A DNA stretch of 48,844 nucleotides from Candidatus Ozemobacter sp. (GCA_030446435.1 JASURT010000002.1:1-48844); one strand, 5' to 3'; counted from the stretch's first letter, positions 1-48,844 are shown. Numbers and translations: made by a program. Notes: a model not told the origin generated them from the sequence alone.

Positions 1-6
1 TATCAG

Positions 7-1230
7 ATGACCGAGCCTCAGGTAATGTCAGGCGGTAACGTAAGTGCCCCGTCATTTGACCCGCCGCCACTGATGCCGCCTCCGCCACCTCCTGTGAATG
101 AACAGACTTATGGTGTGCCTGCGCCACAGGGCGTCGATAGCTACGCGCCCCCAGCAGCGCCTCCGGTTTATACAGGTGGCAGCATGACTCCGCCTCCGCC
201 TCCGGTGCAGAACGATTACGCCGCAGCGCCTTCGATAAGCGCTCCGCCACCACCCCCGGTTGGTGTGCCCGATATGATGACGCCGCCTCCGGCACCTTAC
301 ATGGGCGCGCCCGTTCCCGGCCCGGCTCCGGCACCATCTGATCCGGTTGCAATTGGCACCCGCGAACTTTATCGAGAAGACCGATATCGCATTCCCGATG
401 AACTCAAGCCAACCAATTTCAGTCCGTATTTTGCGAACCTGAATGGCTATCATGGCTTGTTCGAAACAGAAAGCGCCTTGCTGCCATACATTCCAACCTG
501 GCACTTCGGTCTGCATTACCGCTACGAAAAATATCAGTATCTCAATGGCCAGAAAAACCTGATCGAAGGTAATGAGTCATACATTCCTCTGCACCTTTCG
601 TATGCGGGCAAAAAGCTTTTCGCAGCACTCAACATTCCTTTCCAGAGTTGGGAAGTGAAGCGTTCCGGCGGCAACAGCAATACCGTAAGCCTTTCAGGAA
701 TGCATGATCCGTCTTTGAAAGTCGGTTATCAGGTCTGGAAAAATCTCGAAGGCACTCATGCCGTAACCCTTCATGCCGAAGGCAAGTTCCCCGGCGACAA
801 CTATCATCAGCCTCTGGTCGATATGTCAGGAAAAAGTAACGTGGGCGTAAGAGTCGGCCCGGCTGAAGCGACCCGTGGCGCTTGGGTAGAAGTTGGCGGC
901 GCTTATTCGGGTGTGATGAACGAAAAATGGACAAGTCATCTGAATCTGGCTCTGGCAAATGATTCAGAAGATAGTATTTCCAAGTTCATTATGCGTGCCG
1001 GTATGGACTATCGCGTAAATCAGAATTTCTCGATAGTCGGCGAAATTAACAGCACTTCATATGAAATGGACAATGGTCCGGATGACACCAACGTAGACCT
1101 GTTGCTTGGGTTCATCATTTTCAACGACCAATGGCAGGGTTCAATCGGATTCCCGATGGCACTTGAAAAAGATTGGGGTTATGCCCATGACTTCGGTGTG
1201 GTATTCGGTTTGAATCATCGTTGGGACTAA
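7..1230 (+). CDS. Pro-rich N-terminal region plus probable outer-membrane beta-barrel (transporter-like); probably 5'-truncated by the window
   Basis: About 110 aa of PPPP repeats. The C-terminal ~250 aa has alternating amphipathic strands ending GVVFGLNHRWD. The frame is open to the window edge and no signal peptide is visible. Confidence 0.6.
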   Translation: MTEPQVMSGGNVSAPSFDPPPLMPPPPPPVNEQTYGVPAPQGVDSYAPPAAPPVYTGGSMTPPPPPVQNDYAAAPSISAPPPPPVGVPDMMTPPPAPYMGAPVPGPAPAPSDPVAIGTRELYREDRYRIPDELKPTNFSPYFANLNGYHGLFETESALLPYIPTWHFGLHYRYEKYQYLNGQKNLIEGNESYIPLHLSYAGKKLFAALNIPFQSWEVKRSGGNSNTVSLSGMHDPSLKVGYQVWKNLEGTHAVTLHAEGKFPGDNYHQPLVDMSGKSNVGVRVGPAEATRGAWVEVGGAYSGVMNEKWTSHLNLALANDSEDSISKFIMRAGMDYRVNQNFSIVGEINSTSYEMDNGPDDTNVDLLLGFIIFNDQWQGSIGFPMALEKDWGYAHDFGVVFGLNHRWD

Positions 1231-1241
1231 GAAACGAAGAG

Positions 1242-1272
1242 AACTCCCCGGTTTGCCGGGGAGTTTTTTTTT
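1242..1272 (+). terminator. Rho-independent terminator
   Basis: AACTCCCCGG-TTTG-CCGGGGAGTT followed by a T run. Confidence 0.9.
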
Positions 1273-1352
1273 GTCCGGATTCCTGTTATTCTGTTTTGTA
1301 GATACAAAAATTCAGATAAAAAAATTGAGATAAAAACGATAAGGGAGGCAAA

Positions 1353-3344
1353 ATGAAACTCTGCAAAACTATTCTTCTGGTTCTGGCTCTGTTGCTATCA
1401 GGCCAGATTATGGCGGCCCAGATTCAGGATTCTGAATCGGCAAGTCATGATGTCTATGCGGCCAAATACCAGGTCGAGGCGGTTTATGAAGGCAATGGCT
1501 TCAAGATTGTTCAATACAATCTGGCTGTTCTTTCACATTTTTCTTATCTGTTGATCAGTGATGGTAAGGTTCTGGTAATAGACCCGGGCCGGGACATTGA
1601 AACCTATCTTGAATATGCCCGAAAAGAGAACCTTGAATGGGTAGGAACTTTTTTGACCCATTCGCATGCTGACTTTGTGGCGGGCCATCGGGAAATGGCT
1701 CATGCTACCGGTGCTCCGATTTATGCCGGGCACAAAAGCGGCGATTTATTTCCGCATATTGCAGTTAAAGAAAATGACAGCATTGCGGTCGGTAAGGCGA
1801 CCTTGAAGGTTCTTGAAACTCCGGGTCACACTCCTGACGGCTTGTGCGGACTTGTTGCTGGTGAAGAAAGCGGCCAGAAGGGTCAGTTCCTGCTTTCAGG
1901 CGATACTCTTTTTGTCGGCAGCGTGGGTCGCCCCGACCTTATGGGGGCGAATTATTCAGCTGCCCAGCTTGCCGGTATGATGTTCGATTCCTGGAACAAC
2001 AAGCTTTCAAAGCTTGCCGACAGTGTCGTAGTGCTGCCGGCTCATGGCGCGGGCTCTTTATGCGGTGCCAATCTGAGTGATGAACCTTCGTCGACGATCG
2101 GCCAGGAAAAGCGTAATAATCCGTATGTTAAATTTGCTGACAATCGCAGCGCTTTTATCGCCAATGTGCTGCAGGGGCTTAAAGACGCGCCGGCATATTT
2201 TAAAGAAAACGCCAGAATCAACAAAGAAGGCCCTGAGTTGGTCGACTGGAAAAATCCGCTGGGCAATAAAGTTGAAAGTTTGAACGGCATCATGAACAGG
2301 CCTGACATCTATATCGTAGATGTCAGAAATGCGGCTGAATATGCCAAAGGACATGTCTGGAGAGCAGTTAACATCGCCTTGCGTGGAAGAATTGAAACCT
2401 GGACCGGTATTATCGTTCCTTTCAATGCCAGACTTATACTTCACGGCAGTGAAGAAGAAGTTCTGGAAGCTGCTCATCGCCTGAAAAGAGTCGGTTACAA
2501 TGCAGATTATCTTGATTTTGGCAAGCAATTCGCAAACACCACTGCGCCAATGATAGAGCCTTCTGAACTTCGCCAAAGAATGAAGCAAGGTAAGGCTCCG
2601 GTTATCGTTGATGTAAGACTTCCTGATGAATGGATGGGTATGCGTATCGGCGAAGTGATCAACATTCCTTTGAACAAACTTGAAGAACTGGCTGGTAAGA
2701 AGCTCGATCAACGAGAAGAAATCGTAACCGTATGTAATTCGGCTTTCAGATCAAGCCTTGCTATCGGACTTCTTGAGAGAAACGGTTTTAAGAATGGTCG
2801 AAGCATGAAAGGTGGTGCAGAAGCCTGGGTTGCTGCCGGTTATCCGGTAATCAAGATCAGCACCGCCGAAAAACAGGCAGATGAAGCTGTCGAATACCGA
2901 AATCTGGGCTTACCCGAAAGGATTTCTGCCAATGAACTTATGAGCCGTCTTAAAGACCTTCCGGGCAGTCTTGAGATTGTCGACATTCGTCCGAAAAACC
3001 AGGTTTTGGGTTACAACCCCCTGAATGCTCAACATGCTGATATTGGCGAACTAATCGAAAGTCAGCGGTGGCTGGTCGGCGATGTTCCGCTTCTGATCGT
3101 TGATCGTGATGGAACTTTGGCAATGATGGCTGCGGGAATTCTGTCTCGCAAAACCAAACGAGAAATCAAGGTTTTACGCGGAGGAATTGAAGCTTTCTGG
3201 CAACAGCAGGAAATGGGTTTTATCAAGGATCGCATGATTCCGGTTGGACCGGCAAAAGTTGTTCCGGACGCAAAAACCGAGCCGGCTGCTCCTAAAACTG
3301 CGCCTGAAAGCAGGCCCAGAAAAAGAAAAAGTGCAGGTTGTTAA
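1353..3344 (+). CDS. Exported MBL-fold hydrolase (persulfide dioxygenase/Blh-like) fused to three rhodanese domains
   Basis: Signal peptide; THSHADF, TPGHT, SGDTLFVGSVGRPDL and PAHGAGSLCG motifs; rhodanese domains, one with a Cys loop (VCNSAFRS); GGGAGG RBS. Confidence 0.88.
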   Translation: MKLCKTILLVLALLLSGQIMAAQIQDSESASHDVYAAKYQVEAVYEGNGFKIVQYNLAVLSHFSYLLISDGKVLVIDPGRDIETYLEYARKENLEWVGTFLTHSHADFVAGHREMAHATGAPIYAGHKSGDLFPHIAVKENDSIAVGKATLKVLETPGHTPDGLCGLVAGEESGQKGQFLLSGDTLFVGSVGRPDLMGANYSAAQLAGMMFDSWNNKLSKLADSVVVLPAHGAGSLCGANLSDEPSSTIGQEKRNNPYVKFADNRSAFIANVLQGLKDAPAYFKENARINKEGPELVDWKNPLGNKVESLNGIMNRPDIYIVDVRNAAEYAKGHVWRAVNIALRGRIETWTGIIVPFNARLILHGSEEEVLEAAHRLKRVGYNADYLDFGKQFANTTAPMIEPSELRQRMKQGKAPVIVDVRLPDEWMGMRIGEVINIPLNKLEELAGKKLDQREEIVTVCNSAFRSSLAIGLLERNGFKNGRSMKGGAEAWVAAGYPVIKISTAEKQADEAVEYRNLGLPERISANELMSRLKDLPGSLEIVDIRPKNQVLGYNPLNAQHADIGELIESQRWLVGDVPLLIVDRDGTLAMMAAGILSRKTKREIKVLRGGIEAFWQQQEMGFIKDRMIPVGPAKVVPDAKTEPAAPKTAPESRPRKRKSAGC

Positions 3345-3346
3345 TT

Positions 3347-3862
3347 ATGCAGGAAAACAAGATTAATAGCTACATGAATCCGTATCTGGCAGGTTTTCTT
3401 CTTGGGCTGACTTTACTTGCTTCATTCGTGGTACTTGGCACTGGGCTTGGTGCTTCATCGGGTCTGGCAAGAATTTCGGCCTGGTGTGGTTTGTGTGTTT
3501 CACCAGATCACTTTCTTAAATCTGAATACTTTGGCGCCTGGGGTGAGAACCCGACCGGTTATTATCTGTTCTACATGCTTATAGGGGTTGCGATCGGTGG
3601 TTTTCTGTCGGCCCTTTCTTCAAGTCGTATAAGTATTGAAACAGAGCGGGGAAATTCTTTCGGTGCCTGGTCACGCTTATGGCTTGCTCTCAGCGGCGGC
3701 GTAATAGTTGGTTTTGCCAGTCGATTGGCGCGTGGTTGTACCTCGGGTCAGGCCCTTACCGGCACAGCTTTATTGCTTAGCGGAAGCATCGTTTTTCTAC
3801 TTTGCGTTTTTGCCGGTGGCTATCTGGCAGCCTATTTCGTAAGGAGGCAGTGGCATGATTGA
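3347..3862 (+). CDS. YeeE/YedE (TsuA-like) sulfur-compound transporter, half-size subunit
   Basis: NPYLAG start, GLGAS and LARGCTSG motifs, about 4 TM helices. Confidence 0.85.
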   Translation: MQENKINSYMNPYLAGFLLGLTLLASFVVLGTGLGASSGLARISAWCGLCVSPDHFLKSEYFGAWGENPTGYYLFYMLIGVAIGGFLSALSSSRISIETERGNSFGAWSRLWLALSGGVIVGFASRLARGCTSGQALTGTALLLSGSIVFLLCVFAGGYLAAYFVRRQWHD

Positions 3863-5858
3863 AACATATTTTGGCGCAAATCTTTTAAGCTCGTTTCCTG
3901 CCTTCATTAGTGCCCTGATAATCGGCATTGCTTTCGGCTGGTGCCTGGAACAGGCTGGCTTCGGTAGCTCGAGAAGGCTCAGTGGTATTTTTTACTTTCG
4001 CGACATGGCAGTGCTTAAGGTCATGTTCAGCGCAGTCATAACTGCTGCTCTTGGTTTACTGATTCTTTTCAACCTTGGACTGATCAGCCCCGAATCAATT
4101 TATTTCCCTGAGACTTTCTGGGGGGCGCAGATCATTGGTGGATTGCTTTTCGGAGTCGGTTTCGTTATCGGTGGCTGGTGCCCTGGCACAGCTGCGGTTG
4201 GCGCAGTCAGCGGAAAGTTCGATGCACTGATTTTTCTGTTTGGTGCCGGTCTTGGCAGTATGGCTTTCAGCGAAAGCTTTGACATGATCAAGCCTTACTA
4301 TCTGATGGGTGCAAGCGGGGTAAGGTTCGTTTATGACGATCTGGGCTTACCTGTAGGGCAGTTTGCCTTGTTGCTGACTCTGGTTGCCATTGCAGCTTTC
4401 TGGATAAGCGAGTTGATCGAAACAAAGTTCGATTTTGCGCTTGCTGCCCAAAGAAGCAAAGGCTTGTGGGTTTTTTCTCTTGCGATTCTTATTGTCGCGA
4501 GCGGCATCAGTGTTTTGCCGGCAAGAAGCGTCATGGGAACTGCGACAACAGCTCTTTCAGGTTTGCCCGAAGTTTATGAGGCCATCTCCAGAGCTGAAGA
4601 TCATATCGAGCCGGTCGATCTGGCACGTGAGCTTGTTGCCGGAAAAAGTAAAATTATCTGCGTAGATGTCAGAACCCTCGAAGAATATCATGAATGGCAC
4701 ATTCCCGGTGCACGGCATTTTCCGCTGGAATCTGTTGCTGCGGGCCTGAACAAATACAAAAACTATGATCGAATTGTGCTTTATTCGAATGGAACGGTTC
4801 ACCCCGCCCAAATGTGGGTTGTTCTAAGATTGAAAGGTTTCAGAAATGTGTTTGTTCTTGCTGACGGCTTGAAGGGGCTATTTGAGACAGTTCTCAAACC
4901 GGCTGTTTTGCGCACAGAAGCTTTAAGCCAGGCGCAGCAGCGCGAAATTGAGCAATGGCGTTCTTATTTTCTTTCTTCAGGGCAAACGGTTGGCTCGGCT
5001 GCCATGCCTGATTTTTCAGGAGTGATGAACAAAGCTAAAAACTGGTCATTGTCGCCATTGGTCGATGTCGAATGGCTCGAATCGAACCTTGACAGAGTCA
5101 GAATCATAGATACAAGACCGCAGCCTGAATATAACAGTGGTCATATCGATGGCGCCATATCGCTGAATATCGAAAATCTGCGCGGAAATGTCGGTGGCAT
5201 GCCATCGATGCTTCTTCCGCCTGAAATGATTGCCAAAGTTCTTTCTTTGGCCGGTATTCGCCCTGATGACAAAATCGTAATCGTTGATGATAAAATCAGA
5301 AATGCGACTTTGCTTGCAGCTGCGCTGAACAAAGTCGGTCATGCCGAATTAACCATACTTAACGGCGGCTTCAATGCCTGGCGTGCTGCGGCAAAACCGG
5401 TTTCGCGCAGTCTTCGCTCTTTGCCGACAAGTGATTACCAGCCTGTCGAGGGTGCCGATGCTTTCATAATTGACACCGAAGAGTTATACGAGAAAGCTTT
5501 GGCAAAAAAAGTGAGAATCGTTGACGCCAGACCTTCTGAGCAGTATTCAGGCCAGGAAGTCACCGAGGCTCGCGGCGGCCATATTCCATGGGCTTTAAAT
5601 CGACCTGTCACACAAGATCTGATGGCAGTGAACGAGTCTGAATTCAGGCCGGCAGAAGAACTGAAAAATGATTACATCGCTCTTTTGGGCACTGACAGTA
5701 ACGGAAACGATGAAATCGTCGCCAACTGTCGTACCGGTCATTCGGCGAGTCAGGCCTGGTATGTTATGAACCGTATTCTGGGTTATAAAAACGTCAGATT
5801 GTATGACGGTTCATGGACAATATGGGCAGCCGACGAACGCCTGCCGGTAGAAAAATAA
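3855..5858 (+). CDS. YeeE/YedE half-transporter fused to three rhodanese domains (C-terminal thiosulfate/3-mercaptopyruvate sulfurtransferase-like pair)
   Basis: FGWCLEQAGF and GGWCPGT motifs; GHIDGA, GHIPWA, ANCRTGHSA and LYDGSW rhodanese signatures; overlaps the upstream stop. Confidence 0.85.
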   Translation: MIETYFGANLLSSFPAFISALIIGIAFGWCLEQAGFGSSRRLSGIFYFRDMAVLKVMFSAVITAALGLLILFNLGLISPESIYFPETFWGAQIIGGLLFGVGFVIGGWCPGTAAVGAVSGKFDALIFLFGAGLGSMAFSESFDMIKPYYLMGASGVRFVYDDLGLPVGQFALLLTLVAIAAFWISELIETKFDFALAAQRSKGLWVFSLAILIVASGISVLPARSVMGTATTALSGLPEVYEAISRAEDHIEPVDLARELVAGKSKIICVDVRTLEEYHEWHIPGARHFPLESVAAGLNKYKNYDRIVLYSNGTVHPAQMWVVLRLKGFRNVFVLADGLKGLFETVLKPAVLRTEALSQAQQREIEQWRSYFLSSGQTVGSAAMPDFSGVMNKAKNWSLSPLVDVEWLESNLDRVRIIDTRPQPEYNSGHIDGAISLNIENLRGNVGGMPSMLLPPEMIAKVLSLAGIRPDDKIVIVDDKIRNATLLAAALNKVGHAELTILNGGFNAWRAAAKPVSRSLRSLPTSDYQPVEGADAFIIDTEELYEKALAKKVRIVDARPSEQYSGQEVTEARGGHIPWALNRPVTQDLMAVNESEFRPAEELKNDYIALLGTDSNGNDEIVANCRTGHSASQAWYVMNRILGYKNVRLYDGSWTIWAADERLPVEK

Positions 5859-5863
5859 CGGGC

Positions 5864-5909
5864 GAAAAAAAACTGCTCGCTACAGTTTATCGTAGCGAGC
5901 AGTTTTTTT
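5864..5909. terminator. Bidirectional intrinsic terminator
   Basis: A run-CTGCTCGCTAC-loop-GTAGCGAGCAG-T run between convergent genes. Confidence 0.9.
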
Positions 5910-5917
5910 ATTTAGTA

Positions 5918-6829
5918 TCAAAAATTGTATTTGCGCAAAATCAGCTGTTCATAGAGATCAACGCCACCCGAAGTAAGTCTTGCCGCCAGGGGCTGATTTT
6001 CATCCTGATCTTTATTGGTTGTTTTCAGCGCGCCGTATTCGGTTAAGTAACATACTTCATGAATAATCGAATCGACCCCGGTTTGTTCTTTCACATGGCG
6101 GGCCAATTCTTCAATAGTCATGTAGCTGAATGCCTTTTCTTTCCAATGTGTGTAAAGAGTATTGAAAATAGCGCGGCGAGTGCTCCAGTCAAAGCCTTTC
6201 TGGCGGTCAGCAAAAAACATTGGCCCACCGACCGGAAACATACTCTTGCCGGTAAGAGGATTGAGAAGGCCTGCCAGCGCCAGCCAGAGACCGATCAGGC
6301 CGAGTAGAACCGTGAATATGGCGATTGGAAGATTCAGGGCTGCGGTTCCGGTAAGGCCCCTGATGATCTTACAGACGTATAGAAGATCGATGTCGAGCAG
6401 AAAGAAGAACAGCAGCTTGCTGAAGAAGCCAAAACCATAGGTTAGAAAGGCAAAAACAACAAGCATTAGAATTTCGGTCGCGACAATGATGTGGTGATCG
6501 ATCATCCAGCCGTAGCCAACGCCGATGAAAGAGATTCCGGTGATCATCCAGTTGAATGCAAATGCCGTGAAAATGGTGCCGCCATATGTGTTTTTGTTGG
6601 CGAAATCCATTATGCCGGTAATTAACTGGCAAAACCCGCCAAATAGAACACAGAAAATTCCGGCAGTGATGAACGCCGAGCTGTTAATGCCGGTTTCGCT
6701 GATTCCATAACCGAAGGCAATGGGGGTAAGGGCGGCACAGGCGATTGCCAGGCCGAAAAGTCCAAGGGGGGCAGGGTTGCCAAACACACTGTGGGGTGAA
6801 GCAACACCGAAATCAATTTTTTTGATCAT
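5918..6829 (-). CDS. satP: Acetate/succinate uptake channel (SatP, GPR1/FUN34/YaaH family) with a C-terminal winged-helix-like extension
   Basis: NPAPLGL signature and 6 TM helices; GGAGG RBS before ATG at 6829; about 100-aa soluble tail. Confidence 0.8.
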   Translation of the reverse strand: MIKKIDFGVASPHSVFGNPAPLGLFGLAIACAALTPIAFGYGISETGINSSAFITAGIFCVLFGGFCQLITGIMDFANKNTYGGTIFTAFAFNWMITGISFIGVGYGWMIDHHIIVATEILMLVVFAFLTYGFGFFSKLLFFFLLDIDLLYVCKIIRGLTGTAALNLPIAIFTVLLGLIGLWLALAGLLNPLTGKSMFPVGGPMFFADRQKGFDWSTRRAIFNTLYTHWKEKAFSYMTIEELARHVKEQTGVDSIIHEVCYLTEYGALKTTNKDQDENQPLAARLTSGGVDLYEQLILRKYNF

Positions 6830-6992
6830 CTTGCAACTGTCCTCCGAAAAAATATTTCCCTGCAATAATACCATAACTTGTCGCAAACCACGACTGACAA
6901 TGACAGATATAAGACAGGCAGTTTAATAAGATTGTTAATTTATTGCAAAAATGTTAAAGGTAAAATTATATGAAGAACAGGTGAAAAAAGAT

Positions 6993-7412
6993 ATGAGTCT
7001 TGAACTTGAAAGCCTGGAAAAGGCTGTAGGATCTCTTATCAGGGCTGTTGACTATGCTTCTGAACAAATTGCCGTTTCTCACGACTCTACACAAAAAGAG
7101 GTGCTTCGAGCCGGCGTGATACAGAACTTTGAATTTACATATGAACTTTGCTGGAAGTTTATGAAGCGTTGGCTTGAATTCAATGTAGGCAGCACAGTCG
7201 TCGACGGTGTACCTCGACGTGAGCTATTCAGAATAGCTGCCGAGAGTATTTTGATTGAAGATGTCGAAAAGTGGATGATTTTTCACGAAGCCCGTAATCG
7301 CACTTCGCATATTTATGACCCTGAAATTTCTGAAGAAGTGTATAAAATCGCCACTTCTTTCGTTTTCGACGCAAAAAATCTTTTAAAAACCTTGAAAAGC
7401 AAAAATGCTTGA
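6993..7412 (+). CDS. HEPN-domain protein, HI0074 family (toxin of an MNT-HEPN pair)
   Basis: GVIQNFEFTYELCWK and the RX4HXY motif RNRTSHIY. Confidence 0.9.
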   Translation: MSLELESLEKAVGSLIRAVDYASEQIAVSHDSTQKEVLRAGVIQNFEFTYELCWKFMKRWLEFNVGSTVVDGVPRRELFRIAAESILIEDVEKWMIFHEARNRTSHIYDPEISEEVYKIATSFVFDAKNLLKTLKSKNA

Positions 7413-7713
7413 TCTTGTACCGAATCACCTTCAAATTGTCAGGGATATTCTTGCGACTCATGTTCCCAATGCCGAGGTAAGAGCTTTTGGTTCGCGCGTT
7501 AAGGGATGCGCCAAAAGTTATTCAGATTTAGATCTTGCGATCATTGAAGAGAAGAAGATTTCTTTTGATCGTTTCCGGCTTCTGAAAGAATCATTTCAGA
7601 ATTCCGAATTGCCTATGAGGGTTGACCTGGTTGACTGGCACGGTATTTCAGATTCTTTTCAAAAAATAATCGAGTCCGGCTTTGTAAAGATTTGGCCCCT
7701 TGAACTTGAATGA
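7405..7713 (+). CDS. Minimal nucleotidyltransferase (MNT, HI0073-like antitoxin)
   Basis: FGSR...SDLDL and VDLVD motifs; overlaps the HEPN gene. Confidence 0.9.
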   Translation: MLDLVPNHLQIVRDILATHVPNAEVRAFGSRVKGCAKSYSDLDLAIIEEKKISFDRFRLLKESFQNSELPMRVDLVDWHGISDSFQKIIESGFVKIWPLELE

Positions 7714-7774
7714 TTGTTCAATTTTTTTTTATCAGGGGTTGTAATGTACCGAAATGTATGTTTCACTTATAGGT

Positions 7775-7856
7775 AAGTATTAAGTGTATCTATAAGTATT
7801 AAAGTATTAAAGTATCTGTGCCTCGTTAAAGTTTTATCCGCAACGCACATAAGTAT
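7775..7856 (+). repeat. Cluster of AAGTAT direct repeats upstream of the EndoU gene
   Basis: AAGTAT at 7775, 7794, 7802, 7810 and 7851; AAGTGT at 7782. Confidence 0.6.
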
Positions 7857-7873
7857 CGAGTAAGGAGCAAAGA

Positions 7874-8935
7874 ATGCGTAAGCTGGTATTGTCAGTATTT
7901 TCCCTTTTTCTTTTTTCTTCAATGGTATTCGGTTATACCCCGAATGTTGGTCAATTTTCTGATCAGCTCGAATGTATTACCGATGCAAAACTTCGCAAAA
8001 CCCTCGAAAACAGCATTGTTGCCGGTTTAATTTCGAACCAGCAGGAATTCGACGCAGTGGTCGAAAGAGCTGAAGCCCGCGCCAACAACCAGTCAGCAGT
8101 TTATTATTCTGCACGTGGTTTTGATCTCTCTACTGTGCGCAGAGAAATCGCCGTTGCCTGCAAGCCGATTGCCTCTTTAGATCGCGATGCGGTCAAAGTA
8201 GAAAAACATGAAGGCTACAAAGCAAATATGCTGTTCAAAGATATTTCCGGCAATATTCCGCAGAGCTACAAAGATGCTTATGACCTTTGTTTGAAATTCA
8301 ACCCCAGAAACGGAACCAACGATGCCAAGCGTCTTGATAAAGAAATAGACCAGTTTCTCGCTGATATAGCTGATGACCCGGTTATCGTTCAGGCACTCAG
8401 AACCACCGATACCACAATCGAAGATATGAAAAGAAACTGGTTCGGCAGCGGACTTGGTTTCGAGCATGTTATCGCCGGCGAAATCAAAGGCTCGAAAGTC
8501 AGTGGTTATCACTGGTGGTATCGTTTTTATCGTGATGAAAGAAATGATCGCGCTGAAGTTCTTACATCGATTTCAGATGTGGGCAATGATAATATTTACA
8601 CCGGTTCCTTCCACTGGGATCCCGATGGAAAAAATGGTCCTCTTCCGAATGCACGAAAACCCATTGGCGGCTTTCTCGTAGGTAGCTCAGTTAAAGCGAT
8701 TCTCGCCGTTGGGCACATTGCCATCGAGACCGCAAGAAAATATGGTCGGGTACCCGGTGCCATGACTTTCAGAGCCAACATCAACGGTCAGGAATTCAAC
8801 TGGCAGCTTTACACCATGGGCGGAAACATTCGCAGCCTTTATCCTCTTGGTGGAAAAGGTATCGAAACCGAACCCGGCGAAGATATTTTTTATGAACTCG
8901 AAGAAGGACTTGTGGAACAGGCTACTTTGCATTGA
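7874..8935 (+). CDS. Secreted XendoU/EndoU-family endoribonuclease
   Basis: Signal peptide; GFEHVIAGEIK, VSGYHWW and KPIGGFLVGSS match the XendoU His-His-Lys motifs; AAGGAG RBS. Confidence 0.8.
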   Translation: MRKLVLSVFSLFLFSSMVFGYTPNVGQFSDQLECITDAKLRKTLENSIVAGLISNQQEFDAVVERAEARANNQSAVYYSARGFDLSTVRREIAVACKPIASLDRDAVKVEKHEGYKANMLFKDISGNIPQSYKDAYDLCLKFNPRNGTNDAKRLDKEIDQFLADIADDPVIVQALRTTDTTIEDMKRNWFGSGLGFEHVIAGEIKGSKVSGYHWWYRFYRDERNDRAEVLTSISDVGNDNIYTGSFHWDPDGKNGPLPNARKPIGGFLVGSSVKAILAVGHIAIETARKYGRVPGAMTFRANINGQEFNWQLYTMGGNIRSLYPLGGKGIETEPGEDIFYELEEGLVEQATLH

Positions 8936-8959
8936 TGCAAGAATAGTTTCTTAGATAAG

Positions 8960-9003
8960 AAACGACCGGGCAATCGAACTCGATTTGCCCGGTCGTTTTT
9001 TTT
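8960..9003. terminator. Intrinsic terminator, probably bidirectional
   Basis: AAACGACCGGGCAA...TTGCCCGGTCGTTT followed by a T run. Confidence 0.88.
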
Positions 9004-9010
9004 ATCAAGC

Positions 9011-9796
9011 TCAGAGTTTGAAGTCAGGTATACAGGTTTTGATGGGGCCGCTTGAATTTTCAGTTTGTATCACTTTTATGTTGGCCTGGTAGAGATTTTT
9101 CAGGTTTTCAGCATTAACGATTTCGGGTGCCGGGCCTTCGGCTATCAGTTGGCCTTTTTTGAGAAATACGACCTGGTCAGCTGTCCATAAAGCGTGTTCG
9201 GGGTAATGTGATGTATTGATGCAGGTAATACCGTCTCTGGCCAACGAACGCAATTGTTCGAGCAACAACAGCTGGTTGCCGTAATCAAGCCCAGAGACGG
9301 GCTCATCCATTACCAGAATTTTTGCTTCCTGGGTCAGTGCACGGGCAATAAGCACGAGTTGCTGTTCTCCGCCGCTCAATTCAGTATAAGGGCGCTCGGC
9401 AAGGTGAGAAATTTTAAGACGTTCCAGGCTGGCTGCTGAAATCTCGAGATCATGTTTCGAAGTATGGCTGAAAAGGTCGTTATAGGGGTGTCTGCCCATG
9501 GCGACCACATCTATTACCTGATACGAAAAGGCGGGTATGTGCTTTTGCGGAACATAGGCAAGAATTCGGGCCTTTTCCTTGTTCGTATATTCGCCGGCAT
9601 CGCGGGAAAAAATCCTGATTTTGCCCTTTGCCGGTTTCAATATGCCAAGAAGCAATTTAAGCAATGTCGTTTTGCCTGAACCGTTCGGGCCCAGAATCGT
9701 GGTTACCGTGCCTTCTTCGATCGAAAATGAGAGATCGGTGAGAATAAGATCTTTACCGTAAGAAAACGATAAATTTTCTAATACAATCGGTTTCAT
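9011..9796 (-). CDS. ABC transporter ATP-binding protein (FepC/BtuD type)
   Basis: GPNGSGKT, LSGGEQQ and MDEP motifs; TGATG coupling with the permease. Confidence 0.92.
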   Translation of the reverse strand: MKPIVLENLSFSYGKDLILTDLSFSIEEGTVTTILGPNGSGKTTLLKLLLGILKPAKGKIRIFSRDAGEYTNKEKARILAYVPQKHIPAFSYQVIDVVAMGRHPYNDLFSHTSKHDLEISAASLERLKISHLAERPYTELSGGEQQLVLIARALTQEAKILVMDEPVSGLDYGNQLLLLEQLRSLARDGITCINTSHYPEHALWTADQVVFLKKGQLIAEGPAPEIVNAENLKNLYQANIKVIQTENSSGPIKTCIPDFKL

Positions 9797-10797
9797 CAAT
9801 TCCATCTCCGGTCGGTTTTCCACAAAACCAGAATAAAGAAGGGCACCCCAATCAATGATGTCATTATGCCGATGGGAACCTCGTTCACAAAGGCTGCCCG
9901 GCAGAGATCGTCGATTATCAGCAAATAAATTGCCCCCATCAAAGCAGAAGCTGGAATCAATTTGCGGTTGTCAGGACCGATAAGCATTCTGGCGGTATGC
10001 GGAATCATCAGGCCGACCCAGCTGATTATGCCGCCCAAAGCGACAGTCAGACTGCAAATCAGGGTGGTAACTACTATTAGAACATTACGAATCAAAGAAA
10101 CTCTTACTCCGAGCGACATGGCTTCGTCGTCGCCCATACTGAGCAGATTAAGGTATTTGGCCATATAAACGAGAATCAGCAGACCTATGGCCATTAACGG
10201 AGCGACCAGCTTTATAACCGGCATGGAAACAGAAGAAAAGCCTCCCATAAGCCAGTAAACTATTGCCGGTAACTCGTTTTTGCTGTCGGCAACATACTTC
10301 AATACAGAAATAAGAGCGGTGAAAAATGATGAACTGACAATGCCACCGATCAGAAGCATTATCAGACGATTGCCTCGAAATATTCCGGCAAGAAAAAGGG
10401 CAAAAGCTACTGCAGCAACGCCGAAAATGAAAGCCCCGATTTGTGCTGCCAATAGGGTTTTGCCAAGCAGCATGCCGGCCGCAGACCCGAAAGCTGCCCC
10501 CGCAAGTACCCCGAGCAAACCGGGTGAAACAAGAGGGTTGATGAACATGCTCTGGTATGCTGCGCCTGAAACCGCCAGGGCAGCGCCTGCAAGTAAGGCC
10601 GCCAGGATTCTCGGTAGACGTATCTGCCAGATTACCGTGGCGAAAAGAGTCGGGTTTTCTTTATCGGGGGCGAAGAGAGCTTTTATAGCTTCTTCAGCAG
10701 GTATGGCAATGGTGCCGAGCTTAAGCGACGCAAAAGCCGACAGAACAAGAATCAGAATCAATGCCGTTATTACGGCTTTATAGTTATTGGTTAGCAT
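9796..10797 (-). CDS. FecCD/BtuC-family ABC permease (iron-chelate or cobalamin)
   Basis: IRLPRI, NPLVSPGLLGV, A.SLGV and GLMIPH motifs. Confidence 0.92.
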   Translation of the reverse strand: MLTNNYKAVITALILILVLSAFASLKLGTIAIPAEEAIKALFAPDKENPTLFATVIWQIRLPRILAALLAGAALAVSGAAYQSMFINPLVSPGLLGVLAGAAFGSAAGMLLGKTLLAAQIGAFIFGVAAVAFALFLAGIFRGNRLIMLLIGGIVSSSFFTALISVLKYVADSKNELPAIVYWLMGGFSSVSMPVIKLVAPLMAIGLLILVYMAKYLNLLSMGDDEAMSLGVRVSLIRNVLIVVTTLICSLTVALGGIISWVGLMIPHTARMLIGPDNRKLIPASALMGAIYLLIIDDLCRAAFVNEVPIGIMTSLIGVPFFILVLWKTDRRWN

Positions 10798-10852
10798 ATG
10801 AAAACCCGAACTCGAATTGTAAAACTAAAAAATCGCTCAGTAAAGGCAAAAA

Positions 10853-11833
10853 TTAATCACAAGCGGTAATAATTTTTCTGGCCTTTTCTTGCCAGTCTTT
10901 AAAGCAGTCAAGCTTTTGCGAAAATTCTACCGAAAACTTGTCTGCATAATGATAGCTCGGTGGCTCGCCTGGAAAAGCCGTTTTTACTGCGTAAGAATGA
11001 AGAAGGTGATTTTGCGCACCGAGTTGTGCCATGTCTTCAGCCTGTAATTCGTCATTGCAGCGTTTCAGAAAATACAACGCATTTTTATAGTAAAGCTTTT
11101 CACCGATCAACGGAAACCCCAAAATCTCGAGGTGTGCCCTGATCTGGTGTTTGCGACCGGTTTCGAGCCGGGCCAGGACGAGACTGAAATCATCGTTTCT
11201 GTCGATGCAGTAAAAATCGGTTCGGGTAGTTTTGCCGTCGGGAGCGGCTATCATTTTATATCTCACCGGTGGTACCGATGCCTCTTTCAGTGGTTGCGTC
11301 ATTGACAATTCGTCATGCGAAAATCGACCGCGAACAATGGCCAGATAGAATTTTCCCTTAAGATAATTTTTGAAATTTTTATGAAATTTCTTAGGCACCG
11401 CGCTTGTTTGCGAAACGAACATCAGACCGCTGGTTTCACGGTCAAGTCTTTGCAGCGGATTTATATCGGTAAAACCTTCTCTTCGGCGAATCTCACCAAC
11501 GAGAGTCTGGTAGTAAAAGCGCCGGGTCGAGTGTACCGGCAACCCGGCCGGTTTGTTTATAAGCAATAGGAAATCGTTGCGCCATACTGTCTGGTAATCG
11601 GTGTTTATGTCTGGTTCTTCGAAATCAGGAACCATGAAGTCGAGAAGATCGCCGCTGCAAAGCAGCTGGTCTGGTTTTGCCCTCTGGCTGTTAATGGTTA
11701 TCAGACCTTCTTCAATCCTTTTCAGCCAAAATTCGGGCGACTGATAACTGAACCGGTCAGAAATGGCTTCGAAAAGGCTCTTGCCTTCGCTTCTGGCGTC
11801 GATAATGGTGGAAAGTTTCAGATCATATTTCAT
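10853..11833 (-). CDS. RluA/RluD-family pseudouridine synthase with an S4-like domain
   Basis: NKPAGLPVH, RLDRETSG and LETGRKHQIRAH motifs; start set at MKYDLK to avoid overlap with the upstream gene. Confidence 0.9.
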   Translation of the reverse strand: MKYDLKLSTIIDARSEGKSLFEAISDRFSYQSPEFWLKRIEEGLITINSQRAKPDQLLCSGDLLDFMVPDFEEPDINTDYQTVWRNDFLLLINKPAGLPVHSTRRFYYQTLVGEIRRREGFTDINPLQRLDRETSGLMFVSQTSAVPKKFHKNFKNYLKGKFYLAIVRGRFSHDELSMTQPLKEASVPPVRYKMIAAPDGKTTRTDFYCIDRNDDFSLVLARLETGRKHQIRAHLEILGFPLIGEKLYYKNALYFLKRCNDELQAEDMAQLGAQNHLLHSYAVKTAFPGEPPSYHYADKFSVEFSQKLDCFKDWQEKARKIITACD

Positions 11834-11846
11834 CAGGGTCGCCGAC

Positions 11847-12194
11847 TTAAAGGTTGGTGTATTTTGTAGATTTGCCCCGGCATTTTTCGACCGGGTATTT
11901 TTTCGCATTCTTTGCCATCTTGTTTTCAATGGCGTCGTACATGTCTATGCCCAGGTCATCTGCGAGCAACATCAGATAAACAACAGTGTCGGCAATTTCG
12001 TCGGCATAGCGTTCTTTATTCTGTTTTACTTTTTGCTTAACTTCTTCTTCGTTTTGCCAGAGAAATTCCTGCATCAGTTCCGCGGCTTCAATGGCGGCGG
12101 CCATTGCCAGATCTTTTGGTTTATGAAATTGTTCCCAGTTTCGTTCCTGGCGAAAAATGCGCAATTTTTTCAGTAAATCCTGATAGGTTTTCAT
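11847..12194 (-). CDS. MazG-like nucleotide pyrophosphohydrolase
   Basis: ERNWEQFHKPKDLA, EAAEL, EIAD and N..KYP motifs. Confidence 0.9.
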   Translation of the reverse strand: MKTYQDLLKKLRIFRQERNWEQFHKPKDLAMAAAIEAAELMQEFLWQNEEEVKQKVKQNKERYADEIADTVVYLMLLADDLGIDMYDAIENKMAKNAKKYPVEKCRGKSTKYTNL

Positions 12195-13075
12195 TGTTTC
12201 ACTTCCTGACGGGAGTTTTGCCTGATTCCAAGGTCTACAGGCAATTCTGCCGGATAATTCCAGCGGTGTTTCAGCTTCTGAAAAGGGCTTGCCTTGTCGC
12301 GCTCAGCAATCAGCATCGCCGATTTCACAGGGTCACCGGATTTTTGACAAAGTGCAAGATAGGTTTCGATCATAGGCGACTTGACTTTTATGTTAGCAAC
12401 AGGTTTTGCACCGGCAATGGCAAGGGCAAGAATTTCATTAAGACGATTCTTGCTTATAGCCCAGTCCAGTGGGGTGTAGCCTCTTTTGTCGGTAACATCG
12501 AAATTGGTTGTCTTGACGTCAGCCGAAGAAATAAGGGTTTCGAACTTATTTAAAGCCGCATGATGCAAAGGGGTTTCGCCCCTTATATTTTGAAGGTCAG
12601 CCCTTGCACCGGCTTCTAAAAGCAGTTTGCAGGTTTTGGTCGACTGATGCTTGGCGGTGAGCAGCAGTGCGCTGTTGCCATCTGTCATCGTTAAATCGAC
12701 AGTTGCCTTTTTTTGCAGCAGGTTGGCCGCAATTTCGCTTTCATCATAAATTGCGGCATAACCAAGGCAACTAAAGCCGAAAGAGTCTAATTGATCGATA
12801 TTTGCTTCATTCAGATCATTCCAGGCTATTTTATGAATCTTACCTTTAATCACCGCATTGTGGTCGGGAAAAAAGAACCAGTGATAAAGATCGATCGCAG
12901 GCATCATTTTCGAACCCCGCCCGGCTACATATGTTTCCCAGGTGGCGATTCTGCGCTGAGTCGTGTCGCTTTGCACCAGATACCATGCCGCCGGGTATAT
13001 CCATATCGCTGTCCAGGGAATTAAAATCAGAAAGGTCAGGAATTTCTTGAGTTTCCAGGTCGTATATTTGCCCAT
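12191..13075 (-). CDS. Membrane-anchored ankyrin-repeat protein
   Basis: N-terminal TM helix; GNSALL, GETPLHHAA and GYTPLDWA ankyrin repeats. Confidence 0.85.
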   Translation of the reverse strand: MGKYTTWKLKKFLTFLILIPWTAIWIYPAAWYLVQSDTTQRRIATWETYVAGRGSKMMPAIDLYHWFFFPDHNAVIKGKIHKIAWNDLNEANIDQLDSFGFSCLGYAAIYDESEIAANLLQKKATVDLTMTDGNSALLLTAKHQSTKTCKLLLEAGARADLQNIRGETPLHHAALNKFETLISSADVKTTNFDVTDKRGYTPLDWAISKNRLNEILALAIAGAKPVANIKVKSPMIETYLALCQKSGDPVKSAMLIAERDKASPFQKLKHRWNYPAELPVDLGIRQNSRQEVKQ

Positions 13076-13533
13076 AAATTTACCTTGTCATCATTATAGC
13101 ACAGTCCTTTTCATGCGGTTTCAAAAAGTATTTCAATGAAGCAGTTCTTAACTTGAACAAAAGTTCATTGAATATTTTCGATGCTTTTTTGTCACAACGG
13201 GTTCAGCGGCCGAAAAAGGCGGCCATCGAGCTTGTCGGACGCGTTGATGCAGAGTCGCCTGAGCATTCAGAGCGACTTGTGAAATGCCGCCTTTTATGAA
13301 TCGAAAGAATGAGCTTTTGTATAACTTTACCGGATTTATCTCAAAACTTTGTTTAATTTTGCCAAAGCTCATCGTTAATTAGTAAGGCTTCACGCTTCTT
13401 AGGTGGTTGCATGGGGCTTGCCAACTAAAGGATAAACATATCCAATTTCTCCCAAAAAAGGCATTATTAGGGTCTTTTTTTGCGTCTTCGTGGATTCGAT
13501 TTGTGTTAAAATCAGAGGCGAAAGTCATCGATA

Positions 13534-14397
13534 ATGAGTAATTCACAACATAACTGCATAGCTTTGCTTGGCGACCCGCATTTGCCGGGACGCAATCTTG
13601 AATTGAAGAAAAAAGTCATCAGCGATGTGAATTCATGGTCAGACGTTGATCTGGTGGTTTGCACCGGTGATTTGTGCGCCACTTACGGCACCGAAGAAGA
13701 GTTTCGTTTTGCGGCTGATTTTTTTAAAGCCTTGAACAAACCGTTTTTTACTCTGATCGGAAACCACGATAATTACTATTCAGACAGAGGCTACATAAAG
13801 GCTTCAGTTGTAGAAAGAAAAGAGAAAATCGATCGCTTTCGAAGATTTTTTCCGCGGCAGAAGCTTTATTTCTCTTGTGAATTTGCCGGTTTCAGACTTA
13901 TCTTTCTCGCCCTTGACGATCTTGAAAGCTCATGTTTCTCGTCGCTCTCGTCAGACCAGCTGGATTGGTTTGCAAGCGAACTGCAAAAATGGTCGGATGA
14001 TAAAACCATCGTTTTCTGTCACGCTCCATTGTGGGGAGAAGAAGTAATAAGGTTTTACCCACCAGCAGTAAATTACATTGCCCAGCCGGTGCAAAAAATT
14101 AGATCAATAGTGATGAACCATAAGCAGCTGGTTTTATGGGTGTCGGGCCATGTTCACTTTGGTATGAAAAAAGAACTGATCAATCATCCGTTCAACCTTT
14201 TTCTAGAACGAATCTTGAACATACTTAACTGCGACATGGACGGATTCAGTGTTCTTGATTCAAGAATCAAGCCCGAATTTCATGATAGAATCTGGACAAG
14301 AAAACTTTTTCTCAGGCCTGATGGTTTCAGATGCACGGTTTATGACCATAAAGACGATCTTGAACTGACCGAGCTTGAAATGACCGGTGAATTTTAG
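13534..14397 (+). CDS. Calcineurin-like metallophosphoesterase (Icc/CpdA-like)
   Basis: GDPH, TGDL, GNHD, CHAP and SGHVH motifs. Confidence 0.88.
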   Translation: MSNSQHNCIALLGDPHLPGRNLELKKKVISDVNSWSDVDLVVCTGDLCATYGTEEEFRFAADFFKALNKPFFTLIGNHDNYYSDRGYIKASVVERKEKIDRFRRFFPRQKLYFSCEFAGFRLIFLALDDLESSCFSSLSSDQLDWFASELQKWSDDKTIVFCHAPLWGEEVIRFYPPAVNYIAQPVQKIRSIVMNHKQLVLWVSGHVHFGMKKELINHPFNLFLERILNILNCDMDGFSVLDSRIKPEFHDRIWTRKLFLRPDGFRCTVYDHKDDLELTELEMTGEF

Positions 14398-16352
14398 TTT
14401 CTGATGGGGCTGTAGATCTGAATTGCGCCAACTTTATCCGGCGCTGAAGGTGAATGGAAGAAGGAGATTCCCAGGTTTGTGAAATGCATGCCGGGTAAAG
14501 ACTCAAAAATGGTATATGGGCCATATTTTTTTTGAATCTGACTGACCGAGCTGCCGACCTTCAGCCCTTGTGGGGTGGCAATGCCGGTCTCGCCGCCGAA
14601 TTTGGGGCTGGTTATGGTTATTCTGGTAATTTTGGCGGGGTTTTCTGAATTTATGGTAACCGATAGCCCGGCATAGATTATCTGCCAGCCATCCATACTT
14701 TTGTATTTTCCAAGAGGGTTGCCGAATCGCGGCGAATGGTCAGAAAAGTTAGAGCCGATTGTGATATTAGGATAAATTCCGTAACCGGGCATTATCTCCA
14801 TTTTCTTTTCTGCTTTTTCAGGTTTTGCTGAAATACCGGCCTGAGCGATTGATTTTCCTGAAGTCTGAGCAGCCAGTATCAAATCCTCGATTTTTCGTCT
14901 TACAGGCTTAACACTATTGGCAAGCTTAACTGTTCTGGAGGCCACAACTGTTTTGTCACTGTATTTATAAGAGGGCACATAACTGAAATTAATCGAATTT
15001 TTGACCGGTTCAATTACATTTTCGGCCACAATTGCCTTTCTGAAATCAATGTCGGGAATTCGACTCGGGATAGGGGTGTTACCAGTGCTCTTAGGGATAT
15101 TTGGTGAAGAACTTTCTGAAAGAGTCGCTCTGACAAATTGATTTTCATCAGTATGTTTTTCAGGGGCCAGGTCTTCATCTTTATCGAATTGTAAAGTCCG
15201 GGTAGTTTGCTGAGAAGAGGATTCGACCGATGGTTTAAACGGTTTTTCGCTTTTTTGGGGGCTGGGCAGATTTTCTGGCGCTTGCTTCTTTGCCGGAGTG
15301 GTAACAGCGGCGATTTTAACAGGTTCAGATATGCCGGCAGAAGTCGAAGAAACGGCTTCATCTGTGGTCACATTTTCTGTCGGCGAGGTTGCACTGTCTG
15401 TGGCTTTGACTATCTGTTGTCCGACGAGATCGATCTTGACGGGTGATGATGCATCGGGTGTGGCTGGAAAAGGTATGCTGATGGTTTTTGCAATTGACTC
15501 TTGCCCGGCTGATTCATTCGTTTCAGCAGTTTCGTCGATGGGCACTTTTCCGATCAGCAATTGAAAAATTGGTTGTTTACGAATGCTTAGATCGGTGGCA
15601 AATATGAACATTGAAGCTCGGGCAATAATATTGAAAGATATGTTTAGAACAAGCAGTGTGATGCAGAAGGCGATGGTAGCCTGCATAAAAGGGGCAGAAA
15701 GGTTCTTGAGAACTTTTTTTGACGCATGTTCAGAGGGTTGCGCGCGAACCTGGCCGGTATTCTGGTCAATCGAAATTTGCATGCCGGGCGAAGCACCAAC
15801 ATAGGCTGCACCCGAAAAATGGGTTGAGTAAAGGCGATGGCAAAAGGCATTGGCTTCATCGAGACTTAGTTCATAATCGCTGATCTGATGAAGCTCTCCT
15901 TTCAGAGTTTGAATAAAAATCGCATAGGTTTTTTCTTTGCTTGAAAACAGCAAATCTTTAAGCCCTTCTGGTCTGATGCTTGCACCTATTGCCTTGACCT
16001 GGTTAAAAGAGGCAATGACGGCAATTCTTCGAAAAAATAACCTTTGCTGGCTCATCGCTATCCAGTTTTTCTGAAAATCGACAACGTAAAAATCATGTAT
16101 GTGTTCGAGAGGAATAGTCAGAAGTTCTATGGTTCCCCAGAAGATCAAAAGAAAAAGAAGCTGCATGAAAAGATCGGGAACGCTTTCAGAAATTGGTTTG
16201 AAAAGGTTGATTACAATCGCGATTGCAGTGATAAGCAGACAGCCATAGCAAAAATACCTGGCCCACTGCGCTGTTTTCTCGATAAAACCAGGTTTACGAA
16301 AGGTAACATGAAGAATGTCGCTATCCATCTGGGAAAGATTTTTAAAACTCAT
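14394..16352 (-). CDS. Hypothetical membrane protein: two TMs, soluble domain, TM, Ser/Pro/Thr-rich linker, C-terminal duplicated beta domain
   Basis: 652-aa ORF with a clear hydrophobicity pattern; internal repeat ITIGSN...FG / LKVGSS...YG. Confidence 0.7.
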   Translation of the reverse strand: MSFKNLSQMDSDILHVTFRKPGFIEKTAQWARYFCYGCLLITAIAIVINLFKPISESVPDLFMQLLFLLIFWGTIELLTIPLEHIHDFYVVDFQKNWIAMSQQRLFFRRIAVIASFNQVKAIGASIRPEGLKDLLFSSKEKTYAIFIQTLKGELHQISDYELSLDEANAFCHRLYSTHFSGAAYVGASPGMQISIDQNTGQVRAQPSEHASKKVLKNLSAPFMQATIAFCITLLVLNISFNIIARASMFIFATDLSIRKQPIFQLLIGKVPIDETAETNESAGQESIAKTISIPFPATPDASSPVKIDLVGQQIVKATDSATSPTENVTTDEAVSSTSAGISEPVKIAAVTTPAKKQAPENLPSPQKSEKPFKPSVESSSQQTTRTLQFDKDEDLAPEKHTDENQFVRATLSESSSPNIPKSTGNTPIPSRIPDIDFRKAIVAENVIEPVKNSINFSYVPSYKYSDKTVVASRTVKLANSVKPVRRKIEDLILAAQTSGKSIAQAGISAKPEKAEKKMEIMPGYGIYPNITIGSNFSDHSPRFGNPLGKYKSMDGWQIIYAGLSVTINSENPAKITRITITSPKFGGETGIATPQGLKVGSSVSQIQKKYGPYTIFESLPGMHFTNLGISFFHSPSAPDKVGAIQIYSPIRN

Positions 16353-16421
16353 TCGGGCTTCTCTTTCTCAAAAAATTTCGGCTTTGACAGATAGAATTGT
16401 TTCTTTTTGAATTATAACAGA

Positions 16422-17090
16422 TTAATTTTCAATGACTACAAGAATTGTACCCTGTCTGAAACTTACCATCGCATCGGCAGAGATAATCTGATTACTCAGG
16501 GTGCGCGACGAGCGCGAATCGATTCTGATGTTATCGACATTGTATCTGAAGCCTTCAAGGCAGAAATCTTCAACCGACGGGGTCATGCTGATGAACGAAA
16601 CCCTTTTTCCCTCTGCGTTTAAAAAATGATGCGACGAAGAAAGTGCAAACAATGTTTCGTCGGCGGTTACGATTCTGGCCTGGGGAAAACGTGCGAGAAG
16701 GTTGACATTTATTATGGTCTGGTCAAGTCTTTTGCCGGTGGCTGCAAACAGATAAATCGGGCAAAGATTTTTTTCTGTCATTATTTCGAGTAACAACTCT
16801 GCGTCTGTTTTGTCTTTATCGACCGGAAACTTTAATAAACTGCAGTTTGAAGCTTTCAGTCGGTTCAGAGTGTCAGGTGAAACCGAGTCCATATCGCCGA
16901 CGACTACTTCAGGAATGAGGCCAAAGCGCAAAGCTATATCTGAACCGCCATCGGCAGCATAACAAACCATTTTTGCATAGAGCGGGTTGGTTCTGAAAAA
17001 ATCCTGCGGCAGGTTGCACTCGCCGTTAAGAAACGCTATTGCAGGTTTTGCGCCGGCTTGATTGAACTTTGGACTGAGATTTGGTCGCAA
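16422..17090 (-). CDS. thiN: Thiamine pyrophosphokinase
   Basis: AADGG, VGDMDS, DKDKTD, GKRLDQ and TLSN motifs; start codon uncertain (TTG). Confidence 0.88.
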   Translation of the reverse strand: MRPNLSPKFNQAGAKPAIAFLNGECNLPQDFFRTNPLYAKMVCYAADGGSDIALRFGLIPEVVVGDMDSVSPDTLNRLKASNCSLLKFPVDKDKTDAELLLEIMTEKNLCPIYLFAATGKRLDQTIINVNLLARFPQARIVTADETLFALSSSHHFLNAEGKRVSFISMTPSVEDFCLEGFRYNVDNIRIDSRSSRTLSNQIISADAMVSFRQGTILVVIEN

Positions 17091-17207
17091 AAGATTTTCC
17101 TTAATTTTATTCTAAAATTTGTATAGCATATCTTCGATAAAAATAATTGGAAATTTTACGTTCTGGAAGATAGAATACATGCAAAACAGGTCAAGTAGGA
17201 TTTTTTA

Positions 17208-17969
17208 ATGTCAGGTGATAGAAGAAAAAGTGACAGTCGGCGAAGTTCTGATCGCAGAGCAGGTGACCGACGCAGAGAAGATGCAGACAGAAGAATCGCT
17301 GATGGCCGTCGAAACGTCGACACCACTGCGAAAACAACAAAACGTGCCGCTGCTGCCCCGCAAAAGACCGAGTCGTCACCAAAGCCGGTTATAACAGCGT
17401 TTCAGCGCTTGCTTAAAAAGGCGGCTATAGTTTTCTCGATTTTGTTGCTGATTTTTACCGCAGTAATCGTTTATTTTTTCAGCAATCTCGATTATTACAT
17501 GAATCGGGCCGCGCAGAAGATAGAAGTTGAATTGACCAAAGCGACCCTTGATCCGGAAAGTCTTACTGATCGCACCACCAAAGCAAGGGTTTATCTGAAG
17601 GTGAAGAATAATCTGCCAATGGCGGTTTTACTTCAAAATCTGCGTATGGATGTAAAGTTAAGCGATTATACCATTGCCAAAGGGGTTCAGATAATGCCCC
17701 GAGAAACGATAAAGGGTGGTGCCGAATCTGTTGTTGCGCTGCAGTTTCATGTTGATTCAATCATGACCAGACGTGGCTTGCAAAAAGCTGTCGAGAAAAA
17801 TTCAGGACCTTTGTTGAAGAGTCTGTATGCGCGTCTTCAGGGCAAAAACAATTCGATTACCGATAATCTGAAAGGCGTAATGAAAATTGGCGGCAGTGCA
17901 GAATTCAGAATGATAATCGGTGGCGTAGAAATACCCTTTACCCGGATTCTTGATTTCAATCAGGGTTAG
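17208..17969 (+). CDS. LEA type-2 (WHy) domain membrane protein with N-terminal DRR repeats
   Basis: DRR-rich N terminus, a single TM, then an LKVKNNLPM beta-sandwich pattern. Confidence 0.65.
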   Translation: MSGDRRKSDSRRSSDRRAGDRRREDADRRIADGRRNVDTTAKTTKRAAAAPQKTESSPKPVITAFQRLLKKAAIVFSILLLIFTAVIVYFFSNLDYYMNRAAQKIEVELTKATLDPESLTDRTTKARVYLKVKNNLPMAVLLQNLRMDVKLSDYTIAKGVQIMPRETIKGGAESVVALQFHVDSIMTRRGLQKAVEKNSGPLLKSLYARLQGKNNSITDNLKGVMKIGGSAEFRMIIGGVEIPFTRILDFNQG

Positions 17970-18813
17970 CGGTTCTCGCCTTATTCAAGGCTCGTTCGAG
18001 TCTGGCCCAGTCCAGATTCATAACTTTGTTTTGCAATTCGGGGTTTTGCATCAGCTTACGAATTGTCGGGTGCTTGAATAATTTTTTGAAGTCTTTCTCT
18101 CTAACCAGCTTTTGCAGCTGTTCATCAGTTTGAATTTTTTGAATTTCGGGTAAACTCGATAAGGGTTTCATGACTTCAATAATTTCACCGCGGTCGACCT
18201 TTTCGGGGTCGATACCTTGCGATAAACGGCTCATGGTTTTTATGGCCCTGACTGCTTTGCCGGCTTCTTCAGGAATAAGAGGTGAAATGATTTTTTCGGT
18301 TGAACCGGTAATCATTTTAAGAAATTCAGGTTGATGCGATGCAAGTTGACTGCCGGGAATCAGGGTCATGGCTATGAAAACGAACAGACTGATTACCAGA
18401 CCTTCAAAACCACCTGCTATTGCGCCCAGAAAGCGTGAAGGCATAGATGGTTCGTGATTCTTCAAAATGGTTTTAATGAACCAGCCGGCCAGAAGATAAG
18501 AGCAAAAGAACAGCAGATAAAAGCCGGCGATGGAGGCGAAAATTCCATTCACACCGATTAATGTGCCCACGGGCGCTTTGAAAAACCAGCCAAGCATAAA
18601 AGCGCCTATCAAGCGACCATACGAAAGAAGTTCTGCCAGCATGCCTCGTTGATAGGCCTTGAATGCTGCAGAAAAAACGAACAGTCCGATGGCGACCAGC
18701 ATCATATTCGGCTGGTAATACGAATACGCCGCGAATGAGGCTGCTGAAAGAGTCAGAATAAAAGAAACGAACACTGCCATTGGACCGGCAGTGTTCGTTC
18801 TGGTAGCATTCAT
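17956..18813 (-). CDS. CvpA (colicin V production) family protein with a helical C-terminal extension
   Basis: AYQRGMLAEL and SRFLGAIAGGFEG motifs; several TMs. Confidence 0.75.
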   Translation of the reverse strand: MNATRTNTAGPMAVFVSFILTLSAASFAAYSYYQPNMMLVAIGLFVFSAAFKAYQRGMLAELLSYGRLIGAFMLGWFFKAPVGTLIGVNGIFASIAGFYLLFFCSYLLAGWFIKTILKNHEPSMPSRFLGAIAGGFEGLVISLFVFIAMTLIPGSQLASHQPEFLKMITGSTEKIISPLIPEEAGKAVRAIKTMSRLSQGIDPEKVDRGEIIEVMKPLSSLPEIQKIQTDEQLQKLVREKDFKKLFKHPTIRKLMQNPELQNKVMNLDWARLERALNKARTANPD

Positions 18814-18816
18814 AAC

Positions 18817-20040
18817 TTAGAAAAAGCTGGCGATGTCTTTGTAGGTTACAAAAATCAGAAGGGTAAGCAGGCAGAGCATACCGATAAAATGTATGTTCTC
18901 TTCGACTCTGGGGGTAATCGCCAGTTTGAGACCGGTAATGGCATTGATGATCGAGAAAAAGAATTCGAGAATGAGAAAGACAATGCGTCCGCCATCGAGA
19001 ACCGGTAGAGGCAGAAGGTTAATGAGACCGATATTGACCGAAAGAATGGCAGTCAGATAAAGAAGATCGAAAATGCCTTTCGATGACTGGTCTTTGATCA
19101 TTTTCATGATTTTAACCGGTCCGGCTACGTCGGCCTGGGTTTCGCGGGTGACCATTTTTACCAGTCCACCAACAGTCTGGGCGATGATGCTGACACCATC
19201 TTCTACGCCTTTTGCAAAAGCCTTGCTGAATGGTAGCTGCTGAAAATCGTAATTGTTTGGTGAAAGACTGATGCCGATTTTGGCAGAGCCCATGCTTCCT
19301 TCAGGTATAACGGTGAATTCCAGAATCTCCTGATCGTGAATCTGAAAAGAATTGTTATTTACTGAGACGTCTTCCTGCAGAACGGCGCCGGCAGCAGAAG
19401 ATTTCGGAATCGGGTGATTTCGCGAAACGCTTAGCTTGATCGCTTTACCGGCACTGTTGTTGATCATGGTTATGCCGTCGTTCCAGTCGGTAAGCTTAAC
19501 ACCATCGATGGCAGTAATTATGTCTCCGCGTCGTATACCGGCTTCGTAGGCTGGTTTTCCTTCCATGGCGTCAAGAACGGCTATATTGGTAATGGGGCCG
19601 CCTGAAATTGCATAAATGATTACGAAAAGAACTATTGCCCAAACCAGATTCATTATCGAACCTGCCGCTAAAACAAGCATTTTTGCCCATCTGGGTCTGG
19701 TCAGATAGCTTTTGGGGTGATCAGGCGGAACCTGTGGCAAATCCGGATCCGGTTCGGGCGGCTCTTCGCCCTCGGCAAGTTCACCTTCTTCTTCTACATT
19801 GTCCATGCCGGCAAGTCTGACAAATCCGCCAAGCGGAAAGGGCCGAAACGAGTAAAGCGTTTCTCCATACTGTTTTTTAAACAGGCGGTTGCCGAAACCA
19901 ATTGCAAATTCGAGAACCCAGATACCGGTCAATTTGGCAGTAATATAATGGCCAAATTCATGAACCAGCGCGATACTTATCAGAACGAAACAGATTGATA
20001 GTATAGTTTTTACTATGACAAAAAGCAGAGATAACATCAA
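18817..20040 (-). CDS. rseP: RIP metalloprotease RseP (M50 family with PDZ domain)
   Basis: HEFGH, FAIGFG, PLGGFV and NLLPLPVLDGG motifs; position after cdsA. Confidence 0.95.
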   Translation of the reverse strand: MMLSLLFVIVKTILSICFVLISIALVHEFGHYITAKLTGIWVLEFAIGFGNRLFKKQYGETLYSFRPFPLGGFVRLAGMDNVEEEGELAEGEEPPEPDPDLPQVPPDHPKSYLTRPRWAKMLVLAAGSIMNLVWAIVLFVIIYAISGGPITNIAVLDAMEGKPAYEAGIRRGDIITAIDGVKLTDWNDGITMINNSAGKAIKLSVSRNHPIPKSSAAGAVLQEDVSVNNNSFQIHDQEILEFTVIPEGSMGSAKIGISLSPNNYDFQQLPFSKAFAKGVEDGVSIIAQTVGGLVKMVTRETQADVAGPVKIMKMIKDQSSKGIFDLLYLTAILSVNIGLINLLPLPVLDGGRIVFLILEFFFSIINAITGLKLAITPRVEENIHFIGMLCLLTLLIFVTYKDIASFF

Positions 20041-20062
20041 ACAACCTTTCCTGAATAACTGA

Positions 20063-20842
20063 TTAAATCACAAGCAAAGCATAGCACACCGGGCCAAGAA
20101 AAAGAATACTGTCAATGCGATCCAGAATTCCACCGTGAGCCCCAAGAAGTGCCCCCGAGTCCTTGATTTCTGACTCTCGCTTCAGAACAGATTCGAACAG
20201 ATCGGCCAACTGCCCGATTATCGCAGTTGAAAGAGCCAATGCCCAAAATCTTGGTTCGGTCAAAGTAATAAGAGAAAAGTGGCGAACCAGCGCAAAAAAA
20301 GCTATGCAGGTCAATGCCCCGCCAATTGCGCCGGAAATAGTTTTGTTCGGACTGATTCGGGGCGAAAGTTTCGGGCCCCGTATCGACATGCCAAACACAT
20401 ATGCACCGATATCAAGTGCCCAGATCGATGCAAGCATTATAAAAAGCAGCTGCCCGCCCATACTTTTACCGAGAAGGAGGTAAAAACTGAGACAGAAAGG
20501 CAGATAAATCAAACTGAAAAGCCCAAGAGCGAATCTTTGATAACCGTCGCCGCGCAGGCCTCTTAAGACTGTGAAGACAACCATTGCAACGACTGAAAAA
20601 GCAAAAGAAAAGATAATGCCCGGCAGCTGAAAAAAATGTGCCGAACAAAGAATTGCAATTCCCGCAAGCCATTCCGGCACCGGCTTGAATGGAAAATCTT
20701 TGTTCAGCATTGAAGCCAGTTCGTATTGCCCGATCAGGCATATGATTGTGAGAAAAACCAGACGAGCGGTGTCTCCGGCGGCAACCAGAAGGCCATAAAC
20801 CGCCGGAATTCCGATCAATATCACCGGTATTCTTGCAAACAT
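20063..20842 (-). CDS. cdsA: Phosphatidate cytidylyltransferase
   Basis: SPNKT, DLFESVLKR and KDSG...HGGILDRIDS motifs. Confidence 0.95.
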   Translation of the reverse strand: MFARIPVILIGIPAVYGLLVAAGDTARLVFLTIICLIGQYELASMLNKDFPFKPVPEWLAGIAILCSAHFFQLPGIIFSFAFSVVAMVVFTVLRGLRGDGYQRFALGLFSLIYLPFCLSFYLLLGKSMGGQLLFIMLASIWALDIGAYVFGMSIRGPKLSPRISPNKTISGAIGGALTCIAFFALVRHFSLITLTEPRFWALALSTAIIGQLADLFESVLKRESEIKDSGALLGAHGGILDRIDSILFLGPVCYALLVI

Positions 20843-21603
20843 CAGATTTCCTGTTCTGTCAGCTGCTCACTGGTCATGCCAAAGCGGCGTTCTCTTCCCT
20901 GATAGGCTAAGATTGCGCGCAAAAGCTCGACGTCATCAAAATCAGGCCAGAGCACTTCAGTGAAATAAAGCTCTGAATAAGCGCTTCGCCATAGATGAAA
21001 ATTGCTGGTGCGCATTTCGCCGCTGGTGCGAACCAGCAGGTCTACGTCAGGTATTTCGGGCCAATAAAGATGTCGACTGATTGTTTCTTCATCAATCTTT
21101 TCTGGTGCGATACCAGATCTGACAATTTCTCTGACCGCATCTACAATCTCGGCGCGGCCCCCGTAATTAATACAAAGATTAAGACTCAACCCGGAATTAT
21201 TTTTCATCAATTCGGTTGAGATGTCAGCTTCTTTGACAATCTCGGGAGCGAGTTCATTAAGACGACCAACCAGTTTGAATTTGACTCCTTCAGCGTGCAA
21301 TTCCTGGCGCTCGCGAACGATATATGCCTTTATCAGCTTCATCAGAGCAGAGACTTCAAAGCTTGGTCGGGCCCAGTTTTCGACAGAAAAGGCATAAAGA
21401 CTGATGTGTTTAACACCCAGGTCATCAGCGTAACGAACCACGGTTTTAACCCGTTTTGCGCCTTCCTGATGGCCCTTGATGCGGCTTAAGCCTCTTCTTT
21501 TGGCCCATCTGCCGTTTCCATCCATTATTATGCCGATGTGAGCGGGAATATTGCTCATATCGAGCCTGTTTTCAAGCTCTGCTTTGATTTGCTGCCTTGT
21601 CAT
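20842..21603 (-). CDS. uppS: Undecaprenyl diphosphate synthase
   Basis: HIGIIMDGNGRWA, YAFSVENW and RTSGEMRTSNF motifs. Confidence 0.96.
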   Translation of the reverse strand: MTRQQIKAELENRLDMSNIPAHIGIIMDGNGRWAKRRGLSRIKGHQEGAKRVKTVVRYADDLGVKHISLYAFSVENWARPSFEVSALMKLIKAYIVRERQELHAEGVKFKLVGRLNELAPEIVKEADISTELMKNNSGLSLNLCINYGGRAEIVDAVREIVRSGIAPEKIDEETISRHLYWPEIPDVDLLVRTSGEMRTSNFHLWRSAYSELYFTEVLWPDFDDVELLRAILAYQGRERRFGMTSEQLTEQEI

Positions 21604-21615
21604 CAGTTTGTATGT

Positions 21616-21789
21616 TCAGTCTTTCTTATCTCCGGGAATTATTGCATCGACCGGGCAAACCTCAGCGCAGCGTCCGCAATCTGTGCATTTAGATGTTATT
21701 ACATACGGAAAACCTATCTTGATCGCTTTTGCCGGGCAAACTGAATGACAGGTGCCGCATGATACGCATTCTTCTGTAATAATGTACAT
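21616..21789 (-). CDS. 2[4Fe-4S] ferredoxin, 57 aa (absent from the ORF track)
   Basis: My translation is MYIITEECVSCGTCHSVCPAKAIKIGFPYVITSKCTDCGRCAEVCPVDAIIPGDKKD, which has two CxxCxxCxxxCP motifs. Confidence 0.93.
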   Translation of the reverse strand: MYIITEECVSCGTCHSVCPAKAIKIGFPYVITSKCTDCGRCAEVCPVDAIIPGDKKD

Positions 21790-21795
21790 TTCTGC

Positions 21796-22356
21796 TTATT
21801 TCCCGAGAATCTCGTTTTCTTTTGCGCTCAGAACTGAATTGATCATGTCGACGTATTCATCAGTCAACTTCTGAACTTTATCCATCGCTTTTTTGCAGTC
21901 GTCCTGAGTTATTTCACTCTTTTTTTCAAGAGCTTTAAGGGTGTCATTGGCGTCGCGGCGCACATTTCTGATTGCGACCCGGTATTCTTCTGCCTTTTTC
22001 TTTGCAGTTTTAACCAGATCATTTCTGCGTTCTTCGGTAAGTGGTGGAATGGGCAGGCGAATGAGATTGCCGTCATTCATCGGGTTAAGACCGAGATCTG
22101 ATTTTTGAATCGCTTTTTCTATTTCGCCAAGCAGGGTTTTATCCCAGGCTTGAATTACCAGAGATTTCGGATCTGGTGCAGAAACTGATGCGACATGCTG
22201 CAACGGGGTTTCCTGGCCATACTGCATTACGGTAATTCTGCTGAGCAATGAAGGGGTAGCCCTTGAAGTGCGCATGGTAGAGAAATCTTTTTTCAGAACT
22301 TCTACCGACTGGTTCATTTTGGTTTTTGCTTCGTTTATTACTGAATCGTATGACAT
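21796..22356 (-). CDS. frr: Ribosome recycling factor
   Basis: RTSRATP, LGLNP, PPLTEERR and RNVRRDA motifs. Confidence 0.97.
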   Translation of the reverse strand: MSYDSVINEAKTKMNQSVEVLKKDFSTMRTSRATPSLLSRITVMQYGQETPLQHVASVSAPDPKSLVIQAWDKTLLGEIEKAIQKSDLGLNPMNDGNLIRLPIPPLTEERRNDLVKTAKKKAEEYRVAIRNVRRDANDTLKALEKKSEITQDDCKKAMDKVQKLTDEYVDMINSVLSAKENEILGK

Positions 22357-22376
22357 ACGAAATTCCTCCTGATGGT

Positions 22377-23117
22377 TTAATCTCTTTCGATTACGTCGGT
22401 TCCAACCTTTTCGCCAAGACAGGCTTTTAATAAAACCCCCGGTTTTTTCAGCGACAAAACCTTCAATGGCATTTTGTTGTCGCGACAGAGGGTAATGGCG
22501 ACCAGGTCCATGACTCCAAGGTTTCTTTCGAGAACCTCTGAGTAGGTTATGGTTTCAAATTTTTTGGCTTGTGGGTTTTTTTCAGGGTCAGAATCATAGA
22601 CACCGTCTACTTTCGTACCCTTTATCAACACGTCACAGCTGTTTTCGATCGCGCGAAGTGCAGAAGCCGAATCAGTGCTGAAATAAGGGTTGCCGGTTCC
22701 GCCTGAAAACAAACAGACAACCCCTTTATCGAGAAGGTCACGTGCACGGTCTATATTATAGGTCTGTGCCATTTCGCCAATATTTACAGCCGAAAAAACC
22801 GCTGTTTTAACCCCGATATTTTCAAGGTGTTCGGCGAAACAAATTGCATTCATAACTGTGGCAAGCATGCCGATCGAATCAGCGCGGTGCCGCTTCAAAG
22901 CCGAAAGGGTCGTTCGCGCACCTCTGAAAAAATTCCCTCCCCCGATGACGATTCCGGGGATAATGTTTTTGTCTACCAGGCTTTTTATTTCGCCGGCATA
23001 AAGCTCGATGCTTTCACGATTAAAGGCAAAACCGTCACTACCTCCAAGCAATTCGCCGCTGAGTTTGATCAACGGACGCCTGTAAAAAAAACTATTGCAA
23101 TTTTGCTGAACTGACAT
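22377..23117 (-). CDS. pyrH: UMP kinase
   Basis: KLSGE, GGGNFFRG, GTGNPYFSTD and VDGVYDSDP motifs. Confidence 0.97.
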   Translation of the reverse strand: MSVQQNCNSFFYRRPLIKLSGELLGGSDGFAFNRESIELYAGEIKSLVDKNIIPGIVIGGGNFFRGARTTLSALKRHRADSIGMLATVMNAICFAEHLENIGVKTAVFSAVNIGEMAQTYNIDRARDLLDKGVVCLFSGGTGNPYFSTDSASALRAIENSCDVLIKGTKVDGVYDSDPEKNPQAKKFETITYSEVLERNLGVMDLVAITLCRDNKMPLKVLSLKKPGVLLKACLGEKVGTDVIERD

Positions 23118-23142
23118 TTTTTTCTTCTTTGTTAAACAAGGA

Positions 23143-23170
23143 TAGAGACGCCCGTTGCCAGGCGTCTCTA
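23143..23170. promoter_or_regulatory. Hairpin between tsf and pyrH (weak terminator or processing site)
   Basis: TAGAGACGCC-loop-GGCGTCTCTA. Confidence 0.55.
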
Positions 23171-23216
23171 CCGGGTTAACTCTTATGAATTTTCGGAATC
23201 AGTTTCACTCTTGACC

Positions 23217-24158
23217 TTATCCGGCTGCTTCAGCTGATTTTTCTTCTGGAGTGCTTTCTTCGGCATTTCCTTCGCCGAGTGCCCATCTGCGGAAGGTAAC
23301 TACAGTTACTTTAGCGCCGAGCTTTTTGGAAAGGTCTTCGGCCAGATCGTTGATTGACTTGCTGTCATCTTTAACATAAGCCTGTTCAACGAGGCAGTAT
23401 TCTTTGTAATACTTGGCCAGTCTGCCTTCTACGATTTTGTTCATGATTTCTTCAGGTTTGTTGGCGTTTTTCGGGTCATTTTTGATCTGACCGAGAATAA
23501 CGTCTTTTTCTCTTGCCAAAGCTTCAGTTGGAACTTCTTTTGAAGTTGTGTAAACCGGCTTCATGGCAGCTGCCTGAAGAGCGATTTCGTGGGCAAGATT
23601 CAGTGTGTCTTCGCTTTTTGCAGCGGCTTCATTTTCAGTTGCGAGCTGCACGAGAACACCGATGTTGCCATCGCCATGAACGTAAGTGTCGAAAATTCCG
23701 TAGTTGCCGGCAGGAATTTCAAATCTTTCGACGCGGCCGAAAGAAATGTTTTCGCCAGTGTTAGCTACCATGCTTTTGCGGAATTCTTCACCAGACTGAC
23801 CATCTATGGTTGCTTTTTCGAGATCTTCAACGTTTTTGATGGAAGCTGTATTGAGAACGAAGTTGGCTACTTTTTCTGCGAAAGCCACGAAATTTTCATT
23901 TCTGGCAACAAAGTCGGTTTCGCAATTAACTTCGACGATGGCTGCAGTTCTTCTGTCTTCAGTGGTTAACGGAATTACCAGGCCCTGAGAAGTTGCACGA
24001 CCGGAGCGTTTGTCTGCAGAAGCAAGACCCTTCTTGCGAAGAAAATCAACTGCTTCTTCAAAGTTTCCGTTGCATTCCTGCAATGCTTCTTTGCATTTCA
24101 TCATGCCGGCACCGGTTTTTTCACGAAGTTCCTTAACCATTTGAGCTGTTATCTGCAT
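23217..24158 (-). CDS. tsf: Translation elongation factor Ts
   Basis: VKELREKTGAGMMKCK and EVNCETDFVA motifs. Confidence 0.98.
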   Translation of the reverse strand: MQITAQMVKELREKTGAGMMKCKEALQECNGNFEEAVDFLRKKGLASADKRSGRATSQGLVIPLTTEDRRTAAIVEVNCETDFVARNENFVAFAEKVANFVLNTASIKNVEDLEKATIDGQSGEEFRKSMVANTGENISFGRVERFEIPAGNYGIFDTYVHGDGNIGVLVQLATENEAAAKSEDTLNLAHEIALQAAAMKPVYTTSKEVPTEALAREKDVILGQIKNDPKNANKPEEIMNKIVEGRLAKYYKEYCLVEQAYVKDDSKSINDLAEDLSKKLGAKVTVVTFRRWALGEGNAEESTPEEKSAEAAG

Positions 24159-24190
24159 AGCGTTCCACCTTTCAAAACTATTGGGATTTA

Positions 24191-25000
24191 TTATTCAATT
24201 ACGAGTTTGTCTTCATTTTCAGAGGCTGCCATTTCAGCTTCTTTTTCTTCAGCGCCTTCAGCTTTTTCGCTGACTTCAGCGCGGAATTCTCCGCCTTCCT
24301 GAACGTCATCGAAAGATCTGCCTTCGAGAGCTTCGAGAACAGAGTCTGAAATGAGGCTGGTAACAAGCTTGACAGCTCTGATTGCGTCGTCGTTTCCTGG
24401 AATGACGTAATCGATGTCGTCTGGATCACAGTTTGTATCAACAACAGAAACTATAGGAACTCCTACTTTTTTTGCTTCTGCAACTGCGATGCCTTCTTTG
24501 TGAGGGTCAATGACGAAAAGTGCGCCAGGCATGCCCTTCATGTTTTTGATGCCACCAAGAGCGCGATCGAGTTTTTCGCGTTCTTTTTTCATTTTGGAAG
24601 CTTCTTTTTTAGGATAAGACTCGATTTTGCCGCTGTCGATAAGATCGTCAAGCTCTTTCAGTCTTGAGATTCTTTTTTCGATGGTTACGTGGTTGGTAAG
24701 CATACCACCGAGCCAGCGATAGTTAACAAAAAACATTCCGCAGCGTTCAGCTTCGGATTTGATGATGTCCTGGGCCTGTCTTTTGGTGCTTACGAAAAGA
24801 ATCGGTTTTCCTTCGCGAACAACGCTTTTGATAAAATCACAGGCTTCATCGAGAAGTTTGGTTGTCTTCTGAAGATCGATAATGTAAATGCCGTTGCGAG
24901 CTGTGAAGATGTACTTGGCCATCTTGGGGTTCCATCTTCTGGTCTGGTGACCAAAATGTACACCAGCTTCCAGCAGGCTTTTCATAGAAACGATACCCAT
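24191..25000 (-). CDS. rpsB: 30S ribosomal protein S2
   Basis: [19 protein letters not shown] and PGNDDAIRA motifs. Confidence 0.98.
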
Positions 25001-25120
25001 TGAAAATGTCCTCCGAAAATTCTTAAAAGTTAAGTTGGTTCGGGTATGTTAGCTTAAATTTCAACTTTGGTCAAGAAAATTTGTAGTTGAAAAATCTCTG
25101 TTAATGGCGTGTGTGGAAAG
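25001..25120 (-). promoter_or_regulatory. Probable rpsB 5' leader (S2 autoregulatory element)
   Basis: Minus-strand CCACACACGCC about 110 nt upstream, reminiscent of S2-leader 5' ends; TTTCAACT...AGTTGAAA stem; GGAGG RBS. Confidence 0.4.
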
Positions 25121-25249
25121 TTATTTGGCGAAAGTCTGCGCTGTTAGGGGGGATCTGGGTTTTTGTCCGTGCTCTATCGTTGATAGCAAAAGGAGATTGC
25201 TCAGGGAGCTGGCTTTGCGAAACCGGCATTTGAAGCCTGTTTGCTGTCG

Positions 25250-25287
25250 TATTGTAAAAAACTTTAATATATTGTAAGATATTGAAA
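25250..25287 (+). promoter_or_regulatory. Phased direct repeats TATTG(T/A)AA upstream of the HTH-PIN gene
   Basis: Copies at 25250, 25270 and 25280, i.e. in 10-bp phase. Confidence 0.5.
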
Positions 25288-25301
25288 AGCGGGTGTGAGA
25301 T

Positions 25302-26009
25302 ATGGTTAAAAATGCAGAAAAATTATTAACTCTCAGTGAAATTGCCGAAATTCTTCGGGTTTCAAAACATACGGTACAGGCCTGGATATCGCCGAGCTCA
25401 CCGAATCATCGCCCCGAATTCGCGGCGATGGCGCGTCATGCCGGACGTAAAACCGTGTTCATTGAAGATGAAGTGCTGGCCTGGTTGAACCAGAGGCGTG
25501 GCCCGGTTTACTCTACTTCTATTGCCGAAAGATCTGCCTATTGGCGCGAAAGGTTCATTGCGGGTCGCGGCCTGTTAAAGGGGCTGATCAAGTCTTCTGA
25601 AGAAAAAAATACCGGGCTGGTTTCATTTCAGGGTGGTTTGCTGGCAATGGATGCCGAGCCTCTGATTTCATGGCTGGCAGACGGTCAGGGGGCAACCGCT
25701 GTGTACAATCTTGTGATGCGTGCTGATGGCGTTGTATTGCCTGTTCCCCTGGCTTTCTGGGTGTTGCGACGGGCGCTGCGTTTTCCGGCGAGATTCAAAC
25801 AGGTTCAGGACTTTATGCTTGACCAGAACGTCTTTGAACTGGCACCGTTCAATGAAGATGCAATTCGGCGTTCTTTAGAACTTCCAACAGGCTTGAACGA
25901 GCTTTGTTTGCAAAACTATTGTTGCAGCCTGTCCGCGGGTTGCTCGGCTTTTTTGACCGGCAATAAAAATCTTTTGAAAATTCCGGGGCTGCCGTTAATT
26001 TCATTCTAG
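25302..26009 (+). CDS. Excisionase/BldC-like HTH fused to a degenerate PIN-like domain
   Basis: LLTLSEIAEILRVSKHTVQAW...GRKTVF...EVLAWL at the N terminus; PIN-like LAMDAEPLISW and FLTGNKNL at the C terminus. Confidence 0.65.
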   Translation: MVKNAEKLLTLSEIAEILRVSKHTVQAWISPSSPNHRPEFAAMARHAGRKTVFIEDEVLAWLNQRRGPVYSTSIAERSAYWRERFIAGRGLLKGLIKSSEEKNTGLVSFQGGLLAMDAEPLISWLADGQGATAVYNLVMRADGVVLPVPLAFWVLRRALRFPARFKQVQDFMLDQNVFELAPFNEDAIRRSLELPTGLNELCLQNYCCSLSAGCSAFLTGNKNLLKIPGLPLISF

Positions 26010-26166
26010 GCAAGCGAATGGCGATGGTATTTGTCATCTTTTGAGAAAAACGGTATTTGAAACAAGATTTCTGACTGGTGCCAATATTAGTTTGAAAAAA
26101 TACTTCTCATATATAGTGGGGATTGGTATAATTCATTAACTTTAGATCAAGGAATCAGCCGGATAT

Positions 26167-28962
26167 ATGATAGAGGAAATTCTTTTAAGTCTGCAAGACA
26201 AGCTGCGAAGCCACGACTTTCTCGATAACGAGCAGGCGCTGGACAAGTTTTCATCGCTTTTACAATCTCAGACTACCGATAAACAGAAGAAGGTCATTTC
26301 GAACATTCTTCCATTAGCGCTTTCAAGCAAGTTTGAAAGCATTCAGAAGAAAACTGTTCAGACAGTAATCAATTACCCGACCATTCTTAAAGATGTACTG
26401 CCTTCTTTGCGATTATCTTCAGACATGACCGTCAGGTTCTGGGCTCATTTCATAATGATCGAGCTTGGCTTCATCAGACAGGAAGAATTGCTGTCGATTC
26501 TTGACAGTCGCGAAAACGACGAGATCAGAAAAATTGCCCTTGAAGCGGTCGCCAAAAACCCTGATCGAAAAGTTATCATTACTCTGCTTAATAAAATTTC
26601 AGACCCGAGCTGGATAGTTCGCAAGCAGGCGAAAAGAGCCCTGATCGAACAGGGTGACAGTATTTACCAGATTATTCAGGAATACTTTCAAAGCTGCTCG
26701 AGCCAACAGAAGTATGAGTGTATCAAGATCATTCCGCTTATCTTGCGGGAAAAGGCCTTTACCTTATTTCAACGCATGCTTGAATCAGAAAAAAGCGATG
26801 GTCTGAAGCCTTATATTTGCGCGGGTCTTGGTGAAATTCAGAATGAAGCTTCGATGAAGACTCTTTTCGCTCTGCTCGATGATGACTCGCTTCTTGTTCG
26901 TCAGGAAGCAATCAAGTCGCTGCAAAACTGGGGCAAAGAAATCGTAAATTCTTTGATGGCAATTTTTCCGACGGCCAAAAAAGAAACCAGAATCAGTATT
27001 ACCATGCTACTTGGGCGAATTCTCGGGCTCGAACTCATCGAATTATTCAAAGAAAAATTTGGCGCTCCGACCCAGGAAACCAAGTTTTATTTGCTGACCG
27101 GTCTGGGTGAAATTCGTGAGCCTGAAGTTGTAAGTAAACTCATACCTTACCTTAAAGACGAATCGATTTTTATTCAGGAATATACAGTTCGAATTCTCTC
27201 GCAGCTGGGTGTGCATGCGGTTGACCCTTTGCTGGCCTGTCTCGATACCGAAGACGAAGAGCTGATCATTCAGGTTCTGAAGGTTATTGGCGTTATCGGT
27301 TCAAAAGAAGCTTTGCGCCCGCTGCTCTTTTTAATTGATAATTCAAAGAAGACTTTGATTCGCACCTGCGCCATCGAGGCCATTTCAAAACTGCAAAAAT
27401 TCGAGTTGATCGCCGGGCTTCTGCTTCTCAAACTCGATGATAAAGATCTTTCAATCCGGCACACCATAGTCGAAAACCTTTCAAAACAGCCCCGCAAGGC
27501 TTTTCTGAAAGAGCTGGTCGCCGCAACTCTCGATAAGAATGCCGATGTGGCCTGGTGGTCTCGCGAAATATTAAAGCGCCGCGATTATACAGGCATTCCG
27601 TCTTTTTTGAACCTGTATGATGCAGCAACAGATGTTGAGAAAGATCGCATTATTTCTCTCGTGTCGAAGCTGTCTGAAGATCAGTTAGATGCAGTTCTTG
27701 CCCAGGAAAAAATTACTTTTGATTCGTTGAAGCCAGAAAATGTTGAAACCAGGGTTTTACGCCGCAAATTCAACAAAGAGAACATTACTGACCTTAAAGA
27801 ATTGCTTTATTACCTTCACGAAGAAGGCGGCTCGGATCTTCATATTTCGATCGGTCTGCCACCAAGTATTCGTATTCATGGTGAATTGATCAGAACAACT
27901 TTCGAGACCATAACCCCCGAGAAAAGCCGGTTTTTGCTGTTCTCGATCATGAATGAAGCACAGAAACGCGAATTTAACGAACGCATGGAGCTCGACTTTT
28001 CTTACGAAATAGCAGACTGCGCACGCTTTCGTGTCAATGTTTTTCAGCAGAAAAACGGTATGGCCGGCGTATTCAGAATCATTCCGAATACCGTGCCAAC
28101 CTTTGAAGAGCTGTCAATCGACAAGACGGCCATGGAAAAAATCTGTAACCATAAATCAGGTCTGATTCTTGTCACCGGTGCAACAGGTTCGGGAAAATCT
28201 ACTACCCTTGCGGCAATGATCGATCTGGTCAATCGAACCAGATATGACCACATCATAACCATTGAAGATCCGATAGAATTTGTTCACCCGCATAAAAGAA
28301 GTGTTATCACGCAAAGAGAACTGGGCACCAATACCCTTTCTTTTTCAAACGCTCTTAGAAGTGCTTTGCGTGAAGATCCCGATGTTATTCTCGTCGGCGA
28401 AATGCGCGACCTCGAAACGATGAATCTTGCGATTACCGCCTCAGAAACAGGCCATCTGGTTTTTTCGACTTTGCATACCATCAATGCTTACGAATCGATT
28501 CATCGTATTGTCGGCAGTTTCCCCGGCGATGTTCAGCAATCGATCAGAATGCAGCTTGCGGGCACCCTGCGCGGAATCATCTCGCAGCGACTTGTTCCGG
28601 CTTATCTTTCGTCAGGCCGTGTGCTTGCTTACGAAGTTCTGGTCGGTTCACAGCCGGTTCGCCGTTGCGTAAAAGAAGACAAAACCGATCAGCTGATTTC
28701 TATCATGCAGACCAGCCGCCAGGATGGTATGATCACCATGGATCAGTGCCTCGAAGATCTTGTCGTATCGAAGCGCATTACTTACGAAGACGGTTACAAA
28801 AATGCCGAAGACAAAAAAGACTTCCAGAAACGCCTTGAAATGCGTCTTGGCAAAGAGTTTACCCGTTCAGGCCCGCCTGTGCCCAATATTCAGGAAACCG
28901 AAAAGCCCGGAGTGGGTAAACCGGTTATCACCGATAAACCCCAGGTAAAAGGAAGAGTCTGA
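26167..28962 (+). CDS. pilT: Type IV pilus retraction ATPase PilT with a ~530-aa N-terminal HEAT-repeat region
   Basis: GSDLHI, RFRVNVF, GATGSGKST, TIEDPIE, LREDPDVILVGEMRD and TLHT motifs; HEAT units such as ISDPSWIVRKQA. Confidence 0.88.
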   Translation: MIEEILLSLQDKLRSHDFLDNEQALDKFSSLLQSQTTDKQKKVISNILPLALSSKFESIQKKTVQTVINYPTILKDVLPSLRLSSDMTVRFWAHFIMIELGFIRQEELLSILDSRENDEIRKIALEAVAKNPDRKVIITLLNKISDPSWIVRKQAKRALIEQGDSIYQIIQEYFQSCSSQQKYECIKIIPLILREKAFTLFQRMLESEKSDGLKPYICAGLGEIQNEASMKTLFALLDDDSLLVRQEAIKSLQNWGKEIVNSLMAIFPTAKKETRISITMLLGRILGLELIELFKEKFGAPTQETKFYLLTGLGEIREPEVVSKLIPYLKDESIFIQEYTVRILSQLGVHAVDPLLACLDTEDEELIIQVLKVIGVIGSKEALRPLLFLIDNSKKTLIRTCAIEAISKLQKFELIAGLLLLKLDDKDLSIRHTIVENLSKQPRKAFLKELVAATLDKNADVAWWSREILKRRDYTGIPSFLNLYDAATDVEKDRIISLVSKLSEDQLDAVLAQEKITFDSLKPENVETRVLRRKFNKENITDLKELLYYLHEEGGSDLHISIGLPPSIRIHGELIRTTFETITPEKSRFLLFSIMNEAQKREFNERMELDFSYEIADCARFRVNVFQQKNGMAGVFRIIPNTVPTFEELSIDKTAMEKICNHKSGLILVTGATGSGKSTTLAAMIDLVNRTRYDHIITIEDPIEFVHPHKRSVITQRELGTNTLSFSNALRSALREDPDVILVGEMRDLETMNLAITASETGHLVFSTLHTINAYESIHRIVGSFPGDVQQSIRMQLAGTLRGIISQRLVPAYLSSGRVLAYEVLVGSQPVRRCVKEDKTDQLISIMQTSRQDGMITMDQCLEDLVVSKRITYEDGYKNAEDKKDFQKRLEMRLGKEFTRSGPPVPNIQETEKPGVGKPVITDKPQVKGRV

Positions 28963-28980
28963 TTCGAAATTTCGACCCCA

Positions 28981-29011
28981 AAAAATCCCCGTGTGAACGG
29001 GGATTTTTCTT
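28981..29011. terminator. Bidirectional intrinsic terminator
   Basis: AAAAATCCCCGT-GTGA-ACGGGGATTTTT between convergent genes. Confidence 0.88.
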
Positions 29012-29056
29012 TATTTTACGGACTGATTAAGATGAAAAGCGGGGTGAAAATTTCTG

Positions 29057-32000
29057 TCAGCCCCATTTGACACGGTAGGCTTTTACCGGGTTGTCGATGC
29101 CTTTAAGCTGATGTTGGCCGTAGTCTTCGATTTCGAAAATGCTGCGATTGATTCTCTGAAGTGTGTTTTCTGAGATTATGATTTCAAAAGCTTCGCCGAT
29201 TCCTTCCAGACGCGAGGCAAGATTGACCGAATCACCAAGAACATCGCCTTCGGTGCGAATGACCGAACCGCTGTTGATCGCAATTCTTATTGCCAGTCTT
29301 CGTTCTTCAGGAATGTTCGTGTTGAAAGCGTTGAGTTGGCGTTGAATTTCAATGGCAGCAAGAACTGCGTTATTGTGGTTTTCAAAAACAACCAGAAAGG
29401 CATCGCCAATCTTTTTCAGCGCTTCGCCTGAGTATTTGTCGAATACGGGTTTGAGAATTTCGTCATGCTGCTTAAGCATCGACATTACTTCAGAAAGTGA
29501 AGCTTTTGAGCTGAAGGCTGTATAACCTTTTACATCAGTAAACATGATCGCAAGATCCATGGTGTGCGAAGTTTTGATGATTTCATCATATTTCTCAAGT
29601 TCTTCAAGGGCGGCGCGTCTGCGTTCAAGAACATCGTCGAGGTGCGAGTCGGAAAGAACAATCTTAGCTTCGCCTTTAGCTCTGAGCAGGTTGGGGTCAA
29701 CTTCTCCGCCAACGCTTTCGATCAAATCGACGAGAGCTTTGCGGTCGATTTCGTTTTCAAGTTCTTCGATGTATTCGATCAAAGGTTCTTTGATGATCAT
29801 TCCAAGGCTGAGCAGAAAATCGGTTACAGCGCCTTTAAGTCTGAAGTCATCATGAAAGAAGTAGCGGGCCAGAGTTTTGACTGCCCGTTTGATAACCGGC
29901 GGCTCTTCGTCGGGCAAAAGGGTTTCCATGATTGAAAAAGCGATTTTGCGATCATCGATGCTGTCAAGAGCGATAATACAGCAAAGCCGGTAAGCCATGC
30001 TGGGCGAATTGAGACCCTGAACCAGACCATCGGGATTTTTGCGATAAACATAGCTGAGAATCGCGCCGACTTTGTCGACATCTTCCACGGTAATGACTTC
30101 TGAACGCTTTTTCAGCAGTCGGTCAAGCATTTCAAGGAAAGGAGGATTGCTTGATTTAGCCGTTTCCAGCATCAGGTGCAACATCAGATCTGGCTTGCAT
30201 GAATCAAGATATTCTTCGAGAGTCGCAATGGTGCTTGGATAGGCGAATTTGCTGAGAATTCTGACAATGGCACCAAGATTTTGTCGCGATTTTTCGACAC
30301 CAAGTTGTCGGGCGACAATCTTAATGTCACTTTCGGTCAGGTTTTCCCAGTGTTCTACAGCGCTGGCCACATAAAACCTGACTTTTTCGCTTGAATGACT
30401 GAAACCAAGAAAAACGCTGCGACGCAAAGAGCTTGATTCAACCTTTTCAAGCAAATGAGCCAGCCATCTGACCACCTTTTCGTCGGGGTGAGTCAAAAGA
30501 TTCAGAATTGTATTGATAACATCTTTAGATGTGATTTCCGGAATGCTTTCAAAAACGCTTTGAATTCTGTAATCATCATTCGTTTCGAGAAATTTCAACA
30601 CTGCCGGCACCGCATCTGCGTGATTCATTGAAAGCAATGCAGATACGATATGTGGCATAAGACCAGGGTCGTTGCCTTCTTCGAGAATTTTTTTCAGAAT
30701 GACTACAGCTCTTGGACCGATCATCAGCAACGCTTTTCTTGACCAGAATTTTACGTCTTCTGAAGTCGAGTTGAGTGCTTTAACGATGGCAGGCACAGAA
30801 GCTTCGCCAAAATTGACCAGACAGTTTGCCGAAGCATTTCTTACCGGCCAGTTCGGATCACCGAGCAGAGTGATCAGGACTTCGATCAGTTTTTCATGCG
30901 GCGCTATCTTTTGCAAAACGCCGAGCAGAAAAAGTCTTTCCTGCTTGTTTCCTGATTCGAGAATTCTAACGATGGGGTTCAGGGCAAGACCGCCGATTGA
31001 ACCGATTATCTTGATGATTTGAAAACGCAGGTTTTCATCTTCAGTTTCGAGTTTTGTCAGCAACAAATCAAGGTTAAGATTGGGCTTTTGCGCCAGGCAG
31101 TCGGAAGCATAATCAGAGATGACCCGATCGCCTTCAGCCAGACATTTCATAAGCTCATTCGTCGCTTCATCGCTTTTCAGTCTGGCCATGTTTTCTATTG
31201 CAAGAAGCTTGAATTCGTGGTCGTTGGCAGACATGAGTCTTTGCAGCAGCGGCAGAGACTTTTCTTTCAGCATTTCTACAAGAATTTCGATGATCTTGTG
31301 CTTTATCAGCGAGTCGCTTTTGCCAAAAGCTGCGGTAAGCTTGTCGAAAACTTTTGAACCAAGCTTTAAAAGCTGTTCACCTGCTGATTTTCTGATGGCC
31401 CACGATGGGTCAGAAAGCGAAGTTATGATAAAGTCGATGGCATCTGAAGAGCCAAGTTCGCCAAGAGCTGAAATAATGGCAAAGCGCATCTGAAAATTGC
31501 CGGTGCCGTAAATCTTTTTCAGTTCTTGTATGACTTCATCCTGGCCAATTTTGACGAACAGGGCAATAACGGTGTGAGGCGCATTTTGCGAAGGCGAAAG
31601 AATGATTTTACGCAAATCATCCAAAACAACCGGACCAAAGCTGAGCAACTGCTCAAAAACCAGCTTGCGAACCGCCCAGTTCTGGTCATTTAACAGGGGG
31701 TAAAGTGGGCGGGCGTTTTCAATGCTTTTATGCTGGGTTAATGCACGTATGGCATAACTTTTTACCTCTGAATCAGCGTGATTCAGATATTTTCTGATTA
31801 CGGCAAAAGATTGCTCGCCGCCAATGTGCCCAAGAACATTCAGCAGCCAGTAAAACTCATCCGGGTTACTTTCATCGAGTCGATTCTGAATGATTTCAGA
31901 AATCTCGCTGCCCCATTCATTCAGTATTCTCGCCGCAGCCTCTCTTTTGTGCCAGGCTTTGTCTGAAAGAACAGAGATGATTGCTTCGCAGGCTTTTTCG

Positions 32001-32086
32001 CTGTGATCGATCAACAGCGAATTGAGCCCTTCTCTCCAGAGAGCCTCGTCAGTACTCTTTATCAGTTCATAAGGTGACCTGTTCAT
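29057..32086 (-). CDS. HEAT-repeat protein with a C-terminal class III adenylate/guanylate cyclase domain
   Basis: About 800 aa of HEAT repeats; MFTDVKGYT, KKIGDAF and GDVLGDSVNLASRLEG cyclase motifs. Confidence 0.88.
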   Translation of the reverse strand: MNRSPYELIKSTDEALWREGLNSLLIDHSEKACEAIISVLSDKAWHKREAAARILNEWGSEISEIIQNRLDESNPDEFYWLLNVLGHIGGEQSFAVIRKYLNHADSEVKSYAIRALTQHKSIENARPLYPLLNDQNWAVRKLVFEQLLSFGPVVLDDLRKIILSPSQNAPHTVIALFVKIGQDEVIQELKKIYGTGNFQMRFAIISALGELGSSDAIDFIITSLSDPSWAIRKSAGEQLLKLGSKVFDKLTAAFGKSDSLIKHKIIEILVEMLKEKSLPLLQRLMSANDHEFKLLAIENMARLKSDEATNELMKCLAEGDRVISDYASDCLAQKPNLNLDLLLTKLETEDENLRFQIIKIIGSIGGLALNPIVRILESGNKQERLFLLGVLQKIAPHEKLIEVLITLLGDPNWPVRNASANCLVNFGEASVPAIVKALNSTSEDVKFWSRKALLMIGPRAVVILKKILEEGNDPGLMPHIVSALLSMNHADAVPAVLKFLETNDDYRIQSVFESIPEITSKDVINTILNLLTHPDEKVVRWLAHLLEKVESSSLRRSVFLGFSHSSEKVRFYVASAVEHWENLTESDIKIVARQLGVEKSRQNLGAIVRILSKFAYPSTIATLEEYLDSCKPDLMLHLMLETAKSSNPPFLEMLDRLLKKRSEVITVEDVDKVGAILSYVYRKNPDGLVQGLNSPSMAYRLCCIIALDSIDDRKIAFSIMETLLPDEEPPVIKRAVKTLARYFFHDDFRLKGAVTDFLLSLGMIIKEPLIEYIEELENEIDRKALVDLIESVGGEVDPNLLRAKGEAKIVLSDSHLDDVLERRRAALEELEKYDEIIKTSHTMDLAIMFTDVKGYTAFSSKASLSEVMSMLKQHDEILKPVFDKYSGEALKKIGDAFLVVFENHNNAVLAAIEIQRQLNAFNTNIPEERRLAIRIAINSGSVIRTEGDVLGDSVNLASRLEGIGEAFEIIISENTLQRINRSIFEIEDYGQHQLKGIDNPVKAYRVKWG

Positions 32087-32180
32087 CAATTATCCTTAAA
32101 CCTTGCTGTGGTTAATCTTGATAATTATCGACAGATTAACATATAATCTGCAGCAATGGAACTATTTAGGAGGGTATATC

Positions 32181-32549
32181 ATGCCGCTTTATGAATTTTT
32201 CTGTGTTTCGTGCAAAAAAAAGTTCAGTGTTCTGTGTAAAATCGATGAACGTGATGCGGAAAAAACATGCAGTGTCTGTGGTTCAAAAGATACCCGCAGA
32301 ATGGTTTCGCGTTTCAAAACCGTTCGCAGCGAAGAGCAACTGATGGAAAACCTTGCCGACCCTTCTAGTCTGTCGGGCATAGACGAAAATGACCCTAAAT
32401 CAATGGCCGCCTGGGCAAAAAAAATGGCGCGAGAAATGGGCGAAAATATGGACGATGAAATCGATGCCATGGCCGAAGAAGAATTTTCAGGAAACGGCGA
32501 ATCAATGCCTGCTGATGAACCTTACGATTCAGGTGATGACCAGTTGTAA
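32181..32549 (+). CDS. FmdB-family zinc-ribbon protein
   Basis: MPLYEFFCVSC...CSVCGS; AGGAGG RBS; acidic tail. Confidence 0.88.
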   Translation: MPLYEFFCVSCKKKFSVLCKIDERDAEKTCSVCGSKDTRRMVSRFKTVRSEEQLMENLADPSSLSGIDENDPKSMAAWAKKMAREMGENMDDEIDAMAEEEFSGNGESMPADEPYDSGDDQL

Positions 32550-33034
32550 ATCTGGCGAAGTGCTTCATAAACCACTGCTGAAACTGAAGACGATACATTG
32601 ATGCAGCGAGCTTTTTCAAGCATGGGCAGGCTGATCATTTTTTCACGATTTTCCTGTAGCTGCGAAATTTCAGGTGGCAGTCCGCTCGATTCTGAACCGA
32701 AAACCAGCACGTCGCCCGGCTTGAATTGAACCTGGGCATAATTCTTTTCGGCATGGGCCGAGAGATAATAAACGTTTTTGTCTTTGATCCAGTCTCTGTA
32801 TTCGTCCAGATCGTCTAAAATCAAAGGGTTCAGTTCTTTCCAGTAATCCATGCCCGCACGAGCCAGGCCTGAATCGGTCAGTCTGAAGCCAAAGGGTCTT
32901 ACCAACACAAGATTTGTGCCTGTCGCGTTACATAGTCTGGCGATGTTACCTGTGTTTTGCGGAATATCCGGTTGAATCAACACTACGCTTAGATTGGCAT
33001 GGCTTTCTTTTATCTGACAAAGCTGATCTGACAT
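32522..33034 (-). CDS. trmL: tRNA (cytidine/uridine-34-2'-O)-methyltransferase
   Basis: PDIPQNTGNIARLC, RAGMDYW, FGSESSGLP and RCINVS motifs. Confidence 0.93.
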   Translation of the reverse strand: MSDQLCQIKESHANLSVVLIQPDIPQNTGNIARLCNATGTNLVLVRPFGFRLTDSGLARAGMDYWKELNPLILDDLDEYRDWIKDKNVYYLSAHAEKNYAQVQFKPGDVLVFGSESSGLPPEISQLQENREKMISLPMLEKARCINVSSSVSAVVYEALRQIYNWSSPES

Positions 33035-33045
33035 CTTCGTTTTCC

Positions 33046-33720
33046 TCAGGCTGGTTTTTGGGCTGTGACTAAAAAGTAAGAAATAATCTGGGTTTCATTC
33101 AGGTCGGTGCGACGTAGCGTATCGATGCAAAGCTGATGAAAGCCCGCGGTTTCAAATAGTTTTTCAATTTCTTCGCGATCAAAAAAGTGAATTGTACCAA
33201 TGTTGGCTACTGGCCCTGTGCTAAGGTTTCTGTAGGTGTTGTCTTCAATTTTCTGCCCCGTACCATATCCGGAAATTTCACGACTGAAAAGCCCTGTCGA
33301 AAACAGTTTTCCGCCTGGTTTAAGAATTCTGTAAGCTTCTGAAAGAATTTTTTCGATACCTGCTATTGAATTAGCCGAAATTGCGGCTGAATCAATAATA
33401 GCATCGAAGCTGGCAGAAGAAATTGGCAATGCAGCGGCGTCGGCCTGAAAAAGACCGGCTTTTTCATTTGCCGACTGTAGCAACTGGTTACACTTCTGCA
33501 ATGCGCTTAAACTGCCATCGAAAGCGAAAGTCTGAAAACCTTCACGCGAAAGAAACCATGAATTGGCACCGCCTCCGCAGCCCAGATCGAGTATTCTCGT
33601 TGTTGATCGGTTGCCGGCAAAATAGTTTCTTGCCACAAAACGAATCACTTCTTCTGAAGGATACCGCCCCCAGGTTTTTTGTTGGTGCACCTTTTCCCAT
33701 TCATGGTCAAATGAACTCAT
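33046..33720 (-). CDS. Class I SAM-dependent methyltransferase
   Basis: WGRYPSEEVIRF and ILDLGCGGG motifs; start MSSFD directly after the upstream stop. Confidence 0.88.
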   Translation of the reverse strand: MSSFDHEWEKVHQQKTWGRYPSEEVIRFVARNYFAGNRSTTRILDLGCGGGANSWFLSREGFQTFAFDGSLSALQKCNQLLQSANEKAGLFQADAAALPISSASFDAIIDSAAISANSIAGIEKILSEAYRILKPGGKLFSTGLFSREISGYGTGQKIEDNTYRNLSTGPVANIGTIHFFDREEIEKLFETAGFHQLCIDTLRRTDLNETQIISYFLVTAQKPA

Positions 33721-33721
33721 G

Positions 33722-34810
33722 TCAGACTCCGTAATGATAGTGAAGAAGAATTTCGGGCTGCTTGCCCGTAAGCTTCTGCCAGTTTGCAGAGATATTATCA
33801 TAAATTTCCGGCCGGTAAATTTTTCGGCCAATGAAAAAATCATGGGTTTGCTCTGAAAACCCTTTTTTATAGCGAAAAAGTCCGTCTTCAGCTTTGTCGT
33901 TCAGGCCACCCCCGAGATGCAGAATGCTTTTGCCGCTTTTATTGGCTTCTTCGGCAACTTTTAACATCAGATAGTCATTTGGCCGCAAATGCAGCAAAGA
34001 ACTTTCTGAACAGCCTAGATGATAGTGATAACTCAGGCTGTCTTTTAAGAAGATACCCGCCGCCGCCAAATTTCCTTCAGCGGTTCTTGCAGCTTTGATA
34101 ACGAAATTATGCGGACATTGGCGCTGAATCTCTGCAAAATAGGCATCGCTGAAAAAATAGTATTCGTCGGCCCGCAGCTCGTTCATGGTTTTTCGGTAAA
34201 GAAGCCTGAATTCTTCAAGCGAACAATCGCTTATTTGCAGTCCTGATTTTACAGCGTTATTGAAGTTGCGACGCTTTGCCGAAGTACAACCCTTGAGGAT
34301 CTGGGGCAGACCCGAGCTGGTATCGATGCTGACCGTAGTTCTGTTTTTTGAAATCCTGGCAAAATTTTCACAGAAACGATGATTTTCGATAAAGGGGTTG
34401 AAACGAATGAATTCTGCCACTATCGAGTTATTTGAACACCAGCTTGCAAAACTTTGTTGAAAGGCAGAAATCGCTTTCTGATCAGGGTTACGCAAATAGG
34501 GGCCGCCGTAACCATAGGGCGTTTCAATGTCAAACATTTCTCCGAGCCCGTAAACAGCCGGAATGGCCTTGAGAAGAAAAGGGTAAAACGCCACCACCTT
34601 ATCTTTTTCGCTGAAAATCAGCGCGGTGGGCAGCCCTTCATGGTTCGCATGCGAAAGTTTGAAATAGGCAAATTCATAATAGGCCTTACCAAAAAAATCA
34701 GGCAGCGAGTTAAGGGCATTGTTCCAGGCTTCGCCGGTTGTGCATTGCTCTACGATCAAATCAGGCAACTCCGTCAAGGTCTTCCCAGTTGATTGGCTGG
34801 TCGGGTTCAA
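33722..34810 (-). CDS. GNAT/FemAB-like acyltransferase of glycan clusters
   Basis: DIETPYGYGGP, EFIRFNP and LHLGGG...LFRYKKGF motifs; true start probably near 34770. Confidence 0.8.
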   Translation of the reverse strand: MNPTSQSTGKTLTELPDLIVEQCTTGEAWNNALNSLPDFFGKAYYEFAYFKLSHANHEGLPTALIFSEKDKVVAFYPFLLKAIPAVYGLGEMFDIETPYGYGGPYLRNPDQKAISAFQQSFASWCSNNSIVAEFIRFNPFIENHRFCENFARISKNRTTVSIDTSSGLPQILKGCTSAKRRNFNNAVKSGLQISDCSLEEFRLLYRKTMNELRADEYYFFSDAYFAEIQRQCPHNFVIKAARTAEGNLAAAGIFLKDSLSYHYHLGCSESSLLHLRPNDYLMLKVAEEANKSGKSILHLGGGLNDKAEDGLFRYKKGFSEQTHDFFIGRKIYRPEIYDNISANWQKLTGKQPEILLHYHYGV

Positions 34811-35792
34811 TTTCGCATTTACTTTTTCGCCCGGTAAGCAGGGGCATAAATTCGGGTGCGATACCTGTGGCTGGTCTTTTGCAGCAAAGATTGTCGATGG
34901 TCAGTCTTTCGCCTGCCGAGATTTTATTTTTGGCACAAATGCTTCGTCTGACTAAAAGACGATTTTTCTTTTCTGATTCTGTGGCGCATTTAACAGGCGA
35001 ACCAAGCATCGCAGTGGTTTTTCTGACTGCATCAACAAGGTTTTTTAGCTGAACCGGATTCAACGAAGCGGCGTGGTCAGGGCCTGGAAGGCTCTGGTCG
35101 AGAGTAAAATGCTTTTCGATGATGTTGGCGCCGAGAGCTGTGGCTGCTATGGCTGCTTCGATGCCGACACTGTGATCAGAAAGGCCGACGGGCAAAGCAA
35201 AACTATTGGCCAGGGTCTGCATTGCCCTGAGATTTATTTCATCTGCCGGGGCAGGGTATTCGGTGGTGCAATGCAAAAGAATGATTTCAGGGCAGCCGCT
35301 TTCTTCAAGAGTGCTGATCGCTTTTTCAACTTCACCGATATCACTCATGCCGGTTGATAGAAGGGTCGGAAGTTTTTTTGCACCGATTTTTGCAAGAAAA
35401 GGCAGGTTGGTGATTTCGCCCGACGCAATCTTGATTGCTTCAACCCCAATGCTGCAAAGAAACTCAAGACTTTCTTCTCCGTCGGGGGTCGAGAGAAAGC
35501 CAAGCCCAAGCTCTTCGGCCCTGGCTTTCAATTTAATAAAATCTGCAAAGCGAAGCTCGAGCTTTTGCAGTAATTCAAACTGATTCGCTGCGCCGACCTG
35601 CTTCTGATATTCGGCTGTACCACTATAACTTGAAGCACATTCATAAGCTTTGAAAGTTTGAAATTTAATCAGGTCGGCCCCTGCTTCTGCTGCCGCTTCG
35701 ATCAGCTTCATCGCCAAATCGGGGTTGCCGTTATGATTGACCCCGGCTTCTGCTATGATCAAGGGGCTTTGTCTGAATTTTGTCATGAACAT
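34761..35792 (-). CDS. neuB: N-acetylneuraminate / legionaminate synthase (NeuB/LegI)
   Basis: IIAEAGVNHNG, KFQTF, KIASGE, LSDHS and EKHFTLD motifs; SAF domain. Confidence 0.93.
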   Translation of the reverse strand: MFMTKFRQSPLIIAEAGVNHNGNPDLAMKLIEAAAEAGADLIKFQTFKAYECASSYSGTAEYQKQVGAANQFELLQKLELRFADFIKLKARAEELGLGFLSTPDGEESLEFLCSIGVEAIKIASGEITNLPFLAKIGAKKLPTLLSTGMSDIGEVEKAISTLEESGCPEIILLHCTTEYPAPADEINLRAMQTLANSFALPVGLSDHSVGIEAAIAATALGANIIEKHFTLDQSLPGPDHAASLNPVQLKNLVDAVRKTTAMLGSPVKCATESEKKNRLLVRRSICAKNKISAGERLTIDNLCCKRPATGIAPEFMPLLTGRKSKCEIEPDQPINWEDLDGVA

Positions 35793-35793
35793 T

Positions 35794-36798
35794 TCATTTT
35801 ACCTGGGCCTGAGTTTCAGGAAACTTGTCGAGGTTCGCTTCGATCCAGGAAATAGTTTTTTCAAGTCCTTGCTCGAAGGTAAACCCGGGTTGCCAGCCCA
35901 GTTCGTTCTGTGCCCTGTTTGAGTCGCCAATCAGACGTTCCACTTCTGAGTTATCTGGTCTGAACCTGTCGTTGGAACTGAAAAGTTCAGCTTTACTTCC
36001 GGTTAACCTCATTATGGTTTCAGCCGTGTGTTTGATGCTGAAGCCGTTGCCGGTAGCAAGGTTGTAAGGTCTTGCGTCAGGGGTGCCGTTTTCTGCAGCA
36101 GCAATGAAACCGTTAGCGGTATCTTCGACGAAATTAAAATCTCTTACCGGGGTAAGATTGCCCAGTTTTATCTGCTTTGAAGTCAAAGCCTGCACAACTA
36201 TGGTCGGAATTACCGCCCGCATCGACTGGCGTGGACCATAAGTGTTGAAAGGTCTCACGATAATTACCGGCAGCCCGAAAGATCTGGCGTAAGACATGCC
36301 AAGCATGTCAGACGAAATCTTGCTGGCAGAGTAGGGCGATTGAGCCTGGAGCGGATGGCTTTCATTCATTGGTGTCGTCAGGGCGGTTCCGTATACTTCA
36401 GAGGTCGAAGTCAGAACTATTCGCTTTAATTTATGATTTGCAGCGCATTCAAGAATATTAAGGGTGCCGATCACGTTAGTATCTATATAGCTTTGCGGGG
36501 CCGAATAAGAGTAGGGTATGCCAATCAGAGCGGCCAGATGAAAAACCGCGTCGCAGCCGGCCAGAAATTTGTCGATCAGGCTTCGGTCACGCACATCTCC
36601 GAAAACGATCTGAAGATTTTTGTGCTGATTGCCGCTTAACCAGCCGGCGTCTGAACGACTATTGTAGCGCGCAAGCGCTTTGACCCGTGCCCCACGCTCA
36701 AGCAGAGCTTCAGTTAAATGGCTGCCGATAAAGCCGGCAGCGCCTGTGACTGCGATCAGTTTGTCTTTTACGTTAAAATTGTCAATATTCATATTCAT
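35794..36798 (-). CDS. NDP-GlcNAc 4,6-dehydratase, LegB-like
   Basis: TGAAGFIGSHL, HLAALIGIPYSY, QSPYSASK and RPFNTYGPRQS motifs. Confidence 0.88.
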   Translation of the reverse strand: MNMNIDNFNVKDKLIAVTGAAGFIGSHLTEALLERGARVKALARYNSRSDAGWLSGNQHKNLQIVFGDVRDRSLIDKFLAGCDAVFHLAALIGIPYSYSAPQSYIDTNVIGTLNILECAANHKLKRIVLTSTSEVYGTALTTPMNESHPLQAQSPYSASKISSDMLGMSYARSFGLPVIIVRPFNTYGPRQSMRAVIPTIVVQALTSKQIKLGNLTPVRDFNFVEDTANGFIAAAENGTPDARPYNLATGNGFSIKHTAETIMRLTGSKAELFSSNDRFRPDNSEVERLIGDSNRAQNELGWQPGFTFEQGLEKTISWIEANLDKFPETQAQVK

Positions 36799-37843
36799 GG
36801 TTTATTTCTGCGAAGATTTCTCTGGCTTTGAAGTAATCCTGAGGGTTGCCGATGTCGAGCCAGAATTCAGATACCGGGTAGCAGCTGACTCCTTTCGCTG
36901 ATCCGGTAGCAAGTTTAATCAAATCGGGCATATCGAATTTTTCGCCTGTGGGAATCTGCTGTAGCATTTCTGGTTCGAGAACATAAATCCCGGCGTTGAT
37001 AAAAATGCTTTGTGAAGGTTTCTCTTCAATGTCGAGAAGCTGATCTCCCTTAAGGTTAACCACTCCGTAAGGAATCTGAAAGTTGAATTCGCGAGTGCAC
37101 ACCGTAATCGGTTTGCCGGCTGTCTGATGATATTCTAACAAGTTACCAAAATTGACCGGCGAAAGAATATCTCCATTCATGACCACAAATGGGTTCGCCG
37201 GCGTTTCCGGCAGCAGCGAAAGGGCACCGGCGGTGCCAAGAAAACCTTCTTCTTTGATGAATTCAATTTTAACGCCTTGAACCGGATTGCGCTGAAAATG
37301 CTTGATGATCATTTCAGCCCGGTAGTTAACCGAAATGAAAACCTTTTCGAAACCGTGACGGCGCAGTTGTTCTACGATCAGAGAGATTATTGGCCGGTTG
37401 CCGACCGGTAACAGGGGCTTTGGTATATCTCTTGTAAGCTCGCCAAGTCTTGAGCCAAGGCCGCCGGCCATTATTACCGCAAAGTTTTCGCGGGGTTTGC
37501 GGGCGATAAGATCTTTAAGCAATACCAGCCTCAAAACTTTTCCATCGCGGTCGATAATTGGCAAATGCTTGATCGAGCGATTCGTCATGATGAAAAGTAA
37601 CTCATCGTCAGGGGTTGCAAGATCTGCAACAATGGGGTTTCGGTTCATCAGCTTTTCTATCGGGCTTTGCAATTCTGCGCCGTTGATCAGGCCGCGTCTG
37701 ATGTCGCCGTCGGTTACGGTGCCGATAAGCTTTTGCCGTTCATCTACCACCAAAGCTATTTCAAGAGCCGTATCATCGATTATTTTCAGGGTTTCCAGAA
37801 TGGTGGTGCTGGTTTTGATGAATATCTTTTCTGTTTCTACCAT
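36782..37843 (-). CDS. CBS-domain sugar-phosphate nucleotidyltransferase (PtmE/LegX-like)
   Basis: TDGDIRR CBS pair; MAGGLGSRL, PKPLL, LGTAG and WLDIG motifs. Confidence 0.9.
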   Translation of the reverse strand: MVETEKIFIKTSTTILETLKIIDDTALEIALVVDERQKLIGTVTDGDIRRGLINGAELQSPIEKLMNRNPIVADLATPDDELLFIMTNRSIKHLPIIDRDGKVLRLVLLKDLIARKPRENFAVIMAGGLGSRLGELTRDIPKPLLPVGNRPIISLIVEQLRRHGFEKVFISVNYRAEMIIKHFQRNPVQGVKIEFIKEEGFLGTAGALSLLPETPANPFVVMNGDILSPVNFGNLLEYHQTAGKPITVCTREFNFQIPYGVVNLKGDQLLDIEEKPSQSIFINAGIYVLEPEMLQQIPTGEKFDMPDLIKLATGSAKGVSCYPVSEFWLDIGNPQDYFKAREIFAEINHEYEY

Positions 37844-37845
37844 TT

Positions 37846-38409
37846 CTATTTTCTGCTCCTGGAAACGTGCTGGGGATTTTTCAGCAATTCTTCAATGCTG
37901 ACCGGCAAAAATCCTGCTAGTTTGGGGCTTCCTCCGGGCTTTTTGAATCCCATGAAGATAGGCACATGCTTTAACTGAAAAGAGTATACCTGAATTTGTT
38001 CGCGTTGCCGATCTTTGTTCCAGAAATCGGCAAAATAATCTGCCAGGTCGGCGCCAGGCCGGCAATAAGCCGGGTCATACACTTTCCCTTCAAAGATCAA
38101 GAAGCTGTGATATGGCCAATAACCTTTAAGTTGAAAGGTCATTTTTTCTCTGGCCGGCTCGAGGGGGCTTTCTTTGAAGTCGGGTTTGATAAGAATCACG
38201 ATTCTGGCTGTTCTGGTGTCAATTTTGTTATCGAGAAGAATCGAGTAAAAATCTGTGCTATGGCTGATATAGCTGCCTCTGGCTAACTCTTTTTTTGACA
38301 TGCTGCCGGTAAACTGGCGGTAAAGTCTTTCAACATCAGCATATGCAGATATGGGCAAAAAGATTGAGATTATCGTGAGTAAAATGAAGTTTTTCGGGAA
38401 AATTTTCAT
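37846..38409 (-). CDS. Exported hypothetical protein (possible papain/transglutaminase-like fold)
   Basis: Signal peptide ending AYA; WPYHSFLIFEGKVYDP. Confidence 0.6.
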   Translation of the reverse strand: MKIFPKNFILLTIISIFLPISAYADVERLYRQFTGSMSKKELARGSYISHSTDFYSILLDNKIDTRTARIVILIKPDFKESPLEPAREKMTFQLKGYWPYHSFLIFEGKVYDPAYCRPGADLADYFADFWNKDRQREQIQVYSFQLKHVPIFMGFKKPGGSPKLAGFLPVSIEELLKNPQHVSRSRK

Positions 38410-38531
38410 CAGGGTCGAGTCTCGTTAGTTTGGCTTTGAATTTTGAAGATACCAGAAAGAAAGCGGCAGGTAAATAACTTGAAGTTAAGAGCTGGTGATT
38501 CTATAATTACATCAATTAGAGGAGAAATATT

Positions 38532-39866
38532 ATGGCCAGATCTAAAGTAGCAATTTTAAGAACCAGCCCGGCAACAGTTTTACACGATTATCACAAGCTT
38601 CTTAATCTTGCCGGCTATCAGGATGTAATTGCGAAAGACAAAGACACAGCTTTAAAAATAAATATTTCCTGGCATTTTTTCTTTCCAGGAGCTTCAACTA
38701 CTCCATGGCAGCTCGAAGGTGTAATTCGCGCGATGAAAAAAGATGGCTATGACCCGTCTTTGATTCACGGCTGCCATAATCGCACAGTTGTAATTGACAG
38801 TCATCTTGGCGAACGAGAAAACAAGCATATCGACGTGATCGAAGCGCACAACCTTAGAAATGTTCATCTTTACGAAGGTGAAGAATGGGTAAACGTCAGA
38901 GATGCCGTCGGTGACCTGCACAAAGAATTTCTTTGCCTCAACGAGGTTTATCCAAATGGTTTTTCGATTCCAAAAAGATTCATCGGCGAAAACATCATTC
39001 ATCTGCCAACGGTAAAGACTCATGTTTTCACCACCACAACCGGTGCGATGAAAAACGCTTTTGGTGGCCTTTTGAACGAGCATCGTCACTGGACTCACCC
39101 GGTTATACATGAAACCCTGGTCGATCTTTTGATGATTCAAAAAAAGATTCACCCCGGCGTTTTTGCCGTTATGGATGGAACTTTCGCTGGTGACGGCCCG
39201 GGGCCGAGATGTATGAACCCCAGGGTCAGAAACGTCATTCTCGCTTCTGCCGATCAGGTCGCAATCGATGCGGTTGCCGCGTCATTGATGGGTTTTGACC
39301 CTCTTAAAGATTGCAAATACATTCGTCTTGCTCATGAAATGGGGCTTGGCTGTGGTGATGTAAACGAAATAGAATTAGTCGGTGATCTCGATGCTGCCAA
39401 AGAAAACTGGCATTTCGAAGGTCCGTTCAAAGAAATGACTTTTGCATCTCGACAACAGCATAAAATTTATTGGGGTCCACTGAAGAAGCCGATTGAGTGG
39501 TCTTTGAAAACCTGGCTTGCGCCGTGGGCTTACATTGCTTCGGTAGTTTACCATGATATGTTCTGGTATCCGGTCGAAGGTAAAAAACGCTTGTATCATA
39601 TGCTTAAAACCCCCTGGGGCAGATTGTTCGACAACTGGGAGCTATTGCAACCAGACGCAGATGGCAATGGTTACCCCGACCTTGGCCCAACTGAAAGACG
39701 AATGAAGCTAACTCCTGGTCATATTCTCGAGGTTCTTCGTTTGATAGGCATGGCCATAAAAGAGTCCCCCGAATGGAAAAAACCACAGGGAAAGTTAAGT
39801 TGTGCTGCCAGTTGTCTCGGCCCTTCATGCCAGACGATAGATTGTTTGAACAAGGAGAAGAAGTAA
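38532..39866 (+). CDS. DUF362-domain (Fe-S-associated) protein
   Basis: LKINIS, TTPW, LPTVKTH..TTTTGAMKNAFG, GDGP and D.VAID motifs; GAGGAG RBS. Confidence 0.85.
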   Translation: MARSKVAILRTSPATVLHDYHKLLNLAGYQDVIAKDKDTALKINISWHFFFPGASTTPWQLEGVIRAMKKDGYDPSLIHGCHNRTVVIDSHLGERENKHIDVIEAHNLRNVHLYEGEEWVNVRDAVGDLHKEFLCLNEVYPNGFSIPKRFIGENIIHLPTVKTHVFTTTTGAMKNAFGGLLNEHRHWTHPVIHETLVDLLMIQKKIHPGVFAVMDGTFAGDGPGPRCMNPRVRNVILASADQVAIDAVAASLMGFDPLKDCKYIRLAHEMGLGCGDVNEIELVGDLDAAKENWHFEGPFKEMTFASRQQHKIYWGPLKKPIEWSLKTWLAPWAYIASVVYHDMFWYPVEGKKRLYHMLKTPWGRLFDNWELLQPDADGNGYPDLGPTERRMKLTPGHILEVLRLIGMAIKESPEWKKPQGKLSCAASCLGPSCQTIDCLNKEKK

Positions 39867-39869
39867 CAG

Positions 39870-40106
39870 ATGGGTGCTTTTTTCGTATTAACCGGAACCC
39901 TATTGCTTATGGCCAGCGCGATCTGGATTATCGGCGAAGTGCTGAAGCATGACGTATTTATGGGGGCTCTGGCGTTATTTGCTTTTCCGATTTTCAGTAT
40001 TTACTGGACATTTTTTGTAGATTACGCAAAATGCCACATTCCTTTTTTTATAGGCCTTGGCGGAGCTTTGCTCGTTCTTGTAGGCCTGGGTTTTGGCTTG
40101 GCATAA
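39870..40106 (+). CDS. Small membrane protein
   Basis: 78 aa, three hydrophobic segments, in operon position. Confidence 0.7.
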   Translation: MGAFFVLTGTLLLMASAIWIIGEVLKHDVFMGALALFAFPIFSIYWTFFVDYAKCHIPFFIGLGGALLVLVGLGFGLA

Positions 40107-40121
40107 ACCAGGGAGGCTGTT

Positions 40122-40448
40122 TTGAGCAGTTACAATTTAAGAATCGATGTTTTAAAGAATGACGAAAACGGAATCGAGCTGAAGCTGACTGGCGAACTCG
40201 ATCAGCTTACCGTAAGAGATTTGAAAGAAAAGCTTCAGGAACTGACCGCAGACATGACCCCAAGTCTGACTGTCGATCTTTCAGAAATCGAGTTCATGGC
40301 CAGTGCAGGCTTGTCAGTTTTTGCCTATTACCATGAACTTTATCAGAACAATGCAGTTGGCCAGATTTTAAAGATCACCAACTGCTCTGACAGCGTAATG
40401 AGGGTTTTCAAGCTTACCAAAATGGACAAAATTTTCAATGTAAGCTGA
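40122..40448 (+). CDS. STAS-domain anti-sigma factor antagonist
   Basis: LTGELD, VDLSEIEFMASAGL and VMRVFKLT motifs; GGGAGG RBS with TTG start. Confidence 0.88.
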   Translation: MSSYNLRIDVLKNDENGIELKLTGELDQLTVRDLKEKLQELTADMTPSLTVDLSEIEFMASAGLSVFAYYHELYQNNAVGQILKITNCSDSVMRVFKLTKMDKIFNVS

Positions 40449-40463
40449 AACCAAAGCATTATA

Positions 40464-40512
40464 CAAAAAAACAAGGCTCATTTCGAACCGGTCGAGAGCC
40501 TTGTTTTTTTTG
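40464..40512. terminator. Bidirectional intrinsic terminator
   Basis: CAAAAAAACAAGGCTC...GAGCCTTGTTTTTTTTG. Confidence 0.85.
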
Positions 40513-40613
40513 CTGAAATTCTGAATCGCCTTTAATTTGGTGCAAGTCGCCGGATTGCTTATCTTAGCGGCAATACGCATTTTTGCATGGCGACCGCACA
40601 GTTTCGGCAGGGG

Positions 40614-42731
40614 CTAGAATTTTATATTGAGAAACTTGAAGATAAAGGCATATTCGAAAGCAATTTCCTTAAGGTAGTCGTAGCGGCCTGATGCGCCGGC
40701 ATGCCCTGCATCCATATTGGTTTTGAGCAGAAGAAAATTTTTGTCAGTTTTGTTTGCGCGCAATTTTGCGACGAATTTTGCCGGCTCCCAGTATGAGACT
40801 CTTGGGTCGTTAAGGCCTGCTGTGACAAGCATGGTTGGATAGTCCTGGGCTTTCACATTGTCATACGGCGAGTAAGAAAGCATGTATTCGAAATATTCCT
40901 TGTCGTTGGGGTTGCCCCATTCTTCGTATTCTTCACGAACCAGCGGCAAACTCGGATCACTCATGGTATTGATAACGTCTACGAAAGGAACGTCGGCAAT
41001 CACCAGTTTGAAAAGGTCAGGTCGCATATTTGCCACCGCGCCCATCAAAAGGCCTCCGGCGCTGCCTCCGTTAATCACCAGATGCTCGTTGTCGGTGTAA
41101 TTGAGTTTGATAAGATGCTCGGCGCAGGCGATGAAGTCGGTGAAGGTATTTTTCTTTTTAAGAAGTTTGCCGTTGTCATACCAGGGCCGACCCATTTCCT
41201 GGCCACCTCTGACATGGGCGATGGCATATGTAAAACCGCGGTCGAGAAGGCTGAGTCTAATCGACGAAAAATAGGGGTCAAAAGAAGAGCCATATGAACC
41301 GTAAGCGGTAAGGTAAAGTGGCGCAGCTCGTCGATGCTGGTCTTTTCGGTGTATGAGAGAAATTGGAATTCTCGTCTGGTCTGAAGCAATGGCATAGATT
41401 CTTTCAGATATATAATCAGACGATTTGAATGAGCCAAGAACTTCATATTGCTTTTTCAACTCGGCTTTTCCGGTGCTGAGATTGTAGTCGAAAACAGATT
41501 CGGGAGTGGTTAAAGAAGTGTAGCGATAGCGAATGGTGTCGGTATCGTATTCAGGGTTAGAGTCAAGATTAACACTGTAAACTGCTTCTTCGAATTCTAT
41601 GGGTTTGAATTTGCCAGAATTCAGGTCGAAAAAGCGAATTTTCTGCAAGCCTTCATCGCGTTCAGAAATGACGATATGTCTGGCGAAAGCGTCGATGTCA
41701 TCGATCAGAACAGTGGGGCGATGATCGATAAAGAGTTGCCAGTTTTCGGGCTCAATCTTATTGTCGGGGGTTTTGTAGACTTTAAAATTGACAGCATTGT
41801 CATTCGTAATGATATAAAAATCTGAACCCTGGTGCACAAGGCCATATTCAATATTTTTCTGACGGGATCTGAAAACTTTGAAATCATCGTCGGGTTTCAG
41901 AGCGTCGAGAAAACGAACTTCTGACGATGTGGTGCTGTTGGAATCAATGAATATGAATTTTTTGTCGCGGGTTTTGCTGACTCCGGTCCAGAACTGGCCG
42001 TCTTTTTCATGGTAAACCAGCTTGTCTTTTTCGACCGGGGTACCGAGCTTGTGCTTCATGATTCTGTCTGCGCGGCCAGTCTCGTCCATCAGGGTGTAGA
42101 AAACGGTTTTGTTGTCTTCGGCCCAGACAACTCCATAGGTGGTTGAAGCGACAACTTCAGAAAATTCGATGGCGGTTTCGAGGTTGAGAAAATGAAGCTC
42201 GAATTTTTCAGCGCCGGTATAGTCGACAGAATAAGCGAGAATGTTGTGATCAGGGCTTATTTTTAAAGCACCAAGCGAAAAATACGGCTTGTTTTCTGCG
42301 TATTTGTTTTCGTCAAAAATGATTTCTTCAACAGAGTTTTCTTCAAGTCGCTTTCGGCAGTGAAGTCGATACTGTTTGCCTTCTTCGGTGCGACTGTAAT
42401 AGTAGTATGGTCCGATTTTTTCAGGAACCGAGAGATCTGATTCTTTTATGCGGCTTTTCATTTCTTCGAAAAGATGGCTTTGTAGTGTTTCAGTATCTTG
42501 CATGATCGTTTTGGTGTAACGATTTTCTTCTTTCAGATATCTGATAACTTCTTGGCTTTCTTTTTCTCTTAGCCAGAAGTATGGGTCGAGAAGCTTTTTG
42601 CCATGTATTTCTCTGATTTTCACTTCGCGTTTTGCTTCAGGTGGCACAGGTTTTTCTGCGGTAGCCTGAATTGTTGAAGTTGCCAGAATCATCATCGCGG
42701 TTGTGAGAATAAATACCAGTGATACTTTCAT
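40614..42731 (-). CDS. ptrB: Oligopeptidase B (S9A), with a signal peptide
   Basis: DPYFWL, HVRGG, GGSAGG, DPRV..WEPAK and AGH motifs. Confidence 0.95.
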   Translation of the reverse strand: MKVSLVFILTTAMMILATSTIQATAEKPVPPEAKREVKIREIHGKKLLDPYFWLREKESQEVIRYLKEENRYTKTIMQDTETLQSHLFEEMKSRIKESDLSVPEKIGPYYYYSRTEEGKQYRLHCRKRLEENSVEEIIFDENKYAENKPYFSLGALKISPDHNILAYSVDYTGAEKFELHFLNLETAIEFSEVVASTTYGVVWAEDNKTVFYTLMDETGRADRIMKHKLGTPVEKDKLVYHEKDGQFWTGVSKTRDKKFIFIDSNSTTSSEVRFLDALKPDDDFKVFRSRQKNIEYGLVHQGSDFYIITNDNAVNFKVYKTPDNKIEPENWQLFIDHRPTVLIDDIDAFARHIVISERDEGLQKIRFFDLNSGKFKPIEFEEAVYSVNLDSNPEYDTDTIRYRYTSLTTPESVFDYNLSTGKAELKKQYEVLGSFKSSDYISERIYAIASDQTRIPISLIHRKDQHRRAAPLYLTAYGSYGSSFDPYFSSIRLSLLDRGFTYAIAHVRGGQEMGRPWYDNGKLLKKKNTFTDFIACAEHLIKLNYTDNEHLVINGGSAGGLLMGAVANMRPDLFKLVIADVPFVDVINTMSDPSLPLVREEYEEWGNPNDKEYFEYMLSYSPYDNVKAQDYPTMLVTAGLNDPRVSYWEPAKFVAKLRANKTDKNFLLLKTNMDAGHAGASGRYDYLKEIAFEYAFIFKFLNIKF

Positions 42732-42877
42732 AATGCCCCCAGAAGGTGTTTTTGCCGTAAGTTTCGTTTTTGCTGAATTTAGATTTTCAATTCAGATTAT
42801 TCTATAATAAATTATTCTCTTATGTTACATTGTTTTTGCTTAAAAGCGATTAAAGATGGTGAAAGGACCTGATTAAA

Positions 42878-43705
42878 ATGACTCGAAAATTTGCGGGAAA
42901 AGTGATTCTTATTCTGGCTGCCGTAATTTTGCTGCCGATGGCGGCAATGGCTTTGTACATACCGAATCCAGAGCAGATAAAAGTTGATGGTCTGGTTAGC
43001 TTTGGTGAAGATGGCGCGGCATGGCTGAGTTGGAATGGCCATGAAATGCTGGTTACTTCAGGTTACATGATCGGAACGGATCTGCGCGTCGTTGCAGTCA
43101 GGCACGATAGTGTGGTGGTTTATCAGCCCGAATCAAGGCAGTATCAGGTTCTTATTCCTGACAGTGCGCTGGCCTGGAAAGACAGAAACGACGTAATCTG
43201 GACTCAGGGTATGCCCATATGGAAAATTACGCGAATGGTCGCGCTTGCTTATCGCAAGGATTACATCTGTCATTCAACCACCACAACTCAGAACATCGTC
43301 AGAAGACATGTGCGCAACATGCCGTCGATGATGGAGCTCGTGGTTTCACCCAATCACCGTTATTATGGCAAAGACGGAATTATCTATGTTTCACCGGTTC
43401 ACATTCAGGGAACAGGCTGGAAGCATCTTATGGACAGAATACAAAAGTATCGCAGCAGAACTCTCGGAGAATGGTTTCCGGTTCTCGATGAAAAGAGTAC
43501 AATTATAAGTGATGGCAGACCGCTCGATCAGATTTTGCAGAAAATCGCCTTCAGAACCGGTGTCGCCATTCACTGGGACCGCCCGACCATGGTGCCTTTG
43601 TATTGCTCTTTAAGAGATCGCCCATGGCACGAAATTCTTGAAAACATCGTGGTTTTCAATGGTTTTGAACTTATACCAACCCAGAAAGGTCTGGTGATCA
43701 GATAG
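42878..43705 (+). CDS. Exported protein: PilP/GspC-HR-like domain plus two secretin N0/STN-like domains
   Basis: Signal peptide; AWLSWNGHEMLVTSGYMIGTDLRVVAVRHDSVVV; PLDQILQKIAFRTGVAI...LRDRPWHEILENIVVFNGF. Confidence 0.55.
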   Translation: MTRKFAGKVILILAAVILLPMAAMALYIPNPEQIKVDGLVSFGEDGAAWLSWNGHEMLVTSGYMIGTDLRVVAVRHDSVVVYQPESRQYQVLIPDSALAWKDRNDVIWTQGMPIWKITRMVALAYRKDYICHSTTTTQNIVRRHVRNMPSMMELVVSPNHRYYGKDGIIYVSPVHIQGTGWKHLMDRIQKYRSRTLGEWFPVLDEKSTIISDGRPLDQILQKIAFRTGVAIHWDRPTMVPLYCSLRDRPWHEILENIVVFNGFELIPTQKGLVIR

Positions 43706-43706
43706 A

Positions 43707-44603
43707 ATGAAAAAACTGCTAGTTACAATGGTTGTTTTGCTCGGGTTCGCATCAGGGCTCGGGGCAAAAACCGTTGAACTTGAAGTTTTTCGTGACTGGC
43801 GTGGCAGTAACTGCACCTATAAGTCCAGTCGCCCTTTTTTCACGATTACCGATATTTATGATCTCGAAAGATTCTGGCAGAAAGCTGATGCTGACGAATC
43901 GATGCCAAACATTGACTTCGACCGCTATATGCTTCTGGTCTGGAACCCAGGCCCGTCATTGTTTGACCATCATCCCGTAAAGGTCGATCGTTTCATTTAT
44001 AAAGACGGCCGTTTCGTTGTAATTATGGATTATGAGCTGAAAAACACCGGCGGTCAGTGGCGGCGCCCGTTCGTGGCAACAATGCTACCTAAAATAAAAA
44101 AGGGCGATATTTTCATCATGCAGAAAGAATCTGCCGGTTACGGCAGAATCAAATGGAAGCATGTCTACACCCTCTGGGACATGAGCCCTGGGCGAAATAT
44201 GCCGTTTGAAGTGGTTAAAATGGATGAGCCGGTTAAGAAACCGGCTTTCATCGACCCTTCCAAACATCCGAAAGATATTCCCGTCGTTACCTCTGCTTCG
44301 GTAAAACCTGCCGAAACTGCAGGCAAAACAGAAACCACCGGTTCAGAAATAGCATCGACCAAAGGCTCGACCGCAACGTCGTCAGGTTTTTCTGATTTTA
44401 CCTCGGGTTCATCGGTCTCAAAGACCTCGGTTGCAAAATCTTCAGAGAGCAAAAAGCAGGCAGACGAGGATTTTTTTCCTGACTTTAATTCTTCTTCAGG
44501 CAAATCAGCTGCTAAAACTGAAAAAAAAGCGGCTTCACCGGTTAAAGCAACCGGATTTGATGAAGATCCGCTGTTTGGTGAAGAATTCGATATTAATTTT
44601 TAG
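43707..44603 (+). CDS. Exported protein with a PrcB C-terminal-like domain and a low-complexity tail
   Basis: Signal peptide; LERFW...MPNIDFDRYMLL pattern; Ser/Lys-rich linker and acidic end. Confidence 0.55.
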   Translation: MKKLLVTMVVLLGFASGLGAKTVELEVFRDWRGSNCTYKSSRPFFTITDIYDLERFWQKADADESMPNIDFDRYMLLVWNPGPSLFDHHPVKVDRFIYKDGRFVVIMDYELKNTGGQWRRPFVATMLPKIKKGDIFIMQKESAGYGRIKWKHVYTLWDMSPGRNMPFEVVKMDEPVKKPAFIDPSKHPKDIPVVTSASVKPAETAGKTETTGSEIASTKGSTATSSGFSDFTSGSSVSKTSVAKSSESKKQADEDFFPDFNSSSGKSAAKTEKKAASPVKATGFDEDPLFGEEFDINF

Positions 44604-44613
44604 GTAAGGATTT

Positions 44614-45138
44614 ATGATTCACGCATATACAGGCGATGGAAAAGGCAAAACGACCGCCGCGATTGGCTTGTTGATTCGGGCTTTTGGTGCGGGTAAAAAG
44701 GTTGGAATTATTTTTTTCGACAAGGGTAGTGAAACATACCGCCACAATGAGTTGACGGTGCTTGACCGCCTGGGAATTGAATACCAGGTTACTGGTCTTG
44801 AAAGAATGAAGCCCGACGGCACTTTTCGTTTCGGTGTTCTTGAAGAAGACCGGCAGGAAGCAAAGCGCGGCCTCGAGCTGGCAGAAAAATACATTAAAGA
44901 AGCTCGTTTTGATCTACTTGTTCTTGATGAAGCCCTGACCAGCTACTCGGTAAACCTTATCAGTAAAGAATCATTGCTTGAGCTGATTGCTGCCGCACCT
45001 GAAGAAATCGAGCTGGTTTTAACCGGCCGCTGTAAAGATAAAGAAATGCTCGAACACGCTGATCTGGTTACGAAAATGAGCAAGCACAAGCATTATTTCG
45101 ACCGGGGCGTAAAAGCACGCCCCGGAATAGAATACTGA
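44614..45138 (+). CDS. cobO: Cob(I)alamin adenosyltransferase (CobO/BtuR)
   Basis: YTGDGKGKTTAA, LVLDE, ELVLTGR, ADLVT and GIEY motifs. Confidence 0.93.
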   Translation: MIHAYTGDGKGKTTAAIGLLIRAFGAGKKVGIIFFDKGSETYRHNELTVLDRLGIEYQVTGLERMKPDGTFRFGVLEEDRQEAKRGLELAEKYIKEARFDLLVLDEALTSYSVNLISKESLLELIAAAPEEIELVLTGRCKDKEMLEHADLVTKMSKHKHYFDRGVKARPGIEY

Positions 45139-45852
45139 TCAGACTATGGTTTCAGAAACTGCGCTGATCTGATTCTGGCGCAGTTTAATGATTGTGCCGG
45201 GGTGGTGGTAGCCGTTAACCACAGCACAGGGGTAAACCCGACAGTTCGCGCCGAGAATTGTGCCGGGGTTGGTAACGGAATTACAGCCCAGCAAGCAGTT
45301 GTCGCCAAGAATTGCCCCGAATTTTCTTACGCAGGTATCGACAACGTGCTCGTCAATTCTTGTCTTTACACTTGTTCCATCATTTTTCAGATTTGACAGT
45401 TTGGTGCCGGCGCCAAGATTTACGCCGGTGCCGAGAATAGAATCACCGACATAATTGAAATGAGGGGCTTTTGCGCCCGGCAGCATGATCGATCTGACGA
45501 TTTCAGTGCAATGACCAACCACCGAATTGTTGCCGATGATTACGTTGCCGCGCACATATGCGCAATGCCTGATTTCGACGTTTTCGCCAATAATGGTCGG
45601 TCCGCAGATCAAAGCGCCAGGGTGAACAACCGAGCCTTTACCTATGTAAATATCGTTTCCGACCAGAATTGCGCCTTCTTCAACTTTACCGAGAATCTCG
45701 GGTTTTACCCGTGGGCCGACAAAGCCTTTCTGAATTCGCTTCAGAATATCCCAGACGTTTTCAAGGCTGTCAAAGCCTTCAAGTTCTTTGGCAAAAAGTT
45801 CCGGGCAGGGAAATTCAGAAATCTTGCTGAAAAATTTATCAAGTTCAAGCAT
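45139..45852 (-). CDS. Stand-alone GlmU-like left-handed beta-helix acetyltransferase
   Basis: Hexapeptide repeats; PHFNYVGDSILG..VNLGAGT and KFGAILGD motifs. Confidence 0.85.
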   Translation of the reverse strand: MLELDKFFSKISEFPCPELFAKELEGFDSLENVWDILKRIQKGFVGPRVKPEILGKVEEGAILVGNDIYIGKGSVVHPGALICGPTIIGENVEIRHCAYVRGNVIIGNNSVVGHCTEIVRSIMLPGAKAPHFNYVGDSILGTGVNLGAGTKLSNLKNDGTSVKTRIDEHVVDTCVRKFGAILGDNCLLGCNSVTNPGTILGANCRVYPCAVVNGYHHPGTIIKLRQNQISAVSETIV

Positions 45853-45905
45853 TGTTAATCTCCTGTGTTTTGCTCTGAATTATAAACCTCAGGGCACGGT
45901 CGAGG

Positions 45906-46775
45906 TCAAGTTTTCTTATGCAGTGCAAGGCATGCTGGACTTAAAATGCATCTTTTGCACAGCTGCTGGTCTTTGCCGTGGGTGCATTCGCCGGCAATAC
46001 CGAGGTGGCAAAGAGAAAAATCGTATTTAATCGGGTCTTCGGCATCGAATTTGCGCAAATTTTCGCTGATTTCTTCAGCAGTTTTCCAGTCATCGCTTTT
46101 TCTCGTGGTTAAGCCAAGATTGCGCGATATTCGGCTGATATGACGGTCGAGCGGAATCAGAAGCTTTGCCGGTGAAACTTCTGCCCAGAGATTCATATCG
46201 ACGCCATCGTTCTTTCTTACCATCCAGCGCAGAAACATATGCCAGCGCTTGGCACAACCGCCCGAGTCAGGGTCGGGAAGCAGATGTCGCAGGCCTCTGG
46301 GAACGGGGTTCAAATAAGTTTTGCAGGCGGCGAGCAGTTCAGTGTGCAGGCGAATCAGGCCGTCTTTAATCGATTCTTCAGGCAGGTAGCCGCTTAAAAA
46401 TAATTCTTTCAAAGAACCGAATCTGGTTATGACATCGCCGGAAGCCAGAGCAAAGGCCCGTATTTCTTCAGCGGTGCTGAGTCGGTAGGCAGGCCAGCTT
46501 TTTATGCTGATTTTGCCGGTAATCAGATCGAGGTATTGCCAGTCGCAGCTTTCCATAACTGCTTTTATTTTCTTGATGAACTGAGAAGCCGATCCATAGG
46601 CGAGCATAGCCGAAAAAAGAGCTACCGCTTCGGTTTCGAAGACAGGCCGACCCTGCTCAAAAAACCATCTGGGAAATTGAACAGGGTCGGCTTTGGTTCG
46701 CGCAGCCGGAGGAAAATCAACCAGAACCTTTTCTAGAAGCGGTTTAAGGTCGACTTTTCTCCGGGCGTTTGTCAT
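45906..46775 (-). CDS. TIGR02757 (DUF2400) family protein
   Basis: DPVQFP, AYG, KRWHMFLRWMVR, PLDRH and DPIKYDFSL motifs; Cys-rich end. Confidence 0.88.
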   Translation of the reverse strand: MTNARRKVDLKPLLEKVLVDFPPAARTKADPVQFPRWFFEQGRPVFETEAVALFSAMLAYGSASQFIKKIKAVMESCDWQYLDLITGKISIKSWPAYRLSTAEEIRAFALASGDVITRFGSLKELFLSGYLPEESIKDGLIRLHTELLAACKTYLNPVPRGLRHLLPDPDSGGCAKRWHMFLRWMVRKNDGVDMNLWAEVSPAKLLIPLDRHISRISRNLGLTTRKSDDWKTAEEISENLRKFDAEDPIKYDFSLCHLGIAGECTHGKDQQLCKRCILSPACLALHKKT

Positions 46776-46777
46776 TT

Positions 46778-48478
46778 TTAGTATTGGAAAGAGCTGCCGC
46801 CGATAAATTCGCGAAGAATTGAAGTCGGGGGTACTTCTTTGGGGTCGAGTGTCGAGAAGAACGACAGGGTTTTCAGAATTCTTCTTGCCATGGGGTAAGA
46901 AGAGCTTTCAGGTGGAATATCAAGGAACAGTGGCTCGGCGATGGGCCTGAGAACAGCCCATTCGTAAGGTACGGCTGAGTTGAAGACCATATCGGCACAT
47001 TCCTGGAAAGGAAAGATATTGCGCTCTTCGCCGCGCCTGACTGATTCCCAGCGGTTAATCGTGTCTTCGGCAGAATAGCCGCGGTATTTGCTGTCGCGCA
47101 CGGTTCTTCTGATCAGTCTGGTGTCAGTTGTGGCGATACGGTTGTAGTCATCGATAACCAGCTGGGTCAAAGCGCTGATGTAAATTTTAAACTTGCAGCT
47201 TGCCGGAATCGAGCTGGTAAGTTCATCATTCAGTCCATGAATGCCTTCGATGATGATAATCTGATCTTCATTTATGCGCATCGGATCAGTTTCCGTCTTA
47301 CGATGCCCGGTATGGAAATCGAATTCTGGAATTTGCACGGTATGACCTTCGAGAAGGCCTTTGAGATGTTTGTTGAACAGCTCGAGATCGAGGGCGTAAA
47401 TTGATTCGAAATCATATTCGCCGTCTTCGTCTCTGGGGGTGTGCGCTCGGTCGAGGAAATAGTTGTCGAGCGACAATGCAACCGGTCTTAGGCCATTCAC
47501 TTTAAGGTGAGTGCACAGACGTTTGCTGAAGGTAGTTTTGCCAGAGCTTGATGGTCCGGCAATAAGAACGATTCGGCACGAGGTGCGACGAGTGATCTCG
47601 TCGGCGATTTCCTGAATCTTCTTTGAATGAAGGGCTTCAGCAGTTTTAATGAAGTCAGAGATGGTTTTATCTTTGATCGTTTCATTAAGTCGCCCGACGT
47701 TGTTCACTTCAAGAATTTTGCCCCAGTTTTTGCTTTCGCGGTATGCCTGAAAGATCTTGGGCTGTCTTCTTACTTCTGAAGGCACACCTGGATCGTTGTT
47801 GTCGGGGAATAGAAGAACGAAACCCTGGGCATACTGTTTAAGGTCGAAGACTTCGAGATAGCCTGTAGATGGCACCATCGGTCCGAAATCCAGATCGATA
47901 TATTTCCAGCATGAGATGATGCCGACTTTGTCGGTGTTCAGATTTTTGAGTAATCTGGCTTTTTCCGGGTATCCTTCACGGTTCAGAAGGGCGATGGCTT
48001 CTGATCTGGTCATGGTTTTTTTGCCGAATTTCTCGTCTTTTTTCACGATTTCGAGCATTTTGGTTTTAATGTATTCAAGAATCTTTTCAGAGACCGGAAC
48101 GTCGGTGAAAAGATCGTAGTAAAAGCCGTTACCGATTGAATGATCAATTGCCAGGCGTGCATTACGATACAGTTCCATTACGGCTCTGGCCAGAACCAGT
48201 GTCAGGCTGCGGCGATAGCAGTCTCTGCCGTGTGGGGACTTGTAGTTGAGAAATTCAACTCTGCAGTCCATTTCCGGGACGAAGTCCAGGCTGTGAATGT
48301 CGTTTTGAATTTTGGCGCAGATGTAGGGTAAATCTTCCTGTTGCGGCACCTTGTCGAGAAGTTCGCTTATGGGGTGCCCATGTTCAAGCTTGTGACTTGT
48401 GCCATCGTTTATGGTGATGGTAAGCATCTCTTTTTCGTCAGATATTTCTTCAACCTTGTTTTCCTGTAGTTCTTTCAT
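46778..48478 (-). CDS. udk: Uridine/nucleoside kinase with a ThrRS-like N-terminal region
   Basis: IAGPSSSGKTT, LDNYF, EGIHGLN and IFPFQE motifs; AAGAGG RBS before ATG at 48478. Confidence 0.85.
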   Translation of the reverse strand: MKELQENKVEEISDEKEMLTITINDGTSHKLEHGHPISELLDKVPQQEDLPYICAKIQNDIHSLDFVPEMDCRVEFLNYKSPHGRDCYRRSLTLVLARAVMELYRNARLAIDHSIGNGFYYDLFTDVPVSEKILEYIKTKMLEIVKKDEKFGKKTMTRSEAIALLNREGYPEKARLLKNLNTDKVGIISCWKYIDLDFGPMVPSTGYLEVFDLKQYAQGFVLLFPDNNDPGVPSEVRRQPKIFQAYRESKNWGKILEVNNVGRLNETIKDKTISDFIKTAEALHSKKIQEIADEITRRTSCRIVLIAGPSSSGKTTFSKRLCTHLKVNGLRPVALSLDNYFLDRAHTPRDEDGEYDFESIYALDLELFNKHLKGLLEGHTVQIPEFDFHTGHRKTETDPMRINEDQIIIIEGIHGLNDELTSSIPASCKFKIYISALTQLVIDDYNRIATTDTRLIRRTVRDSKYRGYSAEDTINRWESVRRGEERNIFPFQECADMVFNSAVPYEWAVLRPIAEPLFLDIPPESSSYPMARRILKTLSFFSTLDPKEVPPTSILREFIGGSSFQY

Positions 48479-48500
48479 TGTTACCTCTTGATGTATTTGC

Positions 48501-48530
48501 AAAAATAAACCCCGCAAAATGGCTGCGGGG
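48501..48530 (-). terminator. Leader terminator directly upstream of the udk RBS
   Basis: Minus strand CCCCGCA-GCCATTT-TGCGGGG-TTTATTTTT. Confidence 0.75.
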
Positions 48531-48659
48531 GGAAAAGCGTAATGATACAACCCCTCGCTCAATGTGGCGAGAAGCAGGGCGTTAAGCCTTTTGACCCATC
48601 GTTGATAAATTTACTCAATCGTATGCTCTCTTGTGTGTCTTAAATCAGGGAAGAGAGTT

Positions 48660-48688
48660 AAAATACCACCACAGAAAAAAACTGTCAA
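48660..48688 (-). promoter_or_regulatory. Sigma70-type promoter for the udk leader
   Basis: TTGACA-17 bp-TATTTT on the minus strand. Confidence 0.7.
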
Positions 48689-48736
48689 GATGGCTGCTTT
48701 CCCGAAAAATAGAGACACTGTTTGCGGCAAAATCAT

Positions 48737-48844
48737 CGGGCAGGCAATTGCGCCGCTTACGCAACTTCGGCGTCTCCTGACTCTGGCTTCTCAACCTTCT
48801 CATAACGCGCCGAAACCCCGACGAGTCTCCATCCCTGGAGACCG
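48737..48844 (-). ncRNA. Possible 3' half of a variant cobalamin riboswitch, truncated by the window end
   Basis: Minus strand TGAGAAGG...GAGTCAGGAGA-[28-nt insert]-CCTGCCCG resembles the B12-box end (GGGAAG...GYCAGGAGACCTGCC). Confidence 0.45.

What the first reader, a model, noticed from the sequence alone, without database searches (positions are those of the whole stretch)
25302..32086. Candidate new system: HEAT-solenoid PilT and HEAT-solenoid adenylate cyclase as a convergent pair, with an HTH-PIN regulator
Seen: two adjacent 930-1010 aa genes, each a long HEAT-repeat array capped by a different C-terminal catalytic domain (PilT ATPase, class III cyclase). The repeat units look alike (ISDPSWIVRKQA vs LSDPSWAIRKSA; LQNWG vs LNEWG). 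The genes share a bidirectional terminator, neither has a TM segment, and no other pil genes are adjacent. Known: in Pseudomonas, pilus retraction is linked to cAMP indirectly through Pil-Chp and CyaB. Inference: here the two solenoids may dock on each other or on a common partner, coupling motor state directly to cNMP synthesis. I know no description of such a pair.
Basis: partly seen in the sequence, partly recalled or inferred. Interest (0 to 1): 0.85.

Follow-up and report, generated by a model that had tools for sequence, protein, structure and literature searches.

The report
HEAT-fused PilT beside HEAT-fused adenylate cyclase
Two large neighbouring genes of an uncultured Riflebacteria genome fuse a HEAT-repeat solenoid to a pilus-retraction ATPase and to an adenylate cyclase; both are real and look active, but the evidence that they form one coupled system is weak.

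Summary
26167-28962(+) encodes a 931-aa protein: a 511-aa HEAT solenoid, a flexible linker and a complete PilT/PilU ATPase. 29057-32089(-) encodes a 1010-aa protein: a ~790-aa solenoid, a long helix and a class III cyclase with all catalytic residues. The genes converge on a hairpin terminator at 28981-29008.

The "new coupled system" reading is only weakly supported.
- The pair is adjacent in 40 of 51 genomes (10 of 15 genera) of one Riflebacteria family. It was separated at least three times with both genes kept.
- The PilT|cyclase junction is no better conserved than PilT's junction with the rpsB cluster (11 of 14 genera) or the cyclase's junction with a Zn-ribbon gene (12 of 14).
- The two HEAT arrays are not each other's best match.
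- HEAT-PilT occurs in a sister family without this cyclase.

In favour: in one genus PilT is inverted, giving a cyclase-PilT operon.

The better-supported finding is different. HEAT arrays recur with PilT ATPases. They are fused in 38 of the 150 best representative clusters (Atlas: Rifleibacteriota, Myxococcota, Acidobacteriota). They are also operon partners in this genome. My searches found no paper on this.

The parts
25302..26009 (+). P0001, 235 aa: N-terminal HTH_17 DNA-binding domain plus a C-terminal PIN-like domain of doubtful activity
   Evidence: HTH_17 scores 39.8 bits against a cut-off of 27. PIN scores only E 0.14, 13.2 bits. Atlas neighbours are PIN clusters at 0.91. In 8 orthologs only the first acidic residue, D117, is invariant, and the usual C-terminal acidic positions read T219-x-N. 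It lies next to HEAT-PilT in 6 of 13 genera examined.
26167..27699 (+). HEAT solenoid of the HEAT-PilT protein (residues 1-511)
   Evidence: HEAT_2 in 4 stretches. The AlphaFold model is all-helical at pLDDT about 84-93. It is strongly conserved in 29 orthologs.
27700..27789 (+). Flexible linker (residues 512-541)
   Evidence: pLDDT is below 50 at residues 527-538.
27790..28860 (+). Complete PilT/PilU-type ATPase (residues 542-898), followed by a disordered tail to 28959
   Evidence: TIGR01420 scores 462.5 bits against 319.1. It aligns end to end with the solved PilT 3jvu, residues 542-886 against 2-344. The Walker A, Walker B and His-box residues are invariant in 29 orthologs.
28981..29008 (.). 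Hairpin between the convergent genes, a likely bidirectional intrinsic terminator
   Evidence: 12-13 pairs, -17.7 and -17.4 kcal/mol, with a U-run after the stem on both strands.
29714..32089 (-). Alpha-solenoid of the HEAT-cyclase (residues 1-792)
   Evidence: HEAT_2 in 7 stretches. The model is all-helical at pLDDT about 75-95.
29561..29650 (-). Long single helix (residues 814-843) just before the cyclase domain, a candidate dimerisation or signal-transmitting helix
   Evidence: Secondary structure. Confidence is low in the monomer model, and the role is inferred.
29063..29557 (-). Class III nucleotidyl cyclase catalytic domain (residues 845-1009)
   Evidence: PF00211 scores 82 bits against 21.9. 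It aligns with the solved cyclases 3mr7 and Ma1120. D852, K892/K893, D896, N956 and R960 are invariant and D953 is at least 90% conserved in 35 orthologs.
32103..32549 (+). Zn-ribbon (PF09723) gene transcribed divergently from the cyclase. It is the cyclase's most faithful neighbour.
   Evidence: Pfam. It lies next to the cyclase in 12 of 14 assessable genera, including those where PilT is elsewhere. A promoter-like site at 32118-32147 suggests the true start is further downstream.
18817..25000 (-). Housekeeping cluster rpsB-tsf-pyrH-frr-uppS-cdsA-rseP, which anchors the PilT side of the locus
   Evidence: Pfam. RpsB lies within one gene of HEAT-PilT in 11 of 14 assessable genera.

Best explanation
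These are two separately transcribed multidomain proteins specific to one lineage. They are not shown to be a dedicated two-part machine.

(a) P0002 is an accessory PilT-family hexameric ATPase. Its 511-aa HEAT solenoid, tethered by a flexible linker, is the motor's own adaptor or regulatory arm. I read it as the fused form of the HEAT/TPR proteins that this genome encodes inside its PilT-PilT operons. Inferred: the arm targets or gates the ATPase ring at a pilus machine.

(b) P0003 is a soluble, probably homodimeric class III adenylate cyclase. A ~790-aa solenoid serves as a protein-binding input domain. It is the only HEAT-type cyclase among about 34 cyclase genes in the genome.

Their convergent adjacency is the ancestral gene order of one Riflebacteria family (names on homologs: Ozemobacteraceae), between the rpsB cluster and a Zn-ribbon/SpoU/sugar cluster. 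It has been kept mostly by descent.

Shown: domains, catalytic motifs, terminator, phyletic range, synteny counts. Inferred: adaptor role, cAMP product, dimerisation, absence of obligatory coupling.
For: Domains and motifs.

Separate transcription: convergent genes with a hairpin terminator.

Synteny across 51 genomes of family f1:
- Adjacent in 40 genomes.
- Apart in 10: 9 checked on contig interiors, and G036 judged only from lying on different contigs.
- Neither gene found in 1 (G038, 69% complete).

Junction retention by genus: rpsB|PilT 11 of 14, PilT|cyclase 10 of 15, cyclase|Zn-ribbon 12 of 14. The pair's junction is therefore the least conserved of the three.

The tree of HEAT-PilT rooted by its paralog puts adjacent genera on both sides of the first split. 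The separated genera fall in at least three places: g7, g9 and g13+g5. Separated lineages keep both proteins at the same identity as adjacent ones: PilT 70-73% and cyclase 52-58%.

The HEAT arrays are not reciprocal best hits.

A sister family, f8, has HEAT-PilT (36-39% identity, 5 of 5 genomes) but no cyclase ortholog.

The HEAT-PilT link is general:
- 38 of the 150 best 50%-identity cluster representatives are HEAT+PilT fusions. In a Pfam check, 7 of 10 scanned were confirmed.
- Atlas clusters with T2SSE+HEAT_2 occur in Rifleibacteriota, Myxococcota and Acidobacteriota.
- The own genome has PilT-PilT-HEAT/TPR operons on C164 and C150 with 4-bp overlaps.

Cyclases are abundant: 36 domain matches in 3.28 Mb.
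Against: - Adjacency survives in 10 genera.
- In genus g14 the PilT gene alone is inverted. This gives cyclase then PilT with gaps of 21 and 58 nt, a Shine-Dalgarno-like AGGAA and no hairpin. That looks like an operon.
- In g4 the rpsB side is lost but Zn-ribbon, cyclase and PilT stay together.
- The two arrays share a rare Trp-type repeat, L.D..W.[VI]R, present in only 4 of 6003 ORFs of at least 100 aa. Each is within the other's top four own-genome HEAT hits.
- Both genes arose in, and are confined to, the same family.
- Signalling enzymes with HEAT arrays sit beside PilT genes elsewhere. A HEAT-Ser/Thr-kinase lies directly upstream of PilT-PilT in two proteobacterial records.
- In one genome (G022) the cyclase lies 2.4 kb from the second HEAT-PilT paralog.
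- Short contigs from RNA libraries of one study match both genes at 98-100%. DNA carry-over is not excluded.
Confidence: 0.6

Rival explanations
1. Coupled module. The HEAT-cyclase is a signalling partner of the HEAT-PilT motor. Its solenoid binds the PilT ring, the PilT arm or a shared partner, so that motor state or location sets cAMP synthesis, or cAMP production is placed at the pilus base.
For: - Adjacent in 40 of 51 family genomes.
- Operon-like cyclase-PilT arrangement in g14.
- Shared rare Trp-type repeat.
- Identical phyletic range.
- HEAT-kinase next to PilT-PilT in Proteobacteria shows that HEAT-tagged signalling enzymes recur beside PilT genes.
- The cyclase lies near the second paralog in G022.
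Against: - Separated at least three times with both genes retained and no faster divergence.
- The junction is no better kept than the junctions with rpsB or the Zn-ribbon gene.
- Convergent orientation with a terminator in most genera.
- The arrays are not sister paralogs.
- HEAT-PilT exists without this cyclase in family f8. In the few HEAT-PilT loci from other phyla that I held (L071, L087), no cyclase-domain ORF was found with a single-sequence query.
- Cyclases near the second paralog (4 ORFs in 3 of 8 loci, 131 kb) are not clearly above the roughly 1.4 expected from genome density.
Confidence: 0.25
2. The cyclase's real conserved partner is the small Zn-ribbon protein transcribed divergently from it (32103-32549), not PilT. 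The two share a short divergent control region and move together.
For: The Zn-ribbon gene lies next to the cyclase in 12 of 14 assessable genera. These include g13, g9 and g8, where PilT is elsewhere. The domain is PF09723. A promoter-like site lies in the shared region.
Against: - It is lost next to the cyclase in g14 and not detected in g7.
- Adjacency alone, in a family with generally high synteny, is the same kind of weak evidence as for PilT.
- No function is known for this small protein.
Confidence: 0.2
3. P0002 is not a pilus-retraction motor. It is a PilT-derived ATPase recruited to another task or to regulation, so any link to pilus retraction is moot.
For: - The C-terminal motif that canonical PilT carries (AIRNLIRE; motif and its importance recalled) reads PVRRCVKE here. 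The paralog on C193 has AVSNLIRE.
- No pil genes are at the locus.
- The genome has at least 8 PilT-like frames.
- Its second HEAT-PilT copy lacks the whole Walker A/B core yet stays an open frame.
Against: - It scores above the curated PilT/PilU cut-off and aligns end to end with solved PilT.
- All ATPase motifs are invariant across 29 orthologs.
- PilU-type accessory motors also lack that motif (recalled).
Confidence: 0.1

Closest known systems
PilT/PilU type IVa pilus retraction ATPases (solved: P. aeruginosa PilT 3jvu, Geobacter PilT 6ojx, Aquifex PilT 2ewv)
   Same: Residues 542-886 align with 3jvu 2-344 at E 9e-104. The protein scores above the NCBIfam cut-off. The Walker A, Walker B and His-box residues are conserved.
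   Different: - It has a 511-aa N-terminal HEAT solenoid plus linker and a 33-aa disordered tail.
- The C-terminal AIRNLIRE-type motif is degenerate.
- It is not in a pil gene cluster.
Uncharacterised HEAT+PilT fusion proteins of Myxococcota, Acidobacteriota and other Rifleibacteriota (Atlas and representative clusters)
   Same: Same architecture: HEAT_2 array followed by T2SSE/PilT. It occurs in 38 of the 150 best representatives. Atlas clusters have 74, 131 and 51 members (commonest phylum Myxococcota) and 92 members (Acidobacteriota). A Holophagae record carries the fusion followed by a second PilT.
   Different: They are only 26-45% identical over the whole length. No cyclase was found beside the two fusion loci I held from other phyla. 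I found no experimental study.
Solenoid adaptors of pilus ATPases, e.g. the TPR protein SgmX, which with MglA stimulates type IV pilus formation in Myxococcus xanthus (PMC7519303; I saw only the search listing with title and significance text)
   Same: An alpha-solenoid repeat protein acts on a type IV pilus machine. This matches the inferred role of the HEAT arm and of the HEAT/TPR genes inside this genome's PilT operons.
   Different: - SgmX is TPR, free-standing, and acts on pilus formation rather than on PilT.
- Here the solenoid is HEAT-type and covalently fused to the PilT paralog.
- Function here is inferred only.
Pil-Chp / CyaB / cAMP-Vfr surface-sensing pathway of Pseudomonas aeruginosa (recalled, not read here)
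   Same: It links type IV pilus activity to cAMP made by a class III cyclase.
   Different: - The link there is indirect, through a chemosensory system and a membrane-bound cyclase.
- Here there are no chemosensory genes at the locus.
- The cyclase is soluble, with a HEAT solenoid.
- No evidence of coupling was obtained.
Soluble bacterial class III cyclases with solved catalytic domains (3mr7; Ma1120 4wp3/4wp9)
   Same: The catalytic domain, residues 846-1005, aligns at E 2e-18 to 8e-16. The metal-binding, substrate-specifying and transition-state residues are in place.
   Different: The input domain is a ~790-aa HEAT solenoid. In the search, orthologs with this architecture (67 clusters) came only from Riflebacteria-named or unnamed metagenome records.

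Membership tests
PilT/PilU family type IVa pilus ATPase (TIGR01420) | Score above the curated family cut-off over the full model | tested here: met
   462.5 bits against 319.1, model positions 2-343 of 343.
PilT/PilU family type IVa pilus ATPase (TIGR01420) | Walker A, Walker B and His-box ATPase motifs (motif names recalled) | tested here: met
   GATGSGKST at 669-677, DVILVGE at 739-745 and TGHLVFSTLHT at 761-771. The core residues are invariant in 29 orthologs.
PilT/PilU family type IVa pilus ATPase (TIGR01420) | C-terminal AIRNLIRE motif of canonical PilT (recalled) | tested here: not met
   It reads PVRRCVKE opposite AIRNLIRE of 3jvu. The paralog on C193 has AVSNLIRE. This fits an accessory, PilU-like paralog.
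PilT/PilU family type IVa pilus ATPase (TIGR01420) | Encoded with other pilus genes | tested here: not met
   The flanks are the rpsB cluster and sugar, SpoU and Zn-ribbon genes. Other PilT paralogs of the genome do lie with a pilin-like gene.
Class III nucleotidyl cyclase (PF00211) | Domain score above the gathering threshold | tested here: met
   82 bits against 21.9, residues 842-1005.
Class III nucleotidyl cyclase (PF00211) | Two metal-binding Asp, a Lys/Asp substrate pair (adenylate-specific) and Asn/Arg transition-state residues (roles recalled) | tested here: met
   D852, D896, K892/K893, D953, N956 and R960 align with 3mr7. They are invariant or at least 90% conserved in 35 orthologs. 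The product, cAMP, is inferred.
Class III nucleotidyl cyclase (PF00211) | Dimeric active site | not testable with these tools
   Only a long helix, 814-843, before the domain in a monomer model.
Pil-Chp/CyaB-type pilus-to-cAMP pathway | Chemosensory (Chp-like) genes and a membrane-anchored cyclase | tested here: not met
   There are no such genes within the window flanks examined, and no TM-like segment in the cyclase. Genome-wide presence of Chp-like genes was not tested.
Conserved two-gene functional module (HEAT-PilT + HEAT-cyclase) | Adjacency kept in relatives beyond background synteny | tested here: not met
   Adjacent in 40 of 51 genomes and 10 of 15 genera. The junctions with rpsB (11 of 14) and the Zn-ribbon gene (12 of 14) are kept at least as well.
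Conserved two-gene functional module (HEAT-PilT + HEAT-cyclase) | Co-transcription | tested here: inconclusive
   Convergent with a terminator in most genera. Co-directional with gaps of 21 and 58 nt in g14.
Conserved two-gene functional module (HEAT-PilT + HEAT-cyclase) | HEAT arrays are sister paralogs | tested here: not met
   Each array has better own-genome hits (C110, C240) than the other array. They do share a rare Trp-type repeat variant that C240 also carries.
Conserved two-gene functional module (HEAT-PilT + HEAT-cyclase) | Physical interaction of the two proteins | not testable with these tools
   It needs a binding experiment; see Tried and rejected.
HTH-PIN regulator (P0001) | PIN domain with its conserved acidic residues | tested here: inconclusive
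   Pfam PIN E 0.14, 13.2 bits against 23.6. No PDB profile hit. Atlas PIN neighbours at 0.91. Only D117 is invariant among the expected acidic positions.

The most novel reading that the evidence does not exclude
A Trp-type HEAT array acts as a docking code in this lineage. The array occurs on HEAT-PilT, on the HEAT-cyclase and on a free-standing 787-aa HEAT protein. It would bring a PilT-family motor and a soluble adenylate cyclase into one complex, so that motor state or position at the pilus base directly sets cAMP synthesis. More widely, HEAT-tagged signalling enzymes (cyclase here, Ser/Thr kinase in Proteobacteria) would be general read-outs of PilT motors.
Probability: 0.12. Interest if true: 0.75.

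Novelty: new variant of a known kind. Interest (0 to 1): 0.4.

Why it matters
Few proteins are known to control pilus-retraction ATPases. How cells turn pilus activity into second-messenger signals is known in detail for only a few model species.

The solid result here is a recurring, unstudied association of HEAT (and HEAT/TPR) solenoids with PilT-family ATPases. They are fused in many clusters across at least three phyla, and they are operon partners in this genome. This points to a class of motor adaptors that could be tested in culturable Myxococcota.

A soluble adenylate cyclase with a 790-aa solenoid input is also a new input type for class III cyclases.

If the cyclase really did read the motor, it would be a direct motor-to-cAMP link. 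The present evidence makes that a minority possibility.

Tried and rejected
Complex prediction. I sent cyclase solenoid residues 1-489 with the PilT arm residues 1-511, each as an alignment. The score was 0.24 against a mark of 0.32, so there is no verdict. This says nothing for or against binding. The pair of domains tested (solenoid with solenoid) may also not be the relevant one.

PIN domain of P0001. The Pfam hit was weak and the PDB profile search was empty. I left it as PIN-like.

Genome-collection scan for distant HEAT-PilT loci. The patterns came from the ATPase core, so 76 of the 80 loci were plain PilT. Only L071 and L087 were fusions, and L100 and L113 had a HEAT gene beside PilT. 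This is too few to test for cyclase neighbours in other phyla. The cyclase scan there also used a single-sequence phmmer query at E 1e-4, which is less sensitive than a profile.

Cyclases near the second HEAT-PilT paralog.
- G012 has two HAMP-cyclases directly upstream.
- G029 has a GAF-PAS-cyclase two genes away.
- G022 has the HEAT-cyclase 2.4 kb away.
- In all, 4 ORFs in 3 of 8 loci (131 kb), against about 1.4 expected from 36 matches per 3.28 Mb.
I rejected this as evidence. The excess is small and the kin are not independent.

A correction. My first ORF/BLAST map suggested that both flanks had changed in g4. tblastn showed the Zn-ribbon and SpoU genes still beside the cyclase, so I withdrew that argument.

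Flanks of HEAT-PilT in the genera where the cyclase has left are unrelated metabolic genes: NAPRTase, FmdE and CobO. No replacement partner appears.

RNA libraries. Only short contigs of one study match, with small shares (0.09 and 0.06). They show presence in RNA libraries. They do not show transcription level, strand or co-expression.

Literature. Six searches listed no paper whose title or abstract start describes HEAT-PilT or HEAT-cyclase. I saw only the search listings and read no paper's text. Supplements were not consulted.

The tree is a quick LG+G4 search with SH-aLRT only. The two main sub-clades have support of 94 and 88. I left out G021 (frameshifted gene) and further genomes of genera already represented.

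Full report
WHAT IS THERE

The window is contig C252 of a 3.28-Mb metagenome-assembled genome (259 contigs, 84% complete). Named homologs come from Candidatus Riflebacteria/Rifleibacteriota, mostly Ozemobacteraceae.

Three ORFs make up the finding.

P0001 (25302-26009, +) has a solid HTH_17 domain. Its C-terminal half is only PIN-like:
- Pfam gives E 0.14.
- A PDB profile search found nothing.
- Language-model neighbours are PIN clusters at 0.91.
- Only the first expected acidic residue is invariant in 8 orthologs.

P0002 (26167-28962, +, 931 aa) has this layout in the AlphaFold model:
- residues 1-511: helical solenoid, pLDDT about 84-93;
- residues 512-541: disordered linker;
- residues 542-898: complete PilT domain;
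- residues 899-931: disordered tail.

The ATPase part scores 462.5 bits against the PilT/PilU cut-off of 319.1. It aligns end to end with solved P. aeruginosa PilT. Its nucleotide-binding motifs are invariant in 29 orthologs. The C-terminal AIRNLIRE-type motif (recalled from the PilT literature) is degenerate here, while the paralog on C193 keeps it. P0002 therefore looks like an accessory paralog among at least 8 PilT-like frames.

P0003 (29057-32089, -, 1010 aa) has a solenoid at 1-792, a long helix at 814-843 and a class III cyclase domain at 845-1009. The metal-binding Asp pair, the Lys/Asp substrate pair and the Asn/Arg pair are conserved in 35 orthologs. An active adenylate cyclase is predicted; the product is inferred.

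The genes converge on a 12-pair hairpin with U-runs on both strands. Neither protein has a TM-like segment. The flanks hold no pil genes.

IS THE PAIR CONSERVED?

I searched 87 genomes of the phylum.

Phyletic range:
- Full-length orthologs of both genes occur in 50 of 51 genomes of family f1. The exception is G038, which is 69% complete.
- No cyclase ortholog occurs in the 36 genomes of the other ten families.
- A HEAT-PilT of 36-39% identity occurs in all 5 genomes of family f8. It also occurs as a second paralog in at least 17 f1 genomes.

Adjacency in f1, by coordinates and after checking fragmented cases:
- Adjacent in 40 of 51 genomes, covering genera g1, g2, g3, g4, g6, g10, g11, g12, g14 and g15.
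- Apart in 10 genomes: g5, g7, g8, g9 (2), g13 (4, one judged only from lying on different contigs) and one g15 genome.
- Neither gene found in 1 genome.

A tree of HEAT-PilT rooted by the paralog puts adjacent genera on both sides of the first split. Adjacency is therefore ancestral. The separated genera fall in at least three places.

Separated lineages keep both proteins at the same identity to the window as adjacent ones of similar depth.

IS THAT MORE THAN SYNTENY?

The ancestral order is: rpsB cluster | (HTH) | PilT> <cyclase | Zn-ribbon> <SpoU | sugar genes.

Junction retention by genus:
- rpsB|PilT: 11 of 14.
- PilT|cyclase: 10 of 15.
- cyclase|Zn-ribbon: 12 of 14.

When the pair splits, PilT stays with rpsB and the cyclase leaves with the Zn-ribbon gene. 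The pair's junction is thus the least conserved of the three, so descent is a sufficient explanation.

Points that still favour a link:
- In g14 the PilT gene alone is inverted. This gives cyclase then PilT with 21- and 58-nt gaps, a ribosome-binding-like AGGAA and no hairpin.
- In g4 the rpsB side is lost but the pair persists.

ARE THE SOLENOIDS SISTERS?

No. Own-genome BLAST results:

| Query array | Best hit | Second hit | The other member of the pair |
|---|---|---|---|
| PilT arm | second HEAT-PilT paralog, 2e-32 | 787-aa all-HEAT protein on C240, 4e-18 | cyclase, 4e-9, 21% identity |
| Cyclase solenoid | C240, 1e-32 | second HEAT-PilT paralog (C110), 9e-16 | PilT arm, 1.7e-13 |

The two arrays therefore share a sub-type of repeat but are not each other's closest relatives.

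WHAT THE HEAT ARM MORE LIKELY MEANS

HEAT arrays go with PilT ATPases repeatedly.
- Own genome, C164: HEAT/TPR | PilT-PilT-HEAT/TPR-PilT-PilT-pilin-like gene.
- Own genome, C150: PilT-PilT-HEAT/TPR-HEAT, with 4-bp gene overlaps.
- Among 1.84 billion representatives, 38 of the 150 best hits to P0002 are HEAT+PilT fusions of 664-1008 aa. Another 10 carry two PilT domains. Pfam confirmed 7 of 10 scanned as HEAT_2+T2SSE.
- Atlas clusters with this architecture are commonest in Rifleibacteriota, Myxococcota (three clusters) and Acidobacteriota.
- A Holophagae record has the fusion followed by a second PilT.
- Two proteobacterial records have a HEAT-Ser/Thr-kinase directly upstream of PilT-PilT.

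Fusion in some lineages and operon partnership in others suggests that the solenoid is the motor's own adaptor.

The genome also fuses HEAT arrays to CheR. It has about 34 HEAT ORFs and 36 cyclase-domain matches. Many of the cyclases are ~1000-aa HAMP-cyclases in tandem. P0003 is the only HEAT-cyclase.

VERDICT

The domain architecture is real and the proteins look active. The HEAT-PilT class appears undescribed in the literature I could search (listings only).

A dedicated PilT-cyclase coupling is possible, at about 25% for some functional link and about 12% for direct docking. No interaction result was obtained (see Tried and rejected).

Short contigs from RNA libraries of one study match both genes. 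This is compatible with expression and proves nothing more.

Noticed in passing
G000 contig C110:5844-8162 (L059:5844-8162, +): The genome's own copy of the second HEAT-PilT paralog is 772-777 aa, against about 905-975 aa in relatives. It lacks PilT model positions about 100-224 (Walker A/B core) but stays one open frame. This is either a degenerate pseudo-ATPase or an assembly collapse.
   Followed up: partly
G000 contigs C164:7810-17676 (L060) and C150:13404-19434 (L155:1405-7435): There are two operon-like clusters in which pairs of PilT paralogs are followed by HEAT/TPR proteins (715, 773 and 808 aa) with 4-bp overlaps. On C164 a pilin-like gene (N_methyl motif) follows.
   Followed up: partly
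G000 contig C231:589-6090 (L149): A TPR protein, a single-domain response regulator and a 1032-aa HEAT-CheR methyltransferase fusion lie in a row. This is another motility or signalling enzyme carrying a HEAT array.
   Followed up: no
G000, genome-wide; e.g. L150:233-6195, L153:1762-7736: There are 36 class III cyclase-domain matches in a 3.28-Mb genome. Many are ~1000-aa HAMP-cyclases arranged as tandem pairs with overlapping stop and start codons.
   Followed up: partly
window 32103-32549 (+) and its orthologs: A Zn-ribbon (PF09723) gene is transcribed divergently from the cyclase and travels with it in 12 of 14 genera. That makes it a more faithful neighbour than PilT. The listed TTG start is probably too far upstream, given a promoter-like site at 32118-32147.
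   Followed up: partly
L100:8632-13440 and L113:8491-13338 (proteobacterial records): A HEAT-repeat Ser/Thr protein kinase (830 and 845 aa) lies directly upstream of a PilT-PilT pair and is followed by metG. The two records are probably related lineages.
   Followed up: partly
P0184-P0191, P0196, P0206, P0284: These representative proteins of about 710-1020 aa carry two PilT-type ATPase domains in tandem. One cluster is named Candidatus Eremiobacterota.
   Followed up: no
L051:2044-11401 (G034, genus g13): Where the HEAT-cyclase has left PilT, it heads a row of three ~1000-1100-aa cyclase genes on one strand.
   Followed up: no
L065:244-9777 (G012) and L068:1269-9679 (G029): The second HEAT-PilT paralog lies directly downstream of two HAMP-cyclases in G012. 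In G029 it lies two genes from a GAF-GAF-PAS-cyclase. Given the cyclase density, this is not clearly above chance.
   Followed up: partly
P0001 orthologs, alignment A3: An invariant stretch, W-[IM]-S-P-S-S-P-N-H, follows the HTH recognition helix in all 8 orthologs. This is unusual for HTH_17 proteins, and I have no explanation for it.
   Followed up: no
window 33046-37843 (-): This is a sugar-nucleotide cluster: methyltransferase, FemAB-like/GNAT, NeuB-type synthase, NAD-dependent dehydratase and CBS-nucleotidyltransferase. It is conserved beyond the cyclase side in several genera.
   Followed up: no
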